A stretch of 64,000 nucleotides of DNA, taken from the IMG/VR virus record IMGVR_UViG_3300010399_000034, positions 22,807 through 86,806 of that record; one strand, written 5' to 3'. Position numbers and translations under genes: made by a program. Of the stretch, positions 1-64,000 are shown piece after piece (position 1 is the stretch's first letter; every line of letters starts with the position of its first letter). The notes beneath the pieces are model-generated. The model did not search any database, had not been told where the DNA came from, and was given only the letters and a program-made list of their open reading frames with translations. The stretch comes from a virus.

Positions 1-1
1 G

Positions 2-886
2 ACGAAGTACGTCTCGCTCTCCACGGATCAGAAGGTCGCGTATGCGATCTGGGCGCCGCTCGTCGTTCGCTTCTGGCGGCACCTCGGCTATACGCCGATC
101 GTCTTCGTGCACCATGGCGATTGGAGCGGGCGATTCGAAGACTTCGTTCTGGCAACGCTCGTCAAGACTCCCGGTGTTCGACTCGAGTATGTCCCGCGCA
201 CCGAGCCGCTCTCGGTCGGGAACACGATGCGTGTCGCGCGACTTGCCGCGGGCTCGCTAGCCGGCATTCAGCCCGACGACTTCATTATCACGGCCGACAT
301 CGACATGGCGCCGATCTCGCGCGCGTTCTTCGAACGCGACCCGGCGCAGATCTGGCTCTTGCGTGCGGACATGTACGGCGGGATTCCTGGCGCCGCAGGC
401 CTCTTACATGACAAGCAGCCGGCGTTGATCTGCGGACAGTTTCGGCTTCCGCTCTGCTACATCGGGATGCCTGCAATCGTCTGGCAGAAGATCATGCCGT
501 ACGCCGACGGCGATCCGATCCGCTCCATTCGCAACATCAACCACGGGCTCGGCTGGGATGCTCACGATCACGACGAGGCGTGTACGTCGGCGCGCTTGCT
601 TCTCTCGAGCTGGGGCGCGGGCCCGCTCGTCTGGCAGGAAGATGGGACGTGGAAGCAAGGCGCGCTGAACATCATCCCGAAGACCGACTGGCCCAAGGGG
701 ACGCCGATCGGGATGCTCCTCGGCGGACAAGCTCGCACGTACAAGGAGCTTGACCCTAGCATTGTAGACTGGCATATGAAGGAAGTCGGGCGCTGGGTTG
801 GAAGCGCCCTCTCTGTCTTCTGGCCGGAAGAGAAGGACTTCATCGACTCGTACTGGCCTGAAGCGTGTCGGCTCGCAGGGGTGTGA
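2..886 (+). CDS. Putative nucleotide-sugar-dependent glycosyltransferase-like protein (5'-truncated)
   Basis: Frame is open from base 2 (TKYVSLST...APLVVRFWRHLGY), so it is longer than the 107 start in the track; DxD motif ITADIDMAP. Confidence 0.55.
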   Translation, partial: TKYVSLSTDQKVAYAIWAPLVVRFWRHLGYTPIVFVHHGDWSGRFEDFVLATLVKTPGVRLEYVPRTEPLSVGNTMRVARLAAGSLAGIQPDDFIITADIDMAPISRAFFERDPAQIWLLRADMYGGIPGAAGLLHDKQPALICGQFRLPLCYIGMPAIVWQKIMPYADGDPIRSIRNINHGLGWDAHDHDEACTSARLLLSSWGAGPLVWQEDGTWKQGALNIIPKTDWPKGTPIGMLLGGQARTYKELDPSIVDWHMKEVGRWVGSALSVFWPEEKDFIDSYWPEACRLAGV

Positions 887-1230
887 TCGTGCGTCTTCTC
901 GGGTGGAGCTCGGTGCTTCTTGGATGCGTCTCGGTGCATCCATCGTTGCGCGTCGTCCCGGCGTTGGAGATCGACGATCCGACGTACGCGCAGGCGCAGC
1001 GCGGGTGTGTCGAAGCTCGTGCGCATGCTGCGGGTGACGAGGACGCGCTCTTCGAGGTTGATCGCATCTGCCAGACGGTGGAGGTCGGCTTCGCGTTCTT
1101 GCGCGAGCACCCAACGATGACGGCCGAGCGCGCGATCGATGAAGGCGTGCACGGTGTCGACGCCGAGGCCCTCAGTGCAGGCCTCGGCGCGTGGATGGAG
1201 CTCCAAGAGCTCGTGCGAGGCCTCCGATGA
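883..1230 (+). CDS. Hypothetical lipoprotein-like protein
   Basis: GTGA overlap with the upstream stop; hydrophobic N-terminus ending LLGC. Confidence 0.55.
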   Translation: MIVRLLGWSSVLLGCVSVHPSLRVVPALEIDDPTYAQAQRGCVEARAHAAGDEDALFEVDRICQTVEVGFAFLREHPTMTAERAIDEGVHGVDAEALSAGLGAWMELQELVRGLR

Positions 1231-1886
1231 GAGAAGCAGTCTGGAACGCCTTCCAATGGCTTCAGACGGACGGCGCTTACCCGAACGGGCCGCAGCCTGC
1301 CGCGCTCTGCCACGTCTACCGCGCAGCGAACGAGGGTTGGCTGCCGAAGGACGTCGATGTCACACGCATCCTTGTTGTAGGGCCCGGGTCGCATCACGAA
1401 GTCGACCTCCTCGTCTCGAAGCTCGGGCAGACGGCGCGTGTGACTGTGCTGACTGCGTACGAGGGCGAAAGCTACGAAGGGTACGGGCACGTCAGCGACG
1501 ACGTTCACGACACGGATCTGCCCTCCGCGTATTTTGATCTGATCTTCAGCTCGAACGTCTTCGAGCACGTCTTCGCGCCGTACGTTGCGCTGATGGAGTG
1601 TCGGCGGCTTCTTCGCAAGGGCGGTTACTTCTACGCGATCGTGCCGACGTTCGACACGGCCGGCGGCGGCGTCACGCCGTGGCACATCTCCTGTCTCGCA
1701 GGAAAGCATTGGTCCGAGCTCCTCAACAAGACCGGCTTCGTCTGTGAGCGCATCGAACACGTCGGCGAAACGCTCGAAGGCGGCGCGCTCGAGATGTACT
1801 TCCACATCCGTGCTCGTGCTGTCGACCTTCAAGAGCCACACGCCGAAGTCATGCGCCGACTGATCGAAGCGAAGGAATCACGATGA
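1227..1886 (+). CDS. Class I SAM-dependent methyltransferase
   Basis: ILVVGPGS, FDLIFSSNVFEH, RLLRKGG motifs; ATGA coupling. Confidence 0.85.
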   Translation: MREAVWNAFQWLQTDGAYPNGPQPAALCHVYRAANEGWLPKDVDVTRILVVGPGSHHEVDLLVSKLGQTARVTVLTAYEGESYEGYGHVSDDVHDTDLPSAYFDLIFSSNVFEHVFAPYVALMECRRLLRKGGYFYAIVPTFDTAGGGVTPWHISCLAGKHWSELLNKTGFVCERIEHVGETLEGGALEMYFHIRARAVDLQEPHAEVMRRLIEAKESR

Positions 1887-2590
1887 ACATTGACAAGGCT
1901 CGTTCGTTCTGGAAGGTCGCGCGCGACTTCCCGCCCGAGAAGGAGACCGTCTATCCCGCACACGCGAAGGCGCACCACTTCGACGAGCAGGCGAAAGGAC
2001 GCGTGCTCGAGTACGGCTGCGGCGGTGGGAGCGACACGATCTCGCTGCTTAGGCGTGGTGCCGAAGTCTTCTTCGTCGACATCGTCTCGGAGAACGTAGC
2101 GACGACGCGCGAGCGCGTGACGCAGTGGTGCCGTGATCAAAAGGGCGTTGCCCCCGAAGGGCGCGCTGTGGCCGCCGGCTGCATCCTCGAGCGCTCCGAA
2201 GACCTTCCGTTCGAAGAGGCGTGCTTCGATTCGGTCAACTGCCACGGCGTGCTGCACCACATTCCAGTCACGACGATGTTCGATGTGATCCAGGAAATGC
2301 TCCGCGTGCTCAAGCCGGGCGGGCATCTCTACGCGATGCTCTATACCGAACATCTCTGGAAGAAGTGCTGGCCGACGATGGAGGGGCTGATCAACCAACG
2401 CAGGTGGGCCGACGATCGCGCCTTCGGCTACATGACCGACGGCGGCAACGATTCGGACTGGTGCATCGCGCGGTCGTACACTGAAGCGGAAGGCCGCGAG
2501 CTCTTCGAGGAGCTCGGCTTCGAGTTCGTAGAGGCGACCGAGTACAACGACGCCGATTTTCGGACCTTCGTCTTGAGGAAGCCGCTGTGA
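1883..2590 (+). CDS. Class I SAM-dependent methyltransferase
   Basis: VLEYGCGGG, LPFEEACFD, GVLHH, RVLKPGG. Confidence 0.9.
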   Translation: MNIDKARSFWKVARDFPPEKETVYPAHAKAHHFDEQAKGRVLEYGCGGGSDTISLLRRGAEVFFVDIVSENVATTRERVTQWCRDQKGVAPEGRAVAAGCILERSEDLPFEEACFDSVNCHGVLHHIPVTTMFDVIQEMLRVLKPGGHLYAMLYTEHLWKKCWPTMEGLINQRRWADDRAFGYMTDGGNDSDWCIARSYTEAEGRELFEELGFEFVEATEYNDADFRTFVLRKPL

Positions 2591-3264
2591 CAGATGAACG
2601 AACGAAGGTCGATCACGACGTTCAGGCCTGGTACGCCGATCCGTCGCGTTGGGCGCCGCAGGGCAAGAGCTACGAATGGCCGGATCGCGTGCTCCTCGCC
2701 GACGGCGAACAACAAGGCGCGTTGGTGCACAACAAGGACGTGCTCAATCTCGGCTGCTTCTATCCCGAGGACGAGCTTTACTTCGGGCATACCGCTCGGA
2801 CGTGGACGGCGATCGACTTCGTGCCAGACGTGATCGCGCTCTGTCTCTCACGCTTCGAGTGGACGAAGAATGTCAGCTTTCTCGTCGCCGACATGCGGGC
2901 GCTTCCGTTCGCCGACGCGTCCTTCGACGTGGTGACCGACTTCTCGTCGGGCGATCATCTTCTTCGCGAGGACTGGCACAAGGTCATCACCGAAGCGCAT
3001 CGTGTCCTTCGTCCCGCCGGGCACTTTCTCGTCTGCTACGCCAACCGTGCGGCCTTTGAAGCGCTCGGGCCGTACTGGAAAGAGTGTGGCGACCGCCCCG
3101 GGGACTACGGCTACGTTCGGACGGATACGAAAGAGGCCATGCAGCAGATGCTCGAGGAGCGCGGCTTCATGGTGATCAAGCACTCGCACGACAACGTCGG
3201 ACAGCTCCGTTCGGGGATGTTGGCGGTGAAGCGCTCGCCAGCGCGTACGTCCAGTCGCCCGTAG
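2587..3264 (+). CDS. Class I SAM-dependent methyltransferase
   Basis: VLNLGC, ADMRALPFADASFDVV, RVLRPAG. Confidence 0.88.
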   Translation: MTDERTKVDHDVQAWYADPSRWAPQGKSYEWPDRVLLADGEQQGALVHNKDVLNLGCFYPEDELYFGHTARTWTAIDFVPDVIALCLSRFEWTKNVSFLVADMRALPFADASFDVVTDFSSGDHLLREDWHKVITEAHRVLRPAGHFLVCYANRAAFEALGPYWKECGDRPGDYGYVRTDTKEAMQQMLEERGFMVIKHSHDNVGQLRSGMLAVKRSPARTSSRP

Positions 3265-3295
3265 TGCAGTGCTAGACTGCAAGTCGAGGTGAGCA

Positions 3296-4051
3296 ATGCC
3301 GAGTGAAGCGAACGACGAACGGATTTGGTGGGATGCGGCCGCGGTCGACATTCAATCCGCGAAGGGCAAGATCGCAGCGGACGAGTCAGCGTGGAGCGGC
3401 GAGCTCCTCGAGCGTTGCCTCGAGCAGATCATACCGACACTCGATGCTCACTGCGATCGGGCGAAGCCGGCGTGCGTCCTCGATCTCGGCTGCGGCATAG
3501 GGCGGCTCACGATTCCGATCTCGCAACGACGGCTCAACTGGACGCTGCACGGCGTGGACATCTCGTGGAACATGATCGAGCTTGCCTACAAGCTCGACGC
3601 CCACATTCAATGGAGCACGTGCAACGGACGAACGCTGCCGTACGACGAAGCAGCATTCGATGCCGTGTACTCGATGATCACACTTCAGCACCTCCCGCGC
3701 GAAGCGCAGCGTGGCTACATCCATGAAGTCGCGCGTGTGCTTCTTCCAGGAGGCGTCTTTCGCTTCCAGGTGCTTGAAGGAACGGCTGAGTCGTTCATGT
3801 GGAACGAACTAGACGAGGCGTATCTTCATGCGTCGTGTGCGGCGACAGGGTTGAAGATCACTGCGCTCAATCGCGTCGCACCGCTTTCGGGCGGCGATGC
3901 GAAGGTGCTCTGGGTGACCGCGGTGAAGCGTGACGCCACTCCGCCGGCGGCCGAGGAGCTCACGCCTGCCGAGGTGCCTTCGAAGAAGCCGAAGGCGGCC
4001 ACCAAGAAGGACGTGAAGAAGACGACAACCAAGCGCGGGAGGAAGTCATGA
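3296..4051 (+). CDS. Class I SAM-dependent methyltransferase with Lys-rich C-terminal tail
   Basis: VLDLGCGIG, GVDIS, LPYDEAAFD, RVLLPGG; tail PSKKPKAATKKDVKKTTTKRGRKS. Confidence 0.9.
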   Translation: MPSEANDERIWWDAAAVDIQSAKGKIAADESAWSGELLERCLEQIIPTLDAHCDRAKPACVLDLGCGIGRLTIPISQRRLNWTLHGVDISWNMIELAYKLDAHIQWSTCNGRTLPYDEAAFDAVYSMITLQHLPREAQRGYIHEVARVLLPGGVFRFQVLEGTAESFMWNELDEAYLHASCAATGLKITALNRVAPLSGGDAKVLWVTAVKRDATPPAAEELTPAEVPSKKPKAATKKDVKKTTTKRGRKS

Positions 4052-4167
4052 ATCTCGACCTGAAACAGCCAGCGAGTTTCCTTCTGTGGAGCGTTGCGGT
4101 GTTGGTGTTCGCTGTGATCGCACGTCTGGGGTGGGAGCTTGGTGGTCGGCTCTGGACGATCTTCTGA
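4048..4167 (+). CDS. 39-aa hydrophobic peptide (MNLDLKQPASFLLWSVAVLVFAVIARLGWELGGRLWTIF)
   Basis: Below the ORF-track cutoff; ATGA overlap upstream and TGATG overlap downstream. Confidence 0.65.
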   Translation: MNLDLKQPASFLLWSVAVLVFAVIARLGWELGGRLWTIF

Positions 4168-5231
4168 TGCGCACGCAGATCACACACCTGAAGCTCGCGC
4201 GCTATCCGGAGCTCCTCGCCGGGCCCGTGCGTCCAATACATTGGGACGTCGACCCGAGCTCGGTGTGCGATCATCGCTGCCGCGGATGCCCGTACATCTT
4301 CGACGGGCCTATCGATCCGATGCTCGGTGTCGTTCGTCCCGAGTCGCACGTTGCGCGTCGTACGCTACTCGAGCTCGCGACCTTCTTGCGCTTCCTCGAC
4401 CAGGCGGTCGAGAACGGTTGTAAGGCCATCACGTTCGTCGGCGGAGGCGAGCCGACGATCCATCCTGACTTCACGCGCATGATGCAGGCTGCAACGGAAC
4501 GCGGTGTGAAGTTCGGGGTCATCACGCACCTCGGGCGCAAGTACAGTCCGGACTTCTTCAAAGCACTCGCGCACGCGACGTGGGTGCGCGTCAGCGTGAA
4601 CGCGGGGACGCCGGACACGTACCAGCGCCATCAGGGCAAGGACCACTTCACGCAGGCGATCGACAACATGGAGACGGCGGCCGAGCACGGGACGCGCGTC
4701 GGCATGTCGTTCTTGATCACGAACGACAACTACGAAGAGATCGTGCTCGCAGCGGCGCATACCAAGGCCGTCGGCGGCCACTTCATTCAGTACAAGCCGA
4801 TCATCGAGCTCGAGCTCGGTAAGGCCTACGAGGGCATCGAAGAGGCGATCGCGAAGCGGCTCGAGGCCGCTCGTGGTCTCGTCGAAGACGGCTTCCAGGT
4901 CATCGATCAGTGGTCCTCGCGCTTCGAGGAGCTCCGTCGCCACGAGCGTGGCGAGTTCAAGGGGCTGTGTCACGTCCCACGTTTCAATCCGAAGCTCGGC
5001 GCCAACGGCATCGTCTACACGTGCTGCGAGCTCGCATACTCCGAAGAGGGCGCGATCGGCTCCATCTACGACGAGCCGCTAGTCGACATCCTCGAGCGCG
5101 CTGGTAAGAAGTGTATGGAGATGAGCAAGTGCCCGCACTGTTGGGACAAGCCTCTCAACACGCTGATCAACGAAGGTCGCCTCGGCGAGGCGCAGGTCCC
5201 GCCCGAGAGCATCGACAAGGAGTTCGTGTGA
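4167..5231 (+). CDS. Radical SAM protein with C-terminal SPASM/twitch-like Cys cluster
   Basis: CDHRCRGC (CxxxCxxC), GGGEP, C-terminal CHVP...TCC...CMEMSKCPHC. Confidence 0.9.
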   Translation: MRTQITHLKLARYPELLAGPVRPIHWDVDPSSVCDHRCRGCPYIFDGPIDPMLGVVRPESHVARRTLLELATFLRFLDQAVENGCKAITFVGGGEPTIHPDFTRMMQAATERGVKFGVITHLGRKYSPDFFKALAHATWVRVSVNAGTPDTYQRHQGKDHFTQAIDNMETAAEHGTRVGMSFLITNDNYEEIVLAAAHTKAVGGHFIQYKPIIELELGKAYEGIEEAIAKRLEAARGLVEDGFQVIDQWSSRFEELRRHERGEFKGLCHVPRFNPKLGANGIVYTCCELAYSEEGAIGSIYDEPLVDILERAGKKCMEMSKCPHCWDKPLNTLINEGRLGEAQVPPESIDKEFV

Positions 5232-5509
5232 GCCGGCCGACTATCAGTGATTCGGAATACTGGGCGGCTGTAAAGGCCGTTCCGCCACCAATCGGAACGC
5301 AGTGGGAGTCCGATCCTTCTGCGTCGAGCGATCGACTGCGCTTGTTTCGCAACCAAGGCGGTGAGATTTGCGTCGTCTATCCCGACGGTGTGTGGGCTGT
5401 TGACGAACGTGGCGGCTACAACTTCTGTGCGCGTGGCCGAGAGGTCGATCTACACTCTGCGATGCGTCGTGCATTGCGTGTCGCGGAAGCGCTTGGTTGG
5501 TTCGAATGA
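5228..5509 (+). CDS. Hypothetical protein
   Basis: GTGA and ATGA coupling on both sides. Confidence 0.55.
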   Translation: MSRPTISDSEYWAAVKAVPPPIGTQWESDPSASSDRLRLFRNQGGEICVVYPDGVWAVDERGGYNFCARGREVDLHSAMRRALRVAEALGWFE

Positions 5510-6612
5510 AGCGCGTCCTCGTCATCCTCGGCACGCGTCCCGAAGCGATCAAGCTCTGGCCGGTGATCAATACGCTCCGCTCGCGCGATCTCGACGTGCG
5601 TGTTGCCTCGACGAATCAGCAGCCGGATCTTCTTCAGCCGATCCTCGACGAGCTCGGCATTGATGAGGAGTACGCGCCATTGCCCGCGTTCGAATCGGCG
5701 CTCGAAGGAAAGCCACTCGATGCGCGACTCGGTGCGTGGATCACCTGGCTCGGCGAGATCGTGCGCATCGCTCGCCCAGATCTTGTCATCGTCCAGGGCG
5801 ACACCACGACCGCGCTCGCAGGTGCGCTCGCTGCCTTCTACAACCAAGTGCCGATCGCGCACGTCGAGGCCGGCCTACGCACGTACGACCTGACGAGTCC
5901 GTTCCCGGAAGAGGCGAATCGGCAGATGATCGCGCGGCTCGCAACGCTGCACTTCGCTCCGACCAAGGCAGCTCGTGCGGCGCTTCGAATGGAGCTTCGA
6001 GACGGTTGGCGCTCCATGGTCGAAGCGGACGCAGACAAGCCCACACGCGGCATCTTCCTCGTCGGCAACACCTCGGTCGACGCGCTGCACATGGCAATGA
6101 AGCTTCCTGGGTTGTCGCACGAGCTGCCGCCCGCAGACATCCTCGTGACCTTCCATCGACGCGAGTCGTGGCCGGAAGCGAAGCAGGTCGTCCACGCGGT
6201 AGACGAGCTCGCGAAGAGCGGACGCAAGGTCACTTGGGTGCTTCACAAGAACGTCGTCGGCGACATTGCAATGCAGGAGGCGCGACACATGCGCCTTGTT
6301 CCGGCGCTCCCCTATGGCGCCTTCGTCGATCAGCTCCTCAACGCCAAGCTCGTGATCACCGACTCGGGTGGCGTTGTCGAGGAAGCCGTCACGATCGGCG
6401 TTCCGACGATCATGCTTCGCAATGCCACGGAGCGTAGCGAAGCGCTCGATGCTGGCGCGGATATCCTAGGTCTCGATGAGCTCCACCTGCTCGAACGTGC
6501 TGTCGATGCGCAGCTCACGCGCGGCCGCAATCCATCCGACGTCTTCGGCGACGGCAAAACCGCAGAACGCATTGCCGATCGCGTCTGCGACTTCCTGCGT
6601 GCGAAACGCTGA
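5506..6612 (+). CDS. wecB: UDP-N-acetylglucosamine 2-epimerase (non-hydrolysing)
   Basis: GTRPEAIK, VQGDTTT, HVEAGLRT, PFPEEANR, TDSGG, FGDGK. Confidence 0.95.
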   Translation: MKRVLVILGTRPEAIKLWPVINTLRSRDLDVRVASTNQQPDLLQPILDELGIDEEYAPLPAFESALEGKPLDARLGAWITWLGEIVRIARPDLVIVQGDTTTALAGALAAFYNQVPIAHVEAGLRTYDLTSPFPEEANRQMIARLATLHFAPTKAARAALRMELRDGWRSMVEADADKPTRGIFLVGNTSVDALHMAMKLPGLSHELPPADILVTFHRRESWPEAKQVVHAVDELAKSGRKVTWVLHKNVVGDIAMQEARHMRLVPALPYGAFVDQLLNAKLVITDSGGVVEEAVTIGVPTIMLRNATERSEALDAGADILGLDELHLLERAVDAQLTRGRNPSDVFGDGKTAERIADRVCDFLRAKR

Positions 6613-6965
6613 TGATCAACACGCTCAAGTTCCCCGACGGAACCGAGGTCGCGCTCTCGGATTGGAAGGAGGCTCCGCCTGTCTGGAGTACGCTCTACGC
6701 GCCGTGGGTCGAGTACGAGGACGGCCGCGTGCTGATCACGCCCGGCGGCTCCACGTCGTACTGCGATGGACAGCAAACCAGCAAGGGTTTCATCGGCGAC
6801 TGTTCTCCGGAGGAATACGCTGTGTGGGCGAATCTTTCAGGGCGCGACCTCTGGCGCTTCTCCTGCTTCGTACGCGAATACGCTGGTCGTAGTGGATGCC
6901 GGCGGAGACGAACGCCGCAGTGGGTACGCCTCGTCGCCTTCATCATCGAGCACAACCCACAATGA
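6612..6965 (+). CDS. Hypothetical protein (DGTxVxLxDW family, paralog of 7180..7506)
   Basis: TGATG coupling; FPDGTEVALSDW motif. Confidence 0.6.
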   Translation: MINTLKFPDGTEVALSDWKEAPPVWSTLYAPWVEYEDGRVLITPGGSTSYCDGQQTSKGFIGDCSPEEYAVWANLSGRDLWRFSCFVREYAGRSGCRRRRTPQWVRLVAFIIEHNPQ

Positions 6966-7186
6966 AGAAGCTGACAGTTGACATGCTCGACGTGCTTACG
7001 AGCATCGTCGCTGCTGAAGCCCACGGCCGCACGGTGTGGATGCATGGCTCTGCGGTTGCAGCATTGCAGAAGCGTGGCTTGATCGAGCTAGCGAATCATA
7101 ACGGCGTGTTGCACTGGGCGATCACGACGGCTGGACGAGAAGCGTTGAAGACGGGCAATGACGGAGCGAGGGGCCGACGATGCTAA
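6962..7186 (+). CDS. Small winged-helix-like protein
   Basis: AVAALQKRGLIE...WAITTAGREAL pattern typical of wHTH C-termini. Confidence 0.5.
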   Translation: MKKLTVDMLDVLTSIVAAEAHGRTVWMHGSAVAALQKRGLIELANHNGVLHWAITTAGREALKTGNDGARGRRC

Positions 7187-7506
7187 TCCGCGACCAAGGC
7201 GGTCGACAGCGTGAACTCGGCGAGAGCGATCCGATTCGCCTTACAGACGGGACGAGCGTTCGGCTCTGCGACTGGGCGCATCTTCCGCTCTTCCCTGGCG
7301 TCTACGAGAACCACGACGAAGGTGGGCTGCTGATCTATCCAGGACCCGGCCACCTCGGCATGTTCACTGAAACGGAGTGGGCTGAGAAGATGAACCGTCC
7401 GCTCTGGGCGATTCAGCGGATGGTCGACGCGTACCAGTCGCGTCGAGCTCGGGGCTTGCCGGCCCTGACGCAGTGGCGACAGCTCACTCGACGGAGGCGG
7501 CGGTGA
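7180..7506 (+). CDS. Hypothetical protein (DGTxVxLxDW family)
   Basis: LTDGTSVRLCDW motif. Confidence 0.6.
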   Translation: MLIRDQGGRQRELGESDPIRLTDGTSVRLCDWAHLPLFPGVYENHDEGGLLIYPGPGHLGMFTETEWAEKMNRPLWAIQRMVDAYQSRRARGLPALTQWRQLTRRRRR

Positions 7507-7901
7507 AAGACTATCAATGCGTCTACGACGTCAGCTTCAAGCTCTGGCACCTCACGCAGCGACAAGCCGATCCGCCGAGTAAGACCGAACCGTGGTGCTG
7601 GACGAGCTGCTACGTTGTGGCGATCCCGAAGCACGGCTACGAGAAGCGCCGGCCGACGTGCGAAGAGTGCCTTGGCCACGTCACGAAGTTCGAACGCACC
7701 GGCGAAGCGGGCAAGACGCCAGAGCAGATCAATCGAGAGAACGGCCTCGGCTTCCAGGGCGCCAAGCAGTACAAGATGGTGCCACCAGGCGAGCTCGCGT
7801 CAGTTGCTTCGGAGCTATGGCTTGGGGGTGTAGAAGATCAGCTCGACGCGCTCTTCGTTGGCCGCACGAGTCGACGTGCTAGACTTGCAAGACGGCGATG
7901 A
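7503..7901 (+). CDS. Hypothetical protein with Cys/His motif
   Basis: GTGA coupling; WH...WC...C...TCEEC. Confidence 0.5.
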   Translation: MKDYQCVYDVSFKLWHLTQRQADPPSKTEPWCWTSCYVVAIPKHGYEKRRPTCEECLGHVTKFERTGEAGKTPEQINRENGLGFQGAKQYKMVPPGELASVASELWLGGVEDQLDALFVGRTSRRARLARRR

Positions 7902-8308
7902 TTCTGTTCGATCAACGCGACGGTATGTTGACGCTGACCTTCCCGAGCCGGCTTCGGCATGACGAGTTCAAGATCGGTCTTCAGCGGCTCATGGAGACCT
8001 GCAATGACGTCGACCTCCAAGGTGGTAAGCTCGTCATCATCGCCGATGTCCGTGTTGCAGAGGTGCCTAGTGCGACCGAACGTCGGCTCGTTGGCGAAGC
8101 GATCCGTGCAAACGACAACTGCCTGCGGCGGATCCTTTGCGGCTGGGCGGTCGTTACCGACTCGCTCCTGCATCGCGGCGTGATCACGGCCATCAGCTGG
8201 ATCTCGCCATCGCCCTGTCCGCTCAGTACGTTCTCATCCGTCTCGCGAGCAGAGGCCTGGGCACAGCGTCAACTCTCCGGCGTCGGCTCCTCGTCATCGT
8301 CGTCCTGA
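7898..8308 (+). CDS. STAS/SEC14-like domain protein of the myxobacterial type
   Basis: IIADV..VPSATERR, AVVTDSLLHRGVITAISW, FSSVSRAEAW pattern. Confidence 0.7.
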   Translation: MILFDQRDGMLTLTFPSRLRHDEFKIGLQRLMETCNDVDLQGGKLVIIADVRVAEVPSATERRLVGEAIRANDNCLRRILCGWAVVTDSLLHRGVITAISWISPSPCPLSTFSSVSRAEAWAQRQLSGVGSSSSSS

Positions 8309-8703
8309 TCCTCGTCGCGGTGGGCCGGCATGTTCGGGATCGTCGTCGTCCAGCCGCGCAGATACTTGTTCTCTGCCTGAAGCCGAGCATTCCGCCCTGT
8401 GAGCTTCACATGCTCACGGTGAAGCGCAGCGAGCTGCATCTCGAGCTCGTTCACCCGATCGAACATCTCTTCGATGATCTTGGGCTGCGCCTCGGCCTGC
8501 ACAAGCGCGAAGCGCCCGGAGTCTTCTCGGATCTGCTTGTCACGTTCGGCTTCACGGTCGCGAGCCGCCTTCTGCGCCTCTCTTTCGGCCTTGTCTTGCG
8601 CCATCCGCCGTGCGGCTCGTCCCTTGGCCCAGTGCCCCGCAGCGCCGGCTACGAGGCTCAGCGCGACGATGCCTAGATCCTTGGTGAGCTCGAGAACGTC
8701 CAC
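8269..8703 (-). CDS. Membrane-anchored coiled-coil protein
   Basis: N-terminal TM segment, heptad-rich middle, acidic tail. Confidence 0.6.
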   Translation of the reverse strand: MDVLELTKDLGIVALSLVAGAAGHWAKGRAARRMAQDKAEREAQKAARDREAERDKQIREDSGRFALVQAEAQPKIIEEMFDRVNELEMQLAALHREHVKLTGRNARLQAENKYLRGWTTTIPNMPAHRDEDQDDDDEEPTPES

Positions 8704-8736
8704 GTGTAGGAGTATGTCCTACACCTGCGGGAAGTT

Positions 8737-9186
8737 CTAGCCGTCGATCGGTCTGCGGATGCGCAGTGGCGGCGCTGACGCTAACAGCGGGCACGGTCCG
8801 AACATGTGCCGATGCTCTTTGATGAAGATCCGCGCTTCTTCCTCGAAGAACGCATGTAGGAGCTTCGCGATCTCGTCGCAATGCTCTTCGGCGCACGTGA
8901 TGTCGAGCGAGTCGTGAAGCCACGCGAACGTGGCCGTCGGATCGATCTCCGCCGCACGACGGACGAGCACAACGTACCGGTTTAGGGTCGGCTTGCGTGG
9001 AAGGTCGATCGTCTTGAACGTCGGCGTGCCAGCCCATTCGGAGGCTTGCAGGACTGGCGGCAGCGCCGGTTGCAGCTTCGGCTCTTCGAGCCTTCGTCCG
9101 GTGCGCGACATCTTGAATGTGCACTTCTCGCACGCGTACGAGATCAAGAGCTCGACCAGCTTCGATCCACAGTCGGGGCAGTTCAT
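8737..9186 (-). CDS. Zn-ribbon protein
   Basis: MNCPDCGSKLVELLISYACEKC; the same N-terminus occurs in 15127..15480. Confidence 0.6.
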   Translation of the reverse strand: MNCPDCGSKLVELLISYACEKCTFKMSRTGRRLEEPKLQPALPPVLQASEWAGTPTFKTIDLPRKPTLNRYVVLVRRAAEIDPTATFAWLHDSLDITCAEEHCDEIAKLLHAFFEEEARIFIKEHRHMFGPCPLLASAPPLRIRRPIDG

Positions 9187-9413
9187 GTCTTCTCCGGTTC
9201 GTCCCAACGAAGCGTGTATCGACGCTTCGGCTTGAGGCCCAAAGCTTCCGCGGCACGAACGACAGCGATGTCTTCACGGATCCACTCGCGTCGCTCTGTT
9301 GTATTGCCGAGCAGCCCGTTGTAAAGATGGCCATTGTGGCGCTCGATGAAACCGTCCGGGATGTCGTTCGCGAGCAGATTTTCAGCCTTGGCGAGAAGCT
9401 TTGCGTGGCGCAT
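9183..9413 (-). CDS. Hypothetical protein
   Basis: Coupled ORF starting MRHAKLL. Confidence 0.5.
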   Translation of the reverse strand: MRHAKLLAKAENLLANDIPDGFIERHNGHLYNGLLGNTTERREWIREDIAVVRAAEALGLKPKRRYTLRWDEPEKT

Positions 9414-9652
9414 CACTCGCGTCTCCGCTCTTGCCGCTCCTGGTAGCGGACCGACGACTTGTAGTCCTCGATGTCCATCACGTTGCCGCTGTAGCACGCA
9501 CCGAGCGCCTCTGGATTGAGCTCGTAGCCGGGGCAGCTCGAGAGGAGCTCGCCCTCGGCGGCGCGACAGACCGTGCAGAGCGCGAGCCCTCCGGCGCAGA
9601 TGTGGCAGCGCTCGCTGTCGCAGGCGTGGAAGTTGTGCTTGATGCCGCTCAT
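9413..9652 (-). CDS. Cys-rich hypothetical phage protein
   Basis: CHICAGGLALCTVCRAAEGEL..CPG. Confidence 0.6.
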   Translation of the reverse strand: MSGIKHNFHACDSERCHICAGGLALCTVCRAAEGELLSSCPGYELNPEALGACYSGNVMDIEDYKSSVRYQERQERRRE

Positions 9653-9975
9653 TCGCGGACCTCCCACGTCGAGAGCCCGATCGCATCGCATTCGGCTTGC
9701 GTCAGGTGATGCCACCTGACGAGCGTTTCGATCGACTCTTCGGTTGTCATCTGCGCGTCGTCGGCATGCGCACCAGGCCTTTCGAACTGCCGGCCGACGT
9801 TGACCGCTACTTCGATCTCGTATTCGAGGAGCTGCCTCTCGGCTTCGTCCAAAGCTCGAAAACTCGCGTGTGAAACGATCCAGCGCGTGTGAAGGCCAAT
9901 CCACTCGCGTGGCGTCACTCGAAGAACTACGTACTTGTCGCGATCGTCGAACAGGTAGCTGCGTACGAGTTTCAT
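9649..9975 (-). CDS. Hypothetical protein
   Basis: ATGA-coupled ORF starting MKLVRSY. Confidence 0.5.
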   Translation of the reverse strand: MKLVRSYLFDDRDKYVVLRVTPREWIGLHTRWIVSHASFRALDEAERQLLEYEIEVAVNVGRQFERPGAHADDAQMTTEESIETLVRWHHLTQAECDAIGLSTWEVRE

Positions 9976-10367
9976 TGACACACCGTCGGCAAGCAGTAGA
10001 TCGCAGCGTCGTTGTGGAACTCCTCGCACGAGTTGACGTCGAGGCTTGCGAAGCAGCGCTCAAGCTCCTCTTCGTCACACGTGCCGCGCACCCATGGGCA
10101 GCTCGGCATCGGACAGCCAGGCTCGATCGAGCCGTCGAGCACGCCGACGTTCCACTCGAGCGTGAACTCGTTGCAGGCTTGTGCGGCTGTAGTCTGCTGC
10201 TCGGCCGGCGCGCACGAGCTCGAGAGGATCGCGATCACGATTGCGAGAACTAGGATCCCGAGCGCGTAGAGGCAGCCCGTCGTATTGATCACGACATGAC
10301 GCTTGGCGCCCTCCGCGTTCGTCATTGTGAACGTTACTTCGAACAACGGCTTCTTCTCGTCGCTCAT
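9972..10367 (-). CDS. Cys-rich membrane/lipoprotein
   Basis: TM segment ending LSSSC, followed by 8 Cys. Confidence 0.55.
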   Translation of the reverse strand: MSDEKKPLFEVTFTMTNAEGAKRHVVINTTGCLYALGILVLAIVIAILSSSCAPAEQQTTAAQACNEFTLEWNVGVLDGSIEPGCPMPSCPWVRGTCDEEELERCFASLDVNSCEEFHNDAAIYCLPTVCQ

Positions 10368-10729
10368 GGCTTTGAGCCCTCCCCGCGGATCTCTACGTAC
10401 GCTTCGAGCGCAGCGAGGACTTCAGCTTTCGCGGCGCGAAAGATCGTATAGCTTTCTGGGCGGGACCTGTGCGGTCCGACATTGAAGAGTGCCGCAACAG
10501 CGTCCGCGAGCTTGTCGGCCGCTTCGAGTTGCTCCGTCGGCCAGTCGATCGGCTCGTCGTCTTCGATTCGACGCCCGAACGCTGCCTCAGCGACCGTTTG
10601 TTCGGTCATCTCGGACAGCCACTTGCGGAGCGCAGGGAACGCGTTGAAGAACTCTTCGCGAAGAGCAGCTCGCGTCGCTTCTCGCGAAACTCCGAACCCA
10701 CCGAAGGGCTTCTTCTCATCATCGGCCAT
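10364..10729 (-). CDS. Hypothetical protein (PolA-fingers-like segment plus LEAAD helix)
   Basis: AAAGG RBS; FFNAFPALRKW...FGRRI. Confidence 0.6.
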   Translation of the reverse strand: MADDEKKPFGGFGVSREATRAALREEFFNAFPALRKWLSEMTEQTVAEAAFGRRIEDDEPIDWPTEQLEAADKLADAVAALFNVGPHRSRPESYTIFRAAKAEVLAALEAYVEIRGEGSKP

Positions 10730-10750
10730 TGCTTATGCCTTTCGTTAGTT

Positions 10751-10771
10751 CCCCCAAAGCCATAGCTCCAA
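10751..10771. repeat. 21-bp exact inverted copy of 30967..30987
   Basis: cccccaaagccatagctccaa is the reverse complement of ttggagctatggctttggggg. Confidence 0.95.
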
Positions 10772-10780
10772 ACCCGCGCC

Positions 10781-11014
10781 TCATCGTGGCCCCTCGTCCG
10801 TCGGCGGCATCTCGAGCGGGCTCACCGTCACACCCTCGATCCAACCGGCCTCTCGCACGAAGTCCCGTACGATCCTACGCCAAGGATTCGGCTTGATCTG
10901 CCCGCGCATTCGAAAGCAGCTCGCGCAGAGCTTATAGCCTTCGAAGAAGCCCGCCGGTTTGCCGTTCATTTGCCCAAGGCAGCATTGACATTGATGCCGC
11001 TTCCGCTTCTTCAC
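10781..11014 (-). CDS. Small Zn-finger protein
   Basis: CQCC...LCASC. Confidence 0.5.
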   Translation of the reverse strand: MKKRKRHQCQCCLGQMNGKPAGFFEGYKLCASCFRMRGQIKPNPWRRIVRDFVREAGWIEGVTVSPLEMPPTDEGPR

Positions 11015-11023
11015 GTCGGTGGC

Positions 11024-11302
11024 TCAGAAGCGGAGGTCCATCGCCCTGACAGCTCGGATCTTGATCTCGGCATCCGCGACCTCGCCGCCAATGAAGCCGA
11101 ACTGTCGGATAGCGCTCTCGAGCGTGTCGGCCGCGTCGATGCCGCAACGTGCGCAGGCGTGCACCAGTGCTTCCATGAGTGGGCGTGTCTCTCGGTCGTG
11201 CTGTGCGAGCAGGTACGCTGTGCCGATGATGCCACAGTAGTAGGCCTGCTGTTCGCGCTTCACATCTTCGTTCGAACCTTCGATCACGTTTAGCTTGTCC
11301 AT
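11024..11302 (-). CDS. Hypothetical protein
   Basis: GAGGGTG RBS; starts MDKLNV. Confidence 0.55.
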   Translation of the reverse strand: MDKLNVIEGSNEDVKREQQAYYCGIIGTAYLLAQHDRETRPLMEALVHACARCGIDAADTLESAIRQFGFIGGEVADAEIKIRAVRAMDLRF

Positions 11303-11426
11303 TTCACCCTCTCTTGTTGTTAGGACAGGATCTCGATCAGCATGCGGACGATTGCGACCTTGGCGACGTCGAAGTAGCCGCGGGAGGCTGCAAGCACTGC
11401 GATGCTGCGCCAGTATTGCATGTTGT

Positions 11427-11831
11427 TCATGTGTCATCGCTGCACGGTGGGAGCCCGAGGACGCTGCGGACTTGTTCACGATCGCGCGGTTGTTCTTTCC
11501 ACGAACGGGTTCGACTTGCGCGGTGGTGCTCGATGAACTCCTTGAACGAGCCGAAGACGAGCGCGCGATCGGGCTCGACCTTCGGTGCGTCTTTGAAGCG
11601 TGGAAGCTTCAGGACGTTGCGCGCGAGGATCAGCGAGCCGATGCAGTGCTCGCCGCGCTCGCGGCTCTCCCACTTCGTGAGCCACTCCGGATCTTCGTAG
11701 TCGATCGACTCGTGGCACGGGAGCGCTTCGTCACGTGCGATCGAGAGTGCGAACTCTTCGGGCATGGCTGCGCCGAGCCAGCCTGGCAACGACGTCCGGC
11801 GGAACGGGCAACTCCTGCAAGGCTTCTTCAT
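11427..11831 (-). CDS. Conserved Cys-rich phage protein (DUF6283-like)
   Basis: KKPCRSCPFRRTSLPGWLG...PCH...HCIG. Confidence 0.65.
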   Translation of the reverse strand: MKKPCRSCPFRRTSLPGWLGAAMPEEFALSIARDEALPCHESIDYEDPEWLTKWESRERGEHCIGSLILARNVLKLPRFKDAPKVEPDRALVFGSFKEFIEHHRASRTRSWKEQPRDREQVRSVLGLPPCSDDT

Positions 11832-12736
11832 GTCTCGAACTTCGAGAGCTTGCGGACGCCGTCCGTGTCGTAGCCGAGCTCGCGCAACGTAGAGATGAGG
11901 CCGCGGACCTGCTTGGCGCGGCTCTCTTCGCCGAGGACCCAATGAAGGAGCGCCCGCGCGTCGTTCGAGAGTCCACCGAGGAAGTCCTCGTTCTCGGCGA
12001 GCTTGCGCAGGACGGCGGTCCCCGGGCGCGCTGCACGGACCTCGCCCGTGGCGTGTCCATTCCCGTTGCTCTTGCGCATCTTCGTCTGGCGCTTCGCTTC
12101 TTCGACGGTGACGCCGAGCGTGGCGTACTCCTCAGCCTTCTCGCGCTGCTGTTCGCGTGGCAGATCGCGCAGGGTCATGGCGGCGGTCTGCGAGAGCCGG
12201 CGGTCGTGAACGAGGCGCTGTACCTGATCGTCGAGGTCGAGCAGGTTGAGCAGCGTCTTCACGCTCGGAAGCGGCAGACCCATCGTGACCGCTACGTCCT
12301 CTTCGGACCGCCCGAGATCGAGGTAGCGCTGCGCCTTGCGCGCCCGGATGATCGGCGAGTCGTCGACCCTGTTTTCGTTCTCGGCGAGCGTGATCCCGAA
12401 CGCGTCGCCGTCGCTCGTCCGCTTCACCATGCACGGGACCTTGATCGGCTCGCCGCCGGCTGCGACGAGGCGTTTGTTCGCTTCGCGTGCTCCGCGGACG
12501 CGTTGGCGGCCTGCGATGACCTCGACCTGTTCCCCGTTCTTGCGAACGAGCACCGGCTCGAGCACGCCATAGCACATGATGTTCTTGACCCACTCTTCGG
12601 TGAGTCCGAGATGGATCCGCTCGTCGTAGAGCGGGTGTTCGCGCCCATCTTTCGTGTCGAGCCCAACGATCGTCAGGTCGTCCGGGTCCATGCCGAACGC
12701 ATTGAGCCTCGAGCCCTCGAGTGCCTGCTTAGCCAT
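11828..12736 (-). CDS. ParB/Srx-like nuclease-domain protein with HTH
   Basis: GVLEPVLVR, VIAGRQRVRGA, ENENR motifs. Confidence 0.85.
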   Translation of the reverse strand: MAKQALEGSRLNAFGMDPDDLTIVGLDTKDGREHPLYDERIHLGLTEEWVKNIMCYGVLEPVLVRKNGEQVEVIAGRQRVRGAREANKRLVAAGGEPIKVPCMVKRTSDGDAFGITLAENENRVDDSPIIRARKAQRYLDLGRSEEDVAVTMGLPLPSVKTLLNLLDLDDQVQRLVHDRRLSQTAAMTLRDLPREQQREKAEEYATLGVTVEEAKRQTKMRKSNGNGHATGEVRAARPGTAVLRKLAENEDFLGGLSNDARALLHWVLGEESRAKQVRGLISTLRELGYDTDGVRKLSKFET

Positions 12737-12760
12737 TGTTCACCACCCTTCTTTCAACGA

Positions 12761-12923
12761 TCCCGCCCGGCCGAGTCGAACGGCCGATCCGCGTCTCACA
12801 TGTGCTCTCGCTCTTTCATTACGGGGTGCCTGGCTGGCTGCCCCGTTCGAGGTGCCCGCTAGACGGCGCCGCACAGTCGATGAATGCGAGGGCGCGCTTA
12901 TACGCGGCGAACCCACGGCGGGT
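12761..12923 (-). ncRNA. tRNA-like (tmRNA-TLD-like) structured RNA with a large internal domain
   Basis: Acceptor-like CCCGCC/GGCGGG; loop GTGGGTTCG; helix CCGCGT/ACGCGG; T-arm CGGCCG-TTCGACT-CGGCCG; fills the intergenic gap. Confidence 0.6.
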
Positions 12924-12927
12924 AGTT

Positions 12928-13227
12928 CTAACGCTTGTTCAATCGACGCTGCTCGACCCCTTCATAGATGTTCAATCGACGCTGCTCCTCGAGCATTGCC
13001 CGGCGCTCCGTTTCGATCTTGTTGAGGTCGATCTCGAAGTAGCGCGAAAGGATTGTCTCGACCCCTTCATAGATGCGTTCGTACTCTGCGCGCTGGTCAT
13101 TCCAGCGACACAGCCTGATGGCTTCTTCCTGCGCTTCCAACCAATCGAGGAACGCACCGATCTTCTGCGAGTCGTCTTTGATCGCGTGCAAGCGCGTGTG
13201 CTCCGGGTACGGGTCGTTGTCGGGCAT
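12928..13227 (-). CDS. Hypothetical phage protein
   Basis: YPEH.RL...SQKIGAFLDWL...YFEIDL.KIE.ERR. Confidence 0.65.
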   Translation of the reverse strand: MPDNDPYPEHTRLHAIKDDSQKIGAFLDWLEAQEEAIRLCRWNDQRAEYERIYEGVETILSRYFEIDLNKIETERRAMLEEQRRLNIYEGVEQRRLNKR

Positions 13228-13229
13228 CG

Positions 13230-13571
13230 CTACTCGTCCTCCTCGTCCATCACGTCCATTGCGTGGTCCGCTGCGAGGCGGCGTGCTGCTTGGAGATGAA
13301 TCGACGCCTTCTTGATGATCTCGCGTTGTCCTTCCACCGAGGACCGGCCCGCCTCGCCGGAGTCGACACACGGCGTAAGGAGCGCGATGTCTACCATCCA
13401 GACGAAACCGTCGCGTGCCTTTACCCAGGCCTTCGGTCCGGTGACGTCTTGGACCAACGCACGCGCCGTGAGCGATCCTCGCGGCGCCCAGACGTAATCG
13501 CCCTTCTGCACGTTCGCCACTTCCGGCGCCCTGAACGGCGGACGCTTCCCACTCGAGTCGATCACGATCAC
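13230..13571 (-). CDS. Hypothetical protein (KOW/SH3-like N-terminal half)
   Basis: GAAAGGG RBS; VQKGDYVW; start approximate. Confidence 0.45.
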   Translation of the reverse strand: MIVIDSSGKRPPFRAPEVANVQKGDYVWAPRGSLTARALVQDVTGPKAWVKARDGFVWMVDIALLTPCVDSGEAGRSSVEGQREIIKKASIHLQAARRLAADHAMDVMDEEDE

Positions 13572-13587
13572 CACCCTTTCAACGCTC

Positions 13588-13767
13588 TCAGCGTTTGCTC
13601 TTCCGAGGACCACCCTTGCTCTTCTTCCGTTCCTTCCGGCGTCGGAGCGTCTTTGGATTGCCGTTCGCCGGCTTGGTCGAGATCTCGACGGGCGTGCTCT
13701 CGAGGAGCGCATCGAGACCGGCGATGCCCGCATTCAACGGGATGCGAATCCGCGGTACGAGCTTCAT
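13588..13767 (-). CDS. Small basic protein
   Basis: MKLVPRIRIP...RRRKERKKSKGGPRKSKR; ATGA-coupled to the recombinase. Confidence 0.45.
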   Translation of the reverse strand: MKLVPRIRIPLNAGIAGLDALLESTPVEISTKPANGNPKTLRRRKERKKSKGGPRKSKR

Positions 13768-14642
13768 GCGTCCCTCATCTTCTTCCGGACCTGCCGGAGT
13801 AGCTTTGCCGACTCGAGCGCGGCTGCTTCGTCGAGGTAGCCGTCGGTCGTCTCGGGCGAGTCGTGGTTCAAGATCTTCTGAACAGCGAACCTGTTACCAG
13901 AGATCATGCCTGCTTGCAATGCTACGGTGCGACGAAGCCGATGCAAATAGATTCTGTCCTCGATGCCCGCAGCGGCCGCGAGCTCGTGAAGCTTGCGCCG
14001 ACAGGCCTGATACGCTGCGCCGTTCGCGGTCCAGTCGTCCGTCTTGCTGACGGCCGTGGCGACGAGCTGACCTTCGCCGAGGCGATCGCGCAGGCGCTTC
14101 CATTCCCGCTTGGCGCCGAGCACCGAATAGACGATCGGCTTACTCCCCTTCACCACGATCCGTGTGATCCCGTCCTCGCGTGCGAATCCGGCATCGATGA
14201 CCCCAGCGTCGGTCCGCAGCACGTCCGAGACGCGCAGAGCCGAGCTGCACATCACGTCGATCACCCGGCCGGCCGTCGTCTCGTCTGCCTCTACGAGTCG
14301 AAGGAACGGCCTCCACAGCTCGATCGGGATGGACACGGCCTCCTTGAGCCGCTTGGGCTCCTTGCGCCTCTTCCTCTTGCGGTGCGACGCCGGCTCGGGC
14401 GGGAGCTCGGCGGGCGGTGGAAGCCTGTTCCGGCGCCCCTCAGATTCGCAGAAGTCGGCCCAGAGGGCCCACGCCCAGCGGTAGTCACGCAGGCGCTTGC
14501 GGAGCATTTGCGAGGCCGGCGGGCTCGTCCCGTGGTCGCGCATCGTCCTCACGTCGTTCGCAGCCTTCCGCGCCGAGGTGATCGCCAGCTTCTCGCGATC
14601 GATCATCCACGCACGAAAGCGGTCGAGTGCTTCGGCGTTCAC
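13764..14642 (-). CDS. Tyrosine recombinase/integrase
   Basis: Catalytic R (ALRVSD), K (VKGSK), HxxR (HRLRRT), H and Y (LNHDSPETTDGY); GTG start overlaps the upstream stop. Confidence 0.9.
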   Translation of the reverse strand: MNAEALDRFRAWMIDREKLAITSARKAANDVRTMRDHGTSPPASQMLRKRLRDYRWAWALWADFCESEGRRNRLPPPAELPPEPASHRKRKRRKEPKRLKEAVSIPIELWRPFLRLVEADETTAGRVIDVMCSSALRVSDVLRTDAGVIDAGFAREDGITRIVVKGSKPIVYSVLGAKREWKRLRDRLGEGQLVATAVSKTDDWTANGAAYQACRRKLHELAAAAGIEDRIYLHRLRRTVALQAGMISGNRFAVQKILNHDSPETTDGYLDEAAALESAKLLRQVRKKMRDA

Positions 14643-15130
14643 TTGGCCCTCGTGTATTCGTGGCCGCTCTCGGTGAGCTGCCAGATGCTTCCACCGCGAT
14701 ACGCGCCAACGGAGAATGCGAGATCGCGACGTTTGAGCGCGTACAACGTCGCGTGGTGAAACGACCGCACCGATCCGCCGTGATCGATCGCGCGAAGGCA
14801 CGCGAGCTGCACCTTGTTCAGGCGCCACTGGCGCGGGCGTGGACTCCGGATCTCGACGACGCGCTTGGTGATCGAAGGCCCCATGCAGCAAAGCCGAGCT
14901 CGGCCGAAGAACGAATCGTTCAGCGCGCACGTGCGGATCGCCGTCGCCGCGTTCTTCTGTTGCGCCCAAAGCAGCGCGCAGCGGACATGGAACGTCCAGC
15001 ACCCGAGCTGCACCGGGTTGAATGCGAGCTTCTTACAGCGATCGCACGGCACCATCTTGCGGACTTCGTGCGATGTCTTCGGGCGATCGCATCGGCACGG
15101 CCCTTCTTTGATTTTGAGCTTGGGCATCAC
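14639..15130 (-). CDS. Hypothetical protein, Cys-rich N-terminus plus wHTH-like C-terminus
   Basis: CRC..CDRC; TLYALKRRDL...WQLTESG. Confidence 0.5.
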   Translation of the reverse strand: MMPKLKIKEGPCRCDRPKTSHEVRKMVPCDRCKKLAFNPVQLGCWTFHVRCALLWAQQKNAATAIRTCALNDSFFGRARLCCMGPSITKRVVEIRSPRPRQWRLNKVQLACLRAIDHGGSVRSFHHATLYALKRRDLAFSVGAYRGGSIWQLTESGHEYTRAK

Positions 15131-15480
15131 GCTGGCTCCAAATGCACGCGGTTAGGTCCGGGTGTATGCGTCGCGTCCGGGTAGACTTCGAACAGGCGAT
15201 CGGCGAGCTCGATGTCTCGCACGCTGCCAGTGCTCTGCCGCCAATGGAACGGTTCCGGTGAGAGCACAACGCGGATAGGCTTCGCATCGAGGCCCGCAGC
15301 GGCGCGCCACTTCTCGGCGTCACGCACCGTCTTGAAGACGTATTCGCAGCTCCCGTTCGGGCGAGCGCGCCAAACGATGTAGCCGCGGTGCGGCTCCGGC
15401 GCCGACGCGCCTTCGCATCGATCGCAGACCGACGAGAGCAGGAGCTCTACCATCGGCTCTTTGCATGTGGGGCAGATCAC
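15127..15480 (-). CDS. Zn-ribbon protein
   Basis: ICPTCKEPMVELLLSSVCDRC. Confidence 0.6.
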   Translation of the reverse strand: MICPTCKEPMVELLLSSVCDRCEGASAPEPHRGYIVWRARPNGSCEYVFKTVRDAEKWRAAAGLDAKPIRVVLSPEPFHWRQSTGSVRDIELADRLFEVYPDATHTPGPNRVHLEPA

Positions 15481-15704
15481 GGTGCGCCCTTCTTCGCTTT
15501 GCGCTTCGCGCACATCGTTGCCGCATCGAAGCGGAGTTTGCGCGCCATCGTTTCGTGCTTCTCGGCACTCGCAATCTTCACGCAGATGGAGCACGACTTT
15601 GGGCGGTAGACGCCGTCGGCGTGCATCCACACGCTTCGATGTGCGATGTGTCCGCAGCGCGGACAGGCGTGCTTTACCTTCGCCATTTGCGCGACGCCGC
15701 TCAC
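15477..15704 (-). CDS. Small Zn-finger protein
   Basis: CPRCGH...CSIC. Confidence 0.5.
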   Translation of the reverse strand: MSGVAQMAKVKHACPRCGHIAHRSVWMHADGVYRPKSCSICVKIASAEKHETMARKLRFDAATMCAKRKAKKGAP

Positions 15705-15943
15705 GCCCCGTCGTCCTCGTTCGTATGCTCGAGGAAGCGCGCTCGATCAGCGCTCTTGCGAATCTGCTCGCGCAGGCTCTTCAGCTCTTCGAGATCGAGC
15801 GACCACTCGAGCAAGATCGGCGTGAGCAGATTCGTGATCGCCCCGCGGATTGCGGGCGTATGAAAGTCGATTCCGTGCGCCTCGCATTGCCGCTCCGCTG
15901 CGGCGAGCGCCTCATCCCGGCTCATCATGATCACCACCTCCAT
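15701..15943 (-). CDS. Hypothetical protein
   Basis: Coupled ORF. Confidence 0.5.
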   Translation of the reverse strand: MEVVIMMSRDEALAAAERQCEAHGIDFHTPAIRGAITNLLTPILLEWSLDLEELKSLREQIRKSADRARFLEHTNEDDGA

Positions 15944-15982
15944 GCGATCCGCGAGCGTTCGCGGATCGGAGCAGGCTGCGAT

Positions 15983-16567
15983 CTACTTCAGAAGATGCAG
16001 GAGCGCGCCGATCTTCTCGGCACGCTCACGCGCCTGCGCTGCGCGCTTGCTCGCGTTGCCGTTGGCGTATTCGGACAGGTGGCGCAGGATGTGCCCGACG
16101 ATCGGGTTGATCTCGTATTCGCTTGCGACTTCCTGGATCGTGAGCTCACGCTCGGACGACTCCCACGCGGAGATCGATCCTTGCCAGCGCGACCACGATC
16201 CCGTGTATTCGAGCTCTACGAAACTGCCGTCATCGCGAATGAAGAGATCGGTACCCTCGTACGCCCCGCTGTTGGAACGCGGATTGTCCTCGATCGCGCC
16301 GGGCCATTTGTCCGAGACGCACATGCCACGCCACGCGGCACGCTTGCTGCTCTCGCGTTGCGAGTCCGTCGCTAGGCCCGTGCAGCGATATTCGATCTTC
16401 GGCCGACTACACAACGCCGGTAGCGCTCCGCCGAGCTTGGCGATGACCGCTTCGAGTAAGAGCGCATCCGCTTTGTTCTCTTCGGCGATCGCGCTCACGA
16501 GCGCGACGTGCTGCGCCTCGACCGTCTTTGCAAGCGTCTCGATCTGATTCAACGTTTCGGTTTCCAT
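15983..16567 (-). CDS. Hypothetical early protein
   Basis: Strong GAGGAGG RBS. Confidence 0.7.
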   Translation of the reverse strand: METETLNQIETLAKTVEAQHVALVSAIAEENKADALLLEAVIAKLGGALPALCSRPKIEYRCTGLATDSQRESSKRAAWRGMCVSDKWPGAIEDNPRSNSGAYEGTDLFIRDDGSFVELEYTGSWSRWQGSISAWESSERELTIQEVASEYEINPIVGHILRHLSEYANGNASKRAAQARERAEKIGALLHLLK

Positions 16568-16614
16568 GGTGTCCTCCTCGAACGAATGCCGCGGCTCCTC
16601 ACCGTGGCAAGCGC

Positions 16615-16670
16615 TTGATCTGCGCTCGGACAGCGCTCTCGCGTGAGAGCACCTACCGGCCGAAGATCAA
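16615..16670 (-). repeat. Intergenic conserved hairpin, copy A
   Basis: TTGATCT-TC-GGCCGGTAG-[GTGCTCTC/GAGAGCGC]-TGTCCGAGCG-C-AGATCAA. Confidence 0.85.
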
Positions 16671-16915
16671 TCCTGTCGAGCGGCCTCCCGCCACTGGTAG
16701 CGCTGCGTTGCTTCGTTGACCTCGAGTGCCGCATTGATGAGCTCGCTCATCGTATAGGTCCGTTGAAACCGATACGGCAGCGCATCGTCGAGCCGTCGCT
16801 CGGCTTGATCCGTTTCGCCCCAACCACCCTCAGGGCAGCCTACGAAGCTTCCGAGAGCTCGACGGATGTTCGGGTTGTTGAGCGCTTGATTGAGCGTCTG
16901 TTTCTTCTCGGACAT
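16667..16915 (-). CDS. Hypothetical protein
   Basis: AAAGGGGGAG RBS; starts MSEKKQ. Confidence 0.6.
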   Translation of the reverse strand: MSEKKQTLNQALNNPNIRRALGSFVGCPEGGWGETDQAERRLDDALPYRFQRTYTMSELINAALEVNEATQRYQWREAARQD

Positions 16916-16926
16916 CGCTCCCCCTT

Positions 16927-17310
16927 TCACTCGCACGCTTCGGTGCACTCCGGCGATTCCAAGATCGCGCGGACGTTGACACAGTTGTCGCCCTGCTCCG
17001 CGAGCTCGCGTGCGCAGAACGCCACCGCTTCCGCATTGCAGACTCCGGCGAACGGGCACGCGACATCGCACTCGTTCGCGACCATTTCGCATGCCTCGGC
17101 CGTGTCGATCGTCTCGGGGCCCGCGTCGAGCGCCTGCCCGGCGTCCGCGCCCGAGTCGCAGTCGTGAAGGCACGTGATCGGATGCCCGTCGATCGGTTCG
17201 AGTTGCCCGGCGTCGTTCACGAGCTCGGGGCCCGCATCCGTTTCGGCAGGAACGTGACACACGCCGCATCCGCCGAGCATGAGCACGCACGCAATCAAGA
17301 GTCGTCGCAT
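16927..17310 (-). CDS. Cys-rich lipoprotein with DAG repeats
   Basis: MRRLLIACVLMLGGC lipobox; DAG repeats typical of myxobacterial lipoproteins. Confidence 0.7.
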   Translation of the reverse strand: MRRLLIACVLMLGGCGVCHVPAETDAGPELVNDAGQLEPIDGHPITCLHDCDSGADAGQALDAGPETIDTAEACEMVANECDVACPFAGVCNAEAVAFCARELAEQGDNCVNVRAILESPECTEACE

Positions 17311-17324
17311 TTGGAAACCTCCCA

Positions 17325-17410
17325 TGGAGCGCCCGGGGGCTCGAACCCCGGACACAGGACTCAGCATGCGATCTTCGCCGCAGCAGCCTGCATGCACCAA
17401 CGTGCGCCCC
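17325..17410 (-). ncRNA. tRNA-like RNA with alanine identity elements (mini tmRNA-TLD-like)
   Basis: GGGGCGC/GCGCTCC-A acceptor with G3.U70; 13-nt unpaired D region; long hairpin replacing the anticodon arm; CCGGGG-TTCGAGC-CCCCGG T-arm. Confidence 0.7.
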
Positions 17411-17416
17411 GAAGAA

Positions 17417-17845
17417 TCAGCCTAGCCATTCATGCTTGAGGCTATACCCTCGCGCGTAGCACTCCGGCGTAGGCTTGTTGGCAGCCTTGAAGCTCCCGGA
17501 CGTGGTCCGCTCCTCTCCACCGCCTTTCGATTCCGGATGAAGCGTCAGGCTCAGCTCGTGAACGAGCGCAAAGCCCATATCCATGCCGCACCCACTGATG
17601 CCCACAGCTTCGCGTCGTTCGTCGAATCGATATCCGAGCGCCTTAGCTACGTTGTAGCTGAGCCACAAATGATCGATGCGGCCCTCATCTCCACACTTGA
17701 ACACGTAGAGATCGATCGCGCGGTACATGCCCGAGCGAGCGACGTGCCGAAGGACGCACGTCACGACGGATCCGGGCGGAAGAATCTCCCGCAAGCGCTC
17801 GATCGCCTCTTGCCGCTCCGCTTCTTTCTCTTTCTTGCTCGCCAC
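17417..17845 (-). CDS. Conserved hypothetical phage early protein
   Basis: LPPGSVV..VLRHVARSGMYR.I, ISGCGMDMGF, YSLKHEW. Confidence 0.75.
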   Translation of the reverse strand: MASKKEKEAERQEAIERLREILPPGSVVTCVLRHVARSGMYRAIDLYVFKCGDEGRIDHLWLSYNVAKALGYRFDERREAVGISGCGMDMGFALVHELSLTLHPESKGGGEERTTSGSFKAANKPTPECYARGYSLKHEWLG

Positions 17846-17864
17846 GATTTCCACCCTTTCAGCG

Positions 17865-17923
17865 TTGAATCCCGCTCGGAGTCCGCGTGTCAGCTAGACG
17901 CGCGGCTACCGGCCGCTATTCAA
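17865..17923 (-). repeat. Intergenic conserved hairpin, copy B
   Basis: TTGAAT-AGC-GGCCGGTAG-[stem-loop]-ACTCCGAGCG-GG-ATTCAA. Confidence 0.85.
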
Positions 17924-17925
17924 TG

Positions 17926-18339
17926 CTACCCCTGCGCTGCTTCGATTTCTTCCCATGAATCAGGGTCCACGTAGGTGTCCACGAGGTACTCTTCTGCTTC
18001 CGCGTTCGTCTCGAACGGGCCCGCCCATTCGGTGCAGTCCATGTAACCGGAAGCGCTCAGCCGAGCGAAATAGCCGTGGACGTATTCCGCATCGGCAAGG
18101 CCCTCGACCCCGTTCGGATGATCGAGTTCATCCGGCGTCCCTTCGCAGTAGTCTTGCACCGCATCGATCGTCGGATAGCCGTGCTCTTGCGCCTTTTCGT
18201 CACCGATCAGATCGGCGGGGACCGTGTACGTTTCGCCACCATTGCAGCTCACAGCCCATGCGCCCATGAGCTCGATCTCGGGGGACATGAACTGCGCTTC
18301 CAAGTGCGCCATGCCCTTCGCTCGTTCGTTGTTGTCCAT
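17926..18339 (-). CDS. Conserved acidic phage early protein
   Basis: GYFARLSASGYMDCTEWAGPFET. Confidence 0.7.
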   Translation of the reverse strand: MDNNERAKGMAHLEAQFMSPEIELMGAWAVSCNGGETYTVPADLIGDEKAQEHGYPTIDAVQDYCEGTPDELDHPNGVEGLADAEYVHGYFARLSASGYMDCTEWAGPFETNAEAEEYLVDTYVDPDSWEEIEAAQG

Positions 18340-18355
18340 CGTGTTCTCCCTTCGG

Positions 18356-18410
18356 TTGAATCCGCTCGGACGAACGCGAGCCGAGCTCGCGTCCTACCGG
18401 CCGGGTTCAA
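18356..18410 (-). repeat. Intergenic conserved hairpin, copy C
   Basis: TTGAAC-CC-GGCCGGTAG-[ACGCGAGC/GCTCGCGT]-CGTCCGAGCG-G-ATTCAA. Confidence 0.85.
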
Positions 18411-19180
18411 GCTTCGCAAACCTCCCACGCGCGTTTCGCAGGATCGGTCGGAGGCCTGTAGTGTCCCCCAGCGCAAAGCAGCCCGCAGCGCTTACAGGTC
18501 CGGCGTGGCGACGTCCAGCGGCGCGCTACCGCCCAATAGGGCTCGACCAACGGATCATCGTCGAGCGCGCTCCATCCGTGGTACGACGCGGCCAGTTCGT
18601 ACAGATAACAGACATCGCGCGGGAGTCCGCTCAGGGCCGCTTCGAAGATCTCCCACGGATCTTGATCCGTGTAACGCGCGATGCTCTCCCATTCGCACCA
18701 GTCGAGCGCGCTCCGAATGTCCTCGGGAGTTGCGCCTACGGGAACCCTGTAGACTTCGAGCCCCGTCTTTCGATACGCGCGCTGCTCCTCACGCGTGCCG
18801 TATTCGTCGCCGTCCGTTTCGGCGCCTTCGATCCCGGGCGTGTATTCGAGCATGAGCTCGCACCCGTAGCGCGAGCGGACCTTGACCAGCGCTCCGCCCC
18901 CGTGATCCTCGGGCGAGGTATCACCGATCCGCTCGATCACGGTCCGGCGTACACCGCGAGGCTTGCGCTCGTGCATGCCGACGAGGGAGGCGCGAAGCTC
19001 GCGCGCACGTACATCGCCACTCTCCGGGCGCCCTGCGACGTAGTCCGCGGGATCGCCCTTCGGCTCGTATCCGCCCGCTGCGCGCCACGCTGCGTAATCG
19101 CGCAGAGCCGCTCGCGCTTCGCTGTACTCACCACGAACGAACGCGCGTTGCGCGCGTTGTAGACATGCTTCCGGATCCAT
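18407..19180 (-). CDS. Hypothetical early protein
   Basis: GGGAGGGG RBS; MDPEACL...WRAAGGYEP; IGDTSPEDHGG. Confidence 0.7.
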   Translation of the reverse strand: MDPEACLQRAQRAFVRGEYSEARAALRDYAAWRAAGGYEPKGDPADYVAGRPESGDVRARELRASLVGMHERKPRGVRRTVIERIGDTSPEDHGGGALVKVRSRYGCELMLEYTPGIEGAETDGDEYGTREEQRAYRKTGLEVYRVPVGATPEDIRSALDWCEWESIARYTDQDPWEIFEAALSGLPRDVCYLYELAASYHGWSALDDDPLVEPYWAVARRWTSPRRTCKRCGLLCAGGHYRPPTDPAKRAWEVCEA

Positions 19181-19198
19181 GATCAACCCCTCCCTTCT

Positions 19199-19254
19199 TT
19201 GATCTGCGCTCGCACGGTGCGCTCGGATGGAGCGCACCTAGCGGCCGTAGATCA
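19199..19254 (-). repeat. Intergenic conserved hairpin, copy D
   Basis: TGATCT-AC-GGCCGCTAG-[GTGCGCTC/GAGCGCAC]-CGTGCGAGCG-C-AGATCA. Confidence 0.85.
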
Positions 19255-19434
19255 CTCAAGATCGAAAGCGATCAACTCAGCCATCATGCCGGGGCGCTCC
19301 GCGTTCAGTACGCGGAATGCGGCCGCTTCGTTGACCGCATACGCGCTGAACGTCTCGCCGTCCGCGCACTTGTAGTAGTAGCGCGATCCGCCACCGGCCT
19401 GCCGTGCGCGTTCCTCCTGAGTCTGCCGCTCCAT
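19252..19434 (-). CDS. Small hypothetical early protein
   Basis: First gene of the leftward unit; GAGGGG RBS. Confidence 0.6.
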   Translation of the reverse strand: MERQTQEERARQAGGGSRYYYKCADGETFSAYAVNEAAAFRVLNAERPGMMAELIAFDLE

Positions 19435-19482
19435 CCGATCCCCTCTTTCCGGCCGGCTTCCGCCGCGCTCGAATCCTAGTAT

Positions 19483-19498
19483 TGCATGCGGCGGGCCA
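19483..19498 (-). promoter_or_regulatory. Putative sigma54-type promoter (leftward)
   Basis: TGGCCCGCCGCATGCA: GG and GC at the -24/-12 spacing. Confidence 0.5.
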
Positions 19499-19499
19499 A

Positions 19500-19655
19500 G
19501 TCAGCTAGGCACCCTTGCTAGCTGACAAAAGGCCCTGTCGGACTATAGTCCGACAACGCGATCGGCCTCGAGCTCGCACCCACACCTACATGTAGCCCTG
19601 TGAAGAAAAAGGCCCTCAAACCGTGCCGATCCGGCCCAGACTACATGTAGGTGTG
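19500..19655. promoter_or_regulatory. Palindrome cluster in the divergent control region
   Basis: GTCAGCTAG-N9-CTAGCTGAC (19500-19526); perfect 20-bp palindrome TGTCGGACTATAGTCCGACA (19536-19555); 15-bp inverted pair CACACCTACATGTAG / CTACATGTAGGTGTG (19581-19595, 19641-19655). Confidence 0.7.
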
Positions 19656-19678
19656 AGCCGGCTCGGCGCGATCCAAGC

Positions 19679-19694
19679 TGGCACGGCGCTAGCA
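19679..19694 (+). promoter_or_regulatory. Putative sigma54-type promoter (rightward)
   Basis: TGGCACGGCGCTAGCA compared with consensus TGGCAC-N5-TTGCA. Confidence 0.55.
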
Positions 19695-19707
19695 TTGTAA
19701 GGGTTCC

Positions 19708-19971
19708 ATGGAAGGCGGAACGGCGAGTAGGACGGTGTGGATCGAGCGGAGCAAGGTCTACCCCGCTCCCGGCTCGAACCCGCGCTATCAATGGCGCTGG
19801 ATCTACCGCCTCCGTTGCGAGGGTTTCACCGGCCCGACCTGGACTATGCCGGACGGCCGCTCGGGTGCAGTGTCCTTCGAAGGGCAGACCCTCAGCACCA
19901 TCCGCCAAACGGCGGCGAAGATCGCTCGCGAGCACGGCGCGGCCGTCCGCGAAGCATGGAAGGAAGGCTGA
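19708..19971 (+). CDS. Hypothetical early protein
   Basis: First rightward ORF after the control region. Confidence 0.55.
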   Translation: MEGGTASRTVWIERSKVYPAPGSNPRYQWRWIYRLRCEGFTGPTWTMPDGRSGAVSFEGQTLSTIRQTAAKIAREHGAAVREAWKEG

Positions 19972-19973
19972 TC

Positions 19974-20624
19974 ATGAAGCGCTACAGCGAATGGTCCCCG
20001 AGTCCGCACGACACCAAGGGGCTCAATCTGCCGGACCGGCAGGACTGGATCGTGGTCCCCACGATTCGCGCGCGCGACTCGGGCCCGCTGGACGAGTCCA
20101 ACTTCGCTGTGGCTCTCGCGACGCTCGGCGGCGAGAACGCCGGAGAAGACGAGAACGGCGAGAACGGCATGATCGAGACGCACTCGTTCAATCACTGGGC
20201 GTGCGGATGGTTCGAGATCATCCTGGCTCACCCTTCGCGCGAGCTCGAAGTACAGGCGATCGCCGATCGGCTCGAAAACTATCCGATCTTGGACGAGAAC
20301 GACCTGTCGGAGCGTGAGCTCGAAGCAGAAGGGGAGGGATGGGAGAGCTACGCCCGGCGCGACGTCACGCGCAAGCTAGTCGAGGATTTCGGCCTCAGCG
20401 ATGCGGCGGAAGCCTTGCTCGACGAATCGGGCGAGACGATCTACGCGGCGTTGATCTGCGGGCACCACTACTCGGAAGGGATCAAGACTCAGATCCAGGT
20501 CGAGCACGACGACGAAGGGCCTCGCTTCGATACGGATCAACTCGATCCGATGACGCGCGAGGAAATGGCGTTGCTTCTTCGGCTCTGCCGCAAAGAGAAG
20601 CGCGCCGCGATGGCCAAAGTCTGA
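19974..20624 (+). CDS. Conserved phage early protein
   Basis: RDSGPLDESNF, FNHWACGWFE, LENYPILDE. Confidence 0.75.
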   Translation: MKRYSEWSPSPHDTKGLNLPDRQDWIVVPTIRARDSGPLDESNFAVALATLGGENAGEDENGENGMIETHSFNHWACGWFEIILAHPSRELEVQAIADRLENYPILDENDLSERELEAEGEGWESYARRDVTRKLVEDFGLSDAAEALLDESGETIYAALICGHHYSEGIKTQIQVEHDDEGPRFDTDQLDPMTREEMALLLRLCRKEKRAAMAKV

Positions 20625-20700
20625 TCTTCGCGTTCGCTCCGGCGCACGAGTCCTACTCGTGCTCCGCGTGAGACTGCGAAGTCTGAAGGGAAGGGTTTCA

Positions 20701-21126
20701 ATGCGTGGGATCAAGGTTCCGAGCGCGGCGCGGCTCTGCACGGCGTTCCCGCAGCTCGAACGTGAGCAAGCTTTGTTGATCCGGAAGCTCGCGCACGTGC
20801 GCGATGAACCGGAACGGCTCGGCGCATTGCTCGAAAAGGAGTGTCCGGAAACGGACGCGTATCGGCGCCGCTGCTACAACGATCCGCTCGATTCACGGAT
20901 GTGGCGCACTACGCTGGTGCTCCATGCGATCGATCTGATCCTCGGAACGTCCGGCGTAGAAGTCTTGGGCGAGCCCGAAGATTTCAGATCGGCGCCTCCG
21001 TACGAATACTGCAATACCGGCGATTCGTACGGCACGACGTTGGTCTACCACCGCGACGCGGACGCGATCCGGATCGGAAGCTGGGCTGACATCGCAGAAC
21101 GGATGCCCGAGAAAGGCGAGGGTTGA
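20701..21126 (+). CDS. Conserved phage early protein
   Basis: AAGGGAAGGG RBS; LGTSGVE, YCNTGDSYGTT, IGSWADIAE. Confidence 0.75.
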   Translation: MRGIKVPSAARLCTAFPQLEREQALLIRKLAHVRDEPERLGALLEKECPETDAYRRRCYNDPLDSRMWRTTLVLHAIDLILGTSGVEVLGEPEDFRSAPPYEYCNTGDSYGTTLVYHRDADAIRIGSWADIAERMPEKGEG

Positions 21127-21128
21127 TC

Positions 21129-21431
21129 ATGGACTGGAAACAACGACACACCGAAGCTATGCGCGCTCCGCGTGGACGCGAGCTCGCGATCGTCCGCATG
21201 CTGCAAGCGTGGGAGCTGTACCGCGAGCAGCACCGACAAGCCTACGAATCCGGGATCGGAGATGACGGCGTGCTCGGGCCCGAATGGGCGGCAATCGGTT
21301 TCGCGATCCGCGGACTCCTGAACGGAGATTGCGGACGCTTGGACTGCGGCACGATCGACGGCGGGATCTGCGACGCGCTTACCGCCGAGGGCTTCGATCC
21401 GTACATCGAGGGCGAACGTCTACCGCGTTGA
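21129..21431 (+). CDS. Hypothetical protein
   Basis: GIGDDGVLG..W...LLNGDCGRLDCGTID. Confidence 0.65.
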   Translation: MDWKQRHTEAMRAPRGRELAIVRMLQAWELYREQHRQAYESGIGDDGVLGPEWAAIGFAIRGLLNGDCGRLDCGTIDGGICDALTAEGFDPYIEGERLPR

Positions 21432-21482
21432 ATCTGGCCGCTAGGCGCTGAGTCATGCTCGGCGCCGTGCGAGCGGAGTCAA
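21428..21482 (+). repeat. Intergenic conserved hairpin, copy E
   Basis: TTGAAT-CT-GGCCGCTAG-[GCGCTGAG/CTCGGCGC]-CGTGCGAGCG-G-AGTCAA. Confidence 0.85.
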
Positions 21483-21501
21483 CAACAGAAGGGAAGGGTG
21501 C

Positions 21502-21939
21502 ATGAACGAGCGAGATCTCCCGCGCACGCCGCGCAAGCGGCCGCGCCGAACGGTCGAGAAGAAGCTGCGCGAGCTTCGCGCGGACGAGGTTACGTTCACG
21601 CTCGAGATCGAGCCGGAATGCGAGCCGTATGTCGGGAACTGCTCGGCGATCGATCCCGAGACGGATCGCGAGCAAGAGGACTGGATCCGGCGCGAGCTCG
21701 ACGCCGGCAACGTCGCCGCATGGTGCTCGGTTGTCGTGCGAGCCACATGGGAAACGCCTACCGGCCGCACGATCGTCGGGATCGCTTCCCTTGGCGCGTG
21801 CTCCTACCGCAGCGTCATGGAGATCCGCCGCGAGCTGTATCCAGAGATGTGCGAGAACGCTCTCGACGATCTCAATCGCTCGATCGGAGCAATCTTCGAT
21901 TCCGCGGATGCGCTCCGCAACGCGTTGAAAGAGGTCTAG
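21502..21939 (+). CDS. Hypothetical early protein
   Basis: GGGAAGGG RBS; AWCSVVVRA...LGACSY. Confidence 0.7.
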   Translation: MNERDLPRTPRKRPRRTVEKKLRELRADEVTFTLEIEPECEPYVGNCSAIDPETDREQEDWIRRELDAGNVAAWCSVVVRATWETPTGRTIVGIASLGACSYRSVMEIRRELYPEMCENALDDLNRSIGAIFDSADALRNALKEV

Positions 21940-21941
21940 CC

Positions 21942-22217
21942 GTGCACCTTACAATCTACGCGCGCAAATCCGAGAACGAGCGGCCGAAGGACCGGCCGAT
22001 CCACGTCCGGAAGCACGGCGCGTTCGCGACGTCTGCGGGCGGAGGGCCGTCGTACCCGGCGACCGTATCGCTCCGCTTCGAGCTCGAAGAAGAAGCGAAA
22101 TGGGGCCATCCCGTCGTCTGGATCAGTAACATGTCCGCGGATGAAGCGGCCGAGCTCGGGAGCATGCTGCTCAACGCAGCCGATCGCGCTCGCGCGCTCG
22201 CACGAGGGGAGAAGTAG
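21942..22217 (+). CDS. Hypothetical protein
   Basis: GAGG RBS with GTG start. Confidence 0.5.
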   Translation: MHLTIYARKSENERPKDRPIHVRKHGAFATSAGGGPSYPATVSLRFELEEEAKWGHPVVWISNMSADEAAELGSMLLNAADRARALARGEK

Positions 22218-22219
22218 CC

Positions 22220-22612
22220 ATGGATCGCAACGCTGCTGATTACGATCGATACCACGGGCCGGACGCGCGGGAGAAGCCCGCTACGATCAAGGTCGAGATC
22301 GAGATCGACGAATCAGAGGTCATGGCGTGCATCGAGTCCGCGCTCGGGAGTCACACCTACGGGATCGGCTACTGGGGCGAAGTGAAGTACGGAGAACACG
22401 CGACGTGCGTCCGCGAGCGCGAAGACGAGGAGGATCCCGAAGTGCCGGGACCCTGGCGCGCACTCGACGATGCTGCGATCAAGCGTGGTCTCGCCGTGCT
22501 CGCGAGGATTCAACCCAAGCTCTTCGGACGATTGCTCGCCGGACAGGGCGATGGACCGCTCGGCGATCTCTTGATCCAGTGCGCGCTATTCGGAGAGGAG
22601 CGTTACGGATGA
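22220..22612 (+). CDS. Conserved phage hypothetical protein
   Basis: GIGYWG...GDLLIQCALFGEERYG. Confidence 0.7.
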   Translation: MDRNAADYDRYHGPDAREKPATIKVEIEIDESEVMACIESALGSHTYGIGYWGEVKYGEHATCVREREDEEDPEVPGPWRALDDAAIKRGLAVLARIQPKLFGRLLAGQGDGPLGDLLIQCALFGEERYG

Positions 22613-22839
22613 GCCGGAAGATCGTTCACACGATGAGCGACGGAACGAGGATCGAGCTCGAACGCGAGGCGTACGTCTCCGTCATTGCAACAGACGCGCG
22701 CAGCGCGCTCGCGTTCTTCGGATTCCGCCCTGGCGAAGCGTGGGCGGTCGACGCCGGCCCGCCGGCCGATCCGCACCGCTGGAAGCCGAACGCGCGCCGC
22801 TGGCACGTGTACCGCAACAAGGGGGACATGCCGTCATGA
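22609..22839 (+). CDS. Hypothetical protein
   Basis: ATGA-coupled. Confidence 0.5.
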   Translation: MSRKIVHTMSDGTRIELEREAYVSVIATDARSALAFFGFRPGEAWAVDAGPPADPHRWKPNARRWHVYRNKGDMPS

Positions 22840-23045
22840 ACACGCTCCCGCCGCGCCGAGCTACGTTCGGACGCTGCCACGCGTGCAAGGTGATCTGGCG
22901 CTGGCCGAGTCACAAATACGCCCGTGTGCGCGATGCGCACTGCCCGCGATGCGGCACCAAGCTCGCACGGACTGCCGAAGCGCTCGTGAAGCGCATTCCC
23001 GTTGTCGATGGAACGCCAACCTTTCGCCGGAGCATGCTCGGATGA
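22836..23045 (+). CDS. Zn-ribbon protein
   Basis: CHAC...CPRCG. Confidence 0.55.
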   Translation: MNTLPPRRATFGRCHACKVIWRWPSHKYARVRDAHCPRCGTKLARTAEALVKRIPVVDGTPTFRRSMLG

Positions 23046-23290
23046 AAGACGAAGATCGCAGACCGCTCGCGCAGATCGCGCGTAGCATCGAGCTCCGCCG
23101 CGCCGAGATCCTCTTTCCCGGAGGTGGAGCCGGGCCCGAAGGCGATGCGTCACGAGACGCATCGGAGTGTCCGCTCGCCGAGCAGCACTATCTGCTCGCG
23201 CTGAGCGCGCTCGAACAAGCCGAACGCCATTTCCTCCTTGCTGCGACGTTCGCCACACGCGCGATCGCGGAGAAGCAGGGCCGTCGATGA
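23042..23290 (+). CDS. Hypothetical protein
   Basis: ATGA-coupled. Confidence 0.5.
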   Translation: MKDEDRRPLAQIARSIELRRAEILFPGGGAGPEGDASRDASECPLAEQHYLLALSALEQAERHFLLAATFATRAIAEKQGRR

Positions 23291-23496
23291 AGGTGACTGC
23301 TGAAGGCATCGAGCTGACCGGCGATGAAGTCGCTACCGCGATCGACGCCTATCTCGTGGCGCACAACGTTCACGTGAGCGGGCCGCGCACGATCCGCGTC
23401 AATGGCGAGCTGTGCAAGACCGGGCTCGTCTACGTAGACCCATCGGGGTTCGTCAACTACGACGGAGAGATCTTCCGGACCATGAGGCAACGATGA
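23287..23496 (+). CDS. Hypothetical protein
   Basis: IELTGDEVATAIDAYL...VYVDPSGFV. Confidence 0.6.
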   Translation: MKVTAEGIELTGDEVATAIDAYLVAHNVHVSGPRTIRVNGELCKTGLVYVDPSGFVNYDGEIFRTMRQR

Positions 23497-23741
23497 CAAT
23501 CTGGCTTGCATGGGACCACGAGCACCACGTCGGGCGCGGTGGAGTCCTCGAGATCTTCGCCTCGCGCGAAGCGGCGCTGCGCTTCCTTCAGGAGCGCGTT
23601 GCCGTCCTCGTGGACTCGTGCGGCTTCGAGCTCGAATACGCGCGAAGCGAATGGCGCCTCGCTGAAGCGGAGCTTCAGTCGTCGGGACGATACGTCTTTC
23701 CGAGCGCCGTCATGCCTGGAGCATGGGCCTCGTCCGGTTGA
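23493..23741 (+). CDS. Hypothetical protein
   Basis: ATGA-coupled. Confidence 0.5.
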   Translation: MTIWLAWDHEHHVGRGGVLEIFASREAALRFLQERVAVLVDSCGFELEYARSEWRLAEAELQSSGRYVFPSAVMPGAWASSG

Positions 23742-23772
23742 GCACCACGCACCCACGTTGTACGCTCGAGGC

Positions 23773-24408
23773 GTGCCCTGCACATACTATCCGCCCGTTG
23801 CGCCCGGACTCGGCCGACTGAGCTCGCGCTACGGCGTGCGGCCTGCGCGCCGGCCTCCACACGCGCCGACGTTCCACGCGGGGATCGACATCTCGATCCC
23901 TGGCCATCGGCCCGGCGAGGTTCCCGTCTACTCGGTCGCGGATGCGCTTGTCGAGCGTCTGCCGCTCCATACGACGCGCAGAGGCCCGTTCGACGGCTAC
24001 GGGAACGCTGTCGTCCTGAAGCACATCGGCTCGGCCGATGCGGGCTTCTGGACGTTCTATTGCCACCTGGACCACCACGCGCCGTACATGCAGCAGTTTC
24101 TCGGAACGCAGCGCGTGCTGCCTGCCGGATCGGTGGTCGGGTTCGTTGGTAACACGACGAACGACAAGTTTCCGGGGATGCACTGGCACCTCCATTTCGA
24201 GGTGCGTCACGCGACGCGTGCAGGCGCCTCGCCGCTCCCGGGACCGTATCAGGTCTACAACGACGACCCGCAAGCGTGGTTGGCACAGCGCGGGATCACG
24301 TTCTCCGGCGCGAATATCGTGGTCGACGGGCAACGCGCATGCGTTCCTGTCTACGCGCTCTCGGACGCGTTGGTACGTCAAGCGCTCCTCGTGGGAGGTA
24401 ACGCGTGA
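23773..24408 (+). CDS. M23 family peptidase (peptidoglycan endopeptidase)
   Basis: HAGID (HxxxD), GYGNAV, YCHL, VGNT, HLHFE; start approximate. Confidence 0.9.
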   Translation: MPCTYYPPVAPGLGRLSSRYGVRPARRPPHAPTFHAGIDISIPGHRPGEVPVYSVADALVERLPLHTTRRGPFDGYGNAVVLKHIGSADAGFWTFYCHLDHHAPYMQQFLGTQRVLPAGSVVGFVGNTTNDKFPGMHWHLHFEVRHATRAGASPLPGPYQVYNDDPQAWLAQRGITFSGANIVVDGQRACVPVYALSDALVRQALLVGGNA

Positions 24409-24545
24409 ATCCCGAATACGAGCCCGTGATGGACGATCCGGATCTCGCCGTCAGCTTCGACTGGAAGGTGTTCGGTCTCGCGCTCGTTGGGGGCGTGAGC
24501 GTGCTCGGCCTCGGTTACGGATTGTGGCTCGCTTTCCGGAGGTAA
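24405..24545 (+). CDS. Small protein with C-terminal TM and basic end
   Basis: ...VFGLALVGGVSVLGLGYGLWLAFRR. Confidence 0.6.
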   Translation: MNPEYEPVMDDPDLAVSFDWKVFGLALVGGVSVLGLGYGLWLAFRR

Positions 24546-24548
24546 CCC

Positions 24549-24824
24549 GTGAGCGAACGAGCGAAGGCGATGATCGAGCTCGTAGAGCGCGACTCGTGGG
24601 ACGATCTCGATCCGGCAGAGCGCGCCGTGTTCGGCGAATGGCTGCGCGAGATCGTCTACAACCCGACGACAGGCAAGATGGAGCAGCACCTCGCCGAGGG
24701 ACACGACCTCTATCTGCTGCTGCGCTCCGCGTGGCGGAAGTGGACGCGCAAGGTACGCACCTCGAGCTCGCAAACGTTCCAGTCGATCAAGGACACGCCG
24801 AAGCTGCCTGACGACGAGAAGTGA
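24549..24824 (+). CDS. Hypothetical protein
   Basis: GGAGG RBS. Confidence 0.55.
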   Translation: MSERAKAMIELVERDSWDDLDPAERAVFGEWLREIVYNPTTGKMEQHLAEGHDLYLLLRSAWRKWTRKVRTSSSQTFQSIKDTPKLPDDEK

Positions 24825-24831
24825 GCGTTGC

Positions 24832-25056
24832 GTGAAGCCGCGCTTCCTATTTCGCAGCGCACGACGTGCGAAGGACAGCTCGCCAACGGTGCGGATCAAC
24901 CTGACGAATACGAAGCTCGAAGCCGCGGATAAACTGGCGCTTCGGATCGCCGACTACTTCAACGCGCCACCGGATTCGGCTGAACGTGCAATCGCACGTG
25001 ACCGCGTGCTTCTCGCACTCGAGAACTATCACGAGCTCCGCCGAACGCCCGGCTAG
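24832..25056 (+). CDS. Hypothetical protein (LEAAD helix family)
   Basis: LEAADKLA...LALENY. Confidence 0.5.
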   Translation: MKPRFLFRSARRAKDSSPTVRINLTNTKLEAADKLALRIADYFNAPPDSAERAIARDRVLLALENYHELRRTPG

Positions 25057-25889
25057 AGCACGACGAACGGGCGGATCTCGTCGATCACTTCGAGCGCGTA
25101 CGCGTGCTTGAAGCGAAAGAAGTGTTTGCCCGCCCAGAAGCGGATGTGGTTACAGCCCACGCCAGTCGCGCTCGCGATCGCCTTCATCATCGCGTCGTGC
25201 GGTGGCAGGTTGGTGAAGCGCTGATGGTAAGCTGCGTGCCCCGAGACGATGCGCTGCTTCGGGAAGCGCTCGCGCGCGAGAAGGATCGATTCACGCGGGT
25301 AGCGATCGGGGCCGAGCGGCCCGAACGCTGGGACCGCCTGCCCGTCGTGCGATGCGACCGCGTAGTTCTGTGAGACGAGCACATCGGCGAGCTTCACGAG
25401 CTCGGCCGCGCTGGAATAGGCGCTCGGGAAGACGGTGACCTCGGTGCGCACGCCCGGCTTTCGTAGAACGCGCATCGTGTCCGCCGCCGCTTCGCCGAGC
25501 GTCGCGTAGCCGACCAGAAACTTCTTCGCCCATTTGCCGGCGGGTTCCGCATCGGCCTCGATTGCGATCGGCTTGAGCGCGTCGGCAAGCTCCATGATCT
25601 TCGCCTCGAGCTCGGCGATCGGATGCTTCTGCGCGGGTGTCCACACCGTCATGATCCGATCGTGCGCCGGGAACGCAGCGAAGAACTCTTTCAACTGTGC
25701 GGCGCTCCAACGCGCGTCCTTGATCCCTGGCTTGGGCCCGTCGACCATGACGGCGAGCTCGCGGAACGGGAGCGCGTGGATCGCGTCGATGTACGCCGGC
25801 TTGAGGACGTCGTGCGGAGGATCATCGATCCAAACTCCGAGCTTCAACGGACCGCACTGCACGAGCGCCTCTTTCAACACGCCGTCCAT
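25053..25889 (-). CDS. Putative glycoside-hydrolase-like (TIM barrel) protein
   Basis: beta/alpha pattern with IEADAE acidic motif and SQNY; weak call. Confidence 0.45.
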   Translation of the reverse strand: MDGVLKEALVQCGPLKLGVWIDDPPHDVLKPAYIDAIHALPFRELAVMVDGPKPGIKDARWSAAQLKEFFAAFPAHDRIMTVWTPAQKHPIAELEAKIMELADALKPIAIEADAEPAGKWAKKFLVGYATLGEAAADTMRVLRKPGVRTEVTVFPSAYSSAAELVKLADVLVSQNYAVASHDGQAVPAFGPLGPDRYPRESILLARERFPKQRIVSGHAAYHQRFTNLPPHDAMMKAIASATGVGCNHIRFWAGKHFFRFKHAYALEVIDEIRPFVVL

Positions 25890-26125
25890 GCCCCGCTCTC
25901 GTCTTTCTGGAGGACGACTTCGTAGCGTCCACCTACCGCAGCGTCTTCGACAACGAAAGCCACATGCGCGCAATCGACGTGGCCGTCTGGGCAGCTCTCC
26001 GCGCTGCCGAACTCGTTGCAGTACAAAGTCGCCAGCCGGACCAACGCCTCGTTGAGCGCTTCGTCCGTGTGAAGACTACGAGCTAGGGCCTGCCGTGGGT
26101 ACTCTTCAGCAAACCAGATGCGCAT
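25874..26125 (-). CDS. Hypothetical protein
   Basis: Coupled ORF starting MRIWF. Confidence 0.45.
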   Translation of the reverse strand: MRIWFAEEYPRQALARSLHTDEALNEALVRLATLYCNEFGSAESCPDGHVDCAHVAFVVEDAAVGGRYEVVLQKDESGAWTAC

Positions 26126-26742
26126 CACCGCCTCCAGATCATCCAGCCGAGCCAGCCGAGCATGCCCACGATGCCGACCGTGCCGATGATCGCAGCGACG
26201 CGGCTCGGCGGATCGGTTGGAAGAAGGTGAACGCCGAAGATCTGCTGCTCGAGACGACGAGCCCACGTGCGGCTTCCTTCGCGCGTGAAGTGCACGCCGT
26301 CTTGTGTGTGCGGAAGATCGGCAGTCATCGCACCGCCGTCGATCCAGTCGAAGCCGAGCTGTCCGCTCATCACACGCTGCTGCGCGTCGACTTCGCGCTT
26401 GCGCGTCTGGATCTCTGGCACGCTCGAATGCGCCGGTCCTACCCAGACGATCCGTGGCGTGCCGTACGTACGAAGCTGCGCGACGACGAGCCGGATCTTG
26501 TCGCGTAGCGCGTCGACCGGCATGTCGTTTCCGCCGAGCACGACGACGACGAAGCTCGGCCGACCTTGCACGACGTCGACCGCGGCACGTGTCGCAGCGA
26601 AGCGCGACGTGCTCCACCCGACGTTGCCGATGTAGCCGTCGAGTGCAAAGCCGTGCGCAGCGAAGAACTCGCGCAGATGCGGCTCGAGCCCCACGGCTTG
26701 CGAATCGCCGATCAACGCCCAGGTGTGTGCGACGTCGCTCAT
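26125..26742 (-). CDS. SGNH/GDSL hydrolase with C-terminal TM anchor
   Basis: GDS, GGND, DGVH blocks; ends with a TM segment and RR. Confidence 0.85.
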   Translation of the reverse strand: MSDVAHTWALIGDSQAVGLEPHLREFFAAHGFALDGYIGNVGWSTSRFAATRAAVDVVQGRPSFVVVVLGGNDMPVDALRDKIRLVVAQLRTYGTPRIVWVGPAHSSVPEIQTRKREVDAQQRVMSGQLGFDWIDGGAMTADLPHTQDGVHFTREGSRTWARRLEQQIFGVHLLPTDPPSRVAAIIGTVGIVGMLGWLGWMIWRR

Positions 26743-26954
26743 GTTTCCTCTGGAAGCGGCAACGGAGTGAAGACTTCGTCGGCTTTGCTCAACGCCTCTC
26801 GACGCGTATCCCATAACCCGATCCGAAGAAGCGCGGCTCCGGGCGGACGCGGCTTCGGCCCGTCCACGCCGAGATGGAACGTGTTCCCGTGCTGATAAAC
26901 GAGCACGGTAAAGGGCCCATAGCTCTTTGCCTGGATCGGCTTCGTGAGCGACAT
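26739..26954 (-). CDS. Hypothetical protein
   Basis: Coupled ORF. Confidence 0.45.
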   Translation of the reverse strand: MSLTKPIQAKSYGPFTVLVYQHGNTFHLGVDGPKPRPPGAALLRIGLWDTRREALSKADEVFTPLPLPEET

Positions 26955-26957
26955 GCT

Positions 26958-27218
26958 TCAGTCCTTCGGAGGCGGCGCGTAGCCGACGAACTTCACAGCG
27001 CCGCCACAAGCACAACGCGCATCCGTCGCCCGCCTGAAAGTCGTTCCAACGAGGATGTCCGTGACACCACCAAGCCGCGCTCCGCACTTCTCGCACTTCC
27101 AGAACGAGCCCCACTTCGCCTGGAAGGCGTCACGCTGCCGCTTCAACGCAGCACGTTGCGCAGCACGCATCTGCTCGGACAGCTCCACCACACGCGCATC
27201 GAGCTCGGCTTGATTCAT
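26958..27218 (-). CDS. Zn-ribbon protein
   Basis: CEKCG...CACGG. Confidence 0.55.
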   Translation of the reverse strand: MNQAELDARVVELSEQMRAAQRAALKRQRDAFQAKWGSFWKCEKCGARLGGVTDILVGTTFRRATDARCACGGAVKFVGYAPPPKD

Positions 27219-27829
27219 CGGTGCCTCCAGATGAACCAAGCTGCCGTACCGAAGACCGCGAGTCCAGCGACGAAGCCGCCAACGACGTACGGCCAGGTGC
27301 TCGGTCCGAGCGCGACGTAGTTGTTCGGCCAGCGCGCCGATTCGGGCGTGATGATGTAGCAGCAGCCAACGAGCTGCGAGCCAGGATGCGCGGCAACGTA
27401 TTCCCGCGCACGATCGCCGACGGCGAAGTTGACCACGCGAGGAACAGGATTGGCGAGCGATCCCTTGCTCAGTGCAGCAATCGCCGCCTTCACGTCGGCG
27501 CTGAACGTCGCCGGATCGCGCGAGCTCATCTCTTCGCGTCGATCGAGCAGACGCTCGGCACAGTCCGGAGTGCCGTAGCCGCTTCCACCCGTCGCGCACT
27601 TGTCCCCGCCACGCATCCATCGCGGATTGACCGGCTGGCTGAACGCGCGAACGAAGCTCGTCAGCGTCGGAAATGTGTGCCTGAACGCGGGCAGCGAGAA
27701 GCGCTGAAGCATCGCCCAGATGACGGCTCGCGGGTCGCCCCCTTCGCCCTGCGCCGCACGACCGAGCCAGAGGAGATCTTCCGCTGTGATCTCGTAGTCC
27801 TTCTTCCCGTCGATGTAGAGCGCCGTCAC
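27215..27829 (-). CDS. Putative cell-wall hydrolase (SleB-like) with C-terminal TM anchor
   Basis: LLWLGRAAQGEG...AVIWAMLQR...FSQP; TM segment and RHR at the end. Confidence 0.55.
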   Translation of the reverse strand: MTALYIDGKKDYEITAEDLLWLGRAAQGEGGDPRAVIWAMLQRFSLPAFRHTFPTLTSFVRAFSQPVNPRWMRGGDKCATGGSGYGTPDCAERLLDRREEMSSRDPATFSADVKAAIAALSKGSLANPVPRVVNFAVGDRAREYVAAHPGSQLVGCCYIITPESARWPNNYVALGPSTWPYVVGGFVAGLAVFGTAAWFIWRHR

Positions 27830-27925
27830 GCCTACAGAGTACGACGAGGCCGGAAAAGAGGCTACCTGACGCTAGCGCGAAGGAACGCGGAGCAGCCGAC
27901 TTGATCAGTTGCTCCGCTCGATGGC

Positions 27926-29410
27926 TCAGAGATGCGACTCGAGAATGTACGCAGTGATGTCGTCGACATCGCCAGGAGAGAGGATGAACGCCTCCCAGTT
28001 CGGATCGCCGAAGGCACGCAGTGCGAGCGCGACTTGTTCGCTGCCGACCGCCACCGCGTCGACCTGATCGTGCACGGTCGCTTCCACATTGTCGTGCAAG
28101 AAGCGCTGCCGATGCGAGACGCCGCGCAGGGTCGCGATCATGAACTGTGGAAGCGCAACGCCTGGCGACAAGCCGCACGAGGCGGGGACCTCGCCACACG
28201 GATCCCCGGTGCGCAGCGGACGCCCCGGATCATGCGCGTGGATAACGAACTCACCTGCGGGCGTCGCGAAGCGGTACGTGCGGAAGGGCAGCTCGGCCGT
28301 CGGTTGCAGCCCGCCCATCGCCGACGTGCGGTGAAGGCAGACTAGGCCGACGCCCGGGTAGTCGATAGGACCCTCCATGTCGACGTACGGCGCGCAGGTC
28401 CCGCTCGGACCAGGGGGCTGTCCGTTCGAACACGGGCATCCACCAGACGGGAGCGGCGGATACGGCGGCTGAAGCGGGTTGAACGGTGAAGTACGCATCA
28501 TCATCGGACCGCCGTGGCAGCTCGCGCAGAAGCCACGATGCGCCATGTCCGTGCTCAACATGGGTTGCTCGATCAAGAACTCGCGACCGCGCAGACACGC
28601 TGCCGTCGCGTGCGGAGGGCACTCCGGCGGACCGGGCTCCGCGCCACCACGCGCCATCTCCGCGAGCTCGGGCGAGCTGAAGAGCGAACGCTGGAAGTTC
28701 GCGATGTCCGTTCGCTGCTGAGCGGTGAACGGGATCGTCGGCTGGAAGTGATCGTTGAGCGCGCTCCCAGCTTGATGCGCAAGCTCGAGCTCCCGCCCAT
28801 CCCACATGATCCCGCCTCCGCGGTGATAGCCGAGCGGCGCGGTGCCGGGCTCCTTGAGCGCGACATTCAAGACGTGCGGTGAGGAGCGCCGTACGATCAC
28901 CTGGATACGGCCGTCGGGCAGCATGGTGATGTCGGGGTCGGTCCCGAGCTCGTCCACCGTAACGTTCGGCGGCAGGATGACCGGGATGCGGATGAGCGCG
29001 TGATCACGCAACACCGAGAAGTCGGCGCCCACGCCATCGTTCGAATCGATCGACCTGAAGAGTGGGTCCGTCGGGTCGACTGCAAAGACGGCTTGCGCAA
29101 ACTCGTCGCTCAGATCGAACGTCGCGTGCTCCTGGACGAAGTGTGCCCCAGTCAACGCAGCGAGAAGCGGCGGCTGCCCTTCCATGATCCCGGTTCGATA
29201 ACCGATGTTGAATGCACGCTCGACGGTCGTATGACACGACGCGCACGCGCGTCCATTCGTCCCGGGAGGCGAGTTATTGAAGAGCGCCCGTCCTCTCGCG
29301 ATGCTCGCCAGCATCGACAGGTCGAGATCAGCCTCCGTACGATCGACAGGACCCGGATCCGCACAACCGCAAATCAACGCAGCTACTAGTGTCAACAAGA
29401 CTTGTCGCAT
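27926..29410 (-). CDS. Di-heme c-type cytochrome lipoprotein (CCP/MauG-like)
   Basis: Lipobox ICGC; two CASCH motifs; GRALF, MWDGR, TLRGV...FLHD. Confidence 0.8.
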   Translation of the reverse strand: MRQVLLTLVAALICGCADPGPVDRTEADLDLSMLASIARGRALFNNSPPGTNGRACASCHTTVERAFNIGYRTGIMEGQPPLLAALTGAHFVQEHATFDLSDEFAQAVFAVDPTDPLFRSIDSNDGVGADFSVLRDHALIRIPVILPPNVTVDELGTDPDITMLPDGRIQVIVRRSSPHVLNVALKEPGTAPLGYHRGGGIMWDGRELELAHQAGSALNDHFQPTIPFTAQQRTDIANFQRSLFSSPELAEMARGGAEPGPPECPPHATAACLRGREFLIEQPMLSTDMAHRGFCASCHGGPMMMRTSPFNPLQPPYPPLPSGGCPCSNGQPPGPSGTCAPYVDMEGPIDYPGVGLVCLHRTSAMGGLQPTAELPFRTYRFATPAGEFVIHAHDPGRPLRTGDPCGEVPASCGLSPGVALPQFMIATLRGVSHRQRFLHDNVEATVHDQVDAVAVGSEQVALALRAFGDPNWEAFILSPGDVDDITAYILESHL

Positions 29411-29463
29411 GTTCTCTCCTTTGCGCGCCCAGTATGACGCACAGCTCCTATACCGTGGAGTCG

Positions 29464-29739
29464 TTACTTCACACGCACTGCGCGGTAGGCGCGGAGTGCG
29501 CGGTCGACCTCGCCGCCTGATTCGACGTGTGCACCCGGCCGAGTCGCCACCGCATCCGCGAGAGCGTCGGCGGCCTCGAGCTGCGCCAGAAACGCTGCGA
29601 TCGCCGCCCGCTGTGTTGAAAGTCCGATGCGCGCATCATGGAGCTTGCGCTCAGCCGCGTTCGCGTCTTCATTCGCCTGCGTCAGCGCGCAGTCACGGCA
29701 GTGGTTGCGTGCGTCGACTCCGTGCTCGCAGTTGTCCAT
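29464..29739 (-). CDS. Hypothetical protein (LEAAD helix family)
   Basis: CEHG...CRDC; LEAADALADAV. Confidence 0.55.
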   Translation of the reverse strand: MDNCEHGVDARNHCRDCALTQANEDANAAERKLHDARIGLSTQRAAIAAFLAQLEAADALADAVATRPGAHVESGGEVDRALRAYRAVRVK

Positions 29740-30167
29740 CAGCCCATCTCTCCATTCAGCTTCGCGCGGAGGGCTTCGAGTGCATCGTCAAGCTCCAGCC
29801 TGGCCATCGACGCGTCGCGGCGGCCATCGCGCACCTCCACCGCCGCCCGCACGACGGCGACGATCTCAGCGTGAGCTCTCTCGTAAGCGCCTCGAGCGAT
29901 GGCCTGATGAAAAACGTCGGCCATCGTGCCGGTGCTCGACAGTCCGGCGAGCCAACACGCAATCGGATCAGGCATGGGACCAGCGGACTCGACGTGACTC
30001 GCTTTGACGGCAAGGCCCGCAACATCCACGCGCGGTCCGTAGCACACGGCAGCGATTGACTCGGCGCGTACGCAGCGACACGGGTGTGTGGCGCTGACGT
30101 CGGAAACGAAGCCGCGTCCGCAACACCACAAGCACTTGCTATCGACCGTGAGGATGTGGCGTGTCAT
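29739..30167 (-). CDS. Hypothetical protein with Zn-finger
   Basis: CLWCCGRG...PCRC. Confidence 0.5.
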   Translation of the reverse strand: MTRHILTVDSKCLWCCGRGFVSDVSATHPCRCVRAESIAAVCYGPRVDVAGLAVKASHVESAGPMPDPIACWLAGLSSTGTMADVFHQAIARGAYERAHAEIVAVVRAAVEVRDGRRDASMARLELDDALEALRAKLNGEMG

Positions 30168-30652
30168 CCGTACGCCCCGCTGAGCCAGACATCGAGCTCA
30201 GGCTCTACGAGCACGAAGCGATCGTCGAGATGGCGCTCGAGGATTGGAAGCACGTCGGCCTTGCGAAGACGCCCATTGCCGCAGCCAACGAGCGGCAGAG
30301 CGACAGAGGAGCCGTCCAGCGTGAGCGCCGCGAGCTGGCGCGCCGAGCGTTCGATGAGCTCGAGCGAGCTGTCCTGCCGCCACGACAAGAACGGAAACTG
30401 CGTGACGAGTGGCTTAGTCGGGAAGAAGATCATGTCGGATACGCCAATCGTCACAGGCGTCTCTTCGCCGCCACGCATGCACTCGCGCCCCCACCACGTC
30501 TCGTAATCGTACGAGCCCAAATCGCAGAGCTGCTTCGCGATGCCGCGGCCCATGACGGCCTTGCCGTTGCGGCGCCACCCGATGTTGACCGGGATCACGC
30601 GGTACTTGCAGCCGTGCTCTTCCGCCCAGAGATCGCTGTAGACGTGCCGCAT
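30164..30652 (-). CDS. Macro-domain (ADP-ribose binding/hydrolase) protein
   Basis: N...AVMGRGIAKQ, FFPTK, WRQDSSLELI, ALPLVGCGNG. Confidence 0.8.
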   Translation of the reverse strand: MRHVYSDLWAEEHGCKYRVIPVNIGWRRNGKAVMGRGIAKQLCDLGSYDYETWWGRECMRGGEETPVTIGVSDMIFFPTKPLVTQFPFLSWRQDSSLELIERSARQLAALTLDGSSVALPLVGCGNGRLRKADVLPILERHLDDRFVLVEPELDVWLSGAYG

Positions 30653-30846
30653 CACTTCGGCTCGACGCACGGCTCGAACCGCTTCTCGAACACGTCTTGT
30701 CGAATCTTCGTCTTCCGTTGCGTTCCGACGCGCGCCACAACGACGTAGCGCTGACTCGCACGTTCGTGTCTGAAGCCGACAACCTTGACGATTCTGTGTT
30801 CGCGCTTGTCCTTGTCGCGATACAGCTGTCCAACCTCGATCTTCAT
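30652..30846 (-). CDS. Small SH3-like hypothetical protein
   Basis: IEVGQLYRDKDKR...KRFE. Confidence 0.55.
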   Translation of the reverse strand: MKIEVGQLYRDKDKREHRIVKVVGFRHERASQRYVVVARVGTQRKTKIRQDVFEKRFEPCVEPK

Positions 30847-30881
30847 CGCGGCACCGCCCTTCCAACGCCGCTTACAATACG

Positions 30882-30988
30882 AGAAAGGAAGAGGCCCGTC
30901 CAGCATTGTTTACTGTGCGGGCCTCACAGCGGGATCGAGCACGCTCGTCCCGGCCAAGTCAGTGGCTTGGAGCTATGGCTTTGGGGGT
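30882..30988 (-). ncRNA. Putative small RNA: 5' 21-nt guide-like segment, three hairpins and terminator
   Basis: -10 TAGTCT at 30995-31000; hairpins CCAAG/CTTGG, GGGACGAGC/GCTCGATCCC and GAGGCCCG/CGGGCCTC followed by TTCCTTTCT. Confidence 0.55.
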
Positions 30989-31005
30989 CTTGCAAGACTA
31001 GCGCA

Positions 31006-31584
31006 TCAAGACGGGTCTGCCAACGCGTATCCCGTGTTCAACGTTCCGCGGCAAACGAGCGGCACGAGTCCGTGCGCGAGCGCGTTCGCGTGATCCTCCG
31101 CCGAGCCCCATGTGAATACTGCGCCGTCACAGGGCTCGAGCCGAAGTCGCCCAGTGACAAGCCGAAGCGAAACAGTACGGATCTGCTGCCAGCGACGCGT
31201 GAAGCGGCCCCACTCGAGATCTTCAGGCCAGCCTTCCGGCTGTGTGTCGTTGTCCTGCAAGTAGCGACTGTACCTACAGTTGCCTTGTGCTTCTTGTTCG
31301 CTCATCGGCCGATCGGTGAGCACGCACGACGAGTGCGCACGAAGCCACGCGAGTCGACTCTCGTCGGTGCGCGCTCTGTTTCGCGCGGCCTGCCAGATGA
31401 GGGCACAATCCTCTGGAGCTGCCGCAGAGAGGCTCGCCTCGTTCACGCATACGCGGCTCACTGCCAACGCAAGCTCGCGTTGCACTTCGTCTTGCGCATG
31501 CCCGTGCGGCGGTGATACGCAGAGACAGAGCTGCGGGACGATCAATGCAACGAGCAGCCAGAACCCGACTTCGAGCTTTTCCAT
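31006..31584 (-). CDS. Secreted putative cell-wall hydrolase-like protein
   Basis: Signal peptide; LAVSRVCVNEA...ALIWQAARNR resembles the SleB-like N-helix. Confidence 0.5.
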   Translation of the reverse strand: MEKLEVGFWLLVALIVPQLCLCVSPPHGHAQDEVQRELALAVSRVCVNEASLSAAAPEDCALIWQAARNRARTDESRLAWLRAHSSCVLTDRPMSEQEAQGNCRYSRYLQDNDTQPEGWPEDLEWGRFTRRWQQIRTVSLRLVTGRLRLEPCDGAVFTWGSAEDHANALAHGLVPLVCRGTLNTGYALADPS

Positions 31585-31627
31585 ACAACCCTCCAACCCG
31601 CCGTCGTAGGCGAATAGACGAGGGCGG

Positions 31628-31789
31628 TCAAGCTCGGCGACGTCGGGCGCGATCGCGATTCACGGTGGCGGCTGCGATTCGCTTACAGACGATCGCGGCT
31701 TTCTTCGTGCGGCGACGAGCGCGCTTACAAGACACGAGGATGTGCTTGTATTTGCGCTCGTCTTTTGCCGTCCACGAGCCGCGAGGCAT
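31628..31789 (-). CDS. Small basic protein (ChaB-like nucleic-acid binder)
   Basis: MPRGSWTAKDERKYKHI...RIAAATVN. Confidence 0.6.
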   Translation of the reverse strand: MPRGSWTAKDERKYKHILVSCKRARRRTKKAAIVCKRIAAATVNRDRARRRRA

Positions 31790-32235
31790 CAGCGCCGCCG
31801 CATCGCCTTGTAGGCGCGATATCCGCCCCAGCCGAGAAGACCGGCGCCGATCAGCACGTACGCCGTGCCCACGAGCGTCGAGCCGCCGAGGCCGGCGACC
31901 GGCGTTTCCATCGCGGGCGGCGCCGCTTCGGGCGTGCTCGAGAGGAAGAGCGTTCCGAGGCCGGCGCCGAGGCCCGCGAGCCCGCTCGAGAGCAGCGCTC
32001 CGGTTCCTGCCGCCTTCCACGAGCCCGCCGACGCGCCCGCGAGCGCGCCACCGTAGAGGCCCGCGCTCAGCATCACGCCGGCCGGCGCGATCGGGCCCAT
32101 GCCCGCGATCATCTCTCCGGCCGCGTTGGCGCCTTGCGCAAGACCGCCTGTGAGCGGCTCCATGACCACTGCACCGAGCCCGCGCATGCCTGCCACGTTC
32201 ATCGGTCCGCAGTTCACACAGTTTCCTAGCATCAT
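31789..32235 (-). CDS. Gly-rich membrane protein with GLG motifs (putative virion membrane protein)
   Basis: RGLGA, AGLGAGLG, AGLGG; C-terminal TM segment and RRR. Confidence 0.65.
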   Translation of the reverse strand: MMLGNCVNCGPMNVAGMRGLGAVVMEPLTGGLAQGANAAGEMIAGMGPIAPAGVMLSAGLYGGALAGASAGSWKAAGTGALLSSGLAGLGAGLGTLFLSSTPEAAPPAMETPVAGLGGSTLVGTAYVLIGAGLLGWGGYRAYKAMRRR

Positions 32236-32606
32236 GATGTTGCTCTCCTGATCCAGTAGTAGCCGACCATGCCGGCCGTGATCGTCGCGGAACCGGCGAA
32301 CGAAAGCCCGAGGAGCTCGTAGACGCTCAGATCGATCCGCATGACCTTCGAGGTCACCCAGATCCCCGGGATGATGAAGCAGCCGCGCAGAAGCGTCAGG
32401 CCGACAAGACGAAGCATCGAGCCTGACTCCCCGTCGAGGACCGCGAGGACGGCGTAGCTCGAGGGCGGCGAGCCATGCTCACCTGTCGGAGAGGCTTGCT
32501 GCGCGGGCGTGTCTTGCCCGAGCGGCATCGTGGGCGGGCCGAAGCCCTGCCGCCACATCGGCGCGATGCGCATGAAACCTTGCGTACGGAACGCGTCTTC
32601 CATCAC
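32232..32606 (-). CDS. Membrane protein
   Basis: Two C-terminal TM segments. Confidence 0.6.
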   Translation of the reverse strand: MMEDAFRTQGFMRIAPMWRQGFGPPTMPLGQDTPAQQASPTGEHGSPPSSYAVLAVLDGESGSMLRLVGLTLLRGCFIIPGIWVTSKVMRIDLSVYELLGLSFAGSATITAGMVGYYWIRRATS

Positions 32607-32821
32607 CCCTCGTGTAGCTTCTCGGCGAGCTGCTTACGGAGCTCTGCCTTCTGTCGCGCGTGTTCGACGTCAGCTTTCATCTTCGCCGGAAGAACGTCGA
32701 CCAGATGCCTGGCATTGTCGTCTCCGTTGACGAACGCCGCCACGGCCTTGATCACCCAGCCAGCGATCTCCGCGCCGAGCTCGATCGCCTCTTTGACTTC
32801 ACTGACCGTCGGATCCGCCAT
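32603..32821 (-). CDS. Hypothetical protein
   Basis: AGGAG RBS; starts MADPTV. Confidence 0.55.
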   Translation of the reverse strand: MADPTVSEVKEAIELGAEIAGWVIKAVAAFVNGDDNARHLVDVLPAKMKADVEHARQKAELRKQLAEKLHEG

Positions 32822-33329
32822 CGTCTTCTCCTGCGTCGTGCGTGCACGACGACTGCGCGAAGCCACCGAGCGCCTGGACGGCGTCCACGAACGTGTCCGG
32901 CAGATCGATCCCGCCAACCTCTTCGATAGTGCTCACGACGTCGCTCAGCGCGGTCAGCGCGCACGCCGCAGCAGAATAGAAGGTGAGCTCGGCGTCGTTC
33001 ACGCCTGCCTTCCATTCATCGAGGGCACGCTCGACGGCGAGAAGAAGGCCACGAGCGACCCGCACGACGCGCCGTGCCCGGTTGGTCGGCGTCATCAGCT
33101 CTTCGAAGCGGGCGAGCCCCTGCTCGATCGTGGTGATCGTGCCGGCGTCGACCTCGCGGATGACCTGCTCGCGCGCCTCGGGCCCGCGCACCTCTATCTG
33201 GTGCGCGATCCCCTCGTCGGCCACGTTGAGGCCTTCGCCGAGCTGTTCGAGGACCGTGCGCGCTCCGGCCGGCGGACCCCCGCAGCTCGCGAGCAGAAGG
33301 AGCACGGCGCTGACATTACTGCTTTTCAT
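32799..33329 (-). CDS. Lipoprotein (possible spanin-like)
   Basis: LLLLASC lipobox; follows a holin-like gene. Confidence 0.6.
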   Translation of the reverse strand: MKSSNVSAVLLLLASCGGPPAGARTVLEQLGEGLNVADEGIAHQIEVRGPEAREQVIREVDAGTITTIEQGLARFEELMTPTNRARRVVRVARGLLLAVERALDEWKAGVNDAELTFYSAAACALTALSDVVSTIEEVGGIDLPDTFVDAVQALGGFAQSSCTHDAGEDDGGSDGQ

Positions 33330-33613
33330 CGGGGGTCCCTCTCCTCTTGCTTCACGACCGGAGCCAACGCGGGCGAGCGCGCGATGCCGTGTGGCACGAA
33401 CAGCTTAGCGATCTCGAAGACCGCGACGACGCCGTCCAGAAACCGCACGAGCTTATCGTCGGCCTGGGTCGACGTCTTCTTCGCACGCTCCTTGATCGTG
33501 GTCTCGTTGAGGCGGTAGACGCCAACGAACGCGGTCAGCGTGCCGAAGATGGCCCAGCCCGTCTCTGCCGGATGCGCGAACACCCAGGCCCATGCCGTTG
33601 CGAGAAAGCCCAT
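33326..33613 (-). CDS. Holin-like small membrane protein
   Basis: TM segments; T.TQADDK motif. Confidence 0.5.
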   Translation of the reverse strand: MGFLATAWAWVFAHPAETGWAIFGTLTAFVGVYRLNETTIKERAKKTSTQADDKLVRFLDGVVAVFEIAKLFVPHGIARSPALAPVVKQEERDPR

Positions 33614-33795
33614 ACGCCCTCAAGCAGAGAATACCGCCGAGGATGTAGGTGCGGCAACTACACCGCTCTACATGGTCCGCCAGCAACAAAGACAGCGATC
33701 TCTACCGCCCTCGGTGACCGCCTGTCTGCCACGGAGATAGCGGTCCGGCACGAAGCAGTAGATGTGCCCGAGGATGAAGCAAGTCGCGCGGACTG

Positions 33796-34209
33796 TCACT
33801 CTTCGTCCTTCTTTCCGCCCTCGAGCACCTTGAAGCCGGCGCGTCGTTCTTCCGCTGCAAGAGCAGGCGGCGCCGACTTGGCGAGCTCCGCCTTCCACGG
33901 CCACTGAACGATCATCGTGTCGGTCGCGTGCTGCGACAGCACGTCGATCGTGCTCATCGCGACGACGGCCGACCACGGAACGACGCAATGGAACGGCGTG
34001 CGGTCGAACGAAAGCGTCCCAGAGAAGCCCTCGCTGTTGAAGATGAGATCTGGGATCGGGATCGCGAGGTGTCGCCCGAGATGAACGAAAAGGATCTCGC
34101 CTTGCAAGTGTGAAGGAAGACGTACGCCGTGTCCGCGCAGCAAGATCCAGATCTTGAAGACGAGCTCGGTGTCGAGCAGCTCCTCGAAGACTTTCTTCTT
34201 GGCGAGCAT
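33796..34209 (-). CDS. sspB: SspB-like ClpXP adaptor (myxobacterial type)
   Basis: GVRLP..L...IPIPDL...GFSGTLSFDRTPFHCVVPWSAV; C-terminal FKVLEGGK tail. Confidence 0.75.
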   Translation of the reverse strand: MLAKKKVFEELLDTELVFKIWILLRGHGVRLPSHLQGEILFVHLGRHLAIPIPDLIFNSEGFSGTLSFDRTPFHCVVPWSAVVAMSTIDVLSQHATDTMIVQWPWKAELAKSAPPALAAEERRAGFKVLEGGKKDEE

Positions 34210-34592
34210 CAGCCCCTCGTTCGCTTTCGGCTGCGGCGCCCCCGGCCGGAGAGCCCTTCGAGGACTTCCCCCTCGACGACGTCTGCGCCTGGTGCAGGAA
34301 GCGCGCGAGTCGGCGGCTCGACAGCGACGCCCGCATCGGAAGAACCACCGAGCAGCTCCTCGACTAGGATCTCACGCACGCGTCGCCTGATGCGCTGCAT
34401 CTTCTCTTGAAGCATGGCTTGGAACGCCGCGATCTCTTCTCCGATCGCAGCCTCCAACGCTGGCGTCTCGACGGCACGTTGCAAGATGAAGCGGATCGTC
34501 TGCGACCGCTGATAGCCACGACTCGCGCCGAGCTGATCGATCTTAGCGATGAGCTCATCCGGAACGCGAATGCTGATTTTGTGGTCCGCCAT
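34209..34592 (-). CDS. Ribbon-helix-helix (CopG-like) regulator
   Basis: ISIRVPDELIAKID...RSQTIR. Confidence 0.75.
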   Translation of the reverse strand: MADHKISIRVPDELIAKIDQLGASRGYQRSQTIRFILQRAVETPALEAAIGEEIAAFQAMLQEKMQRIRRRVREILVEELLGGSSDAGVAVEPPTRALPAPGADVVEGEVLEGLSGRGRRSRKRTRG

Positions 34593-34625
34593 GTCCTACG
34601 AGGTTACGTCATGCGAATGCGTCCG

Positions 34626-34877
34626 TCACCACGACTCGACACGCACGAAACGCGGCACCGTGTGTCCGTCGATGTCGCGAACGTTTTCGAAGAACTCACC
34701 CGCGCTGCGTATTCGCATTCGATCATCGTCTGCGCTTTGGATCGACTCGTACACAATGAACTCGATAGCACCGTCGGCCACGCCGGCAGCACTGCCATGC
34801 ACAGCAACGCCGTGAATGAAGTAAACGCCTCCCTTCCAATGCCGATAGAAGCCACGGACCTCGGAGCTCATCATCAC
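34626..34877 (-). CDS. DUF1653-like protein
   Basis: YRHWKGGVY...A.H...VYE...IR...F...PRF. Confidence 0.8.
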   Translation of the reverse strand: MMMSSEVRGFYRHWKGGVYFIHGVAVHGSAAGVADGAIEFIVYESIQSADDDRMRIRSAGEFFENVRDIDGHTVPRFVRVESW

Positions 34878-35284
34878 TCGTTCTCCGGCTTGCGGTTCTC
34901 GGATCGTTCGACCGTGAAATGACCCTCCGGATATCTGGCTTTCAACTTCGCGACGTTCCGCTCGGCGATCTCGCTGAGCTTGATCCCAAGCCCAGTCGCG
35001 CCTTCAGCGAGGTACCAGAGGAGATCGCCGTACTCCTTGATCAGATACTCGCGGTCGAGGTGCTTGCCGTGAAAGCGGATGTGTTTCACGTGTTCCATGA
35101 TCTCGCCCGCCTCCGACGCGATGCCGCAGGCGCTGTGGTCGATGCGAACAAACTCCTCCGTAATGACGGCGTGTGCATCGAGAATCGGATCTATAAAAGG
35201 CGGATCTACGACCCTCGTGTCAGCAGCCACGTTTCGCACCGACGACGTCGTTGCAGCCCAGGCCTGATATTCGTCGAACGTCAT
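34874..35284 (-). CDS. MazG-like nucleotide pyrophosphohydrolase
   Basis: FDEYQ, GIASEAGE, KEYGDLLWY, NVAKLKARYP. Confidence 0.85.
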   Translation of the reverse strand: MTFDEYQAWAATTSSVRNVAADTRVVDPPFIDPILDAHAVITEEFVRIDHSACGIASEAGEIMEHVKHIRFHGKHLDREYLIKEYGDLLWYLAEGATGLGIKLSEIAERNVAKLKARYPEGHFTVERSENRKPENE

Positions 35285-35583
35285 GCTGCTGACTCCTTCG
35301 CTTTCAACTCGCGTACGGCAGCCTCGATCTTGCCGCACCACATGTTCATCTGCCAGACGAGCCCGCCGATCGAGTCGCTAGTCGTCCCCTCGAAGCCGAG
35401 CTTCAGGAGATGCTTGCACGCGCCCTCGAGCGTGCTGTGATACGGCGCCTTCGCCGGCCGCCACTGCGACAGCTCGTTTCGCTCTTTGATGAACGCGCGC
35501 ATGACGACGGTGAAGTTGTAGCCGTCGCAGTCGACCCCGTAGACCGACCCGCTCGGATGTTGAATCTGGAAGAGCAGGCTCAT
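35281..35583 (-). CDS. Hypothetical protein
   Basis: Coupled ORF; YHSTLEGA. Confidence 0.55.
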   Translation of the reverse strand: MSLLFQIQHPSGSVYGVDCDGYNFTVVMRAFIKERNELSQWRPAKAPYHSTLEGACKHLLKLGFEGTTSDSIGGLVWQMNMWCGKIEAAVRELKAKESAA

Positions 35584-35912
35584 GGCGACTGCTTATCTTT
35601 CGCGTCGAGTACCAACAGCACGCGCTTCTCCGCAGGGATGAGATCCATGATCTCTTCGAAGGTCGGCGCCGGCTGCTCGCCGAGAAGCTCGCGGCAGAGA
35701 CCGTCGTAGTTGAGTGCGAACTCGTGCGTGAACACCGGACGTTCGAGCGCCTTTTCCATCGCTTCGTGGAAGACGGCGAACGGCATGCAGAGACGATCCT
35801 CGAAGAGCTGAAACATCGCGAGCTCACGAGGCGGCTTCCCCTCCCACCACTTCGAGTCGCACAACGCGATAGCCTGTTCTCGGGTCAACTGAGATTCTTT
35901 GGGACCTGACAT
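35580..35912 (-). CDS. Conserved phage hypothetical protein
   Basis: FQLFEDRLCMPF..FH.A.E.AL.RPVFTHEF. Confidence 0.7.
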   Translation of the reverse strand: MSGPKESQLTREQAIALCDSKWWEGKPPRELAMFQLFEDRLCMPFAVFHEAMEKALERPVFTHEFALNYDGLCRELLGEQPAPTFEEIMDLIPAEKRVLLVLDAKDKQSP

Positions 35913-36220
35913 TATGCACCTCCTTGAAAGAGCCCAGCGCCACGCAGCTTGCGTCGGACGTGAGCGGCCGCGTACTCAGAGCAACACCTTGCGCAGATCG
36001 TTTTTCCATCGGCTGCCGGACGACTGCCGCACGCCTGGCACCGGCCCTCGAACTTCATCTTCGCGCGCCAAACGCGCTTCTGTGCAGGCTCGCTCGGCGA
36101 ACGCTTACGCTTTGGTTTGTGCGCAAAGTGCCACCAGCAATGGTGGTTTCCGCGCCCGCTGATCTTCGGACTCTTGCAGCCGTCAACGCGGCACGGCACC
36201 GAGTGCTTTTGACCGCTCAC
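35912..36220 (-). CDS. Zn-finger hypothetical protein
   Basis: CRVDGC...CWWH; CQACG...CARC. Confidence 0.5.
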   Translation of the reverse strand: MSGQKHSVPCRVDGCKSPKISGRGNHHCWWHFAHKPKRKRSPSEPAQKRVWRAKMKFEGRCQACGSRPAADGKTICARCCSEYAAAHVRRKLRGAGLFQGGA

Positions 36221-36257
36221 GCGCTCTCGCTTTCTGCGACCTCGGGACGGATCATTG

Positions 36258-36731
36258 TCATCGCTGCTCCTTCAACTGTTGAATGCGGCGCTCGAGATAC
36301 CACGCAGCTTTTCGTAAATCTTCGATCTCCTTCGTTGGATCCTTCTTCCCAGCGCGAGAGATGTACTTCACTGCATTGCCGAGACAGAAGTCGAGCTTCC
36401 ACGCCTCGATCACTTTGATCGCTTCGTACGTCGTGTCGCCGCCGTAGTACGAAGGGTGATCTACGTCGGAACACGCGACGAACTTGTTGAGCTTCACGAG
36501 TCTTGCATGCTCGTTGACCCCATCCAAGATGGTGTCGAAGTTCCCAGCCCAGGCGCCGTCTTTGCGTCTGATGAAAAACGACACGCGATCCACATGCGAG
36601 ACCCGGCGGAACTCAAGCTCCGGTTCTCCGCGTACTGCTGCATACTCGAGCCACGGGCAATCACTTGTGTGCGCGCAGCAGCCTTCCACGTAAGGCGCGC
36701 CACAGTCTACACAACGCTTCTTCTCCGACAT
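36258..36731 (-). CDS. DUF3310-domain protein
   Basis: VDHPSYY...EAI.VIE...FCLGNAVKYISRAGKK...EDLRKAAWYL. Confidence 0.85.
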   Translation of the reverse strand: MSEKKRCVDCGAPYVEGCCAHTSDCPWLEYAAVRGEPELEFRRVSHVDRVSFFIRRKDGAWAGNFDTILDGVNEHARLVKLNKFVACSDVDHPSYYGGDTTYEAIKVIEAWKLDFCLGNAVKYISRAGKKDPTKEIEDLRKAAWYLERRIQQLKEQR

Positions 36732-36870
36732 GCGCGTCTCCTGCTGATCCACCAGATCGTCGATCCATTGAATGCGTCGCTGAATCATCGTTGCGAACCT
36801 AACCTTGGATTGGCGTGCAGAGCACCGCAATGCCCCGCCTTACCCCGCAGCGCAAAGCCGCACAAAGTCC

Positions 36871-39720
36871 TCACACCGAATACCAGTCATCGCCGATCTT
36901 GGCGACGGCAGGAAATGGCATCGCATCTGCCCCAGGAACCAATGTTAGCTTCTGCGACATACAACGCTCGAGGAGCGCCGCGACCTTGTCGGCTTTGTGC
37001 TCGTCGCATTCAACGTAGATCGCGTCGTGGACCTGCGCGATGATGATCGCAGTCGGGTCGACGCTCGGAAGTTGATGCGCAAGTTCGAGCATCGAGAGGT
37101 TCATCATCGATGCGACCGTTGAGTTCTTGCTGATGATTCCTGCACTGTCGTAGCGGTGGAGGTCGTGCTGGACAGCAAGCGTGTACAAGTCTGCGCTTTC
37201 CTCGAGCTGACACACTGCCGCAACGGTCCCGGTCGAATAGAGCTCAGCGTCGCGCCAGTCACCAGCAGCCTCCGTCATACGCTGAAGCGTGTGCGGGTTC
37301 GTTGTACCGCCGTGCGCCAACCGAGACCAAAGCACGTACATGCTCCGCTCCGTGGCGTACGAGAACGGGTTTCGTGGGTAGGTTTCAAGAAACCGATCAC
37401 GCGCGGCACGACCAAGACGATCATCACGACTGAAACGTTGTCGATCCGTTGGATCGCCGTAAGCGAGCTGGCTCCGCAGCAGGGAGCCAGCGAAGTTCAG
37501 CCGCCACGCCATGTGTCCATCGCGATCGGAGACATACGGTCCGTCGATACGCGAGGTCACGCCGCAACTTCGTGCGAGCAGTTGCAGGTCACGAAGCAGC
37601 TCTAGGTTCGGCGTGTTGGAAGACGGCTGCCCCATAGACAGCGTTCCGTCAGCGTCCATGTAGCCGAGAAGGAACGCTTTTCGCGCCGACAAGCAAGCAC
37701 GCCAGATCGAATCTGGTACGCGTTTCGTCTTGGCACGCCAAGTCGGGTCAACCCCCCAGGAGGGGAGAAGCTGTCGAAGGCGACTATCTGCGGCCACGCT
37801 GATTGCCGTCAATGGTCCGTGAACCTGGGCCTTCCAGAGGCCGCCGTATTGTATCGCCCAGCGTGTAAAGGACGCAGCGTACTCGTCATGCGCGAAGCGT
37901 TTTACACGTGTACCGAAGCACCACACAAGTTGGTCTGTGGAGCCGGTTCGTTGCGACCACGACCCGTTTCCGATCCAATACCCGAGCCAGTACGCGTCGG
38001 CGTCATTGAAAGGGGCACCGAACTCCTGCGCTGAGGCAAGCGGCTGCGCAATACGGTCGCCTTCACGTAACTCTCCAACAGCGCGCCATTCGAACTCGAT
38101 TCCGTCGTCACGAAGCACGCGAAGATAGTGTTCTTCGTTCGTCTGAAGTACATGCCCGTTGGTGAGCTTCGTCTCCCATAGTTGCTCAGTCCGCTTTCCA
38201 AGCGTCATCGATGGAGCCCATTGATTTGGCGCGCCGAGCGACGCGGAGCACGTCGCATGTTCCACCGGGAGATAGCCTTCTGTTGTAAGAACGCGCGTCC
38301 CGCCTCGAACGCACTGCATCTTGTAGTTGTATACAACTGTCGCATCGATCAAGAGAAGCGGGAACTCGCGACGACGACCGATGAGCGCGTCGGTGACACG
38401 GCCAGTTCGCTTGGCTTCAGTGAGCTCGCGCTCGCGCCACGGCCGCACCGACGGGAACGCTTTGAAGATCGCGGCGAGGATCGTCTCGACCGTCGCGATG
38501 TCGATCGGCATGCCCTCGTAGCCGCCGTCGTAGATGGAGTTGAGGATCGTCTCCGACCCAGCGCCGTAGAAGCTGCCGTAGATGACGCGCTTCTCGAGAT
38601 CGCGCAGCGCTGACCGCGTCTTGTCGTCGGCCTTGAGGTAGCCGTCCTTGAACGCGATCGCGCTCACGTACGCGTGTGGGTCGCAGTCGGGCTCGTACTT
38701 GCGCGCTTCGTCAGCGTTGACGCAGAGCGAGATGAGCTTCTCGTCGCCGCAGAGCGCACCGAGCACGCGAAGCTCAGCCTGTCCGAGGTCGGCGCCGACG
38801 ATCTTGCGGCCCGGCGGCGCGACGATGCACTCGCGGATGCCGGGCACCTCGAGCGTGATCTTCCCTGGCTTCGCCTTCGCGAGGAAGATCTCGTCGCCAG
38901 GAAAGAGCGGAAGCTGCCATGGACCGCCGTGCGGTCGGCCCTTGCTGTCGAGTGCCTCGAAGATCGCAAGCATGAGAAGGATGCGCTTCCCCCAGTTCAT
39001 TAGGTTCGGCTCGCTGCTCCATCTCCCGGTCCTCGCACCGAGCGGCTTCCAACGCACGCGGATGCGCCAGTCCTGCGAGACCGGCATCCCCTCGATGTAC
39101 GTCGACTTGATCTTCTCCCAGCGACGATAGTCAAGGAGCAGATCGACGAACGGATGACCCTTGTAAGAGAGCAACGACGATTTATCTGTCGATGGCTGCC
39201 CTTGTGGATGCGTCTTGCTCGGGTCGGTGTACTTCATCGGAAGCAGCCGACACGGCCCGTTCTTGTCGTAGAGCGCCCACGCGAGCTGCGGAGGACTCGT
39301 AGGGCTAAAGTCTGGCCGACCCGTGAATGCACGCAGGAGCTCGACCGAACGCGCCATGTAGAAATCAGAACGCTGCGACCAGCGGATCCACCGTTCTCGA
39401 CTCACTGGCAAGCCGGCGCGCTCGACGTCCTTCGCGACGTGGAACATCCCGACGTCGAGGTCATGGACGAAGCGTGCGTTCTCTGCTTCGAGCTCGGTGA
39501 GCTGCGAGAGCATGGAGAGCGTCGTATTGTAAACGTCGCGACCGTTGTAAGCGAAGAGCTGCTCGTTCGACTCCCAGACCTGCTGCCCGCCCTTCTCCTT
39601 CGGCGGCTTCCACGGCGGCGTGTCGGTGTAGCAGCCGGCGATGTGTTGCAAGCGATGAGGCTCGTCGGGATGAACGGCGTTGTGCGCGATCTCGGTGTCG
39701 TAGACGTAGCCGCGAGTCAT
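36871..39720 (-). CDS. polA: Family A DNA polymerase (C-terminal half of the 3'-5' exonuclease plus polymerase), intein-containing
   Basis: TGRWSS.PNLMN; motif A DLGQAELR; motif B R...KRVIYG..YG (Tyr at the 762-equivalent); motif C VHD; Exo III YNGRD. Confidence 0.95.
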   Translation of the reverse strand: MTRGYVYDTEIAHNAVHPDEPHRLQHIAGCYTDTPPWKPPKEKGGQQVWESNEQLFAYNGRDVYNTTLSMLSQLTELEAENARFVHDLDVGMFHVAKDVERAGLPVSRERWIRWSQRSDFYMARSVELLRAFTGRPDFSPTSPPQLAWALYDKNGPCRLLPMKYTDPSKTHPQGQPSTDKSSLLSYKGHPFVDLLLDYRRWEKIKSTYIEGMPVSQDWRIRVRWKPLGARTGRWSSEPNLMNWGKRILLMLAIFEALDSKGRPHGGPWQLPLFPGDEIFLAKAKPGKITLEVPGIRECIVAPPGRKIVGADLGQAELRVLGALCGDEKLISLCVNADEARKYEPDCDPHAYVSAIAFKDGYLKADDKTRSALRDLEKRVIYGSFYGAGSETILNSIYDGGYEGMPIDIATVETILAAIFKAFPSVRPWRERELTEAKRTGRVTDALIGRRREFPLLLIDATVVYNYKMQCVRGGTRVLTTEGYLPVEHATCSASLGAPNQWAPSMTLGKRTEQLWETKLTNGHVLQTNEEHYLRVLRDDGIEFEWRAVGELREGDRIAQPLASAQEFGAPFNDADAYWLGYWIGNGSWSQRTGSTDQLVWCFGTRVKRFAHDEYAASFTRWAIQYGGLWKAQVHGPLTAISVAADSRLRQLLPSWGVDPTWRAKTKRVPDSIWRACLSARKAFLLGYMDADGTLSMGQPSSNTPNLELLRDLQLLARSCGVTSRIDGPYVSDRDGHMAWRLNFAGSLLRSQLAYGDPTDRQRFSRDDRLGRAARDRFLETYPRNPFSYATERSMYVLWSRLAHGGTTNPHTLQRMTEAAGDWRDAELYSTGTVAAVCQLEESADLYTLAVQHDLHRYDSAGIISKNSTVASMMNLSMLELAHQLPSVDPTAIIIAQVHDAIYVECDEHKADKVAALLERCMSQKLTLVPGADAMPFPAVAKIGDDWYSV
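37123..38313 (-). mobile_element. Intein with LAGLIDADG homing endonuclease in PolA (397 aa)
   Basis: NYKMQ|CVRGGTRV...IISKN|S; TNEEH block B; WLGYWIGNG and FLLGYMDADG. Confidence 0.9.
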
Positions 39721-41204
39721 GCGACACCCCACACGCTCTGTATGACCTGCGTGTCGTAAATCCCGTTTTGAAAACACTTCTTGAAGCGCTCGTCTTGCAA
39801 CCAGCGAACGACTGTCTCGAGCAGCGGATCACCGCGCTTCATCCCGATCGTGTTGAGAACGACGGCCGCTTCGCGTTGCGTCCAGTCGACTGTCGGTCGT
39901 CCCTTGTGCAGCCCGATGCAACGAATCTCCGTGACGGTCCACGGATCCTTCGAGTCGGTCTCGATGTCGACCGACGTGAAGAGTGGCGGCGTTTCATCGC
40001 CGAAGAGGTAGCGTTCCAGAAACTCGAGTGAAGCCTTGTAAGCTTCGGTCTTGACCAACGGCGCCTGATACTCCTGACCCGTACGAGCGAGCTCCGCCTC
40101 GAGCCCACACTCCATGTGATCGGGAAGAACGATGTACTGGTACTCCCACTTCGCATCTTCGGTCAGGAGCCGTTGCGCCTTGCGCAGATGTGCGAGCGAC
40201 GCGTTGATCATGAACTGCCCGGCGGCCGTCTTCTTCTCCTTGCCGTCTGGCTGCCGTAGAAGGAACGCTGGGTGGTACGTCGGGATCACGTACGCGCACG
40301 GGAGATCCACGCGCGCGAACTCGTCCATCTTCGCGTAGTCGGGCGCGTGCCGACCACGATAGAGCGCGCCTGCTGACGCCATCAGCTTGTGCTGCGTCTT
40401 CCAGAGCTGAAGCTCGACCTGCTGTGTCTTGCGCCCAGCACACGTCGGACAGCGCTTCTTGCGCTTCTCGATCGTAACGGTGTCGTATCGGTGACTCCAT
40501 GCCGGAGCCATTGTCCCGCCGCCCTCGATACGGTCTTCATTCAACGCGCGATCGCTCACGAGGCCAGCGCAGACAAAGTCAGACAGGCCAGCCGCGCGAG
40601 CAGAGACCTGCTGTCCGCACCACGCGTCCCAACCCGGCGGAAGAAGCTGTTCGCTCTTACACTGCGCGCACTTCCACCACGCGAGCGTCATCTCGCCATT
40701 GCACTGCGGGCAGTTGAGGGGCTTGCCGGCAGAGTCCTTGAAGAGCGGAACGCGCGCCGTCTTGGCGACGAAGCGTCCGGTAAGCGCGGAGAGCGCGCCA
40801 GCTCCGAGCGCGACGATGACGCGCGGCTGAAGCATCTCGATCTCGGCGAGAAGGCGAGGACGACACTTCGGGATCGCCGCTTCGACTTGGTCGTCCTTCG
40901 TACCATGCTCAGGGAGGCAAAGCTCAGCGTTGGAAACGTAACAATGTCGTCGCTCTATACCAACCATCGAAAGGAGCTTGTCGAGCAGACTGCCGGAGCG
41001 GCCAACGAAGGGCACTTTGAGTTGTGCCTCCTGGAGACCTGGTCCTTCGCCGACGAGCATCAGCCCGTTGAACTCGTCAGGGCGCTGCGAAAGGCAGATC
41101 GTACGATCGCGCCGACCGACGAGCGGACAGCCCGCACAATCAGCGATCCGATGGTCGTACACGTACTGATACGCCATCCGCCGCAGCGGAACGACAGTCG
41201 ACAT
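39717..41204 (-). CDS. Family 4 uracil-DNA glycosylase-like domain (with Zn-finger insert) fused to the N-terminal half of the PolA 3'-5' exonuclease
   Basis: CAGCPL, VGEGPG, PFVGRSG, TYHPA; Exo I VDIET; Exo II QNGIYD. Confidence 0.88.
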   Translation of the reverse strand: MSTVVPLRRMAYQYVYDHRIADCAGCPLVGRRDRTICLSQRPDEFNGLMLVGEGPGLQEAQLKVPFVGRSGSLLDKLLSMVGIERRHCYVSNAELCLPEHGTKDDQVEAAIPKCRPRLLAEIEMLQPRVIVALGAGALSALTGRFVAKTARVPLFKDSAGKPLNCPQCNGEMTLAWWKCAQCKSEQLLPPGWDAWCGQQVSARAAGLSDFVCAGLVSDRALNEDRIEGGGTMAPAWSHRYDTVTIEKRKKRCPTCAGRKTQQVELQLWKTQHKLMASAGALYRGRHAPDYAKMDEFARVDLPCAYVIPTYHPAFLLRQPDGKEKKTAAGQFMINASLAHLRKAQRLLTEDAKWEYQYIVLPDHMECGLEAELARTGQEYQAPLVKTEAYKASLEFLERYLFGDETPPLFTSVDIETDSKDPWTVTEIRCIGLHKGRPTVDWTQREAAVVLNTIGMKRGDPLLETVVRWLQDERFKKCFQNGIYDTQVIQSVWGVA

Positions 41205-41222
41205 AATCCACCCTTCCAACCT

Positions 41223-41495
41223 AGATCAACATCACGAAGCGGCCGTCAACGGTTACGCATACCTGGTGTCTCCAGGGTAACTATCCGTTGAATGGTAACG
41301 ATGCGAGCGTTCGGCCATCCGATCCTCGGTTATTAGCCTTCCAGGACCAGCAGCCGCTTCCTGATGTCGATCTTGAGCGCCACCGATCTGCCTCGTAACG
41401 AGTTCCACTGGGGGAGAGCAGAACGGCGGCTTACTACGTGACCGCGGCGCCTACTCATTACGAGACAGATCGGTGGGTCCCAAAGGACCGCACCA
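41223..41495 (-). ncRNA. Large structured intergenic RNA or leader
   Basis: 21-bp stem 41223-41243/41353-41373 and 23-bp stem 41381-41403/41453-41475; three mismatches become G.U pairs on the minus strand. Confidence 0.6.
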
Positions 41496-41498
41496 CGC

Positions 41499-41792
41499 TC
41501 ATGCGGCGAGCGTTGCGAACCGGGCCCCCTTCTTCGCCTTCCACGATCGACTGACGACCTTATCGCCGGCCTTGTTGAGGAAGTAGCGCGCCCGCCCCTT
41601 GGGGCCGCCGCCATTCTCTTTCTTGCGCGAGACCCACGAACGCTCCACCGCGCCGTTCAGCCGAATCTGCATCGACTGATTCGATACACCGAACCGCTCG
41701 ACCGCGTCGGCGACCGTGAATCCCTTCTTCTCGTGCTTCTTCGCAAAACGAAGGAGATCGAGTTGCGCCACCGTGATCCTCAGCATCAGCAT
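41499..41792 (-). CDS. Winged-helix DNA-binding protein
   Basis: FTVADAVERFGVSNQS...L...W..R...YFLNKAG. Confidence 0.7.
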   Translation of the reverse strand: MLMLRITVAQLDLLRFAKKHEKKGFTVADAVERFGVSNQSMQIRLNGAVERSWVSRKKENGGGPKGRARYFLNKAGDKVVSRSWKAKKGARFATLAA

Positions 41793-41798
41793 TTCCTT

Positions 41799-42290
41799 TC
41801 AACCCTTCGGCATGTCCGCTTTGCGGACGACCGTGCCGATGGTGAACTTGATGTTGTAGCCGTGTAATGAAAGCAGAGCACGCGCTGTCGGGCAATAGAG
41901 AAGCGCGCAGATCGTAGCAGTCTTGAGCGCCTCGTCGACGGTCTCGCAATGCTCCATGCGCTTGGTCGTCAGGAACTCGATCTTCTGTCCGTGCTCGGGC
42001 ATGAGCTTCGACGGCTTGACTACAGTCAGCGCGATTCCGTTGCGCGACGTATCGTTGAGCCCATCGAGGATCTGCTGAATGTTGATCTGATCACGACTCG
42101 TCCCGAGCGCGACCGTCTCGATCACCTTGGGATCCAGGAGCGGGTAGAGATCACGAAGGTCGCTCACGACCTGCGCCGCCTGCATCCCGATGAGCTGCTC
42201 GAGCTCGGCTCGCGGCACGACGGCGCCCGAGGGCAGCCGGATCATCTCCGGCTGACCCTCGGGCTTCTGACCGTTGTCACCGTCGGCCAT
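41799..42290 (-). CDS. Hypothetical protein
   Basis: Starts MADGDNG, directly after the SSB-like gene. Confidence 0.6.
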   Translation of the reverse strand: MADGDNGQKPEGQPEMIRLPSGAVVPRAELEQLIGMQAAQVVSDLRDLYPLLDPKVIETVALGTSRDQINIQQILDGLNDTSRNGIALTVVKPSKLMPEHGQKIEFLTTKRMEHCETVDEALKTATICALLYCPTARALLSLHGYNIKFTIGTVVRKADMPKG

Positions 42291-42292
42291 GA

Positions 42293-43003
42293 TCAGCCGT
42301 TTCCGCGAGGCGGAGGCTGGCCCTGACCGGCGACGTGCCCGGGTTGCATCCACTGCGGAGGCTGCCCCTGGACAGGCATAGCGGGCGCTCCGGTGCCGTT
42401 CTGCGGAGGCGCCCAGCCACCCTGCGGCGGCATCGGCTGTTGCACCGGCGCCTGATACGCCGGCTGTTGGTAGCTGCCCTGCATGGGCTGCTGATAGGCC
42501 GGCTGCTGCACGGGCATGGGCTGCTGCCATGCCTGCTGCATCGGCTGTTGAACGGGCGCGAACTGCTGCGGAGGCGGCGCGACGCCCTGTTGGTTGATGG
42601 CTTCGTCGTTCTCCCAGTTCTCGAACACCTGGCGATCGCCCTTTTCGTGCCGGCACTCGCAGGTCGTGGTCGCGCCGGGGAGCTGATTCTCGTCGAAGTC
42701 GAGCTGGCCGTTCTGCATGCGGTGCGGAACGCCGGCCGCCTTCAGGAACGGAATGAGATTGTACGGCACCGACTTCGGGTGGAAGTTGAAGCGCCGCGTA
42801 ACGGTCTCGCCGAGATTCTGTCCGTGCGATGCCCAGAGGATCGTGCACTTGCAGACGAGCGTGGGGTACTTCCCCTGCTCCTTCGGAGGCTTCATCTCGA
42901 AGCTCTCCACGCGGAGGGTGTACTTGCCCTCCGGCTTCACCGTGAAGCGCTGACCGCTTGCGGCCTTGGTCGCCTCTTCCTGATCGTACTGTACGACTGC
43001 CAT
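42293..43003 (-). CDS. Phage SSB-like (DUF669-like OB-fold) protein with Gln/Pro-rich tail
   Basis: PEGKY.L.V..E pattern; sits in a module with a Sak4-like ATPase and PD-(D/E)XK nuclease. Confidence 0.65.
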   Translation of the reverse strand: MAVVQYDQEEATKAASGQRFTVKPEGKYTLRVESFEMKPPKEQGKYPTLVCKCTILWASHGQNLGETVTRRFNFHPKSVPYNLIPFLKAAGVPHRMQNGQLDFDENQLPGATTTCECRHEKGDRQVFENWENDEAINQQGVAPPPQQFAPVQQPMQQAWQQPMPVQQPAYQQPMQGSYQQPAYQAPVQQPMPPQGGWAPPQNGTGAPAMPVQGQPPQWMQPGHVAGQGQPPPRGNG

Positions 43004-43032
43004 GTTCTGCTCTCCTTCTTGCCAGGAACGAA

Positions 43033-43338
43033 CTACTCCACCACCACGGCGAGTAGATCACTGGTCTCGATCAACACGAGACCGTCGTCGAGTCGTTGAA
43101 GCACGTCGGCTTCTTTGTAAAGCACCACGCGCCCCGGACGCAGGTACTCGATGTCCTGTCCGTCTGCGCTTTCGTGCTGAAGCGAGTTGCACTCGTTGCG
43201 CGGACAACCCACGGCCAGCACCTCACCGCGGTGGATGCTGCCTTTCGCAGTATCCGGAATGTAGAGTCCGCCGCCGGTCTTCTCTTCGCGCTTGGCGGGC
43301 TGAACTAGCACACGATCACCCAACGGTCGAAGCTTCAT
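43033..43338 (-). CDS. groES: Co-chaperonin GroES
   Basis: [12 protein letters not shown]...[13 protein letters not shown]...GEVLAVG...SDLLAVV. Confidence 0.9.
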
Positions 43339-43568
43339 ACGTCCTCCTCGTTTTTCCGAGTTTGCCGGGCGTCCTCGAGCACCAACTCGAGAACGTTCAT
43401 CTTCTGACAAAGCACGTCCGCGATCATGCGCGCCTCGTCCCAACGCATCGCCCACTCGAGCAGATCCTCCGCGGTGCGCGGTCGAACGAAGACGTACGGA
43501 TACAAGTCGCCCTCGTGCTTCACCTGGAAGTCGAGCTCCTTCAGCCGTGCGACGACAACCCAGGTCAT
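43335..43568 (-). CDS. Hypothetical protein
   Basis: Coupled ORF. Confidence 0.5.
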
Positions 43569-44317
43569 CCGGCGTGCCCCAACGCAGCCGCGAAGACCTG
43601 CCAGAGTTGATGGTTCGGGAATGGGCCGGGGCCGACGCCAATGTAGCGATGCCGCGCAGGCCAGAGCCCCTGCTTTTGGAAGTGCACTACGCGCGCACCG
43701 GTGGGGAGCTGTTCACAGTATCCGAGCGCGTCGCACGAGCCTGGAAGAAGCTCGGCACCTTGTCCTTGCACGGACGGGCCGGCACCGAGCACGTTGTTCG
43801 CCGCATCGCGGTGCACCGACGCGTGCGAGACGAAGACGACGTGCATCGGCAACGACCAAAGCACATCACGAAGGTGCATGTAGAAGTTGCGGAGGACACC
43901 CCACTTCTGCTTGTGCATCTGCCCGGGCTTATCGTCTGAGCCCATCTTGAGCGACGCGATGTCGGCGACGACTAGATCGTTGAGATGCGTCATGTTGTCG
44001 ACGACGAGCGTCTGCCCGAAATCGGTATAGAGCGTATTGCGCGCCTTCGCCGATAGGAGCGCATTGAGAAGCTCGTCGATGTCGTTGCGTGCCGGCGCAA
44101 TGTAGTCGGCGCGGGAGCCCGCAGGCGGCACGCCGATCTTCACGCCGCGGATGTTCATCCCGCGGATCGAGACTTCGCTGTTCTCGTTGTGCACGAGCGC
44201 GAAGAACGGCTGCGGAAACGTCGCGCCGCAGACGGTCTTGCCGCTGCCGCTCGCTCCGTACACCCAGAGACGAGTCCACAACGGCCCCATCTTGGCCATG
44301 TCCACCCACTGAAGCAT
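43565..44317 (-). CDS. Sak4-like (AAA_24) recombination ATPase
   Basis: YGASGSGKT Walker A; TLVVD Walker B; WG...HVVFVSH. Confidence 0.8.
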
Positions 44318-44327
44318 CGATCACCCT

Positions 44328-45218
44328 TCAGCCAGCAGGCTGCTGCAACCTTCCACTCGCGTACCAGGCCAACGCCATCTCGCACGTGTCGCTGCACACC
44401 ACCCGTTCTACGTGCGAGGGGCCAGCGTAGATCCAATGCTCGGGCTTTGTCCAGCACCCAGGCCCCAAATATTGTCCGGCTTTCAACATATGGCAAACAT
44501 CGCACTCGAAGACTTGCACGCGCTCTTCCTTCGGCAAGTAGCCTTGGCTCTTGTCGCGATCCCAGAAGAAGCGTTTGATCTGATACGCGAAGTCCGCCTT
44601 GCGTGCTCGTTCGATGACAGCATTGAATGACCAGTCGTCTGCCCGATGTCGACCTTCGAACTGAAGAAGGATCGCGCCAGTGACCATCGCGTCGTAGTCG
44701 GCACGGTGCGCATCGTTCATGTTGTAGCCGAGGTGCTCGGCGACCTTGACGAGCTTCCACTTGTTGCCAGGAAGATCGGTCACATAGTGCCGAGCAAGCG
44801 CACAGACGTCGATCCATCGAGCGTCGAGTTGAAAGCAGTACGGCAGATGCTCGAACGCGCTCCGCGGCCAAGATCGCATGATGTGCTGAAGAAGGAAGCG
44901 TCGATCGAACGCGCCGCCATACGCGACGATCGGTACGTTGTAGAGCTCGAGCCCGATCTGATTATAGACCTCGTAGAAGTACGGCGCGTCGTGCGTTTGC
45001 TCGACTGAGATCCCGTGCAGCTTCGTGAGCGCCTCGGGAATGACCTTGCCTTCCGGGTTGACGAAGAAGTCGCGCCGAACGATCGGTTGCGGCGTTTGCG
45101 CACCAGGCGCAAGCCCGTAGACGACGAGCCCGACCTCGAGAATGCGATCCCAGCTCGACGAGAGCCCCGTCGTCTCCACGTCGATCACCGCGAAGCGCTG
45201 CATCCAGTCGTGGATCAC
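44328..45218 (-). CDS. DEDDh 3'-5' exonuclease (DnaQ-like)
   Basis: IDVETTG, LHGIS, FD, HRADYDA. Confidence 0.9.
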   Translation of the reverse strand: MIHDWMQRFAVIDVETTGLSSSWDRILEVGLVVYGLAPGAQTPQPIVRRDFFVNPEGKVIPEALTKLHGISVEQTHDAPYFYEVYNQIGLELYNVPIVAYGGAFDRRFLLQHIMRSWPRSAFEHLPYCFQLDARWIDVCALARHYVTDLPGNKWKLVKVAEHLGYNMNDAHRADYDAMVTGAILLQFEGRHRADDWSFNAVIERARKADFAYQIKRFFWDRDKSQGYLPKEERVQVFECDVCHMLKAGQYLGPGCWTKPEHWIYAGPSHVERVVCSDTCEMALAWYASGRLQQPAG

Positions 45219-45499
45219 TTCGACGGCTCCTTACAGGCGAGAAGCACATGTTCGGCGCGCGAAGACGTGCTTCCAATGACAAACCCGAGGCTCGCCCCGA
45301 AGCAGAACACAGCAATCAACAACGCACCGGCAACAATAACAGCAAACAACGGTACGCCTTCGTCGTCAGCGCCATAGCGCGCGAGCTGCGCCTCCGCCAC
45401 GTCGGTGTCGTGCATCGATCGTTTCAACGCATCCTCGAGCTCGGCATTGCGAGCCCTGAGCGCCGCGAGCTGCGAGCTGGCGTCGTCGCGGTACGCCAT
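45215..45499 (-). CDS. Membrane protein with coiled coil
   Basis: MAYRD start; C-terminal TM segment. Confidence 0.55.
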   Translation of the reverse strand: MAYRDDASSQLAALRARNAELEDALKRSMHDTDVAEAQLARYGADDEGVPLFAVIVAGALLIAVFCFGASLGFVIGSTSSRAEHVLLACKEPSK

Positions 45500-46489
45500 T
45501 CACTCCTCCGTCGCGTCGAGCACGGGAAGAGCTCGAAGTTGATAGCCGAAAGGAAGATCGTCTTTCGCCGTACGCGTACGAATCTGCACGAGGTCTTCGG
45601 TCGGATAGCCGCGACAGTAATCGAAGAACTGACAGCGCCCGAAGCGGCGCGTGCAGTTCGCGTAGTTCTTCGGATAGCCGTACGCCTCGTATTGCTGCTC
45701 CTGCCAGTACCAGTAACGCTTGCTCTGCATCCACGCGCCGAGCTGGTCGCTGTCCGGCGCAACCGGAAGCCGCTCGCACTTGGGCTCCTTCGCCTTCGTC
45801 GTGATATCGACAATGCCGCCTACGTACGGGGGATAGCCGAGCGCCTGCCAATCGACGGCGTGCTTCGCAAGGAAAGCCTGCCCGAGGATCTGATCGTCTT
45901 GGCCGTAGCCTTGAACCGTCACCGGATCGAGCGCACGTGCGGACTTAGTCTCGATGTGCCGCACGACCGGCGCGAAGCTGTGGTCGATGACGACGGCATC
46001 GAGACGCGTCGTGATCTCGAAGCCGAGCTGTGCGACGATCTCCGGATGCGACGCCTTCGTCCAACCGCAGCTCCACTCGACGGCGATGTAATGCCACTCG
46101 TTGTGGCTCTGCCATCGCGTGAAGTACGCCTCGAGCATCCGCGAGACGCAATCGTAGAAGGCGTCCCAGCCCTTCGCATCACGGAAGCGCTGAAGAAAGT
46201 AGAACGCGTCCTGCTCGGGCGTAGACGGCCTGTAGTGTCCGTTCTGGATCGCCATCAGGCTCTTGCGATACGTCTCTTTGCAACCGTGCCAGAGCAACCC
46301 GATGTCGAGCGCGTCGGCGCGAGGGAGCCGCTCCCAATGCACTTTGTTTGCGAGGAGGTGTTCACGCGGGCAGAGCTGTAAGCGCCTGTAGTACGTCGAC
46401 CCACGAGGCGATGCGCCCTGCGCAGGAAGTCCGACGACCTCTTCGTAGACCTTCCGCGCATCCGGCGGGATTGTAAGATCGACTTGCAT
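45500..46489 (-). CDS. PD-(D/E)XK nuclease (Cas4/RecB-like)
   Basis: CPR, G..WH, VE, RLDAV, ETKS, Q; C-terminal C....GRCQF..YC. Confidence 0.85.
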   Translation of the reverse strand: MQVDLTIPPDARKVYEEVVGLPAQGASPRGSTYYRRLQLCPREHLLANKVHWERLPRADALDIGLLWHGCKETYRKSLMAIQNGHYRPSTPEQDAFYFLQRFRDAKGWDAFYDCVSRMLEAYFTRWQSHNEWHYIAVEWSCGWTKASHPEIVAQLGFEITTRLDAVVIDHSFAPVVRHIETKSARALDPVTVQGYGQDDQILGQAFLAKHAVDWQALGYPPYVGGIVDITTKAKEPKCERLPVAPDSDQLGAWMQSKRYWYWQEQQYEAYGYPKNYANCTRRFGRCQFFDYCRGYPTEDLVQIRTRTAKDDLPFGYQLRALPVLDATEE

Positions 46490-46764
46490 CAGTCGAGCTT
46501 CCCGTTGACACGAACCCACTGAAACAGCGCCCTGAGCTTCGCAATGCAGTCCGGGCACGCGACACCATAGGACGGGTACGTGTGCACACCTTGTCCACCG
46601 AACCCGAGCACCACAGAGCCAACAGGAACATCCTCAGCGGCTCGAGGGTCAGGCGCGCCAATCGCAACAGAGAACCAACCGTCCGGAACTACATTTGCGT
46701 TGTTGGACGTGCCTGTCGCAGGACACGAGTCGCACTGCCATTCGACGAAGCTTCGAATACGCAT
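46489..46764 (-). CDS. Zn-finger hypothetical protein
   Basis: CDSC...PDGW...CPDC. Confidence 0.6.
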   Translation of the reverse strand: MRIRSFVEWQCDSCPATGTSNNANVVPDGWFSVAIGAPDPRAAEDVPVGSVVLGFGGQGVHTYPSYGVACPDCIAKLRALFQWVRVNGKLD

Positions 46765-47057
46765 CACGGATTCTCGAACGTCGGCGGATCGTACGTGTCG
46801 TCGGCACACACATCGGCGACGCTCGCATCGTCGTCGTCGAAACGGACACGCCGAACCGAGTCGCAGAGACCACGCAGCTCGCTGTCGAGCTTCCGATAAA
46901 GCGTTCGACGATCGATTCCGAGCGCTCGTGCCGTGTGCGACATGTTGCCCGCACACATGATGAGACACTGCCTGATGTGCTCGCGCTCGAGCTCGATGAG
47001 ACGAAGCGGACGACCCTCCGGACACGCCCAGAGGATCCAACGTGCGTCGTTCTTCAC
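46764..47057 (-). CDS. Fis-family (HTH_8) DNA-binding protein
   Basis: LEREHIRQCL..CAGNMSHTARALGIDRRTLYRKL. Confidence 0.85.
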   Translation of the reverse strand: MKNDARWILWACPEGRPLRLIELEREHIRQCLIMCAGNMSHTARALGIDRRTLYRKLDSELRGLCDSVRRVRFDDDDASVADVCADDTYDPPTFENP

Positions 47058-47470
47058 GCCGCCCTCAGCCACTCGAGCGCGTCGGCATCGCTCGTGAAGA
47101 AGCGATGGGCACACTCGGTGAAGATCGTCTGGAACCGCTCTGGGCCGCTGACAATGATGATCGGCGAATGCTTCGCGAGGAACGCGCGTCGTGCGAAGCC
47201 GAGCTCGAACCACGCGCCCTTCGTCGTGAAGCCTTGATTCGGCGCGAGGAGCCACATGACGTCGGCACGCTCGATCGCCTGCTCGTCCGATTCGGCCTGC
47301 ATCTTACGGATGCGCGGATCGAGTTGATCCTCCGGCGTTCCATCGAAGAGCTCGACCTGCTTGAGCCAGTTGAACGTCAGCTCGAGCCCTGTCGAGACCG
47401 CGATCTGCCCGTAGATCGCAGCAACTCGTTCTCGCTCGCGCGAGCTCGCCGCGACATAGATCTTCTTCAT
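47054..47470 (-). CDS. Nucleoside 2-deoxyribosyltransferase-like protein
   Basis: KIYVAA, D..AIERAD, GAWFELGFA. Confidence 0.75.
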   Translation of the reverse strand: MKKIYVAASSRERERVAAIYGQIAVSTGLELTFNWLKQVELFDGTPEDQLDPRIRKMQAESDEQAIERADVMWLLAPNQGFTTKGAWFELGFARRAFLAKHSPIIIVSGPERFQTIFTECAHRFFTSDADALEWLRAA

Positions 47471-47531
47471 GCACACCCACCCTTCCAACACTGCCACCCT
47501 GCCATTGCAAGCAGTTCAAGTCAACCGCGTT

Positions 47532-48380
47532 TCAATAGTTCCTCACGATCACTTCGTCGACCGGCCCGCGTCCGGTTCCATGGCTGTTGATGCTCCGTCG
47601 AGCTTGGACGACCTCAATGCGATAGTCGCCGTAGAGCGAGAAGACGCGCGGTGCAGAGCTGTTCGAGAGCATCCACTTCACGCCGCGCGAAGTCAGTACG
47701 TCGCATGCACGGCGGAGACGAAGCTGATCCTCGTCGTCGAAACCATCCTGCGCGTACATCGTGAAGTCAGCCGTCGTGCTCACTGGAACGTACGGAGGGT
47801 CCATGTAGACGAAGTCACCGACCGTAACGTGCTCGAGGAGCACGTATTCGAAGTCGGCTGCGAAGAGCGCGGCAGGCCGAAGCGCAACAGACGATGCCGA
47901 AAGGAGGATTGCGTTCGAGATGTCCGGTTCGACGTACGAGCCGATCGGTACGTTGAACTTGCCGTATCGGTTCACGCGGTGCACGCCGTTGAAGCACGTC
48001 TTGTTGAGGTAGAGGAACTGTGCCGCCCGGATGAGCGTGTGCTCCTGCTCGTCAGCGTTGTATTCGGCGCGCACGCGATAATAGAACTCTTTGTCGTGAT
48101 TCGTCTTCATGACGCGAAGGAACGCGAGCACCTCCTCGGAACAGTCGCGCACGAACGTGTACGTCGCGATCAGATCGTCGTTCACATCGGAGAGAAGAGC
48201 GCGCTGAGGCCGAAGCTGAAAGAAGAGCGCCCCACCGCCTACGAACGGCTCGACGTAGCGATGGAACTTTATGGGGAGACGCTTGTAGAGCTCGGGTACG
48301 AGCTGGCGCTTGCCGCCCACCCATTTGACGAGCGGGCGCTCGAGCTTCCAACCCTCCGGACTGTCCTCGTCGCGCGGCAC
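47532..48380 (-). CDS. dam: DNA adenine methyltransferase (Dam/D12 class)
   Basis: KWVGGK, EPFVGGG, LNKTCFNG..R.N..G.FNVP, DPPY. Confidence 0.93.
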   Translation of the reverse strand: MPRDEDSPEGWKLERPLVKWVGGKRQLVPELYKRLPIKFHRYVEPFVGGGALFFQLRPQRALLSDVNDDLIATYTFVRDCSEEVLAFLRVMKTNHDKEFYYRVRAEYNADEQEHTLIRAAQFLYLNKTCFNGVHRVNRYGKFNVPIGSYVEPDISNAILLSASSVALRPAALFAADFEYVLLEHVTVGDFVYMDPPYVPVSTTADFTMYAQDGFDDEDQLRLRRACDVLTSRGVKWMLSNSSAPRVFSLYGDYRIEVVQARRSINSHGTGRGPVDEVIVRNY

Positions 48381-48381
48381 G

Positions 48382-48552
48382 TCATTCCTTCGCGATACAG
48401 AACGAGCAAACCCAGCGATCGTCGCGCTTCTGCCAGGTCCCGAGACCAGGAGCGCGTCGTCCGTCGACACGCGCGAACTTCCGAAGACGCTTACAACGCG
48501 GACAACGCTTCCGCAGTCCGTGCGTTCCGCGCTTCTTTGCAGCGCCTTTCAT
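48382..48552 (-). CDS. Small basic Zn-finger protein
   Basis: CPRC...WVCSFC; coupled to its neighbours. Confidence 0.5.
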   Translation of the reverse strand: MKGAAKKRGTHGLRKRCPRCKRLRKFARVDGRRAPGLGTWQKRDDRWVCSFCIAKE

Positions 48553-49400
48553 TCGATCCCAGCGGCCTCACGCAGAAGCTTCTCTTGGTCGGGTGAGAGC
48601 GGCTCGGTCGACGGGAAGTGGTGCACCCACGGATAGACCTCACGACCCCGTCTGAAGTCGTATGCGTCTTGCGTAGTTCGCCACAACCAGAGCCCCAAAA
48701 ACTGGTATTCGGAGAAGAGGTGGCCCGCAGCAACCACGCTACGCATTACGTCAGGAAGGTACTGAAACTTGTCGTTGGTGATCGCCCGAATGAACTCACG
48801 CATCCAGTCACGCCGGATGTACCAGCCCCACTGTGAATGCATGAAGGAGCGTCGCGCGTCATCTTCCGCCCAACGCGGCGGCCGCGTTGATACGCCGTCC
48901 ATCATTGTCGCAGAGTCGAAGAGGAACTCGTAGCCTCGCGTCAAGCGCTCGAGACCCGGCTCCATCGACTTCGGACCCGTGTCCAAGTTCCAGCGGGGCA
49001 GACTCGAGCTACCAAAGAGCTCGTCGATCCACTTGCCGCACGGCTTCGGACACATATCGCTGTCGAGCTGGATGGTGTCGACACCGAGTACGATCGGCGC
49101 CATCAGCTTGCAATACTGCTGCCGAAGATACGCGTCCTCGATCTCCATCGCTTCCGGCAGAAGGTCTTCGACGTAGACCGTAGTCGTCTTCGACGACAAG
49201 CCAGGCGGCGTACGGAAGTCGAGCCTTTCAATCAGAGGCCGATTGTCTTTGACTGCTTCCCTTACCGCGTCCGCCCAACCCGCGCGTTCGACCATAACAA
49301 CGTGCGTTGCGAGCGGGTATAGCCGGCGGATTGCAGCGATCTGATACACGACGCGCTTCGCATCGCGAGCGCACGTCTTGGTAAAGAAGATCGGCTCCAT
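48549..49400 (-). CDS. GT-A-fold-like protein (DUF6492-like)
   Basis: YLRQQYCKL, LDSD (DxD), FSEYQFLG. Confidence 0.65.
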   Translation of the reverse strand: MEPIFFTKTCARDAKRVVYQIAAIRRLYPLATHVVMVERAGWADAVREAVKDNRPLIERLDFRTPPGLSSKTTTVYVEDLLPEAMEIEDAYLRQQYCKLMAPIVLGVDTIQLDSDMCPKPCGKWIDELFGSSSLPRWNLDTGPKSMEPGLERLTRGYEFLFDSATMMDGVSTRPPRWAEDDARRSFMHSQWGWYIRRDWMREFIRAITNDKFQYLPDVMRSVVAAGHLFSEYQFLGLWLWRTTQDAYDFRRGREVYPWVHHFPSTEPLSPDQEKLLREAAGIE

Positions 49401-49651
49401 CAGAACACCTTCGCAAGGTCGTTGAGAATCTTGGCGCGCTCTTCGGCAGTCAGTTCGCGCGTCTCGTCGGCACGAAGCTCGACAACATGCACTGTCGGAC
49501 CTGTCCTGTGGATCAACACTGGCGAGTCGCCTCGAAGCCCGTGGGCAAACCCGACATAGTCAAGCCAGTCGTTTGCACCGGCTACGACGGCATCGAGTGA
49601 CCCGTCCGTCTCCACCTCGACTTCGATCGTGATCTTGTACCGCGCCATCAT
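49400..49651 (-). CDS. Hypothetical protein
   Basis: Coupled ORF. Confidence 0.45.
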   Translation of the reverse strand: MMARYKITIEVEVETDGSLDAVVAGANDWLDYVGFAHGLRGDSPVLIHRTGPTVHVVELRADETRELTAEERAKILNDLAKVF

Positions 49652-50442
49652 TCACCGCCTTCCGGAGCTCGCGGAACCTTGCCGTCGAGCAGATCGTTGT
49701 ACGCCTTCGCGTAAGGCCACTTCGTGTTCGCACGCGTCCAGTCGAGGAGCGCACGAAGGTTGTATTGCGTCGTCTTCGAGACGGAGCGCTCGTCGAACGC
49801 GAGCTTGTGCGGAGTCGCAACCTGTCCGGTTGGGCGGAAGAAGCGAATGCCGTGCTCGTGCGCGAAGACGGCGAGCGGTACTTCTTCGTTGCCGCCACGA
49901 CGATGACCGTATTCGTGCTGAGCTGCTCGCGTCTCGCTAAGTCCGGTCCAAATACCGGCGCGAAAGACCATCAACCCTGTCTGTGGAATCGCGAGCTCGC
50001 ATCCGTCGTGGACGTCGTAGTAGTGCCGCCAACGGCAGTTGATATCGACTCCGCCGCCGGACAGCACGATGCGATAGCCGGAGCCACCGACGAGATCGTT
50101 GTACGACTCAAGCATGTTCTCGACGTAGTGCTCGTCGATGACAAGGTCGTCGTCGAGCGTCATGACGATCTGGTCCGGCGCACACTGCTCGACGTGCCAC
50201 CAGCGAACACACTGCGCCTTGGTCGTACTGCCTTGAACGATCTCACCCTGAAGATTCTTCGGCCAGAAGTTCGCTGTAATGTGCTGAACGAAGACGTCAA
50301 AGACCGCGTCGTCCAGCTTACCACCGGGATCGACGATTACCTTGACCCACGGTGCTACTGTTTGTCGCCCGAGGACGTCGAGTATCGAGACGAGCGATTC
50401 GCTCCGCCACGGCACGGTCGGAAGAAGGATGAGCGGCTTCAC
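49648..50442 (-). CDS. Glycosyltransferase family 2-like protein
   Basis: PTVPWR..L...L..QT, TLDDDL. Confidence 0.7.
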   Translation of the reverse strand: MKPLILLPTVPWRSESLVSILDVLGRQTVAPWVKVIVDPGGKLDDAVFDVFVQHITANFWPKNLQGEIVQGSTTKAQCVRWWHVEQCAPDQIVMTLDDDLVIDEHYVENMLESYNDLVGGSGYRIVLSGGGVDINCRWRHYYDVHDGCELAIPQTGLMVFRAGIWTGLSETRAAQHEYGHRRGGNEEVPLAVFAHEHGIRFFRPTGQVATPHKLAFDERSVSKTTQYNLRALLDWTRANTKWPYAKAYNDLLDGKVPRAPEGGE

Positions 50443-50666
50443 GCTTTACCTCGCGGTGTAAGAGCGAGGATGTCGACGAAGTTCCGCGCGTCTCTCGCGA
50501 TCTGCATTGGATCGTTGTCGATGAACTTCTGGCACGGCGGCATTGCGTGCATAAGCGCGGGCTCTGGCTCTACTGCAACGAAGCATGCGCGTCCACAATA
50601 CGGACACGGAAACTCGCTTTCGTCCTCGCTGACGATCTCAAGGCCTTCAAGGCTCTGATGTTTCAT
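50439..50666 (-). CDS. Small Zn-binding protein
   Basis: CPYCG...H..PPC. Confidence 0.5.
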   Translation of the reverse strand: MKHQSLEGLEIVSEDESEFPCPYCGRACFVAVEPEPALMHAMPPCQKFIDNDPMQIARDARNFVDILALTPRGKA

Positions 50667-50881
50667 TTCGCCTCCCAGCCACGCGCGTTGAGCTCTTCGA
50701 ACAACGCCACGACTTGCATGATCTTTGCGCCGCTCCAACCAGCAGCAACTGCGAGCGCGACATCAAGTTCGATTGGCCCCCACGCGAAGCAATAAACGAA
50801 GCGTCCGTTGACGGCGATGCTTGCGCGCTTTGGCCAACGAAGTACCAGCGTCCCATCAGGCAACTCTGTTTCGCGACTCAT
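50663..50881 (-). CDS. Hypothetical protein
   Basis: Coupled ORF. Confidence 0.45.
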   Translation of the reverse strand: MSRETELPDGTLVLRWPKRASIAVNGRFVYCFAWGPIELDVALAVAAGWSGAKIMQVVALFEELNARGWEAK

Positions 50882-53580
50882 CCTATCCTCCTGGCCCAAT
50901 CGAGCGTGCGTTGCAAGCCGGCGTAGAGCTCTTCGCGCGGAAGCAAGTCTGCGAGCTCGTTCGGCGCTTCGTCGCCGGTGACATCGAGGATCGGCTGACC
51001 CTTCCGATCGAATGCACGTGCGATGATGTCATCGATCGTGTTCGACGCGACAGGCCAGTACGAAGTGACCGGCCACGCCTGACCGATGCGGTGCGCCCGC
51101 TTCTCGGCCTGAAGCATCTTCGCCGGCACCCAATCGAGGTCGTGCATGATAACGTGCCGCGCCTTGTGGAGCGTCACACCGACGCCGAGCGAGTCGATCG
51201 TTGCAATGATAGCGCCGCCCATCGACTGAAACTCGTCGACTACTTCGTTTCGTACCTTGTGCGTCATGCCGCCGTGGACGACGTGGATCTTGCCGAAGCC
51301 GGCATCGTAGAGCTTGCCGAAGAGTCGCTCACACATCTTGCGCTCCCAACAGAAGATGATGACCGACTCGTCCTGCTCAAGGACGTTCTTCGCGAGCTGC
51401 ACGGTTGTATCGAACTTCGCGCGCGAGGTCAGCTTCCGCAGACGACCGATGTAGCCGAGTGTCTGCTTCGAAGCGCGACGATGGAGGACGGCTTGAATAA
51501 GCTCCTCCATCGGAATGTGCTCGAGGATCTCTTGGTAGTCCGCCATCTGTTCTTGATCGAGCTCGACGTGGATGAGCTGACGCGTGAGCGGCGGGAGCTG
51601 AAGTCCGGCGCTCTCGACGTCGCGACGGATATAACAGCATGCGAGACGCTGCTTGAGCTCGTCCACGTTGGTCGCCTCGACGCCATCCTTGAGGCCGTAC
51701 TGCGTTGTCTGCGCGCCGCAGTAGCGGATGCGAAAGTCGCTCGGCTTGCCCCACGTCCACTGCCCGGTTGCGAGCGTCAAGAGAAACCAGAACTCCTCGA
51801 CGCGGTTGAGGATCGGCGTGCCAGTGAGGATGAAGCGATACGGCGCACTCGAGACGGCGAGGGCGACAGCGGCACCACGTCGCGAGCGGCTGTTCTTCAC
51901 CATGTGCGCCTCGTCGAGCACAGCGACGCACGGCCGACGGATCGCAATGTGACTCCACCAGGCTTTCAGGATGTCGTAATGGCAGAAGATCCAGTCGACG
52001 TCCGCGGGAATCATCGTCGGCTTCATGCCACGACAGACGAAGACGTTCGTGATCCCGCACGCTGCGAGCTCGCGAATCCAGACTTCCTCGAGCGCCTTAG
52101 GCGCAGTGATCAATGCTGGATGCCAGAAGCCTCGATCGCGCGAGTACGACTTCCGCAGGAGCTCGCCAGCAAAGCCAGCAACACGCGAGTTGTGCGTAAG
52201 AATCGCGTGCTCGGTCACATACAACGCGTCTTCAGCGTCAACTGCAATACAAACCGATGCCTGTTCGCCTACGTATTCAACCGTAGTAACAGTTCGGCAC
52301 GGACGCGCCAAACGGCCCGGCTTATAGCGATCTAGTTTTCGAGCAACTGTGAACGGAGCAATCGACTGCGGAAGACGAAGCCGCACATGATATTCCCTCG
52401 GCTTATTTTCCTGACTTCTGTCGTAGGAACGAACACTTGCAATCCCGCCAAGACATTCAACGAGCTCGCGAACGTCATCTGCAAGTCCTGCACTTATCGT
52501 GTGATACGTCAACTTGCTTCGCGTAGCACTACATGAACCGTCGCCGTCCATCAGCCCATGAAGCAATGCAACACGATCAGCGATAGAAGCACGAAGGTAG
52601 CTCTGCGGGATCCGCTTCGTGGCGCTAAGCTTGTTTAGCCCTAGTGCTCTAATACGAGGAAGAAGCCCAGGGTACGTCGAATGAATCACATTGGCGTAGG
52701 CGCTCTCGCCCCCCAAAACAACACCGTCTGCCAAAAGTCGCTTTTTGATCGTAGGCCAGTCGTGCTTGGAAACAACGAGCTTCGGCGTGCTGTACGCCAT
52801 GGAACCATTGGCGATAAGCTGACCAAGCAAGTACGCCGGGATCGGCAACGTCGTCGCAACGAACTCTGCTGGTGCCGACAGCGTCGGAAGATAAAGAACA
52901 GCTTTCGCGAGATCCCGCACAGTTTCACGACGCGTCCCTCGAGACCACTGCAACGTGAGCTTTGGACGCGTCCGCAACTGTTCTGTTGTAAGCAACAACG
53001 CACGCCCGTTGCGACCAACAGTGACAGTCCAAAGGTGTTCTGCCCCCGCAAGTGTTGAGCTGTGATCGCTGAAGGTGACACGGTACGTCGGCTTTACACC
53101 TTGTGGATATACGCCAACAACGACCTTCGCCTTTCCATCAGACCCAAGCACATGATCGCCAACACGCAAATCACCGATCGGCTGCCAACCTGATGGTGTA
53201 AGCACCGGCGTCTCAACAGGCTGCTGCTTGCCGAGCCCCATTTGGTCACCGAGGACCGCGTGCGGGTGCCTAATAAGAAAACGGACGCCGACTCGTTGAT
53301 GCTGAAAGAGGCTCTGCCATGTCGGCCACAGCTCTAACGAGGTGAGCACGTCATCCAAGACAGGCATCACTGGAACAGAGATATCGAGCTTGGCAAGCCA
53401 CACACCGATCGCCGTCTCGCTCCACGCCGTGAACGGGATCTCGCAACGCCAGAGTTGATAACCGGGATCCGGCTCGCGCCAGACGACGCCGGGGATGTCG
53501 AGCACGGCCTGCGGCACGACGAACTTCTTGTCGTCTTGCACCCATAGCCACCAGAGCGACGGTCGAAGAGCCTGGATCAT
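50878..53580 (-). CDS. SNF2-family helicase, intein-containing
   Basis: DQMGLGK|S Walker A; DEAH; LTGTP..N; GVGVTL; QAEKRAHRIGQ. Confidence 0.95.
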   Translation of the reverse strand: MIQALRPSLWWLWVQDDKKFVVPQAVLDIPGVVWREPDPGYQLWRCEIPFTAWSETAIGVWLAKLDISVPVMPVLDDVLTSLELWPTWQSLFQHQRVGVRFLIRHPHAVLGDQMGLGKQQPVETPVLTPSGWQPIGDLRVGDHVLGSDGKAKVVVGVYPQGVKPTYRVTFSDHSSTLAGAEHLWTVTVGRNGRALLLTTEQLRTRPKLTLQWSRGTRRETVRDLAKAVLYLPTLSAPAEFVATTLPIPAYLLGQLIANGSMAYSTPKLVVSKHDWPTIKKRLLADGVVLGGESAYANVIHSTYPGLLPRIRALGLNKLSATKRIPQSYLRASIADRVALLHGLMDGDGSCSATRSKLTYHTISAGLADDVRELVECLGGIASVRSYDRSQENKPREYHVRLRLPQSIAPFTVARKLDRYKPGRLARPCRTVTTVEYVGEQASVCIAVDAEDALYVTEHAILTHNSRVAGFAGELLRKSYSRDRGFWHPALITAPKALEEVWIRELAACGITNVFVCRGMKPTMIPADVDWIFCHYDILKAWWSHIAIRRPCVAVLDEAHMVKNSRSRRGAAVALAVSSAPYRFILTGTPILNRVEEFWFLLTLATGQWTWGKPSDFRIRYCGAQTTQYGLKDGVEATNVDELKQRLACCYIRRDVESAGLQLPPLTRQLIHVELDQEQMADYQEILEHIPMEELIQAVLHRRASKQTLGYIGRLRKLTSRAKFDTTVQLAKNVLEQDESVIIFCWERKMCERLFGKLYDAGFGKIHVVHGGMTHKVRNEVVDEFQSMGGAIIATIDSLGVGVTLHKARHVIMHDLDWVPAKMLQAEKRAHRIGQAWPVTSYWPVASNTIDDIIARAFDRKGQPILDVTGDEAPNELADLLPREELYAGLQRTLDWARRIG
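52189..53226 (-). mobile_element. Class 3-type intein (Gln1) with LAGLIDADG endonuclease (346 aa)
   Basis: GK|QQPVETPVLTP...EHLW...VCIAV...LTHN|S; LHGLMDGDG; visibly lower GC than the flanks. Confidence 0.9.
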
Positions 53581-53882
53581 ATGTCGTTTCGATTGAACCG
53601 GACGTAATATCTAGATTTGCGATCCAGTGCGAGCAGGCTCGCATCGAGCGCGTCCATCTGACGTTGGAGGCGAATGACTGCGAGGTGCAGCCAGGCGAGC
53701 TCTTCTGTCCGTCGTTCTTCCACTGACCGTCTAAGTCGACACCGTGCGAACGCAGCGAATACAGCACCGCCAAGACATAGATCGCAGAGGCCACCGCCAA
53801 TGATGAAAACCTGCCCGCAGCCATGGCCCGGCCACTTGTAGCGCCCGATATCGCGATCGTAGAAGCCGACCATCTGAGTCAT
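53577..53882 (-). CDS. Hypothetical protein
   Basis: Coupled ORF; GCG...LCDLC. Confidence 0.45.
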   Translation of the reverse strand: MTQMVGFYDRDIGRYKWPGHGCGQVFIIGGGLCDLCLGGAVFAAFARCRLRRSVEERRTEELAWLHLAVIRLQRQMDALDASLLALDRKSRYYVRFNRNDI

Positions 53883-54379
53883 TGCTCGTCGACCTCTCCG
53901 TTCGGCCAAACAATGCAGAGCGGGATCTTCGCCTTACGAACGCGTCGAATGCAGTGCCAGGTCCCGCTGCGTAGCTCTTCGACGTTCAACTTCGGCGTGG
54001 CGATCCACCAGCCATGACGCGCTGCGATGATCCTAACCATCGTTAGATTCCGTCGAAGCGGATCTTGATCTGGTGCAGCAACGAGCGTCGCTCCTCGAGC
54101 ACGCCATGCACCGACGATGTCGAACAGACGCATTTCAGCGTCGGTGTATGCGTGACGACCAAAGATCTCGTACGGCCAGTTCATCGGACGAAACGTCGGA
54201 TGCACCCAGATCGTGATCGCGGGCGTGTTGTTCACGATCTGATGAAAGTCATAGTCGGCGCCTCTGCATCCGCCGTGGATCGCGAAGCTGACTGCTCGAT
54301 TGCGCACGAGCTCGCGAACACGAACGCGTTGCGCATCCGTCATCCCGTTCCGCGTCCCGGTGAAGCCGACGAAGCTCAT
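53879..54379 (-). CDS. SLOG/DprA-like nucleotide-binding protein
   Basis: GFTGTR, HGGCRGAD, RRN, RSGTW. Confidence 0.7.
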   Translation of the reverse strand: MSFVGFTGTRNGMTDAQRVRVRELVRNRAVSFAIHGGCRGADYDFHQIVNNTPAITIWVHPTFRPMNWPYEIFGRHAYTDAEMRLFDIVGAWRARGATLVAAPDQDPLRRNLTMVRIIAARHGWWIATPKLNVEELRSGTWHCIRRVRKAKIPLCIVWPNGEVDEQ

Positions 54380-54636
54380 TGTCCGCCGTCAGGCGCAGGC
54401 CAGAAGAGACAGGGCTCGGTCTCGGCAAGCCCACCGAAGCGTTCGTTGTAAGCGCAGTCGCCGTACGTTCGAAAGCAATACGCGTTCGAGCCGGCGAGAT
54501 GACACCAGCAGTCCTGCACAAAGACGCGGCAGTACGCCGGACCGGCGTCGCGAAGCGGCACAGCCGCATCGTCCGGCGGTGCCATCGTCGTGCACGAGGC
54601 CAGAAGAACGAGAACGACGAGAACGACGGCCTTCAT
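54376..54636 (-). CDS. Cys-rich lipoprotein
   Basis: LLASC lipobox. Confidence 0.6.
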   Translation of the reverse strand: MKAVVLVVLVLLASCTTMAPPDDAAVPLRDAGPAYCRVFVQDCWCHLAGSNAYCFRTYGDCAYNERFGGLAETEPCLFWPAPDGGQ

Positions 54637-54893
54637 TCTTCGCTCTTCAGCGCGCGTACGAGAACGACAGCTCGGTGCAACTGTGCGTCTGTTGCGTTGT
54701 GATGCTGTCGCTCGCGCTCGAACTGTTCGAGCGCCTCCTCGAGCGCAGCCTCCCGCCCCGCAGCGCGCTCCTCGGTGGCGATGCGGCGGAGGAGTGCGGC
54801 GAGGCCCTCGGCGTAATCGCCAAGCTGCGCTCCGCGCGAGTACCGAAGTACGAACGCGGCAACCTCATCGTCGAAGCGATCGCGCGTGCTCAC
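54633..54893 (-). CDS. Hypothetical protein
   Basis: Coupled ORF. Confidence 0.5.
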   Translation of the reverse strand: MSTRDRFDDEVAAFVLRYSRGAQLGDYAEGLAALLRRIATEERAAGREAALEEALEQFERERQHHNATDAQLHRAVVLVRALKSEE

Positions 54894-55114
54894 TTTGCAC
54901 CCCAGCGTTCGTGGTAGACCCGCCGTCGTTCGATAAGCACGTCGAGCGCATTGTCATCGTCTGGTGCGTCTTCGCAGAAGCTCTCAGCAGCGAACACCGC
55001 CCGCGCGTCAAGAAGTTCGGCGGCAATGGCGCAGTAGATACGCCCTACCTCGTACTCATCGTCGACAATGTCACGAAGGTCTTGGTCCGAGATCTTTAGC
55101 TCGGGCGGTTTCAT
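54890..55114 (-). CDS. Hypothetical protein
   Basis: GGAGG RBS; IAAELLDAR. Confidence 0.5.
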   Translation of the reverse strand: MKPPELKISDQDLRDIVDDEYEVGRIYCAIAAELLDARAVFAAESFCEDAPDDDNALDVLIERRRVYHERWGAK

Positions 55115-55326
55115 TGAAGCCTCCGCAGAAGGCGACCCTCGTACCGAATCGACACGAGCACAGGCGGCGCAATCTGTTCCACGTGCTTCGCACAGCACAG
55201 CTTGCCGCATACGCGCACCACCGCTGGCGCGCCGCAGACGCAGCACGCACGGACCCCTTTGCGCTCCAACATGCGCACCAACCCTTCGTCGACCGTTCTA
55301 GCCGAGGCAAAGTAGCATTGCAAGCA

Positions 55327-55364
55327 GAAAAGAAGACGGGCTCAGCATTGAAGCCAAGCCCGTC
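55327..55364 (-). terminator. Rho-independent terminator
   Basis: GACGGGCT...AGCCCGTC stem followed by TTCTTTTC on the minus strand, after the 741-aa gene. Confidence 0.65.
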
Positions 55365-55386
55365 AGCGAAACGCGATGATCGAAGC

Positions 55387-57612
55387 CTATGACGACGGCG
55401 CCGGAGTCACGACCGCACGCGACTTGCGGCCCTTGTTCTTCGGCACTTCGACGACCTCGGTCTCGGGAAGCTCTTCTTCCTCTTCGTCAGTGTTCGCTTC
55501 GGTGATGCCTTCGAGCGTCAGCTCGAGGAGCTCGGCGATGTAGTTCGGGTCTTGCTGCGAGATCGGGAGCGGTCCGAGCACGGTGGTCATTGCGTTGCGA
55601 GCAGCTTCAGGGCTGTCGAAGACGTGCTCGAACGGCCCCGGCAGCATCCCGAACGCTTCGTTGTTCGTGAGGAGCGAGACGATCTTCGGAGCGAGCTCCT
55701 CGGGATCGAGCTTCGCGTGGATGTTGAAGATGATCGTGATCCACTCGTGCGTGTGGAACCCGAGCTCGGGCGGAAGCCGCTCGTAGACGAGCTGTACCAT
55801 TTGCGCGGCTTGCGGATCCTGCATCGTGAGCCGATCCATCAGCGTTTCACGCTGTGGTGGCGCGGAAGCCTGCCCGTTGCCCTCGACGCTCGTGGGCGCA
55901 TCGACGTGTTGCTGAGGCACTCCGTTCGTCAACTGTGGCGCACGCGGCTCGGGCGGGCGCGGGAGCATCATGCGGTTGATCATCGGAGAGAACATGCCGG
56001 CGAGCCCGTCCATGATCTGCTTCCAGACCGGATCGGGATCGGGCATCTGCGCTTGCAACATGTCGTAGATCATCTTGAGCTGCATGAGCTTCTGCTCGTG
56101 CTCGATCGAGAGCGCTTCGCTGTAGGCGGCTGGCCCGGTGTTGTCGATCCACTTGAGCACGATCGGCGCGAGGATCGGACCGAAGTCCTTCAGGATCGTG
56201 AGTAGACCGTCGTCCTTCTTCTTCGTCAACTCGGCGAAGAAGCGGAGCTGTGCATCCTGCGAGTGCCGACGCTCTTCGAGATCGTAGCGGCGCTCTTCGG
56301 AGCCTTTGCCGAGATAGGCGGCGATGATCGGCGCGGCGGCAGCGACCAGCCCGACGGCATCGAGGCTCTTCTCCTTCTCTTTGGGCCGCGAGATCTCCAT
56401 GCGCAGCGCTTCGATCTGTGACTGAAGGAGCGCGGTGCGCGACTCCTCGCGGGAGCGTTCGACCTCACGCTCGGCGCGGATGCGTGCGTCCTTCTCGGCT
56501 TCGATCTTCGCGGCCGCCTCCTGTTGTACCTTCTCGATCTGCGCCTGCGTCAACATCATCTGCTGTTGAAGCTGCGCCGAGAGCTGTGCGACCTGCGCCT
56601 TGAGCGAACCCTGTTCGCGGATCTCGTGATGCACCCATTGCTGCGCGGTCGGCTCGCCCTGCTGCTCGCTCCGCTGTCGAATGACGTGATCCCACTGCAC
56701 GAAGGCAGGCATCGTACGGAGCCACGACGGCACCATCTCGGGCGGCGGCGGAAGAACGTTGCCGTGAAGATCGCGCTGCGGTTGCGGAAGCGCCGGTTGA
56801 CTCGGCATCGGAGGTACTCCCATTCCTTGCGTCAGCCCTGACGAGAGAGAATAGCCGCCGCCACCGGCGGGCCCGCCGAGCATCGGCGAGAGAGGGTTGT
56901 CGACGACGCCGAGCGTCATGGACTTGCGCTGCACGAGGAGCTCGCGCGTGTTCTCCTCCCAGACGATCGTCAGATCTTCCGGCGTCGCACGCGGCATCCC
57001 GTCGTACGTCTCTTCCCAGCGCGGCGCGATGACCTCGCGCGTGTTCGGATCGGTGATGGTGTAGACGAAGCCGCCGCCGCCGCAGAGCTGGCGGACCGCG
57101 GAGCCGAGGTTGAAGAGTGCCTCGGGCGGAACGAGGATCCCCTTCCGGATGTCGGCCCACTTGCCGCTCGGGAGCTTGCGCTTGATCTCGAGCGCGATGA
57201 CGGTGTGACCGTTCGTACGAAGCGTCAGGATCGCTTCGCGCGGGACATCGTCTTGCGTAACGAGACGCTCTCTCTTCTGCTTCAACATCGGTGCCTCTTC
57301 CTTACGCTTCACTTTGGCGCGGCGACGCATGACGCCGGGCTTGATTCGCTCTTCGACGTACTCGCGAGCTGGCGGCGGAGGCGGCTCGTCGTCTTCGTCG
57401 TCTTCGAGATCGACGTCTTCGTCGTCCGGCGGATCCTCGTCGATGAGATCGTCGTCCTCATCGAAGTCGATCGTCAGCGCCGTCTTCGTCTTGCTTGGCG
57501 TCGGCGTCGTCTGCGACGGCGGAGTCCACCGCGCTCTCTTCTGATCCACCGGCGGAAGATCGTCGTCCTCCGAGTCCGGCGGCGCGTCGTTCGGCAACAA
57601 CTTCGTGCTCAC
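55387..57612 (-). CDS. Large unknown protein: acidic N-terminus, Pro/Gln-rich linker, coiled coil
   Basis: 741-aa ORF; start uncertain because it overlaps the upstream gene tail. Confidence 0.75.
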   Translation of the reverse strand: MSTKLLPNDAPPDSEDDDLPPVDQKRARWTPPSQTTPTPSKTKTALTIDFDEDDDLIDEDPPDDEDVDLEDDEDDEPPPPPAREYVEERIKPGVMRRRAKVKRKEEAPMLKQKRERLVTQDDVPREAILTLRTNGHTVIALEIKRKLPSGKWADIRKGILVPPEALFNLGSAVRQLCGGGGFVYTITDPNTREVIAPRWEETYDGMPRATPEDLTIVWEENTRELLVQRKSMTLGVVDNPLSPMLGGPAGGGGYSLSSGLTQGMGVPPMPSQPALPQPQRDLHGNVLPPPPEMVPSWLRTMPAFVQWDHVIRQRSEQQGEPTAQQWVHHEIREQGSLKAQVAQLSAQLQQQMMLTQAQIEKVQQEAAAKIEAEKDARIRAEREVERSREESRTALLQSQIEALRMEISRPKEKEKSLDAVGLVAAAAPIIAAYLGKGSEERRYDLEERRHSQDAQLRFFAELTKKKDDGLLTILKDFGPILAPIVLKWIDNTGPAAYSEALSIEHEQKLMQLKMIYDMLQAQMPDPDPVWKQIMDGLAGMFSPMINRMMLPRPPEPRAPQLTNGVPQQHVDAPTSVEGNGQASAPPQRETLMDRLTMQDPQAAQMVQLVYERLPPELGFHTHEWITIIFNIHAKLDPEELAPKIVSLLTNNEAFGMLPGPFEHVFDSPEAARNAMTTVLGPLPISQQDPNYIAELLELTLEGITEANTDEEEEELPETEVVEVPKNKGRKSRAVVTPAPSS

Positions 57613-57907
57613 GTTCCCATGCTCCTAGAAGGAAGTCCGGCGCGAACGCGCGGACGACAGCGATCAGCCCCATCACGGCGAGCCCGCACCAACCAGGCGC
57701 GTGACACCATGCAGGATGAAGAAGGAACCACGCGATGCCGCCGACCCAGAAGCCGGTGCACGACGCGCAGTAGACGAAGACCTCGAGCATCGCATGCAAC
57801 GATGCGAGCCAGATGCGAATCGGCGCGAAGACGAACGAGTCGACGAGCACGTAGATCGCACCGAAGACGATCAGGAAGAAGACGACGATGTCGATGGCCG
57901 AGCTCAA
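57458..57907 (-). CDS. DUF1360-like membrane protein
   Basis: DSFVFAPIR...YCASCTGFWVG. Confidence 0.65.
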   Translation of the reverse strand: MSSAIDIVVFFLIVFGAIYVLVDSFVFAPIRIWLASLHAMLEVFVYCASCTGFWVGGIAWFLLHPAWCHAPGWCGLAVMGLIAVVRAFAPDFLLGAWEREHEVVAERRAAGLGGRRSSAGGSEESAVDSAVADDADAKQDEDGADDRLR

Positions 57908-58242
57908 TCGTCCGTCTCCTTGAAAGCGTCGTCCGGGATGATGAGCGGCATGACCGCTTCTTCCGAGAGGAAGTCGACGGTGACGGCGGTTCCGTGTCGA
58001 GCGGAGAGCAGGCCCTCGATGACCGGCACGACCGCCTCGAAGTCGACAGGTCCCTGTTGCATTGCTTGGCTGATTGTCGACTGCACGATGGCCTGATCGG
58101 CGATGGCGAACTCGAGCGGCTCTCCATCGGCCTCGAGCATGAAGTAGATGAGCGTGCAGTCGTGCTCCGCCTTGTTCTTCGGATTGCAATCGACCGCTTC
58201 GATCTCCGCTTCGATCGTCGGAAGATCTTCGTCCTTGATCAT
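57904..58242 (-). CDS. Hypothetical acidic protein
   Basis: GAGG RBS; starts MIKDED. Confidence 0.55.
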   Translation of the reverse strand: MIKDEDLPTIEAEIEAVDCNPKNKAEHDCTLIYFMLEADGEPLEFAIADQAIVQSTISQAMQQGPVDFEAVVPVIEGLLSARHGTAVTVDFLSEEAVMPLIIPDDAFKETDD

Positions 58243-58246
58243 CGGA

Positions 58247-58441
58247 TCAATCCTCGTCGTCTTCGACAACACGAACCTTCGCAGGCTTCGCACACTGTGA
58301 GAGCAGCGTGTTGAGTTGATCGATCGTTAGCTCGTCTCGCGACTCGAGAATGAACTGATGGATGTCATCGGGATCGCCGCCCTCGACCCAGAGCTCGAGG
58401 AGCTGTTCGTCGTACTTGCCGCCACCGTTTGCTTTCACCAT
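58247..58441 (-). CDS. Hypothetical protein
   Basis: Starts MVKANG. Confidence 0.45.
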   Translation of the reverse strand: MVKANGGGKYDEQLLELWVEGGDPDDIHQFILESRDELTIDQLNTLLSQCAKPAKVRVVEDDED

Positions 58442-58448
58442 CACGCCC

Positions 58449-58832
58449 TCACTTCGGGTTGTAGTGGCTGCATGCCAGACTGTTCGGCCCAACAGCGAGC
58501 GACTCGTCCTCGGCGCAGCGACCCATATTCTCCGGACGATCGCCGATGTACTTCGGGTTCCACTGATACTCGTGGATCAGCTTCGCCATGAAGCGTCCTG
58601 CGATCTGTCGGAAGTGGTTGTTGCGGAAGTGCTTACAACTACCGCACGTCCGCACCTGCGCTCGTGTGAACTGCTCGACCTGCTTGAGCGTCGGCTTCTG
58701 GATCATGCGCTGTTGACCCACGCCTTCACCGGCGCCGTTCTGCCACTGGAGAGGAAGCCCCGCAGCCTGCCCGGCGTTGTCACGCGCGACCGCATCTTCC
58801 TCGTCGACCACATCCCGGTCTTTGTCAGCCAT
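58449..58832 (-). CDS. Cys-motif protein (CGxCKHF family)
   Basis: TCGSCKHF...GRC...AC. Confidence 0.6.
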   Translation of the reverse strand: MADKDRDVVDEEDAVARDNAGQAAGLPLQWQNGAGEGVGQQRMIQKPTLKQVEQFTRAQVRTCGSCKHFRNNHFRQIAGRFMAKLIHEYQWNPKYIGDRPENMGRCAEDESLAVGPNSLACSHYNPK

Positions 58833-58983
58833 CGTCTTCTACCTGCCGCTTGAAGATCAGACGGAAGTCTTCGTTGTCATCAGGCACGACGGCAACGAGT
58901 TCCCACCCGTCCTCGCCGTACTTGTTCAGGAGACCGCCCCACCAGTTCGCCTGCTTCGCGAAGTCCTCGGCGTACTCCCACAT
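58825..58983 (-). CDS. DUF4177-like small protein
   Basis: WEY...LNKYGEDGWELVAV...FKR. Confidence 0.75.
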   Translation of the reverse strand: MWEYAEDFAKQANWWGGLLNKYGEDGWELVAVVPDDNEDFRLIFKRQVEDDG

Positions 58984-59426
58984 CACGTCCAATCCTCGCA
59001 GGGCTTGTCCGTCGGCCGGGGCATCGGAGGCTGCTCCTCGAACGCCCAGATCCCCGACGCGCCTCCGCCGATGTGCTTCAGGCACCCGCCGTAGTCCTCC
59101 CATTTGCGGGCAAGAGACGGCCGGAGCTCCCGTGCCGCGGACGATCCGTGCGCCGTCGCCGGGTTGTCGTGTCCGGCGATCCCCATCTGCGTCGGCTCGA
59201 GGTGCATCGTCGCCTTGGCAAAGGACGGGTTGATCCGCATCGCCTCGTTCCAGAGGCCTTTGCTGAAGTGCTTGCAGAGCCCGCAGCGCTTCGGGACGAG
59301 GCCCTGCTCTGCGGCAAGACGCTCCAAGCGTGGGTCTTCTATGACCTTTTGGCCTACGACAGGGAGTCTGACCACGGACTCCGCCGTACGGCGCACTCCG
59401 GAGCGGAGGCGATCGAGGATGCTCAC
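58983..59426 (-). CDS. Cys-motif protein (CGxCKHF family)
   Basis: RCGLCKHF...GGC...PCEDW; start approximate. Confidence 0.55.
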   Translation of the reverse strand: MSILDRLRSGVRRTAESVVRLPVVGQKVIEDPRLERLAAEQGLVPKRCGLCKHFSKGLWNEAMRINPSFAKATMHLEPTQMGIAGHDNPATAHGSSAARELRPSLARKWEDYGGCLKHIGGGASGIWAFEEQPPMPRPTDKPCEDWT

Positions 59427-59699
59427 AGCGTATCTCCTTGAGACATTCGGACAACCGAGATGAGGCGCCGCCATGTGCGCCGAGACTTCCTTTCGCTGTA
59501 CTACAACCTTTGCACACAGATGGGAATGTACGTTTTGCACCTACATGTCCGACACGGCGGGCGCGTGGGTACGCTCGGTCCTCGATGGCTACGTGCGAAC
59601 ACGTCGATCCGTGGACGCGAGAAGCGCGCAGCGTGCCGCTTAGGAAGAAGTCGAGCGCGCATAGGGCGGAAGTCGCTACGCGCGACTGCTTCTTACGCG

Positions 59700-60354
59700 C
59701 GCGTGACTAATAGCCACGTACGCTAAGCGTTCGCTAATGCGCAGCTAAGGTTCGGCTAAGGCGTATGGCTATTAGCCTCACGTAGTCTTACGCGTAATAA
59801 GAGGCGAGACTGTTAGCCACACTTACGCTAACGCGTCGCAATAGGACGCGTTGGCGGCGCTTGGCGAGGGTCACTGCGTCCAATGAAGGCCTCGTGCTCG
59901 CAGTATACGCCTTCAGGAGGCACGTTTGGCCGCCAGGCGGATGAAGACAGCGGGGCGAGGTGCGGAGGCTCAAATACGCCGTTGTACGAGGTAATGCACG
60001 AGAAAATAACGAGCGCTAAAAGCTGAGTGGTTTCATATATATACATATGTAAGAAATCTTTTTTTCTTATATATCTTATTCTCTTGCCACCCCCCTCGCC
60101 GGACCCGAGTGAGACTGTTAGCCACAGTGGTCTTCTTATTTAGCGAGGTGGTCTTCTTATTTTAGCGAGCTCGCTAACCCCTCCCCGGGGGATCCCCCAC
60201 CCTCGACCACGAAATAATGAAACAATACCTAACTAGTTGATATCGTTGGCGAAATCGATTTCTCGTCGCGTCGAAAAAATGCTAAACAACACGAGACAAA
60301 TGCCTCGCGCTAATAAGGAAGAACAGCAGAAGAACAGCGGAGCGCTAAATAACG
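59700..60354. other. Putative replication origin
   Basis: Long non-coding gap; AT-rich core at about 60030-60085; 16-bp direct repeat gagactgttagccaca (59806, 60111); tandem gtggtcttcttattt(t)agcgag (60127-60169); many gctaa/ttagc. Confidence 0.6.
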
Positions 60355-61704
60355 CTAGTTAGGCTTGTTCTTCTTCGCTTCGAGGATGAACCACGCTTCC
60401 ATGCTGAACACGGTCTTGCGTGGACGTCCGGGCCGACCTGTAGAGGCCGTCTCTTCTACCGCAGCGCCAAGATCGACGAGTGTTGCTACGAGCTCGTCGA
60501 TCTCACCGCGGCCCAGGTTCCCCGAGAAAACCCGATGGATCTGGCTGCGCGTGCAGCCGAGGAGGCCCGCGGCTTTCACCGCTTCGATTGCGCGTGCGAC
60601 CTTCTCACTTTGCTGCATGTGTGGGAGCCCGAGCTGAACCCCGAGCGCTGTACCGCGGTAGAAGCAGCGTGTGACGAGGTTCGCCGCACGGATCACGTCG
60701 TTGACCGTCACGTAGACGTATGGCGGCGCTTGCGCATCATTTGGGTCGTCCACGAGGAACGAGCCGCGACTCGCGGCGTAGATCGCTGCGATATGCTGCG
60801 CGTGCTCGGGGGCGCGGAGTGCGAGTCCCGCTTCAACGTCTTCCTTCGCGATACGGCCACGCAGGAGCTCGAAGAAGACGTTGTCGAGCCAGTACGTCGC
60901 CTCTGGCGCGAACTCGACGATCGGACGCATGCCACGAAGGCGTGCCGCTTCGAGCAGCCCGAACCAGTTGTCCCAAGTCCATAGGACGCGCGCGAGGCCG
61001 AGGTCATCCTTCAGCCTGCGAGGCTGAAGATCGCCCGGGCTGATCTGTTCGTGAAGCCAAAGGAAGCGGACGAACAAGCCGCCCTCGAGAATCTCTGGCT
61101 TGATCACGCGCTCGAACGCCCGCGGCGTCGTCGTCACGACGGCAGAGAAGGCGGGGTTCTTGATCTGCGCCTGCGAGTTGCTCTGCCCGATCTCAGCAGC
61201 CTTCTGGAGATAGCGAAGGTTCCGCGTGTAGTCGCGCCCGTCGTAGATCTCGTTCAGCGGCTCGACGACGTCATCGAGACGGACGACCTTCGAGAACTCG
61301 TTGTGGTAGAGGATCCCCGCGGTACGCCCGCGCTCGTCCGTCAACGTCGAGATCGCATGAATGACGCCGGGGAGTGATCCTTCGAGGCTCACCCACGGCT
61401 TAGGCTGCGCGCCGTCGCGGAAGCGGTCCTTGTAGAACGCCTCGGAGAACTTGCGGACCGCCCCGAGCGTACTCGTCTTGCCGACCGAGCTCGGTGCGAC
61501 AACGCCGAACCAGACGCGCGGTGAGCCGAACGTGTCACCGAGCGTCACTCCGCGCCGACAGAGCTCGTAGCCTGCGAGCGGGAGGATCGCTGCGAGGTGC
61601 ATCGTCGGGGGCGCATGCGAGAGCGGCGCCGCCCATTCGACGTATTCTCGGATTGGCCCGCTCTCCGGCAGGCAGTTTCGAAGCTCGTCAGTAAGCTTCG
61701 CCAC
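60355..61704 (-). CDS. DUF3987/YfjI-like replication ATPase (helicase-like) with C-terminal wHTH
   Basis: APSSVGKTS Walker A; EGS..G; NEF; YDG; GLFVRF; GRPGRP wing. Confidence 0.75.
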   Translation of the reverse strand: MAKLTDELRNCLPESGPIREYVEWAAPLSHAPPTMHLAAILPLAGYELCRRGVTLGDTFGSPRVWFGVVAPSSVGKTSTLGAVRKFSEAFYKDRFRDGAQPKPWVSLEGSLPGVIHAISTLTDERGRTAGILYHNEFSKVVRLDDVVEPLNEIYDGRDYTRNLRYLQKAAEIGQSNSQAQIKNPAFSAVVTTTPRAFERVIKPEILEGGLFVRFLWLHEQISPGDLQPRRLKDDLGLARVLWTWDNWFGLLEAARLRGMRPIVEFAPEATYWLDNVFFELLRGRIAKEDVEAGLALRAPEHAQHIAAIYAASRGSFLVDDPNDAQAPPYVYVTVNDVIRAANLVTRCFYRGTALGVQLGLPHMQQSEKVARAIEAVKAAGLLGCTRSQIHRVFSGNLGRGEIDELVATLVDLGAAVEETASTGRPGRPRKTVFSMEAWFILEAKKNKPN

Positions 61705-62024
61705 GGATCCACCCTTGACGATCCATCAGCCGACCTACCTTCCCAACCGAAGACCGTTCTACGACTACACGGCAGCTTTCGCAAGGAAGACCGTCAGGCG
61801 AATCAGCCGTTGCTGATCGTGTGCGCGTGTGGTACGTCTCTCACTGATCCGCACCCTTCTTTCAGCCAGGGCCGCCTTCCAACCAACCAAAGGCCCGATT
61901 CTGAACGCCGCGTCGGCCACCCTTCGACGCGGCGTTCCTTTTGGTTGTCTCCGAGCTCGACTGGGAGTACTGTGCGCCTAGGTGGTGTGTCCTCGGCCTG
62001 CCCTAAGCCAAGGCGGAGGCCGCG

Positions 62025-62663
62025 GTGTCCGATCTGGGTCGACTTCGTTCGATGGCTCGCGGGAGCCAGGGACGATCGCAGACGTGGGAGACTGGCGACA
62101 GCCTGGTCAACCACATCGAGCTGATCCGTCGGCAGGTCGAGATCTCGATGGCCGATCCGGAGACGCGTTCGCTCGCAGTAGCGATCGTCTCGGGTGCGTT
62201 CGATCGCGTGCAGGTCGGGCCAGGTTCGTTCGTCCCGGGCGTTCCGTACCACGGTCGTTATTACCGCGGCGCAGCGGACTGGGCGTCGGCGCAGACGCTC
62301 TGTGAGCAGCGCGACGACATGTGCGAGCTGACGCAGCTCTGGAACTTCGGCGTGCTCAACGTGCGTTACCTTCAGGACGCTGCGGGCGAGGACACCTACC
62401 AGACGCTTCGCGCGACGCTCGAGGCGGGCGGCGGGGACTGCGACGACTTCTGCATCCTCTTCGGGTCGCTCGCAGGCGCGATCGGCTATCGATCGATCGC
62501 GCGCGTCATCTCGGTACACGGGGACACGTGGGATCACATCTATCCCGTGATCAAGACGCGTCGCGGCGGCTGGGTCGCGCTTGATGCGACCGAGAAGGGC
62601 AAGCGAGCAGGCTGGGAGTTCTCCTCGCCCGCAGCGCGGCAAGACTTCTGGTTGGTGAAGTGA
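62025..62663 (+). CDS. Transglutaminase-like (Cys-His-Asp) protein
   Basis: GDCDD, HIYP, WVALDAT. Confidence 0.85.
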   Translation: MSDLGRLRSMARGSQGRSQTWETGDSLVNHIELIRRQVEISMADPETRSLAVAIVSGAFDRVQVGPGSFVPGVPYHGRYYRGAADWASAQTLCEQRDDMCELTQLWNFGVLNVRYLQDAAGEDTYQTLRATLEAGGGDCDDFCILFGSLAGAIGYRSIARVISVHGDTWDHIYPVIKTRRGGWVALDATEKGKRAGWEFSSPAARQDFWLVK

Positions 62664-62806
62664 TGGACCAAGACGAGGCCACGCTTCACAACGCGACGCT
62701 CTTCATCAACGTGATGAAGGTGGGCTCGATCGTTTCGCTCGTCGGGGTCGGTGCGTGGTTGATGTGGGCTTGGGATCCGGGCCCGATGCGAAAGAAGAGG
62801 CGCTGA
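62663..62806 (+). CDS. Small membrane protein
   Basis: TM segment followed by PMRKKRR; TGATG coupling. Confidence 0.6.
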   Translation: MDQDEATLHNATLFINVMKVGSIVSLVGVGAWLMWAWDPGPMRKKRR

Positions 62807-63450
62807 TGTTCGGACACAGCATGTTCATGCGACGGCGCACCTTCGCGCCTGGTCCGTACGGGACGCCGATTCAGGTGCCCGTGCAGTTCCGTACGTTGCC
62901 GTGGATTCTCGGAGCGCGTACGCACGCGTTCCCGAAGCAGGACCGCGTCTCGTTCGACAACGCTCTCGCGAACCCTGCACCGAACAGCGGGAACGGGATC
63001 TCGCACGGCACGTACTTCCTTTCGTCGTGCTGGCACCCGTACTCCGATCCCATGACGGGCATGCGCGCTCTCTCGGAGGGACAGAAGCAGTTCCGCGACA
63101 TCCAGGAGCGCGCTGCGTACAAGCACGCCGCCGGGATGCCGCTCAACGAGACCGAGGCGCGGACGATCCTTCCGATCAACACGCCGCTCACGCCGAACTG
63201 GCCTGCGATCCATCGCGCTGAAGCGCATGGTGCAGGACAGCAGACTTTCGACGCTCGGCAGATCGCGTACTACCCGAAGGGCAACGGCATGCCTGCTGCG
63301 GTCTACCGCGTCGCGCAGGCGCTTCAAGATCCATTCGCACAAGCGGATCCCCGGCAGATCGTCTCGCGCTCGCGCAATGCCGCGGACGTGATGGGCCGGC
63401 AGGTTCAGCAGGTCATGCGCGTTCGGCCCACGAAGATGAGCCACAGGTGA
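62806..63450 (+). CDS. Hypothetical protein (putative structural)
   Basis: TGATG-coupled ORF starting MFGHSMF. Confidence 0.65.
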   Translation: MFGHSMFMRRRTFAPGPYGTPIQVPVQFRTLPWILGARTHAFPKQDRVSFDNALANPAPNSGNGISHGTYFLSSCWHPYSDPMTGMRALSEGQKQFRDIQERAAYKHAAGMPLNETEARTILPINTPLTPNWPAIHRAEAHGAGQQTFDARQIAYYPKGNGMPAAVYRVAQALQDPFAQADPRQIVSRSRNAADVMGRQVQQVMRVRPTKMSHR

Positions 63451-63451
63451 A

Positions 63452-64000
63452 ATGATGTACGGCTGGTCCGACTACGGCTTCTACGGGGACGTCACGTTCC
63501 CTCGGCAGAATCGATTCAAGGCGTACGACCGGAGCAACAACGGCCTCGGTGGTGTGCGTCCTGTTTTGAGCGGCAGTGGCTATCGCGCTGCGCTCGGCAA
63601 GGTGGTGAGACCCGGTATGGCCTCCGCACGACAGCTCGACTACAACATGTTCGCTCGCATGGGGATTCGTCCGGCCGGGATCGGCGGTGGCGGACTCGGT
63701 GCGACCGATCGAGAGATCTGCTCGATCCTCACTTCCACGGCGGGCGCGCTCACGAGCGGCGTGACGCAGGCCGCACTCGGCGCGCGTCCTACGCAGCGCG
63801 CAGGCGAGACGAACAGCGCATTCAACCGTCGTCTGACCGACTGGGAGACGCAGACGCGCGTCGGCTCGACGGCGGGTACGTCGCTCACGACCGCATCGCG
63901 CCTCTGCGACCTGATCGATCAAGCGGACACCTCGCAGGGCAGCAACCCGTCGGTCCAGGGCGGTCCGTCGGCGTGGGAGCTCGCGGCGGCGCGCTCCGAG
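63452..64000 (+). CDS. GLG-motif protein, putative virion protein (3'-truncated)
   Basis: MMYGWSDYG...NNGLGG...GGGGLGATD; frame is open to the window end. Confidence 0.65.
   Translation, partial: MMYGWSDYGFYGDVTFPRQNRFKAYDRSNNGLGGVRPVLSGSGYRAALGKVVRPGMASARQLDYNMFARMGIRPAGIGGGGLGATDREICSILTSTAGALTSGVTQAALGARPTQRAGETNSAFNRRLTDWETQTRVGSTAGTSLTTASRLCDLIDQADTSQGSNPSVQGGPSAWELAAARSE

Follow-up and report, generated by a model that had tools for sequence, protein, structure and literature searches.

The tRNA-tufB operon of E. coli is the classical unit in which a tRNA and an mRNA are co-transcribed. In plant mitochondria, t-elements are found as tRNA-like structures at mRNA ends, and Forner et al. 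2007 (PMC1920247) regard them as 'most likely' acting in cis to direct cleavage by RNase Z and/or RNase P. For the mycobacteriophage DS6A a TLD-only ('Standard, no CDS') tmRNA is given in the corresponding sections of two reports (PMC4131195, PMC11915505). When a genomic island integrates into tRNA or tmRNA genes, its attP includes a piece of the target gene, as stated in the part of the Islander report that deals with these islands (PMC4383910).

The stretch of DNA analysed here (64,000 nt, in the following called the window) is part of an 86.8-kb IMG/VR record of a soil virus with direct terminal repeats. An initial annotation had drawn attention to a tRNA-like RNA on its minus strand. We refer to this element as E1 (12922-12762, approximately 162-163 nt with the flanking A residues 12923 and 12761). 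E1 lies in a spacer of 191 nt (12927-12737), which is the largest non-coding gap of a leftward early operon of approximately 33 mostly overlapping genes, and it is located on the coding strand. The spacer separates a gene for a 99-aa protein, a product that was also called by the database, from the gene of a ParB-like protein (Table 1). The TAG stop codon of the upstream gene (12930-12928) is found 5 nt ahead of the acceptor stem of E1. Pfam and PHROGs agree on the ParB-like nature of the downstream gene, as had been proposed initially.

Table 1. Coordinates in the window of E1, its parts and the neighbouring genes.
Feature	Position	Strand	Basis and remarks
Tyrosine integrase gene	13764..15002	-	PF00589; phrog_216; ends approximately 850 nt upstream of E1; related to the L042 integrase
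Upstream gene, 99 aa	12928..13227	-	phrog_21869, E 3.3e-8; 8 homologues; gene-like codon-position GC
Base A12923 ahead of the acceptor 5' strand	12923	-	sequence
Acceptor-like stem, 5' strand CCCGCC	12917..12922	-	sequence, MFE; in-context pair probability 0.12
Single-stranded joining segment of 9 nt, GUGGGUUCG	12908..12916	-	sequence, MFE; D-loop-like, GG present, without D-stem
Helix 2, 5' strand, in place of the anticodon stem	12902..12907	-	sequence, MFE
Insert of 107 nt with nested helices	12795..12901	-	MFE; hairpin 12846-12821 is the sole robust part
Helix 2, 3' strand	12789..12794	-	sequence, MFE; followed by the 2-nt linker AU (12788-12787)
T-arm-like hairpin	12768..12786	-	sequence, MFE; 6-bp stem (12786-12781/12773-12768), 7-nt loop UUCGACU (12780-12774), G-C closing pair
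Acceptor 3' strand GGCGGG and unpaired A12761	12761..12767	-	sequence; strand itself 12767-12762; no CCA encoded
Leader of 24 nt with Shine-Dalgarno region (12750-12741)	12737..12760	-	recurring gene-start leader; also at 13587-13563 and in L030
ParB-like gene, 302 aa	11828..12736	-	PF17762 and PF02195; phrog_1033; 899 homologues, N-terminus conserved from Met1

From 5' to 3', E1 consists of a 6-bp acceptor, a 9-nt joining strand with GG, a 6-bp helix enclosing 107 nt, a 6-bp T-stem and a discriminator A, as judged from the sequence and the MFE structure. All motifs quoted in the initial annotation are present on the minus strand at the place given there. The MFE structure of the isolated 163 nt corresponds exactly to the tRNA-top drawing and reproduces the three inner helices that had been named. 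The T-arm is of the tRNA type; its loop fits TTCRANN and has G-C as the closing pair, and it is stacked on the acceptor to give 12 bp in total, followed by the unpaired discriminator. This stack is split 6+6, compared to 7+5 in tRNA, and a 6-bp T-stem is indeed common to E1 and the 17325 element of the same operon. A cloverleaf with D-arm and anticodon arm (7-nt loop) is not formed by E1. Pair 3-70 is a C-G pair in a 6-bp acceptor, instead of the G3:U70 pair in a 7-bp acceptor with ACCA that is found in tmRNA. Consequently, E1 has no alanine identity, in agreement with the initial reading. The 3' end of E1 reads A and then UCG, with no ACCA end. Likewise as described before, none of the three frames of E1 ends in Ala-Ala-stop, and a tag reading frame is absent; the latter is a feature not required of the TLD-only form of tmRNA.

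Relatives of the locus were represented by 108 ParB loci (designated L and a number) obtained by an alignment-driven scan, and scans with Python and ARAGORN took in all 108 of them. In the window, ARAGORN made no calls, also when introns were allowed at the default threshold. E1 was thus rejected as an interrupted tRNA; lowering the threshold to 80% led to 80 calls in 14 kb, which is noise. Rfam at gathering thresholds gave no match in the window, and no match of tRNA (RF00005), tmRNA (RF00023) or a tRNA-like family was observed at E ≤ 10, neither on 701 nt nor on the bare 191-nt spacer. Positive controls in the relatives were recognised, with 63.9 bits for tRNA-Gln (RF00005, L078), 118.8 bits for a full tmRNA (L003) and 32.8 bits for a TLD-only RNA (L052). 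Since these controls worked while E1 was matched by neither program, E1 stands outside the tRNA and tmRNA families as defined. Hence no known Rfam family claims E1, an outcome that would have spoken against the initial annotation had it been otherwise. The resemblance to tmRNA proposed there was not confirmed, because the tmRNA model remained silent on E1 and yet responded to the L052 RNA.

Several described arrangements share parts of this architecture. Like the t-elements in the passages cited above (PMC1920247), E1 is a tRNA-like structure without a working anticodon arm inside a longer transcript at an mRNA border. It differs from them in that it belongs to a bacterial virus and not to an organelle, in its 6+6 instead of 7+5 stack and in its 107-nt insert, so that the functional parallel can be drawn only by analogy. 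With the DS6A TLD-only tmRNA, as far as it is portrayed in the sections concerned, E1 has in common that it is phage-borne and possesses acceptor and T-arm, no anticodon or tag frame, and a joining strand without D-stem. In contrast to that form it fails the tmRNA model, lacks G3:U70 and a 7-bp acceptor, contains a large insert and has no detected promoter. Fragments of target genes in attP, in the part of the Islander report referred to above (PMC4383910), resemble E1 in combining a tRNA-type T-arm and acceptor 3' strand with a nearby tyrosine integrase gene; E1 is distinguished from these by the extra 5' acceptor strand and second helix and by finding no host counterpart among exact 24-nt matches. 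Within the relatives, the tRNA-Gln(UUG)-ParB units of L031, L032, L033 and L078 also place a tRNA-shaped RNA directly 5' of ParB on the same strand, an arrangement in which the mRNA would obtain its 5' end when the tRNA is processed at its 3' side. These are genuine tRNAs with an anticodon and a sigma-70-like promoter, whereas E1 has neither.

The immediate surroundings of E1 were inspected for other functions of the spacer. A 58-codon open reading frame (12916-12740) was rejected as coding, with a codon-position GC content of 0.64/0.72/0.59 versus 0.71/0.41/0.85 for ParB and no PHROG match. No sigma-70 promoter-like site was detected between 11500 and 15500. The four terminator-like sites in the same interval are all located on the plus strand and outside the spacer. 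A parS or operator array was discarded as well, as no repeated or palindromic word of the spacer occurs elsewhere in the 86.8-kb genome except for the ribosome-binding leader. The other gaps of the operon contain either members of a 55-nt hairpin family that starts at stop codons (19251, 18406, 17925, 16666) or the 17325 element. E1 does not belong to the hairpin family, whose members differ from it in sequence. Dedicated RNA hairpins in the other gaps make RNA punctuation of the operon plausible. E1 is adjoined by a perfect 33-nt composite duplication, which points to a recent rearrangement, and is flanked on one side by two perfect 19-nt direct repeats. ARAGORN found no tRNA or tmRNA gene in this virus genome. 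No Pfam domain above gathering was detected in the 20 neighbouring operon proteins tested, and thus no RNA-related domain among them. The one sequencing run listed as containing the stretch is a DNA run, which may be its source; no RNA run is listed. An 86.7-kb contig of this run spans the stretch with no differences and shows neither a joint nor a loose end in the spacer; the comparison was made at the level of contigs and thus depends on the assembly.

The frequency with which such a structure arises by chance was estimated with two descriptors. A loose descriptor gave 0.26 matches per shuffled 64-kb window and at least one match in 17 of 100 shuffles. A strict descriptor, which demands three helices of at least six perfect pairs each, matched E1 as its sole hit in the real window and was matched in one of 400 shuffles; it was written after E1 had been seen and is therefore a post hoc fit. 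The folding energy of E1 is ordinary for its composition (z -1.05; 31 of 200 shuffles were as good), and the antisense strand of E1 folds better (z -2.74). In a 401-nt context the pairs of acceptor and helix 2 had probabilities of 0.12-0.16 and those of the T-stem approximately 0.5. The inner hairpin 12846-12821 reached 0.92-1.0 in this context and the remainder of the insert 0.1-0.37. Across seven contexts the tRNA-like fold was found 0-2.8 kcal/mol above the MFE. When a few flanking bases were added the MFE structure switched, and the 5' part then paired with the ribosome-binding region of ParB. Taken together, energies, pair probabilities and context folds describe the fold of E1 as possible and competitive, yet thermodynamics does not demonstrate it.

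The closest relative of the locus, L030, has an integrase 78% identical to that of the window, and its ParB DNA, counted from a point 16 nt ahead of the start codon, shows 79.5% identity. The approximately 1 kb between int and ParB is unrelated to the window except for the gene-start leader; a coding gene abuts ParB, and an E1-like element is absent from L030. A word of 17-26 nt is common to the window and L030:458-480. It covers the acceptor 3' strand of E1 and the gene-start leader, and in L030 it ends a small open reading frame after the integrase. This comparison assigns E1 to a variable cassette, and judging from the shared word, the conservation of part of its 3' strand may have a cause unrelated to E1. 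Homologues of the upstream gene were followed by a tRNA-like element in none of eight loci. The 24-nt word formed by the T-arm and the acceptor 3' strand had no exact match in 185,579 species genomes, a search in which the host may be absent and mismatches were disallowed. Words of 24 and 20 nt found no further match in IMG/VR, and a single-protein scan of IMG/VR with ParB revealed no homologue. In blastn, 4 kb of the region matched nothing in phages, and the spacer gave only chance matches (E ≥ 0.2) to phages and plasmids. A search of the virus's own genome returned a single match, the query itself, and no look-alike was found among the scanned windows. ParB relatives in cellular genomes were limited to six loci of mixed MAG phyla, which gave no clue to the host.

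In the ParB flanks of the relatives, ARAGORN called a tRNA or tmRNA at 6 of the 108 loci. A tRNA-Gln(UUG) is located approximately 50 nt before ParB in L031, L032, L033 and L078, preceded in each by what appears on visual reading as a sigma-70-like promoter. Owing to the similarity of their upstream DNA, these four loci are counted as a single lineage. L003 carries a tmRNA 41 nt after ParB and also a 150-nt acceptor/T-arm RNA ending in ACCA, and L008 a tRNA-Arg approximately 290 nt after ParB. L052 contains a 111-nt TLD-only tmRNA-like RNA (L052:2728-2841) approximately 160 nt before ParB. With tRNA-Gln, tRNA-Arg, tmRNA and a TLD-only RNA beside ParB, this flank is a place where RNAs of the tRNA type recur across the loosely related viruses considered here.

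Two covariance models, one of E1 alone (R1) and one of E1 together with the L042 element described below (R2), were searched against the window and 95 of the 108 ParB loci (544 kb on both strands for R1, 561 kb for R2). Thirteen loci were omitted as they were judged duplicates by identical match statistics (L033, L036, L038, L039, L047, L050, L051, L054, L056, L059, L071, L093 and L095). With default filters R1 found only E1 itself. With filters off, the best non-self match in the 544 kb was L042:2854-2973 with 20.5 bits, followed by matches of 18.5, 17.6, 17.6 and 17.0 bits; several of the matches ranking below those were real tRNAs. The E-value of the L042 match was 0.012 in 83 kb, corresponding to approximately 0.08 when scaled to 544 kb with a rough calibration, and its score was 2 bits above the best noise match. 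Since this score is marginal, the link between E1 and L042 rests largely on positional coincidence.

L042 is an uncultured virus contig whose ParB is 41% identical to that of the window. Its element lies on the coding strand, begins 2 nt past the upstream stop codon and ends 27 nt ahead of the ParB ATG. L042 and the window thus share the order of stop codon, element, leader of 24-27 nt and ParB, with a related integrase nearby. The core corresponds to that of E1 in every column: acceptor, helix 2 and T-stem have 6 bp each, the joining strand again has 9 nt, and an A is left unpaired. Its linker has 3 nt compared to 2 nt in E1, the T-loops of both fit UUCGAYU, and in the free fold helix 2 is lengthened to 7 bp. 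Three of the 18 core pairs are G-U, so that the pairing exists on the coding strand only. These pair changes are not independent evidence of covariation because the match was chosen by a structure model. No primary-sequence similarity to E1 exists outside the T-loop, and the inserts (approximately 63 nt versus 107 nt) are unrelated; a MAFFT alignment of the two dissimilar sequences was meaningless and was discarded. The gene order also differs from that of the window, as the L042 integrase is encoded downstream of ParB. It is 42% identical over 74 aa to the window integrase and lies approximately 1.3 kb from the element. With two integrase queries, an integrase was detectable only in L030 and L042 among the 108 loci. 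Close relatives of E1 or of the L042 element were not present among the sequences compared.

We tentatively favour, with a confidence somewhat short of even, the reading that E1 is a tRNA-like processing module which would act in cis in the ParB leader. This reading builds on the modelled fold and on the analogy with t-elements. The role of E1 is still a guess, probably that of a cutting signal which would free the ParB message. The 191-nt spacer would be transcribed together with the leftward int-to-ParB operon, and its RNA would adopt the top half of a tRNA with the 12-bp minihelix, the T-loop, the GG strand and the 107-nt insert replacing the anticodon arm. Host RNase P would then cut 5' of C12922, and RNase Z or a similar enzyme just after A12761. 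By these cuts the variable cassette on the int side would be detached from the ParB message, which would be left with a 24-nt leader carrying its ribosome-binding site, with a presumed effect on ParB. An RNA of approximately 162 nt would be released as a by-product.

Several observations were counted for this processing of the ParB leader. E1 has the acceptor/T-arm minihelix of a t-element at a gene border and on the coding strand, in a fold that is possible and not dominant. It occupies the largest gap of the operon, where the open reading frame is non-coding and neither promoter nor terminator was detected on the gene strand of the spacer. The L042 analogue, the tRNA-Gln and TLD-only RNA in the same slot of relatives, the tRNA-type RNAs among the R2 matches (six of seven), the hairpins of the operon and the precedent of plant-mitochondrial t-elements were counted likewise. 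Counted against it were the absence of E1 from L030 and from the eight relatives of the upstream gene, the marginal L042 score, the weak thermodynamics, the lack of an ARAGORN or Rfam match and the conservation of the acceptor 3' word with L030 in another context. The same applies to a virus without any tRNA gene and to 20 neighbours without an RNA-related domain. If E1 is real, the virus borrows the shape of a tRNA so that host tRNA enzymes punctuate a long message, and not in order to decode. This would take place ahead of ParB, a gene for genome maintenance, and with an element whose 6+6 stem split is unusual and whose insert is large. Seen alongside the tRNA-Gln, TLD-only RNA and full tmRNA of the relatives, it would suggest the 5' flank of ParB as a preferred landing place of tRNA-type RNAs in uncultured soil viruses.

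E1 may also have no function at all. The tRNA-like closure would then have arisen by chance around a stable hairpin and a T-loop-like hairpin in GC-rich DNA, and the spacer would be either an ordinary structured leader or what remained after cassettes were recently shuffled between int and ParB. We regard this as possible, although on the unlikely side of even, and it remains a strong reading given the L030 comparison, the 33-nt duplication and the weak thermodynamics. The interval from int to ParB is unrelated between window and L030 apart from the gene-start leader, the acceptor 3' strand lies within a 17-nt word that ends a small open reading frame in L030, and the perfect composite duplication is directly adjacent. 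A z-score of -1.05, acceptor and helix-2 probabilities of 0.12-0.16, loose-descriptor matches in 17 of 100 shuffles and the missing Rfam and ARAGORN support fit the same explanation. Moreover, an event with a frequency of 1 in 400 should turn up repeatedly when some 250,000 windows are scanned. Against pure chance stand the rarity of the strict architecture (1 of 400 shuffles) at a position that is exactly the largest gap and on the coding strand, the same geometry in the same slot of the independent virus L042, and the real tRNA-type genes which relatives place in that slot. If E1 is not real, the case is a caution that GC-rich spacers can be drawn as tRNA-like folds.

Two further explanations assign E1 a function other than the processing of the ParB leader. 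In the first of these, which we consider unlikely, the spacer would be used as DNA by the tyrosine recombinase encoded nearby, as its attP or as a resolution site. The 6-bp inverted repeat of the 'T-arm' around a 7-nt spacer would be its core. This core may stem from a tRNA-type gene of the host; the virus would carry the 3' end of that gene, and integration would restore it. The distance of approximately 850 nt to the integrase gene is as expected of attP, and the 6-7-6 inverted repeat has the look of a core site. A related integrase is encoded approximately 1.3 kb from the analogous element of L042, and L030 and L042 are the only two of 108 ParB loci with an integrase detectable by the two queries. 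The target fragments in attP, as the Islander report treats them in the part cited (PMC4383910), and the two perfect 19-nt direct repeats on one side of E1 point in the same direction. On the other hand, neither IMG/VR nor the 185,579 species genomes contained an exact copy of the 24-nt 3' word. A tRNA 5' end complementary to the 3' strand of E1 would start with CCC, which is atypical for bacterial tRNAs. In addition, attP needs the 3' part only, whereas in E1 and the L042 element a second helix and the matching 5' strand of the acceptor are also found, at distances that do not vary. Some of these pairs are retained in L042 as G-U, which is meaningful only in RNA. The contigs of the one DNA run are neither joined nor broken within the spacer, although the absence of such ends cannot be proven from contigs. 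According to the second explanation, E1 is a trans-acting RNA similar to the TLD of tmRNA. It would not accept alanine but would attach to SmpB or ribosomes and thereby reduce trans-translation of the host, with the insert as variable cargo. The chance of this being correct appears slight. The shape is indeed TLD-like, with a T-arm, a GGAU linker and a joining strand in which UGGnUUCG is present and a D-stem is missing. Beside ParB, L052 has a TLD-only RNA and L003 a full tmRNA, and the DS6A RNA, in the sections of the two reports concerned (PMC4131195, PMC11915505), is a literature precedent. However, the tmRNA model did not match the bare spacer at E ≤ 10, as opposed to 32.8 bits for the L052 element, and G3:U70, a 7-bp acceptor (6 bp in E1), CCA and a tag frame are all missing. 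Neither an own promoter or terminator nor, among the 20 neighbours tested, a recognisable SmpB-type or RNA-handling protein was detected.

The processing module proposed here for a single locus can be extended to a broader claim, which we hold to be very unlikely. E1 and the L042 element would be two members of an undescribed class of phage RNAs that possess a 6+6-bp tRNA-like scaffold (acceptor, T-arm, GG strand) without anticodon or Ala identity and a freely exchangeable structured insert. Host tRNA enzymes would excise and stabilise the insert, the cargo would act in trans, and the cut would make the 5' end of the ParB message in viruses with a common int-ParB maintenance module. If true, such a class would represent in nature what the 'tRNA scaffold' is in the laboratory. 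The initial annotation had instead united E1 with the 17325 element in one family. This was supported neither by R1, which scored 17326-17408 with 7.1 bits (E 8.8, filters off), a value in the range of noise, nor by R2, which did not list the 17325 element at E ≤ 10. Thus, the tRNA-top shape, the lack of an Rfam family and the absence of Ala identity and tag remain of the initial interpretation, while the family of two RNAs and the likeness to tmRNA found no support. Of the structural conservation in homologues that the initial annotation had demanded, the relatives offer one distant analogue (L042), and the closest of them lacks E1. In the 561 kb searched, R2 added no member to the pair. Applied to 36 viral records in full length, it gave no match at E ≤ 0.1, an empty answer that is uninformative by the tool's own warning. 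In accordance with the tRNA-top-like architecture recognised at the outset, six of the seven non-training matches of R2 at E < 10 were authentic tRNAs or the TLD-only RNA of L052.

Non-coding RNAs were found beside the ParB gene in several of the other viral loci. Four of these loci encode a tRNA-Gln(UUG) approximately 50 nt upstream of ParB. By visual reading of the sequence, a putative sigma-70-like promoter precedes this tRNA. The order of promoter, tRNA and ParB implies that tRNA-Gln(UUG) and ParB would be encoded on one co-transcript. In locus L052 a 111-nt tmRNA-like RNA of the TLD-only form, which has the tRNA-like domain without a tag reading frame, is located approximately 160 nt upstream of the phage ParB gene. 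Its acceptor comprises 7 bp with G3:U70, and a 50-nt segment replaces the mRNA domain. Against RF00023 the RNA scored 32.8 bits, short of the family's gathering score (47). ARAGORN, run at default thresholds, made no call. In locus L003, from a 148-kb virus, ParB is followed at a distance of 41 nt by a full tmRNA, which scored 118.8 bits. Two further RNAs lie upstream in this locus, neither of which was found by ARAGORN or Rfam. The first one is 150 nt long and combines a 7-bp acceptor and a T-arm with an insert of approximately 110 nt; its ACCA end is encoded. The other is an 88-nt acceptor/T-arm RNA.

In the window itself, when the ParB spacer is folded with short flanks, its 5' part is base-paired to the ribosome-binding region of ParB in the minimum free energy structure. 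This pairing may constitute a translational switch that would compete with the tRNA-like fold.

In the gene upstream of the element, the 3' end contains a composite duplication of 33 nt without mismatches. Two 19-nt words make it up, the source of one being located 105 nt upstream and that of the other within the adjacent 33 nt. Consequently, the gene product has 11 extra residues which are missing in its homologues. The duplication resembles a scar of recent template switching or recombination, directly adjacent to the element.

A gene-start leader is common to the window and its closest relative L030. In this leader, a word of the GTTGAAAG type precedes a ribosome-binding site of the GGGTGGTGA type. 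The homology between window and L030 both begins and ends at this leader. In both viruses the leader marks cassette junctions.

Coordinates of the RNA and sequence features
Feature	Sequence	Position
tRNA-Gln(UUG)	L031	2877-2950
tRNA-Gln(UUG)	L032	1088-1161
tRNA-Gln(UUG)	L033	2877-2950
tRNA-Gln(UUG)	L078	689-760
TLD-only RNA	L052	2728-2841
tmRNA	L003	3875-4243
150-nt RNA	L003	2189-2338
88-nt RNA	L003	1564-1651
Folded ParB spacer	window	12933-12731 (-)
33-nt duplication	window	12936-12987, 13057-13075
Gene-start leader	window	13587-13563, 12767-12742
Gene-start leader	L030	458-487, 1052-1076
17325 element	window	17410-17326 (-)
Gaps with ~55-nt hairpin	window	19251-19187, 18406-18340, 17925-17846, 16666-16568
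Descriptor match	window	52044-52355 (+)
T-arm-like hairpin	window	20205-20223 (+)

The 17325 element, the second tRNA-like RNA of the window, retained its acceptor/T-arm fold in the transcript context. Its only Rfam hint was mascRNA-menRNA (16.3 bits, E 0.4). Four gaps of the same operon contain a related hairpin of approximately 55 nt, which begins at the upstream stop codon in each case. One more match to the loose descriptor (312 nt) and an isolated 6-bp T-arm-like hairpin are probably due to chance.

Follow-up and report, generated by a model that had tools for sequence, protein, structure and literature searches.

What are five similar hairpins, set between the early genes of an uncultured virus, doing there: are they signals in the messenger RNA, or sites in the DNA at which genes are exchanged? 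The window considered here is the whole stretch of 64,000 nt that was analysed (positions 22,807–86,806 of IMG/VR record IMGVR_UViG_3300010399_000034). A first-pass annotation had described five hairpins at gene boundaries, and all five were found in the window, in the sense orientation, at the following positions.

16615–16670, minus strand: junction hairpin copy 1, 56 nt; covariance model score 70.8 bits; −33.3 kcal/mol, with 0 of 200 shuffles folding as well; UGA at nt 2–4 is the stop of the 82-aa gene 16667–16915; the next gene (15983–16567) starts at 47 nt
16610–16614, minus strand: tail GCGCU immediately 3′ of copy 1, whose complement AGCGC lies in the 3′ strand of the hairpin
17865–17923, minus strand: junction hairpin copy 2, 59 nt, the most divergent; 60.1 bits; the UAG stop of the upstream gene 17926–18339 is 5 nt ahead of the hairpin; GTG start of the next gene at 19 nt
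18356–18410, minus strand: junction hairpin copy 3, 55 nt; 66.6 bits; UGA at nt 2–4 is the stop of the 257-aa gene 18407–19180; next start 16 nt on
19199–19255, minus strand: junction hairpin copy 4, 57 nt, first junction of the leftward operon; 74.7 bits; −36.2 kcal/mol, z −6.6 against shuffles; UGA at nt 2–4 is the stop of the 60-aa gene 19252–19434
19441–19700, no strand: divergent promoter/operator region with several long palindromes, source of both hairpin-bearing operons
19522–19549, plus strand: sigma-70-like site within this region
21428–21482, plus strand: junction hairpin copy 5, 55 nt, in the rightward operon; 67.3 bits; UGA at nt 2–4 is the stop of gene 21129–21431

The placement relative to the genes is also as described. 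The hairpins follow the coding strand on either side of the divergent promoter region; the UGA at nt 2–4 is the upstream stop codon in four of the five, the exception being 17865 with its UAG 5 nt upstream; and a Shine-Dalgarno sequence and start codon come 12–19 nt further on in four copies and 47 nt further on at 16615. The pattern GGCCGSTAG-N(10-40)-GTSCGAGCG has four matches in the window and none in 100 shuffles, while the fifth copy (17865) departs from it by one mismatch and a 2-nt insertion. Taken singly, the two boxes are not enriched in the window (38 matches against 29.5 expected, and 110 against 133.7 expected). A covariance model built from the five copies scores them at 60–75 bits and has no further match above 16 bits in the window, the best matches below that score being the antisense strands of the same five sites. 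The total for the whole 86,806-bp virus record is five elements.

Fold, covariation and distribution of the elements

Each of the five copies folds at −32 to −37 kcal/mol, and none of 200 shuffles folds as well. The fold consists of four helices and two invariant 2×2 internal loops, arranged as a rod: P1 (5–7 bp), P2 (2 bp), the loop 5′-GC/5′-AG, P3 (3 bp), the loop 5′-UA/5′-NU, and at the top the variable P4 (9–10 bp) with its apical loop. Stacked together, P1–P4 and the two loops make about 24–27 layers. The G/C position that was said to covary with its partner does so (GC in three copies, CG in two), and compensatory changes occur at 10 of the 20 predicted pairs in the five copies. The variable apical stem, described as perfect, is perfect in four copies and carries a mismatch in 17865.

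A search beyond the window, as had been proposed, recovered the same element from other uncultured virus DNA, for a total of 35 copies. One element-bearing group has genes in common with this virus; a second, consisting of a tailed phage and its kin, has no detectable protein in common with it. All 35 copies lie in intergenic DNA on the coding strand, with an upstream stop codon before and an RBS after; with gene calls in the relatives taken from a crude custom script, the first nucleotide of the upstream stop falls between −41 and +16 nt relative to the first base of the element, the UGA at nt 2–4 serves as that stop in 13 copies, and the next start codon is 12–83 nt past the element (median 23). 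The copies are grouped near promoters or genome ends, with 5 in 4.9 kb of the 86.8 kb of this virus and 10 in 8.5 kb of the 86.4 kb of G001. The motif had been thought undescribed, and neither the window nor 7 related loci contain an Rfam match that reaches the gathering score; near the elements the Rfam search gave one chance match only (E 2.2). Structured intercistronic junctions of this kind form a new family, to which the five elements belong and which is found in the early, promoter-proximal operons of several uncultured viruses from soil and groundwater.

In an alignment of 26 copies, pairing is kept in 95.7% of 470 cells and 17 of 19 pairs have changed on both sides in a compensatory manner, counts that are flattered because the alignments were fitted to the structure of the model. 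The covarying pairs include all three of P3 and both of P2. Slid controls pair in only 25–44% of cells, and none of 500 shuffles matches the alignment on any of five measures. Seven unpaired positions are invariant or almost invariant across the 35 copies (G 35, C 35, U 35, A 35, U 34, A 34, G 35). Directly 3′ of the hairpin there is often a tail ending in CGCU, whose potential pairing partner is AGCG in the 3′ strand; at copy 1, for instance, a small alternative 3′ hairpin is possible. At least five contiguous complementary nucleotides are found in 23 of the 35 copies, as against means of 2.5 (maximum 9) with shuffled tails and 10.5 (maximum 18) with tails exchanged among copies, in 500 trials each. 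This tail helix is contained in the unconstrained minimum-energy fold of many copies; it is weak or absent in 12 copies, including three of the five in the window.

The strand that folds better differs between the two groups. In the group of this virus the sense strand is the better folder in 18 of 21 copies, whereas folding predictions favour the antisense strand in 13 of 14 copies of the second group. G·U pairs exceeded A·C pairs by 29 to 4 in the first 22 matches; over all 35 copies the ratio is 33 to 20, and 15 of the 20 A·C cells fall at one fixed P1 position of the second group. The strand argument is therefore limited to the group of this virus, and the pattern would be no different for single-stranded DNA of the same strand.

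Possible processing or binding of the early RNA

The analogy first drawn with the early RNase III sites of T7 fits the anatomy, namely a hairpin of 24–27 layers with internal loops between the cistrons of a promoter-proximal operon. We put at about an even chance the reading that the elements act as an intercistronic signal for RNA processing or stability, comparable to the T7 sites, and also as a recombination linker, comparable to the PeSLs of T4-like phages. As described in PMC3867540, the T7 early transcript is a polycistronic precursor of about 7 kb with five RNase III sites, the ideal substrate has 22 bp, and internal loops lead to single-strand cuts that leave stabilising 3′ hairpins. 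Set against that description, the junction elements are likewise about five long imperfect hairpins with internal loops between promoter-proximal phage cistrons, their stacked helix of at least 22 bp is sufficient for RNase III, and cleavage as predicted would give the upstream message a protective hairpin at its 3′ end. They differ from the T7 sites given there in having no sequence similarity to them, in their seven invariant unpaired bases and covarying tail helix, in being common to unrelated viruses and in overlapping the upstream stop codon; cleavage is in their case only predicted.

Within an early polycistronic mRNA, the hairpin would be recognised either by an RNase III-like host endonuclease that is specific for double strands or by some other host factor through the two invariant loops. 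Cleavage near the GC/AG loop would end the upstream message in the stable P3–P4 hairpin, and the downstream message would start with a small AGCGNN...NNCGCU hairpin just 5′ of its RBS. Every early cistron would thereby become an independently stable, translatable mRNA, as at the five T7 sites. A host factor is favoured since the element is common to two virus groups without a shared protein and no RNase III domain is encoded in the four records searched. Nevertheless, bacterial RNase III is not known to require specific loop sequences, and the seven invariant unpaired bases therefore point equally or more to another reader.

Such a reader need not cut. Alternatively, the elements could bind a regulator that recognises specific RNA sequences (translational repressor, antiterminator or host protein), acts through the two invariant loops and controls all early cistrons together on uncut RNA. 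Invariant unpaired bases within freely covarying helices are the usual signature of protein recognition, the hairpin ends a few bases short of the RBS, and two alternative folds of similar energy are available. The RBS is, however, free in both folds and no candidate protein emerged; as no protein is common to both virus groups, the regulator would have to be a host protein. We consider this explanation unlikely, though it fares best among the alternatives to a processing or stability signal.

Gene replacement and the DNA-level explanations

A comparison of related genomes for gene gain, loss or shuffling exactly at these sites had been suggested. Against a close relative, gene replacements begin and end exactly at junctions, involving the 60-aa gene in one case and a pair of 141- and 100-aa genes in another. 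The copy 4 junction in L098 holds an element with compensatory changes, which has 79% identity to copy 4 and 88% to copy 1. Copy 5 (21428–21482) shares 91% identity with its counterpart in L095, and the homology with L095 starts at its first base. The neighbours of homologous genes differ in L088, in L089 and in a 21-kb contig. As shown by comparison of relatives, whole coding sequences are exchanged exactly between junctions, in the manner of PeSL cassettes, and the junctions mark points of gene swapping between related viruses. Since the same 55–75-nt sequence recurs between many genes, the junction doubles as a recombination linker.

PeSLs, or promoter-early stem-loops, are regulatory cassettes of T4-like phages (PMC2839356, PMC4122927). 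By the accounts given there, they too are short conserved stem-loop repeats that flank mostly ORFan genes in variable regions and bound insertions, deletions and replacements between close relatives, which suggests for the junction elements a role as linkers for homologous recombination. PeSLs carry a strong sigma-70-like promoter and an effective terminator, whereas none of the five elements matched a sigma-70 promoter scan or a terminator scan; the junction elements bring an RBS instead, and mini-circles have been shown on the PeSL side only.

The same boundaries could arise if the elements were primarily DNA sites, whether folded single-stranded DNA or duplex inverted repeats, at which the phage tyrosine recombinase or a host enzyme excises, inserts and reorders early-gene cassettes in the style of integron attC sites. 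The array of genes, most of them ORFans, that share one promoter and are accompanied by co-oriented folded repeats, the tyrosine recombinase at the end of the array here (13764–15002) and in the 21-kb relative contig, the occurrence in two groups without shared proteins, the antisense preference of the second group and the short inverted repeat formed by the 3′ strand and tail all agree with it. The likeness extends to attC sites as described in PMC5027507, which are imperfect hairpins whose unpaired features are conserved and whose terminal structure varies; they follow promoterless and mostly unknown genes that run in one direction from a single promoter, close to a tyrosine recombinase. Unlike these, however, the elements have YUGA...UCAA at the base of the hairpin instead of RYYYAAC/GTTRRRY R boxes with their AAC/GTT triplets, their loops are symmetric where attC sites have extrahelical bases, and in the group of this virus the better folder is the coding strand instead of the bottom strand. 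The recombinase, a generic member of its family, is not IntI and scores 34 bits on the Xer/integron-integrase model with a cut-off of 220 bits. The element lies upstream of a homologous gene in one genome, downstream in another and is missing in a third, so that there is no unit of gene plus site. Moreover, a DNA site would not need strict spacing to stop codon and RBS, and ordinary homologous recombination equally predicts breakpoints at the edges of conserved junctions. A primary role as DNA sites is thus judged rather improbable. From the first-pass interpretation, a structured and undescribed boundary motif stands, while the integron reading finds no support.

Selfish miniature mobile repeats of the REP, REPIN or MITE type, moved by a transposase in trans, of no benefit to the virus and placed wherever insertion is tolerated, are a still more doubtful explanation. 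The elements are repeated intergenic palindromes found in unrelated viruses, and the unpaired UA and following G right before the variable stem recall the GTAG tag of REPs (PMC3733652). As with the GTAG-tagged REPs of that account, a GC-rich palindrome comes after an unpaired tag with UAG at its end and is located within operons, 3′ of coding regions, plausibly as a stabiliser at the RNA level. The base ahead of UAG varies, however (G 14, C 11, A 1 in 26 copies), and the GTAG tag is therefore not kept. In contrast to the REPs of bacterial chromosomes described there, the elements number 1–10 per genome and occur in viruses only, the palindrome is nested in two more conserved helices, and a RAYT gene is absent; a scan of 185,579 species genomes with a strict pattern gave 18 loci, none with the variable stem, and no true copies. 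Copies within a genome are old, only 51–81% identical with compensated differences, every copy is oriented with the coding strand and keeps a close distance to the translation signals, and a Y1 transposase is absent from G000. That the cistrons are separated without protein by a new small self-cleaving ribozyme, an idea also raised at first and suggested by the intercistronic position and the conserved unpaired nucleotides in the two internal loops, is very improbable, for the fold is a simple rod with loops of just 2×2 nt, without the junction or pseudoknot that known self-cleavers need, and no Rfam ribozyme family matches.

Neighbouring hairpins and the divergent promoter region

Two other hairpins occupy intercistronic positions near the family members.

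15945–15968, minus strand: simple perfect 10-bp hairpin between the stop of gene 15983–16567 and the RBS of gene 15701–15943; −24.1 kcal/mol, with 2 of 200 shuffles folding as well
20622–20683, plus strand: hairpin between the stop of the 216-aa gene and the RBS of gene 20701–21126

The latter had been taken for a degenerate sixth copy. It is a genuine hairpin (−33.5 kcal/mol, with 1 of 200 shuffles folding as well) but is missed by the family model, and is a separate intercistronic hairpin outside the junction family. Within the divergent promoter region and its flanks (approximately 19406–19766), five alignment rows have 33–85 of 90 columns identical to L098. This relative also keeps the hairpin at 20622–20683, with an apical stem that differs in sequence and preserves its pairing and with a U-A to C-G change in the outer stem; downstream of it, the homology with L098 stops at the ATG.

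A structured element in two groups of viruses

The hairpins at the early gene junctions of this virus form a real and well-supported family of structured elements, new in that Rfam 15 contains no match to it. The virus record (G000, from IMG/VR) is 86,806 bp long with 63% G+C, ends in a direct terminal repeat of 123 bp, and includes the window as its bases 22807–86806. The first-pass annotation had reported five copies of the element, and all five were located at the positions it named. These copies, together with three further sites to which the argument refers, are listed here.

Junction hairpins and other sites in the early region of the window
16615, minus strand: junction hairpin
17865, minus strand: junction hairpin
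18356, minus strand: junction hairpin
19199, minus strand: junction hairpin
21428, plus strand: junction hairpin
15945–15968: other intercistronic hairpin, at a junction without an element of the family
20622–20683, plus strand: other intercistronic hairpin (hairpin 6), at a junction without an element of the family
19522–19549, plus strand: sigma-70-like site from a consensus scan

A two-box pattern of the element has four matches in the window and none in 100 shuffles; in the fifth copy one base differs and two nucleotides are inserted. Taken singly, neither of the boxes is enriched, and therefore the signal is the paired arrangement. Every copy is a long hairpin of −32 to −37 kcal/mol, a value equalled by none of 200 shuffles. 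A covariance model built on the five copies and run unfiltered (R1) finds only these five in the window, at 60–75 bits; its next-best matches there score at most 16 bits and are mostly the antisense strands of the same five. A relaxed pattern and a second model (R2), run across the entire record, return the same five copies and no others. Among DNA contigs that are probably the source of this DNA, one full-length contig covers 15500–22500 without joints. In a search of sequencing runs, that of these contigs was the only one to contain the stretch, and no run of RNA matched it. The motif had been proposed to be undescribed, and this is borne out by Rfam 15, which at gathering score, ribozyme families included, gives no match in the 64-kb window or in seven related loci. 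With E values up to 5, a single unrelated match of 17.4 bits (19870–19935) appears near the elements.

The fold consists, from 5′ to 3′, of helices P1 and P2, a 2×2 loop (5′-GC/5′-AG), helix P3, a second 2×2 loop (5′-UA/5′-NU), helix P4 and an apical loop. A helix with a bulged A, the first proposal of RNAalifold, was displaced, as the wider set of copies favours the fold adopted by single sequences. In 26 copies 95.7% of 470 cells are paired and 17 of the 19 pairs vary on both sides, counts to be read with the caveat that the alignments had been fitted to the model. None of 500 shuffles of these copies attains any of five measures, and when the partners are slid only 25–44% of the cells are paired. 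P2 is paired in all 26 copies, including U-A and A-U variants, while an alternative partner for P2 failed in 11 of 22. Compensatory variants are found, in one copy or more, for each of the three pairs of P3. Across all 35 copies no change is seen at the four loop bases of the 5′ side or at the G of the 3′ loop, and the U and A of the 3′ side are kept in 34. The family is a new structured nucleic acid with unusually clean covariation, found in uncultured viruses only and absent from Rfam.

Copies outside this record were sought by pattern and accepted by model. Of 18 loci obtained by exact-pattern scanning of metagenome contigs, six (L088, L089, L090, L094, L095 and L098, from five contigs) hold true copies according to the models. 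A 21,029-bp contig (L094 and L090) carries nine copies on a single strand, L089 three within 2.6 kb and L088 two; the groundwater contigs L095 and L098 have one apiece and share an overlap of 555 nt, 96% identical. A diverged form of the element came from two more pattern scans, both of viral contigs. Ten such copies lie on one strand of G001, a record of 86,416 bp with terminal repeats, all of them within 77.5–86.0 kb; G005 has two, and G004 and L160 have one each. The accepted copies number 35 in total, with R2 scores of 34–69 bits, against at most 30 bits for the chance loci of the first viral and the bacterial scans. From 37 model matches, L090:4951–5006(−), the antisense of a true copy, and L160:3156–3194 (20.2 bits) had been dropped. 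The 77 loci of the first pattern scan of viral contigs are chance matches, none of which has the fold (best R2 score 24.8 bits), and the 18 loci from a scan of 185,579 species genomes are pattern-forced chance matches without the variable stem. L097 and L134 share one pattern-forced stretch; L097 stands among the 22 rows of alignment A3 and was omitted from alignments A4 and A5.

The carriers fall into two groups. Group A comprises G000, its groundwater relative, the 21-kb contig, L088 and L089, which share several proteins at 27–80% identity. Group B comprises G001 and G005, which have genes in common, plus G004 and L160, assigned to it by the form that the element takes in them. Among the proteins of G001, a tailed phage, are a Mu-type portal, an S49 protease and a GH25 lysin. 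A tblastx comparison of G001 with G000 gave nothing of 50 bits or more, with a single match of 41.8 bits (E 4e-4), and two G000 proteins searched directly had no match in group B. The two groups, both carriers of the element, are unrelated, with no detected shared protein. Such a distribution suggests either a host factor common to both groups or a regulatory part that has spread laterally, and occurrence across groups offers a handle for linking viruses to hosts. The cultured-phage collection gave no match by DNA or protein. Viral contigs searched with the 257-aa protein and the DNA polymerase yielded no relatives, and the 216-aa protein reached two distant contigs, both without the element; a search for homologous proteins with the 257-aa protein found one relative, P0002. 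In L082, a distant relative through the 216-aa protein, long GC-rich intergenic hairpins (9920–10000 and 10530–10630) flank the gene for that protein and contain GGCCGC and CGAGCGG pieces. They are recognised by neither model and may be a further diverged type of junction.

The groups also differ at the base of P1, which reads YUGAnn...nnUCAA in group A and CUGACC...GGCCAn in group B. Cells with G.U outnumber those with A.C by 29 to 4 in the first 22 matches (the A3 rows, including L097) and by 33 to 20 in all 35 copies, where a single fixed P1 position in group B accounts for 15 of the 20 A.C cells. In G001 this fixed mismatch falls on the UGA among the first bases of the element. By predicted energies the sense strand is the more stable in 18 of 21 copies of group A but in only 1 of 14 of group B; with predictions so divided, the strand argument is good for group A and not general.

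Gene junctions and gene exchange

All 35 copies are intergenic and lie on the coding strand. With gene calls from our own script, the upstream stop codon begins −41 to +16 nt from the first base of the element, UGA occupying nt 2–4 in 13 of the 35, and 12–83 nt (median 23) separate the element from the next start codon, which has a Shine-Dalgarno sequence ahead of it. Junctions of the window that lack a hairpin are of the overlapping ATGA type. Almost none of the genes beside the elements belongs to a known family.

Many copies are followed by a tail ending in CGCU, the complement of an AGCG in the 3′ strand that is made up of the invariant AG loop bases and P2. The complementarity covaries, as the base after AGCG and the base before CGCU change together. 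At least five contiguous complementary tail bases are present in 23 of the 35 copies, compared with a mean of 2.5 copies (maximum 9) for shuffled tails and 10.5 (maximum 18) for swapped tails. In the unconstrained minimum-energy fold of many copies a small tail hairpin replaces P1 and P2. Within the window the tail is clear at 16615 and 17865, and weak or absent at the other three. In the 77.5–86.0 kb region of G001 (L102, minus strand), an extended block ending in CCUGAGAGGAG follows five of the ten copies and CUGAGAGGAG follows two more, these RBS blocks lying about 5–10 nt ahead of the start codon; the repeated unit there is therefore hairpin, tail and RBS together.

Three other accounts of the junction were rejected. 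Stops in all three frames (element plus 12 nt) occur in 11 of 35 copies, against a mean of 2.1 and a maximum of 6 in shuffles, and so are enriched, yet they do not define the element. Sequestering by an anti-Shine-Dalgarno sequence is countered by the CUCC of the 3′ strand, present in some subgroups only, and by an RBS that is open in both folds. SECIS-like recoding is at odds with the number of copies whose UGA is in frame, only 13 of 35, and with a separate RBS and start codon downstream.

Comparison with relatives demonstrates that the element is associated with modular gene exchange. The groundwater contigs L098 and L095, which represent the Hainich relative, align to 18635–21840 of the window; shared genes have 60–80% protein identity, and the differences are replacements of whole genes. 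For instance, the 60-aa gene at 19252–19434 has an unrelated gene in its place in L098, and the homology around it ends at the start codon and restarts, on the other side, at the first base of the element. Similarly, the genes 20701–21126 and 21129–21431 give way in the relative to a gene of 112 aa plus another open frame, the left edge being hairpin 6 with its RBS and ATG and the right edge the first base of the element at 21428. The proposal that the elements bound exchanged genes agrees with both of these segments but does not cover the 87-aa gene at 19708–19971(+), directly after the rightward promoter; this gene is absent from L098, where the 216-aa gene directly follows the promoter region, and the difference is not at an element. 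The comparative support for exchange at junctions is direct and of base-pair resolution.

The elements themselves have changed as well. Those at the same junction carry compensatory changes. With copy 16615 the element of L098 shares 88% identity, and only 79% with copy 19199 at the corresponding junction, so that by sequence resemblance the copies may exchange sequence among themselves. In more distant relatives, homologous genes have other neighbours and other element positions. The 145-aa gene has the element upstream in this virus and downstream in the 21-kb contig, and the 130-aa gene, with no element in this virus, has one on either side in L088. These shifts argue against the earlier suggestion that each early gene and its own site travel as a fixed cassette.

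Known systems and the probable role

The analysis shows how the element folds, that the fold is conserved, where it is placed and that replacement boundaries coincide with it. We infer that the element acts in RNA, with a role in processing or stability as the probable one. Like an RNase III signal of the T7 type, it is a hairpin between cistrons that spans about two helical turns, with about 24–27 predicted stacked layers and two internal loops, and its size is that of an ideal RNase III substrate. The likeness is one of anatomy, and cleavage itself is proposed by analogy. Five such sites lie in the T7 early precursor, and internal loops lead to single-strand cuts by RNase III that leave stabilising 3′ hairpins (PMC3867540). 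A cut near the GC/AG loop of the element would release AGCG to pair with the tail, and the downstream message would then start with a 5′ hairpin before its RBS. Such a 5′ hairpin favours mRNA stability in E. coli and Bacillus. Should the processing model prove right, polycistronic expression in high-GC bacteria would have in the element a natural insulator of compact size.

No RNase III domain is found in the four virus records searched (G000, G001, G004 and G005), so the reader of the element would be a host enzyme or another host factor, in keeping with its occurrence in viruses that are unrelated. RNase III is not known to need as many invariant loop bases as the seven of the element, and for that reason a different reader is quite possible.

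The evolutionary behaviour of the element is the same as that of the PeSLs of T4-like phages, with replacement boundaries at repeats, and a role in recombination is described for PeSLs (PMC2839356, PMC4122927). A PeSL, however, is a strong sigma-70-like early promoter with a stem-loop terminator, and the elements look like neither. A consensus scan of 15500–22500 gave one promoter-like site (19522–19549) and seven terminator-like sites, none of them at an element, and no T-run follows any of the five hairpins. The idea behind PeSLs, that repeated regulatory junctions are the seams of accessory-gene exchange, is extended here beyond T4-like phages.

Membership among REP/REPIN sequences is improbable. 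These are palindromes of 20–40 bp with an unpaired GTAG tag and a RAYT transposase, present in high copy in a bacterial chromosome. The tag of the element is SUAG instead, where S is G in 14, C in 11 and A in 1 of 26 copies; there are 1–10 copies per virus record, the 18 loci of the species-genome scan lack the variable stem, and the transposase family PF01797 is absent from G000. In this comparison, which covers the viral records and that scan, tag, copy number and transposase speak against membership.

It is also unlikely that the junction is a portable "gene socket" of stop codon, protective hairpin and RBS, which would move early genes within a lineage and between unrelated viruses of the same hosts through structure-specific recombination on the folded strand, with the invariant loops as recombinase recognition and the RNA role secondary. 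If true, this would be a virus-borne cassette-exchange system distinct in mechanism from integrons.

The first-pass annotation had further likened the hairpins to integron attC sites, and this reading fails. An attC site has R″ and R′ boxes (GTTRRRY and RYYYAAC) at the hairpin base, with strand exchange at the AAC triplet (PMC5027507). It also has extrahelical bases, an unpaired central spacer, a variable terminal structure and a better-folding, G:T-rich bottom strand, which is antisense to the cassette gene; IntI lies beside the array, and each cassette is one gene with its own 3′-end site. The element shares the variable terminal structure. Nevertheless, the base of P1 has no R boxes, with AAC arising only by chance of variable bases; the unpaired features are two symmetric 2×2 loops; the bias in group A is toward the sense strand; and gene and site do not form a constant unit. 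The recombinase at 13764–15002 scores 33 bits on Pfam Phage_integrase, and only 34 bits on the Xer/integron integrase model NF040815 (cut-off 220) and 24 bits on XerC (cut-off 335).

Other features of the window

The region of divergent promoters that separates the two early operons (19441–19700) is highly conserved relative to L098, with 33–85 of 90 columns identical per alignment row over about 19406–19766 (five rows). Among its several long palindromes are a repeat centred on CTACATGTAG, present twice, and a hairpin with a 9-bp stem at 19535–19556. The palindromes are probably operators of a shared repressor. The sigma-70-like site at 19522–19549(+) falls in the same region.

Between the genes 17417–17845 and 16927–17311, the stretch 17325–17410(−) resembles the 3′ part of a tRNA, with an acceptor strand, a CCA end and a T-arm whose loop is GGTTCGA. 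No call was made there by ARAGORN or Rfam, and the stretch could serve as the core of a phage attachment site or, within the same operon, as a processing signal of tRNA-like form. The neighbouring early gene 16927–17311(−) encodes a Cys-rich protein of 128 aa with a lipoprotein-type signal, its hydrophobic stretch ending in GGC, and the product may be a surface or superinfection-exclusion protein. Farther along, the genes for a family A DNA polymerase (36871–39777, minus strand) and an SNF2 helicase (50878–53580, minus strand) each contain a LAGLIDADG/Hint segment, and both probably bear inteins.

Follow-up and report, generated by a model that had tools for sequence, protein, structure and literature searches.

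A probable structured small RNA of a virus, with a 5' end complementary to two distant sites in the same genome

Introduction

In a viral genome of 86,806 bp, a 21-nt sequence that closely follows a promoter-like element on the minus strand recurs exactly, in inverted orientation, in a distant intergenic spacer. The locus raises the question of what such a match is for, and whether it belongs to the DNA or to an RNA transcribed from it. The preliminary description of the window (the whole 64,000-nt stretch that was analysed, to which positions refer) proposed a guide RNA or a trans-antisense sRNA and, alternatively, a pair of inversion sites. The virus appears to be a large virus of soil or groundwater, with a host possibly among the Myxococcota. 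To our knowledge, few phage-encoded RNAs regulate the genes of the phage itself; those treated in the available portion of a 2025 review are mostly cis-antisense RNAs or RNAs acting within one operon (PMC12197685).

Three copies of one repeat

The reported match between two sites holds exactly at both: the 21-mer lies at 10751-10771 on the plus strand (copy B) and at 30967-30987 on the minus strand (copy A). A search of the window at three or fewer mismatches returned three matches, and any match at all was found in 0 of 100 dinucleotide-preserving shuffles. An inverted-repeat search delimits the A/B pair as 24-nt arms that are 96% complementary; the sole mismatch in this pairing sets an RNA G opposite a target U, so that the position still pairs. 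The third copy, which the preliminary description did not contain, is a degenerate one at 7799-7829 on the minus strand (copy C). Copies C and A agree at 28 of 31 aligned positions, being separated by two 1-nt indels and a single mismatch, and copy C continues for 10 nt past the 21-mer. At four or fewer edits these three are the only copies in the whole genome. All of them start at, or 1 nt from, the predicted RNA start described below, and none extends upstream of it.

A protein-coding origin of the repeat is ruled out, since the nucleotide-level likeness of copies A and C crosses two 1-nt indels that change the reading frame. ARAGORN detected no tRNA or tmRNA attachment core in the whole window.

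A predicted small RNA behind a promoter-like element

The features around copy A, all on the minus strand, are as follows.

31006-31596: upstream gene, a conserved family of 192-196 aa with a predicted signal-peptide-like N-terminus
31018-31023: -35-like TTGGCA within the last codons of the upstream gene, read from the sequence
30995-31000: -10-like TAGTCT of the TANNNT type; TAGNNT is invariant in the three-way alignment A3
30880-30988: predicted small RNA of about 105 nt, with a putative start at A 30988 and a putative 3' end near 30880-30890
30964-30987: 5' targeting segment (RNA nt 2-25), mostly unpaired; the exact 21-mer, or 24 nt with one G.U
30954-30970: helix 1, a hairpin of 5 bp that shares positions with the 3' part of the targeting segment
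30930-30952: helix 2, a 9-bp bulged hairpin of nearly invariant sequence
30891-30925: helix 3, a terminator-like hairpin rich in GC, with a pyrimidine-rich tail after it at 30880-30890

The element is probably a conserved structured small RNA with its own promoter within the end of the upstream gene; transcript and ends are both deduced from sequence. The TAGTCT, the 6 nt that separate it from A 30988, the hairpins with a GC-rich hairpin and pyrimidine tail running down to about 30880, and a TATTGT further downstream are all present as first described. The TTGGCA and TAGTCT are spaced by 17 nt, and the pattern TTGNNN-N17-TAGNNT occurs once in the 86.8-kb genome, at this position; the putative RNA start lies 17 nt past the stop codon of the upstream gene. 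The promoter-like pair agrees with the sigma-70 consensus at 8 of 12 positions and was not called by a consensus sigma-70 promoter scan. Helix 3 was missed by the terminator scan because its loop is long and its tail has no T run; that scans call neither promoter nor terminator, with a tail that is pyrimidine-rich and free of a U run, is an observation that sits less well with an antisense RNA.

The 113-nt minus-strand stretch folds better than shuffled sequences (z -3.0; 1 of 200 shuffles as good), and the full 159-nt intergenic stretch folds no better than its shuffles (z -1.2). Covariance model R1 scores 115 bits at the locus, which is single-copy in the genome; no paralogue was found with this model in the whole genome, the next match (61064-61157, 15.7 bits, E 0.026) lying inside a gene. 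Rfam gave no match in the whole window at gathering thresholds. At E <= 10 over 30800-31100 it gave only two weak and unrelated matches, CRISPR-DR23 (23.2 bits against a threshold of 45, inside the upstream gene) and CC2171 (11.7 bits against 75), the phage C4-type antisense RNA families being absent.

Conservation and covariation in relatives

A covariance model and a search of related viruses had been suggested as a check, and the element with its promoter-like geometry does recur, with compensatory changes, in two groundwater relatives, L022 (111 bits with R1) and L024 (85.5 bits). The upstream TTG-N3-N17-TAGNNT-N6-A and the three helices are found in all three sequences. In L022 a TTG placed 1 nt later in the frame is offset by a spacer after the stop codon that is 1 nt longer, so that the 17-nt spacing is kept. 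In the three-sequence alignment 62 of 63 pair cells are paired (98.4%), 4 of 22 pairs are changed on both sides, and the covariation score was reached by 3 of 500 shuffles; sliding the partners by one column lowers pairing to 52-53%. Three of the five pairs of helix 1 are changed on both sides, helix 2 is paired in 100% of cells and includes one A-U to G-C double change, and the eight outer pairs of helix 3 are kept in all three sequences, two of them through G.U changes. The first 12 nt are predicted to be largely unpaired throughout, with mean unpaired probabilities of 0.87 in the window, 0.77 in L022 and 0.91 in L024.

Conservation is uneven along the element. Between the window and L022, helix 2 and its linker are identical at 35 of 37 positions and the 5' 18 nt at 12 of 18, against 69-76% nucleotide identity for the neighbouring gene. 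The neighbouring protein is 63-64% identical to that of the window in L022 and L020 and 49% in L024. No complement to the 5' end of either L022 or L024 occurs in the five contigs L020-L024, which is uninformative because these contigs are so short (about 1 kb each).

The family of the upstream gene comprises 36 proteins at E <= 0.001, including that of the window. Synteny around this gene extends to L020, L022 and L024, closer homologues (P0005, P0018 and P0031) are encoded on contigs of 75-82 kb, and the RNA element is absent from the more distant relatives L013-L018 and L023. Other neighbours of the RNA vary among relatives, the apparently exported 196-aa protein excepted. In L022 the terminator is directly followed by an inserted helix-turn-helix (HTH) gene, behind which the 3' half of the terminator and the downstream TATTGT and RBS stretch occur again as a duplicate.

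Wider searches returned nothing closer. Blastn with 30400-31700 against GenBank phages gave no match. Against phage records and IMG/VR, a degenerate 17-mer gave five loci, all low-GC or unrelated chance matches, and the 196-aa protein alone gave none. A macro-domain gene used as query recovered seven loci that share that gene only, and the protein alignment A2 recovered seven distant loci (28-49% identity), all without the RNA element. A 30-nt scaffold pattern had no match, a looser gapped pattern gave four loci, none of which fits model R1, and a scan of genome contigs for relatives gave one weak and unrelated locus.

Two distant sites at the borders of a convergent module

Copies B and C, read as targets of the RNA, are placed as follows.

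10751-10774, minus strand: site B, a complement of 24 nt within the 51-nt spacer that separates genes 10781-11014 and 10364-10729
10364-10729, minus strand: first gene downstream of site B, an acidic protein of 121 aa supported by GC frame plot
7799-7829, plus-strand mRNA: site C, a 31-nt near-complement in the 3' end of gene 7473-7901
7898-8308, plus strand: gene downstream of site C, a STAS/SpoIIAA-like protein of 136 aa (Atlas model, pTM 0.79)

Site B, as first reported, stops just short of the AAAGG ribosome-binding site, on its 5' side, and 21 nt ahead of the ATG at 10729; gene 10364-10729 heads the last minus-strand gene run, which ends at 8269. About 68 nt separate site C from the downstream ATG of gene 7898-8308, an ATG that overlaps the stop codon of gene 7473-7901. 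The two sites, 20 and 23 kb from the RNA and on opposite-strand operons, bracket a 2.9-kb module in which these operons converge. Neither target gene has a Pfam or PHROG match, and a fold lead from the Atlas is confined to 7898-8308, whose nearest clusters are STAS/SEC14 or SpoIIAA-like and most often from Myxococcota; the Atlas model of 10364-10729 is of low confidence.

Each predicted duplex has an energy of -55.3 kcal/mol, with 24 contiguous pairs at site B; cofolding, after the monomer structures are paid for, yields net gains of -33 kcal/mol at B and -29.5 kcal/mol at C. In a duplex scan of the whole genome with RNA nt 1-36, 7785-7834 (+) and 10741-10790 (-) rank at the top, behind the RNA's own antisense strand; the next best site reaches -36.8 kcal/mol, on a background with mean -16.2 and standard deviation 4.6. 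Frame plots and the STAS-like fold indicate that the genes at both distant sites are real, and each site is in sense with its gene, an arrangement with a chance of 1/4.

A trans-acting antisense RNA as the favoured reading

The evidence tips modestly towards a trans-acting antisense sRNA directed at the virus's own genes. This reading builds on the observed complementarity, strand sense, conservation and covariation, and it is the best fit, since each distant site is on the transcribed strand of its gene. An accessible 5' region complementary to the sense strand of distant mRNAs, together with a structure that has compensatory changes (on three sequences), is what characterizes trans-acting sRNAs. 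Of the initial guide or trans-antisense proposal, the 5' targeting segment, structured body and terminator-like hairpin are supported, and the antisense option is the favoured one; the Cas, IscB or TnpB type of effector is not supported.

An RNA of about 105 nt would be made from the region 3' of the 196-aa gene, with an unpaired C-rich 5' end and three hairpins, the last of them serving as terminator. Its 5' end would pair in trans with the leader just upstream of the RBS of gene 10364-10729 (24 bp), and with the 3' end of 7473-7901, ahead of the translationally coupled 7898-8308 (about 29 bp, with two bulges and one mismatch). Since the sites lie at both entrances of the convergent module, one RNA could control the distal genes of both operons post-transcriptionally. 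The analysis leans towards repression as the outcome, in which the long duplexes would be cleaved by a double-strand RNase and the downstream genes uncoupled. Activation at site B is possible through opening of a weak hairpin that covers the RBS; this leader hairpin is no more stable than its shuffles (z -1.6). If real, the arrangement would clearly exemplify RNA wiring over a long range, linking the replication block to the ends of two other operons, and it offers a clean pair of predicted targets for a virus without a cultured host.

Some features sit less easily with an antisense function. A perfect match of 21-24 nt exceeds what is usual for a trans-encoded sRNA, and conservation is lower in the 5' end than in the scaffold, the opposite of what classical seed-type sRNAs show. 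The absence of the element from L013-L018 and L023, whose upstream genes are more distantly related, also counts against it. The inverted copies around 2.9 kb, with a recombinase 3 kb off, also fit a reading at the level of DNA.

Relation to known regulatory RNAs

The c4 antisense repressor RNA of phages P1 and P7, reportedly described by Citron and Schuster in 1990, and the CI immunity RNA of satellite phage P4 are structured phage RNAs that pair with two sites on their own transcripts. Their structure is conserved and their recognition sequences differ between related phages; they are processed from the target operon, their targets lie within a few hundred nucleotides, and recognition is by internal loops. 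The predicted RNA resembles them as a small structured viral RNA with two complementary sites on the virus's own transcripts and a structure better conserved than its recognition sequence, but it is apparently a primary transcript, it would recognize its targets through its 5' end, and these lie 20 and 23 kb away on opposite-strand operons.

Bacterial sRNAs of the DapZ, MicL and RybB type have a promoter within or at the end of an upstream coding sequence, a terminator shared with it, and an unpaired 5' seed followed by hairpins; the seed is 7-16 nt long, imperfect and usually the most conserved part. The viral element is similar in its putative promoter in the end of an upstream gene, in a terminator-like hairpin that the two would have in common, and in a predicted unpaired 5' end before hairpins, but its match covers 24-31 nt, its 5' end is less conserved than its scaffold, and it belongs to a virus without Hfq or ProQ (no match to either in the virus genome).

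The sar RNA of phage P22 is transcribed opposite its target. Excerpts of the review mentioned above list sar as trans in a table and give lambda OOP RNA as a cis-encoded RNA through which cII mRNA is degraded by way of RNase III (PMC12197685). Like OOP and sar, which in those excerpts repress a regulatory gene, the predicted RNA is a short viral RNA with a long perfect duplex on a viral mRNA. The complementarity of OOP comes from overlapping transcription, whereas here it is kept in trans between distant loci.

Alternative explanations

The three copies may instead be DNA sites for a viral protein, either crossover sites of a tyrosine recombinase or centromere-like or operator sites of a ParB-like protein, an explanation that is considered unlikely. 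The recombinase noted between copies A and B is indeed there, as ORF 13764-15002 (Pfam Phage_integrase, E 6e-8). Inversion by it would turn over 7830-10750 or 10772-30966, and the setting of copy A within an RNA would then be incidental. Inverted repeats with a recombinase nearby are a feature of DNA inversion systems of the Gin/Hin or Rci shufflon type, and this recombinase, of the tyrosine family, lies 3 kb from B; it and a ParB ORF (11828-12736) fall within 1-3 kb of that copy. Copies C and B are inverted around 2.9 kb and copies B and A around 20 kb, and an inversion between C and B would keep all genes in sense orientation, swapping the module between the converging operons. The repeat itself argues otherwise. 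By inspection, dyad symmetry in the 24-mer is limited to a 10-nt core with two mismatches, unlike in tyrosine-recombinase cores or in parS, a palindromic or boxed site that usually neighbours parB; the repeat boundary coincides with the predicted RNA 5' end, copy A is embedded in a covarying RNA, and the equivalent 18 nt in L022 differ at six positions.

The inversion alternative also gained nothing from contigs of two DNA runs compared with 7400-27399, which covers copies B and C. The 86.7-kb contig of the source run is colinear across this interval, although contigs can miss rare forms, and none of the seven listed joints, whose sides are only 20-24 letters long, falls at 7799-7829 or 10751-10774. 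The second run (X2) holds low-depth fragments of a relative and, among the rows listed, nothing at either repeat. A transposon with terminal inverted repeats spanning 7830-10750 was rejected: inspection by eye showed no flanking direct repeat, and the scanned ORFs (those other than 9413-10078 and 9649-10029 for PHROGs, and other than 9649-10029 for Pfam) yielded no transposase family.

It is likewise improbable that the repeats are functionless scars, left by an inverted duplication or by a template switch that copied 24-31 nt, or that they served as short boundaries in modular recombination; the hairpins at copy A would then simply be the terminator and 3' UTR of the upstream gene. The junction does recombine, as seen in L022 with its HTH gene insertion and duplicated terminator half, TATTGT and RBS stretch, and copy C is degenerate. 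Relatives, however, differ by about 25-30% at the nucleotide level, so that exact identity over 21 nt means a copy that is either very recent or under selection. Scars would also have to share one sharp boundary at the predicted transcript start in all three copies, and both distant copies would have to be sense-pairing, at comparable positions ahead of the distal genes of two operons.

A true programmable guide is held to be very doubtful. The conserved scaffold would serve to bind an unrecognised viral or host protein, and the faster-evolving 5' segment would direct it to RNA or DNA at both module borders, B and C. Such a complex could act as a gate for transcripts entering the module at either end, or it could steer a DNA transaction, for example recombinase-mediated inversion, to the two inverted sites. 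The contrast between scaffold (35 of 37) and 5' end (12 of 18) points to a sequence constraint beyond the needs of base-pairing, and the matches, at 21-31 nt and beginning at the RNA 5' end, are guide-like; the comparison involves only three sequences, however, with 5' ends that are related to each other. The suggested effector of Cas, IscB or TnpB type did not materialize: the virus genome has no RRXRR (IscB) or Piwi match, its best match to the TnpB zinc ribbon (Cas12f1-like_TNB) reaches 16.8 bits against a cut-off of 26.3 in a 156-aa frame, and Pfam scans of 39 ORFs (40 queries, one ORF being scanned twice) yielded no Cas-like or RuvC/HNH effector. The single copy of the RNA, outside any array, and the turnover of its neighbours between relatives, except for the apparently exported protein, argue in the same direction.

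The pattern of conserved scaffold and variable 5' end leaves room for a protein-assisted, retargetable mechanism, and a programmable guide, if true, would amount to RNA-guided self-regulation that belongs to neither CRISPR nor OMEGA. Like the Cas9 single-guide or tracr-crRNA and the omega RNA of IscB, the element has a 5' segment (about 20 nt) that precedes a conserved structured scaffold and a terminator-like hairpin. It differs from them in lacking a recognisable effector gene and a repeat array; its scaffold is much shorter than omega RNA, and its targets lie in its own genome, on the sense strand of mRNAs.

The repeat and its three copies

The preliminary description reported an exact 21-mer match between 30967-30987 (-) and 10751-10771 (+), which is borne out; none of 100 shuffles contained any 21-mer match at three or fewer mismatches. 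The repeat arms reach 24 nt and are 96% complementary, the sole mismatch forming a G.U pair at the RNA level. A third copy, overlooked in that description, lies at 7799-7829 (-) and is identical to the copy at 30967-30987 at 28 of 31 aligned positions, with two 1-nt indels and one mismatch, and extends 10 nt past the 21-mer; because this similarity spans two indels that shift the reading frame, it reflects conservation at the nucleotide level. The whole genome contains only these three copies. All three start at, or 1 nt off, the RNA start predicted by the TAGNNT box, and none reaches upstream of it. The three places are:

30967-30987, minus strand: copy A, at the 5' end of the predicted sRNA (about 105 nt, 30880..30988)
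10751..10774, minus strand: site B, within the 51 nt that separate gene 10781-11014 from gene 10364-10729, with the AAAGG ribosome-binding site immediately 3' of it
7799..7829, plus strand: site C, in the last 100 nt of gene 7473-7901, whose stop overlaps the ATG of 7898-8308

The sequence also agrees with the local anatomy described earlier: TAGTCT at 30995-31000, 6 nt to the A at 30988, hairpins, a pyrimidine tail and a downstream TATTGT at the sRNA locus, and AAAGG within the 21 nt between site B and the 10729 ATG.

Predicted pairing targets

When nucleotides 1-36 of the RNA were scanned for duplexes against both strands of the whole genome, the best partners besides its own antisense were plus-strand RNA 7785-7834 and minus-strand RNA 10741-10790, each at -55.3 kcal/mol, against -36.8 for the runner-up and a background mean of -16.2 (sd 4.6). 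When 100-160 nt around each target are cofolded with the RNA, the net gain is -33 kcal/mol at site B and -29.5 at site C. The RNA would pair with sense mRNA in both cases, which favours the antisense half of the earlier proposal of a guide RNA or trans-antisense sRNA. Sites B and C bracket 7830-10750, where the two operons converge. Gene 7898-8308 encodes a STAS/SpoIIAA-like protein (Atlas pTM 0.79); a competing minus-strand ORF, 7838-8173, was set aside, the strand being settled for 7898-8308 (+) by this Atlas model.

A conserved RNA element downstream of the 31006-31596 gene

The ORF upstream of the element, 31006-31596, encodes a member of a protein family for which 36 sequences are found at E <= 0.001, the window's own included. 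Scanning with an alignment of 35 of these (P0024 left out) found distant relatives in IMG/VR (28-49% identity) and, in metagenomes, short contigs from a groundwater study, of which L020 and L022 share 63-64% identity and L024 49%. The same element lies directly 3' of the homologue in L022 and L024. In the window and both relatives it consists of TTG-N3, a 17-nt spacer, TAGNNT, 6 nt, A, and a C-rich stretch predicted to be unpaired, followed by a 5-bp hairpin, a bulged 9-bp hairpin, a short linker, and a GC-rich hairpin with a pyrimidine-rich tail.

In the three-sequence alignment, standard pairs occupy 62 of 63 pair cells and both-sided changes occur in 4 of 22 pairs; the covariation score is reached by 3 of 500 shuffles, and sliding the partners by one column lowers pairing to 52-53%. 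The covariance model R1 gives 115, 111, and 85.5 bits for the elements of the window, L022, and L024 and finds nothing further credible in the window, 13 related loci, or the whole genome; two Rfam searches gave no credible match. The element is absent beside the upstream gene's more distant relatives. Given this distribution, the element is conserved at the RNA level within a sub-clade and is linked to the upstream gene's 3' side.

The genes beyond the element differ: in the window a 64-aa gene precedes a macro-domain gene, in L022 an inserted HTH gene and a duplicated terminator half precede the macro-domain gene, and L024 has a different gene. In the stretch 555-900 of L022, this small, XRE-like HTH gene is inserted immediately after the sRNA terminator, and second copies of the terminator 3' half, TATTGT box, and ribosome-binding site lie between it and the macro-domain gene; this looks like a gene cassette gained via short-homology recombination at the junction. 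The window's macro-domain-like gene (30164-30652, minus strand; Pfam E 0.0018, below cut-off) has homologues at 44-48% identity in seven otherwise unrelated IMG/VR contigs and appears to be a mobile accessory gene.

Promoter-like and terminator-like features

The promoter-like geometry is identical in all three sequences; in L022 the position of the TTG in the reading frame is 1 nt later, and the post-stop spacer is 1 nt longer, so that the 17-nt distance is kept. TTGNNN-N17-TAGNNT occurs once in the genome, at the sRNA site (shuffle mean 4). On the other side, a sigma-70 consensus scan of the locus called neither a promoter nor a terminator. The transcript, its ends, and any regulatory effect are inferred; without a separate promoter, the sRNA sequence would still form the upstream gene's 3' UTR, from which it could act once processed.

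A perfect 12-bp palindrome (30989-31000) overlaps the predicted -10 box and start, and a 15-nt near-copy with one difference (7879-7893) lies 4 nt upstream of the STAS-like ATG, some 50 nt from site C. The count for the degenerate pattern (two found, 0.19 expected) is circular, as the pattern was built from both copies; L022 does not conserve the palindrome. An operator common to the sRNA promoter and the STAS gene is one possibility.

Proposed regulation by antisense pairing

The most economical reading, to which we give somewhat better than an even chance, has the sRNA acting in trans as an antisense RNA: transcribed from within the replication-gene block, it would regulate distal genes of the two other operons. 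The 24-29 bp duplexes it would form are substrates for double-strand-specific RNases. Cutting at site C would leave the STAS-like gene uncoupled or destabilised, and cutting at B would affect the six distal minus-strand genes. The leader at B can also adopt a structure in which the ribosome-binding site is paired with part of the target, and sRNA pairing there could therefore activate translation instead; this modelled structure does not fold better than shuffles (z -1.6).

The sRNA would belong to the known class of phage-encoded base-pairing sRNAs, and it matches no Rfam family tested. The closest functional analogues appear to be phage antisense regulators: the c4 RNA of P1/P7, the CI RNA of P4, OOP, and sar. 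OOP and sar are described as such in a 2025 review, in which the lambda OOP/cII duplex is acted on by a double-strand-specific RNase (PMC12197685). In contrast to all four, this sRNA is encoded 20-23 kb from its two predicted targets, recognition would be by its 5' end, and two operons on opposite strands would be targeted.

Alternative readings

The repeats are unlikely to be protein sites, such as crossover sites for a tyrosine recombinase. The copies are inverted around 2.9 kb and 20 kb, a tyrosine recombinase lies 3 kb away, and C-B inversion would swap a module between the two operons; however, the inversion put forward in the preliminary description finds no joint at 7799-7829 or 10751-10774 in contigs over 7400-27399. 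There the source run includes one colinear 86.7-kb contig, although rare or minority forms may escape contigs, and none of the seven joints listed from the source and second soil runs, all with short sides of 20-24 letters, touches either repeat. The repeat also shows no dyad symmetry, and copy A lies within a covarying RNA. That the repeats are non-functional scars has a similarly small chance.

A scaffold with a protein partner and the 5' segment as guide is quite improbable. Between the window and L022, helix 2 and its linker are identical at 35 of 37 positions, the 5' 18 nt at 12 and helix 1 at 11 of 17, while the neighbouring gene is 69-76% identical at the nucleotide level; the 5' end thus drifts at about the background rate, and sequence constraint on the scaffold exceeds the needs of pairing. 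A conserved scaffold with a more variable 5' segment is part of what the preliminary description would look for in a programmable RNA; here it is seen on three sequences. A conserved structure with differing recognition sequences is also known from the c4 RNAs of the heteroimmune phages P1 and P7. The pattern hints at a protein partner, but six-frame genome searches found no match to RRXRR, Piwi, Hfq, or ProQ and, for the TnpB family zinc ribbon, only a sub-threshold match (16.8 bits, cut-off 26.3); 40 Pfam queries covering 39 ORFs, one of them twice, turned up no nuclease-like effector. These searches give no support to an effector of the Cas, IscB or TnpB type, and the preliminary description had recognised none. 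The Cas12f1-like/TnpB match at 22848-22970 (+), within a 156-aa open frame, is probably just a zinc ribbon.

Genome setting

The virus record is 86,806 bp with direct terminal repeats, and the window (its bases 22807-86806) has a GC content of about 62%. GC3-based ORF selection and frame plots give this layout:

up to 8308, plus strand: genes
about 19434 down to 8269, minus strand: genes
19737-24824, plus strand: genes
about 61704 down to 25053, minus strand: long gene block

Pfam identifies a family A DNA polymerase with a LAGLIDADG insert, a UDG-family protein, a DUF3987 protein, a ParB-like protein, a tyrosine recombinase, a radical SAM enzyme, a UDP-GlcNAc 2-epimerase, a D12 methyltransferase, and a di-haem cytochrome c peroxidase-like protein. 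The LAGLIDADG-like domain (residues 699-761 of the 968-aa polymerase ORF, 36871-39777, minus strand) suggests an intein or inserted homing endonuclease. A 494-aa ORF (27926-29410, minus strand) weakly matches di-haem cytochrome c peroxidase/MauG and cytochrome c families, an unusual viral auxiliary gene. Atlas clusters nearest the STAS/SpoIIAA-like protein (7898-8308, plus strand) are mostly from Myxococcota, a lead to a Myxococcota-like host drawn from the neighbours of this one protein. A second soil metagenome run (2012) contains low-depth contigs of 200-280 nt from a related strain on 7400-27399, some identical across 277 nt and others with 21-26 differences per approximately 210-255 nt; this lineage of virus is thus present in a second, independent sample.
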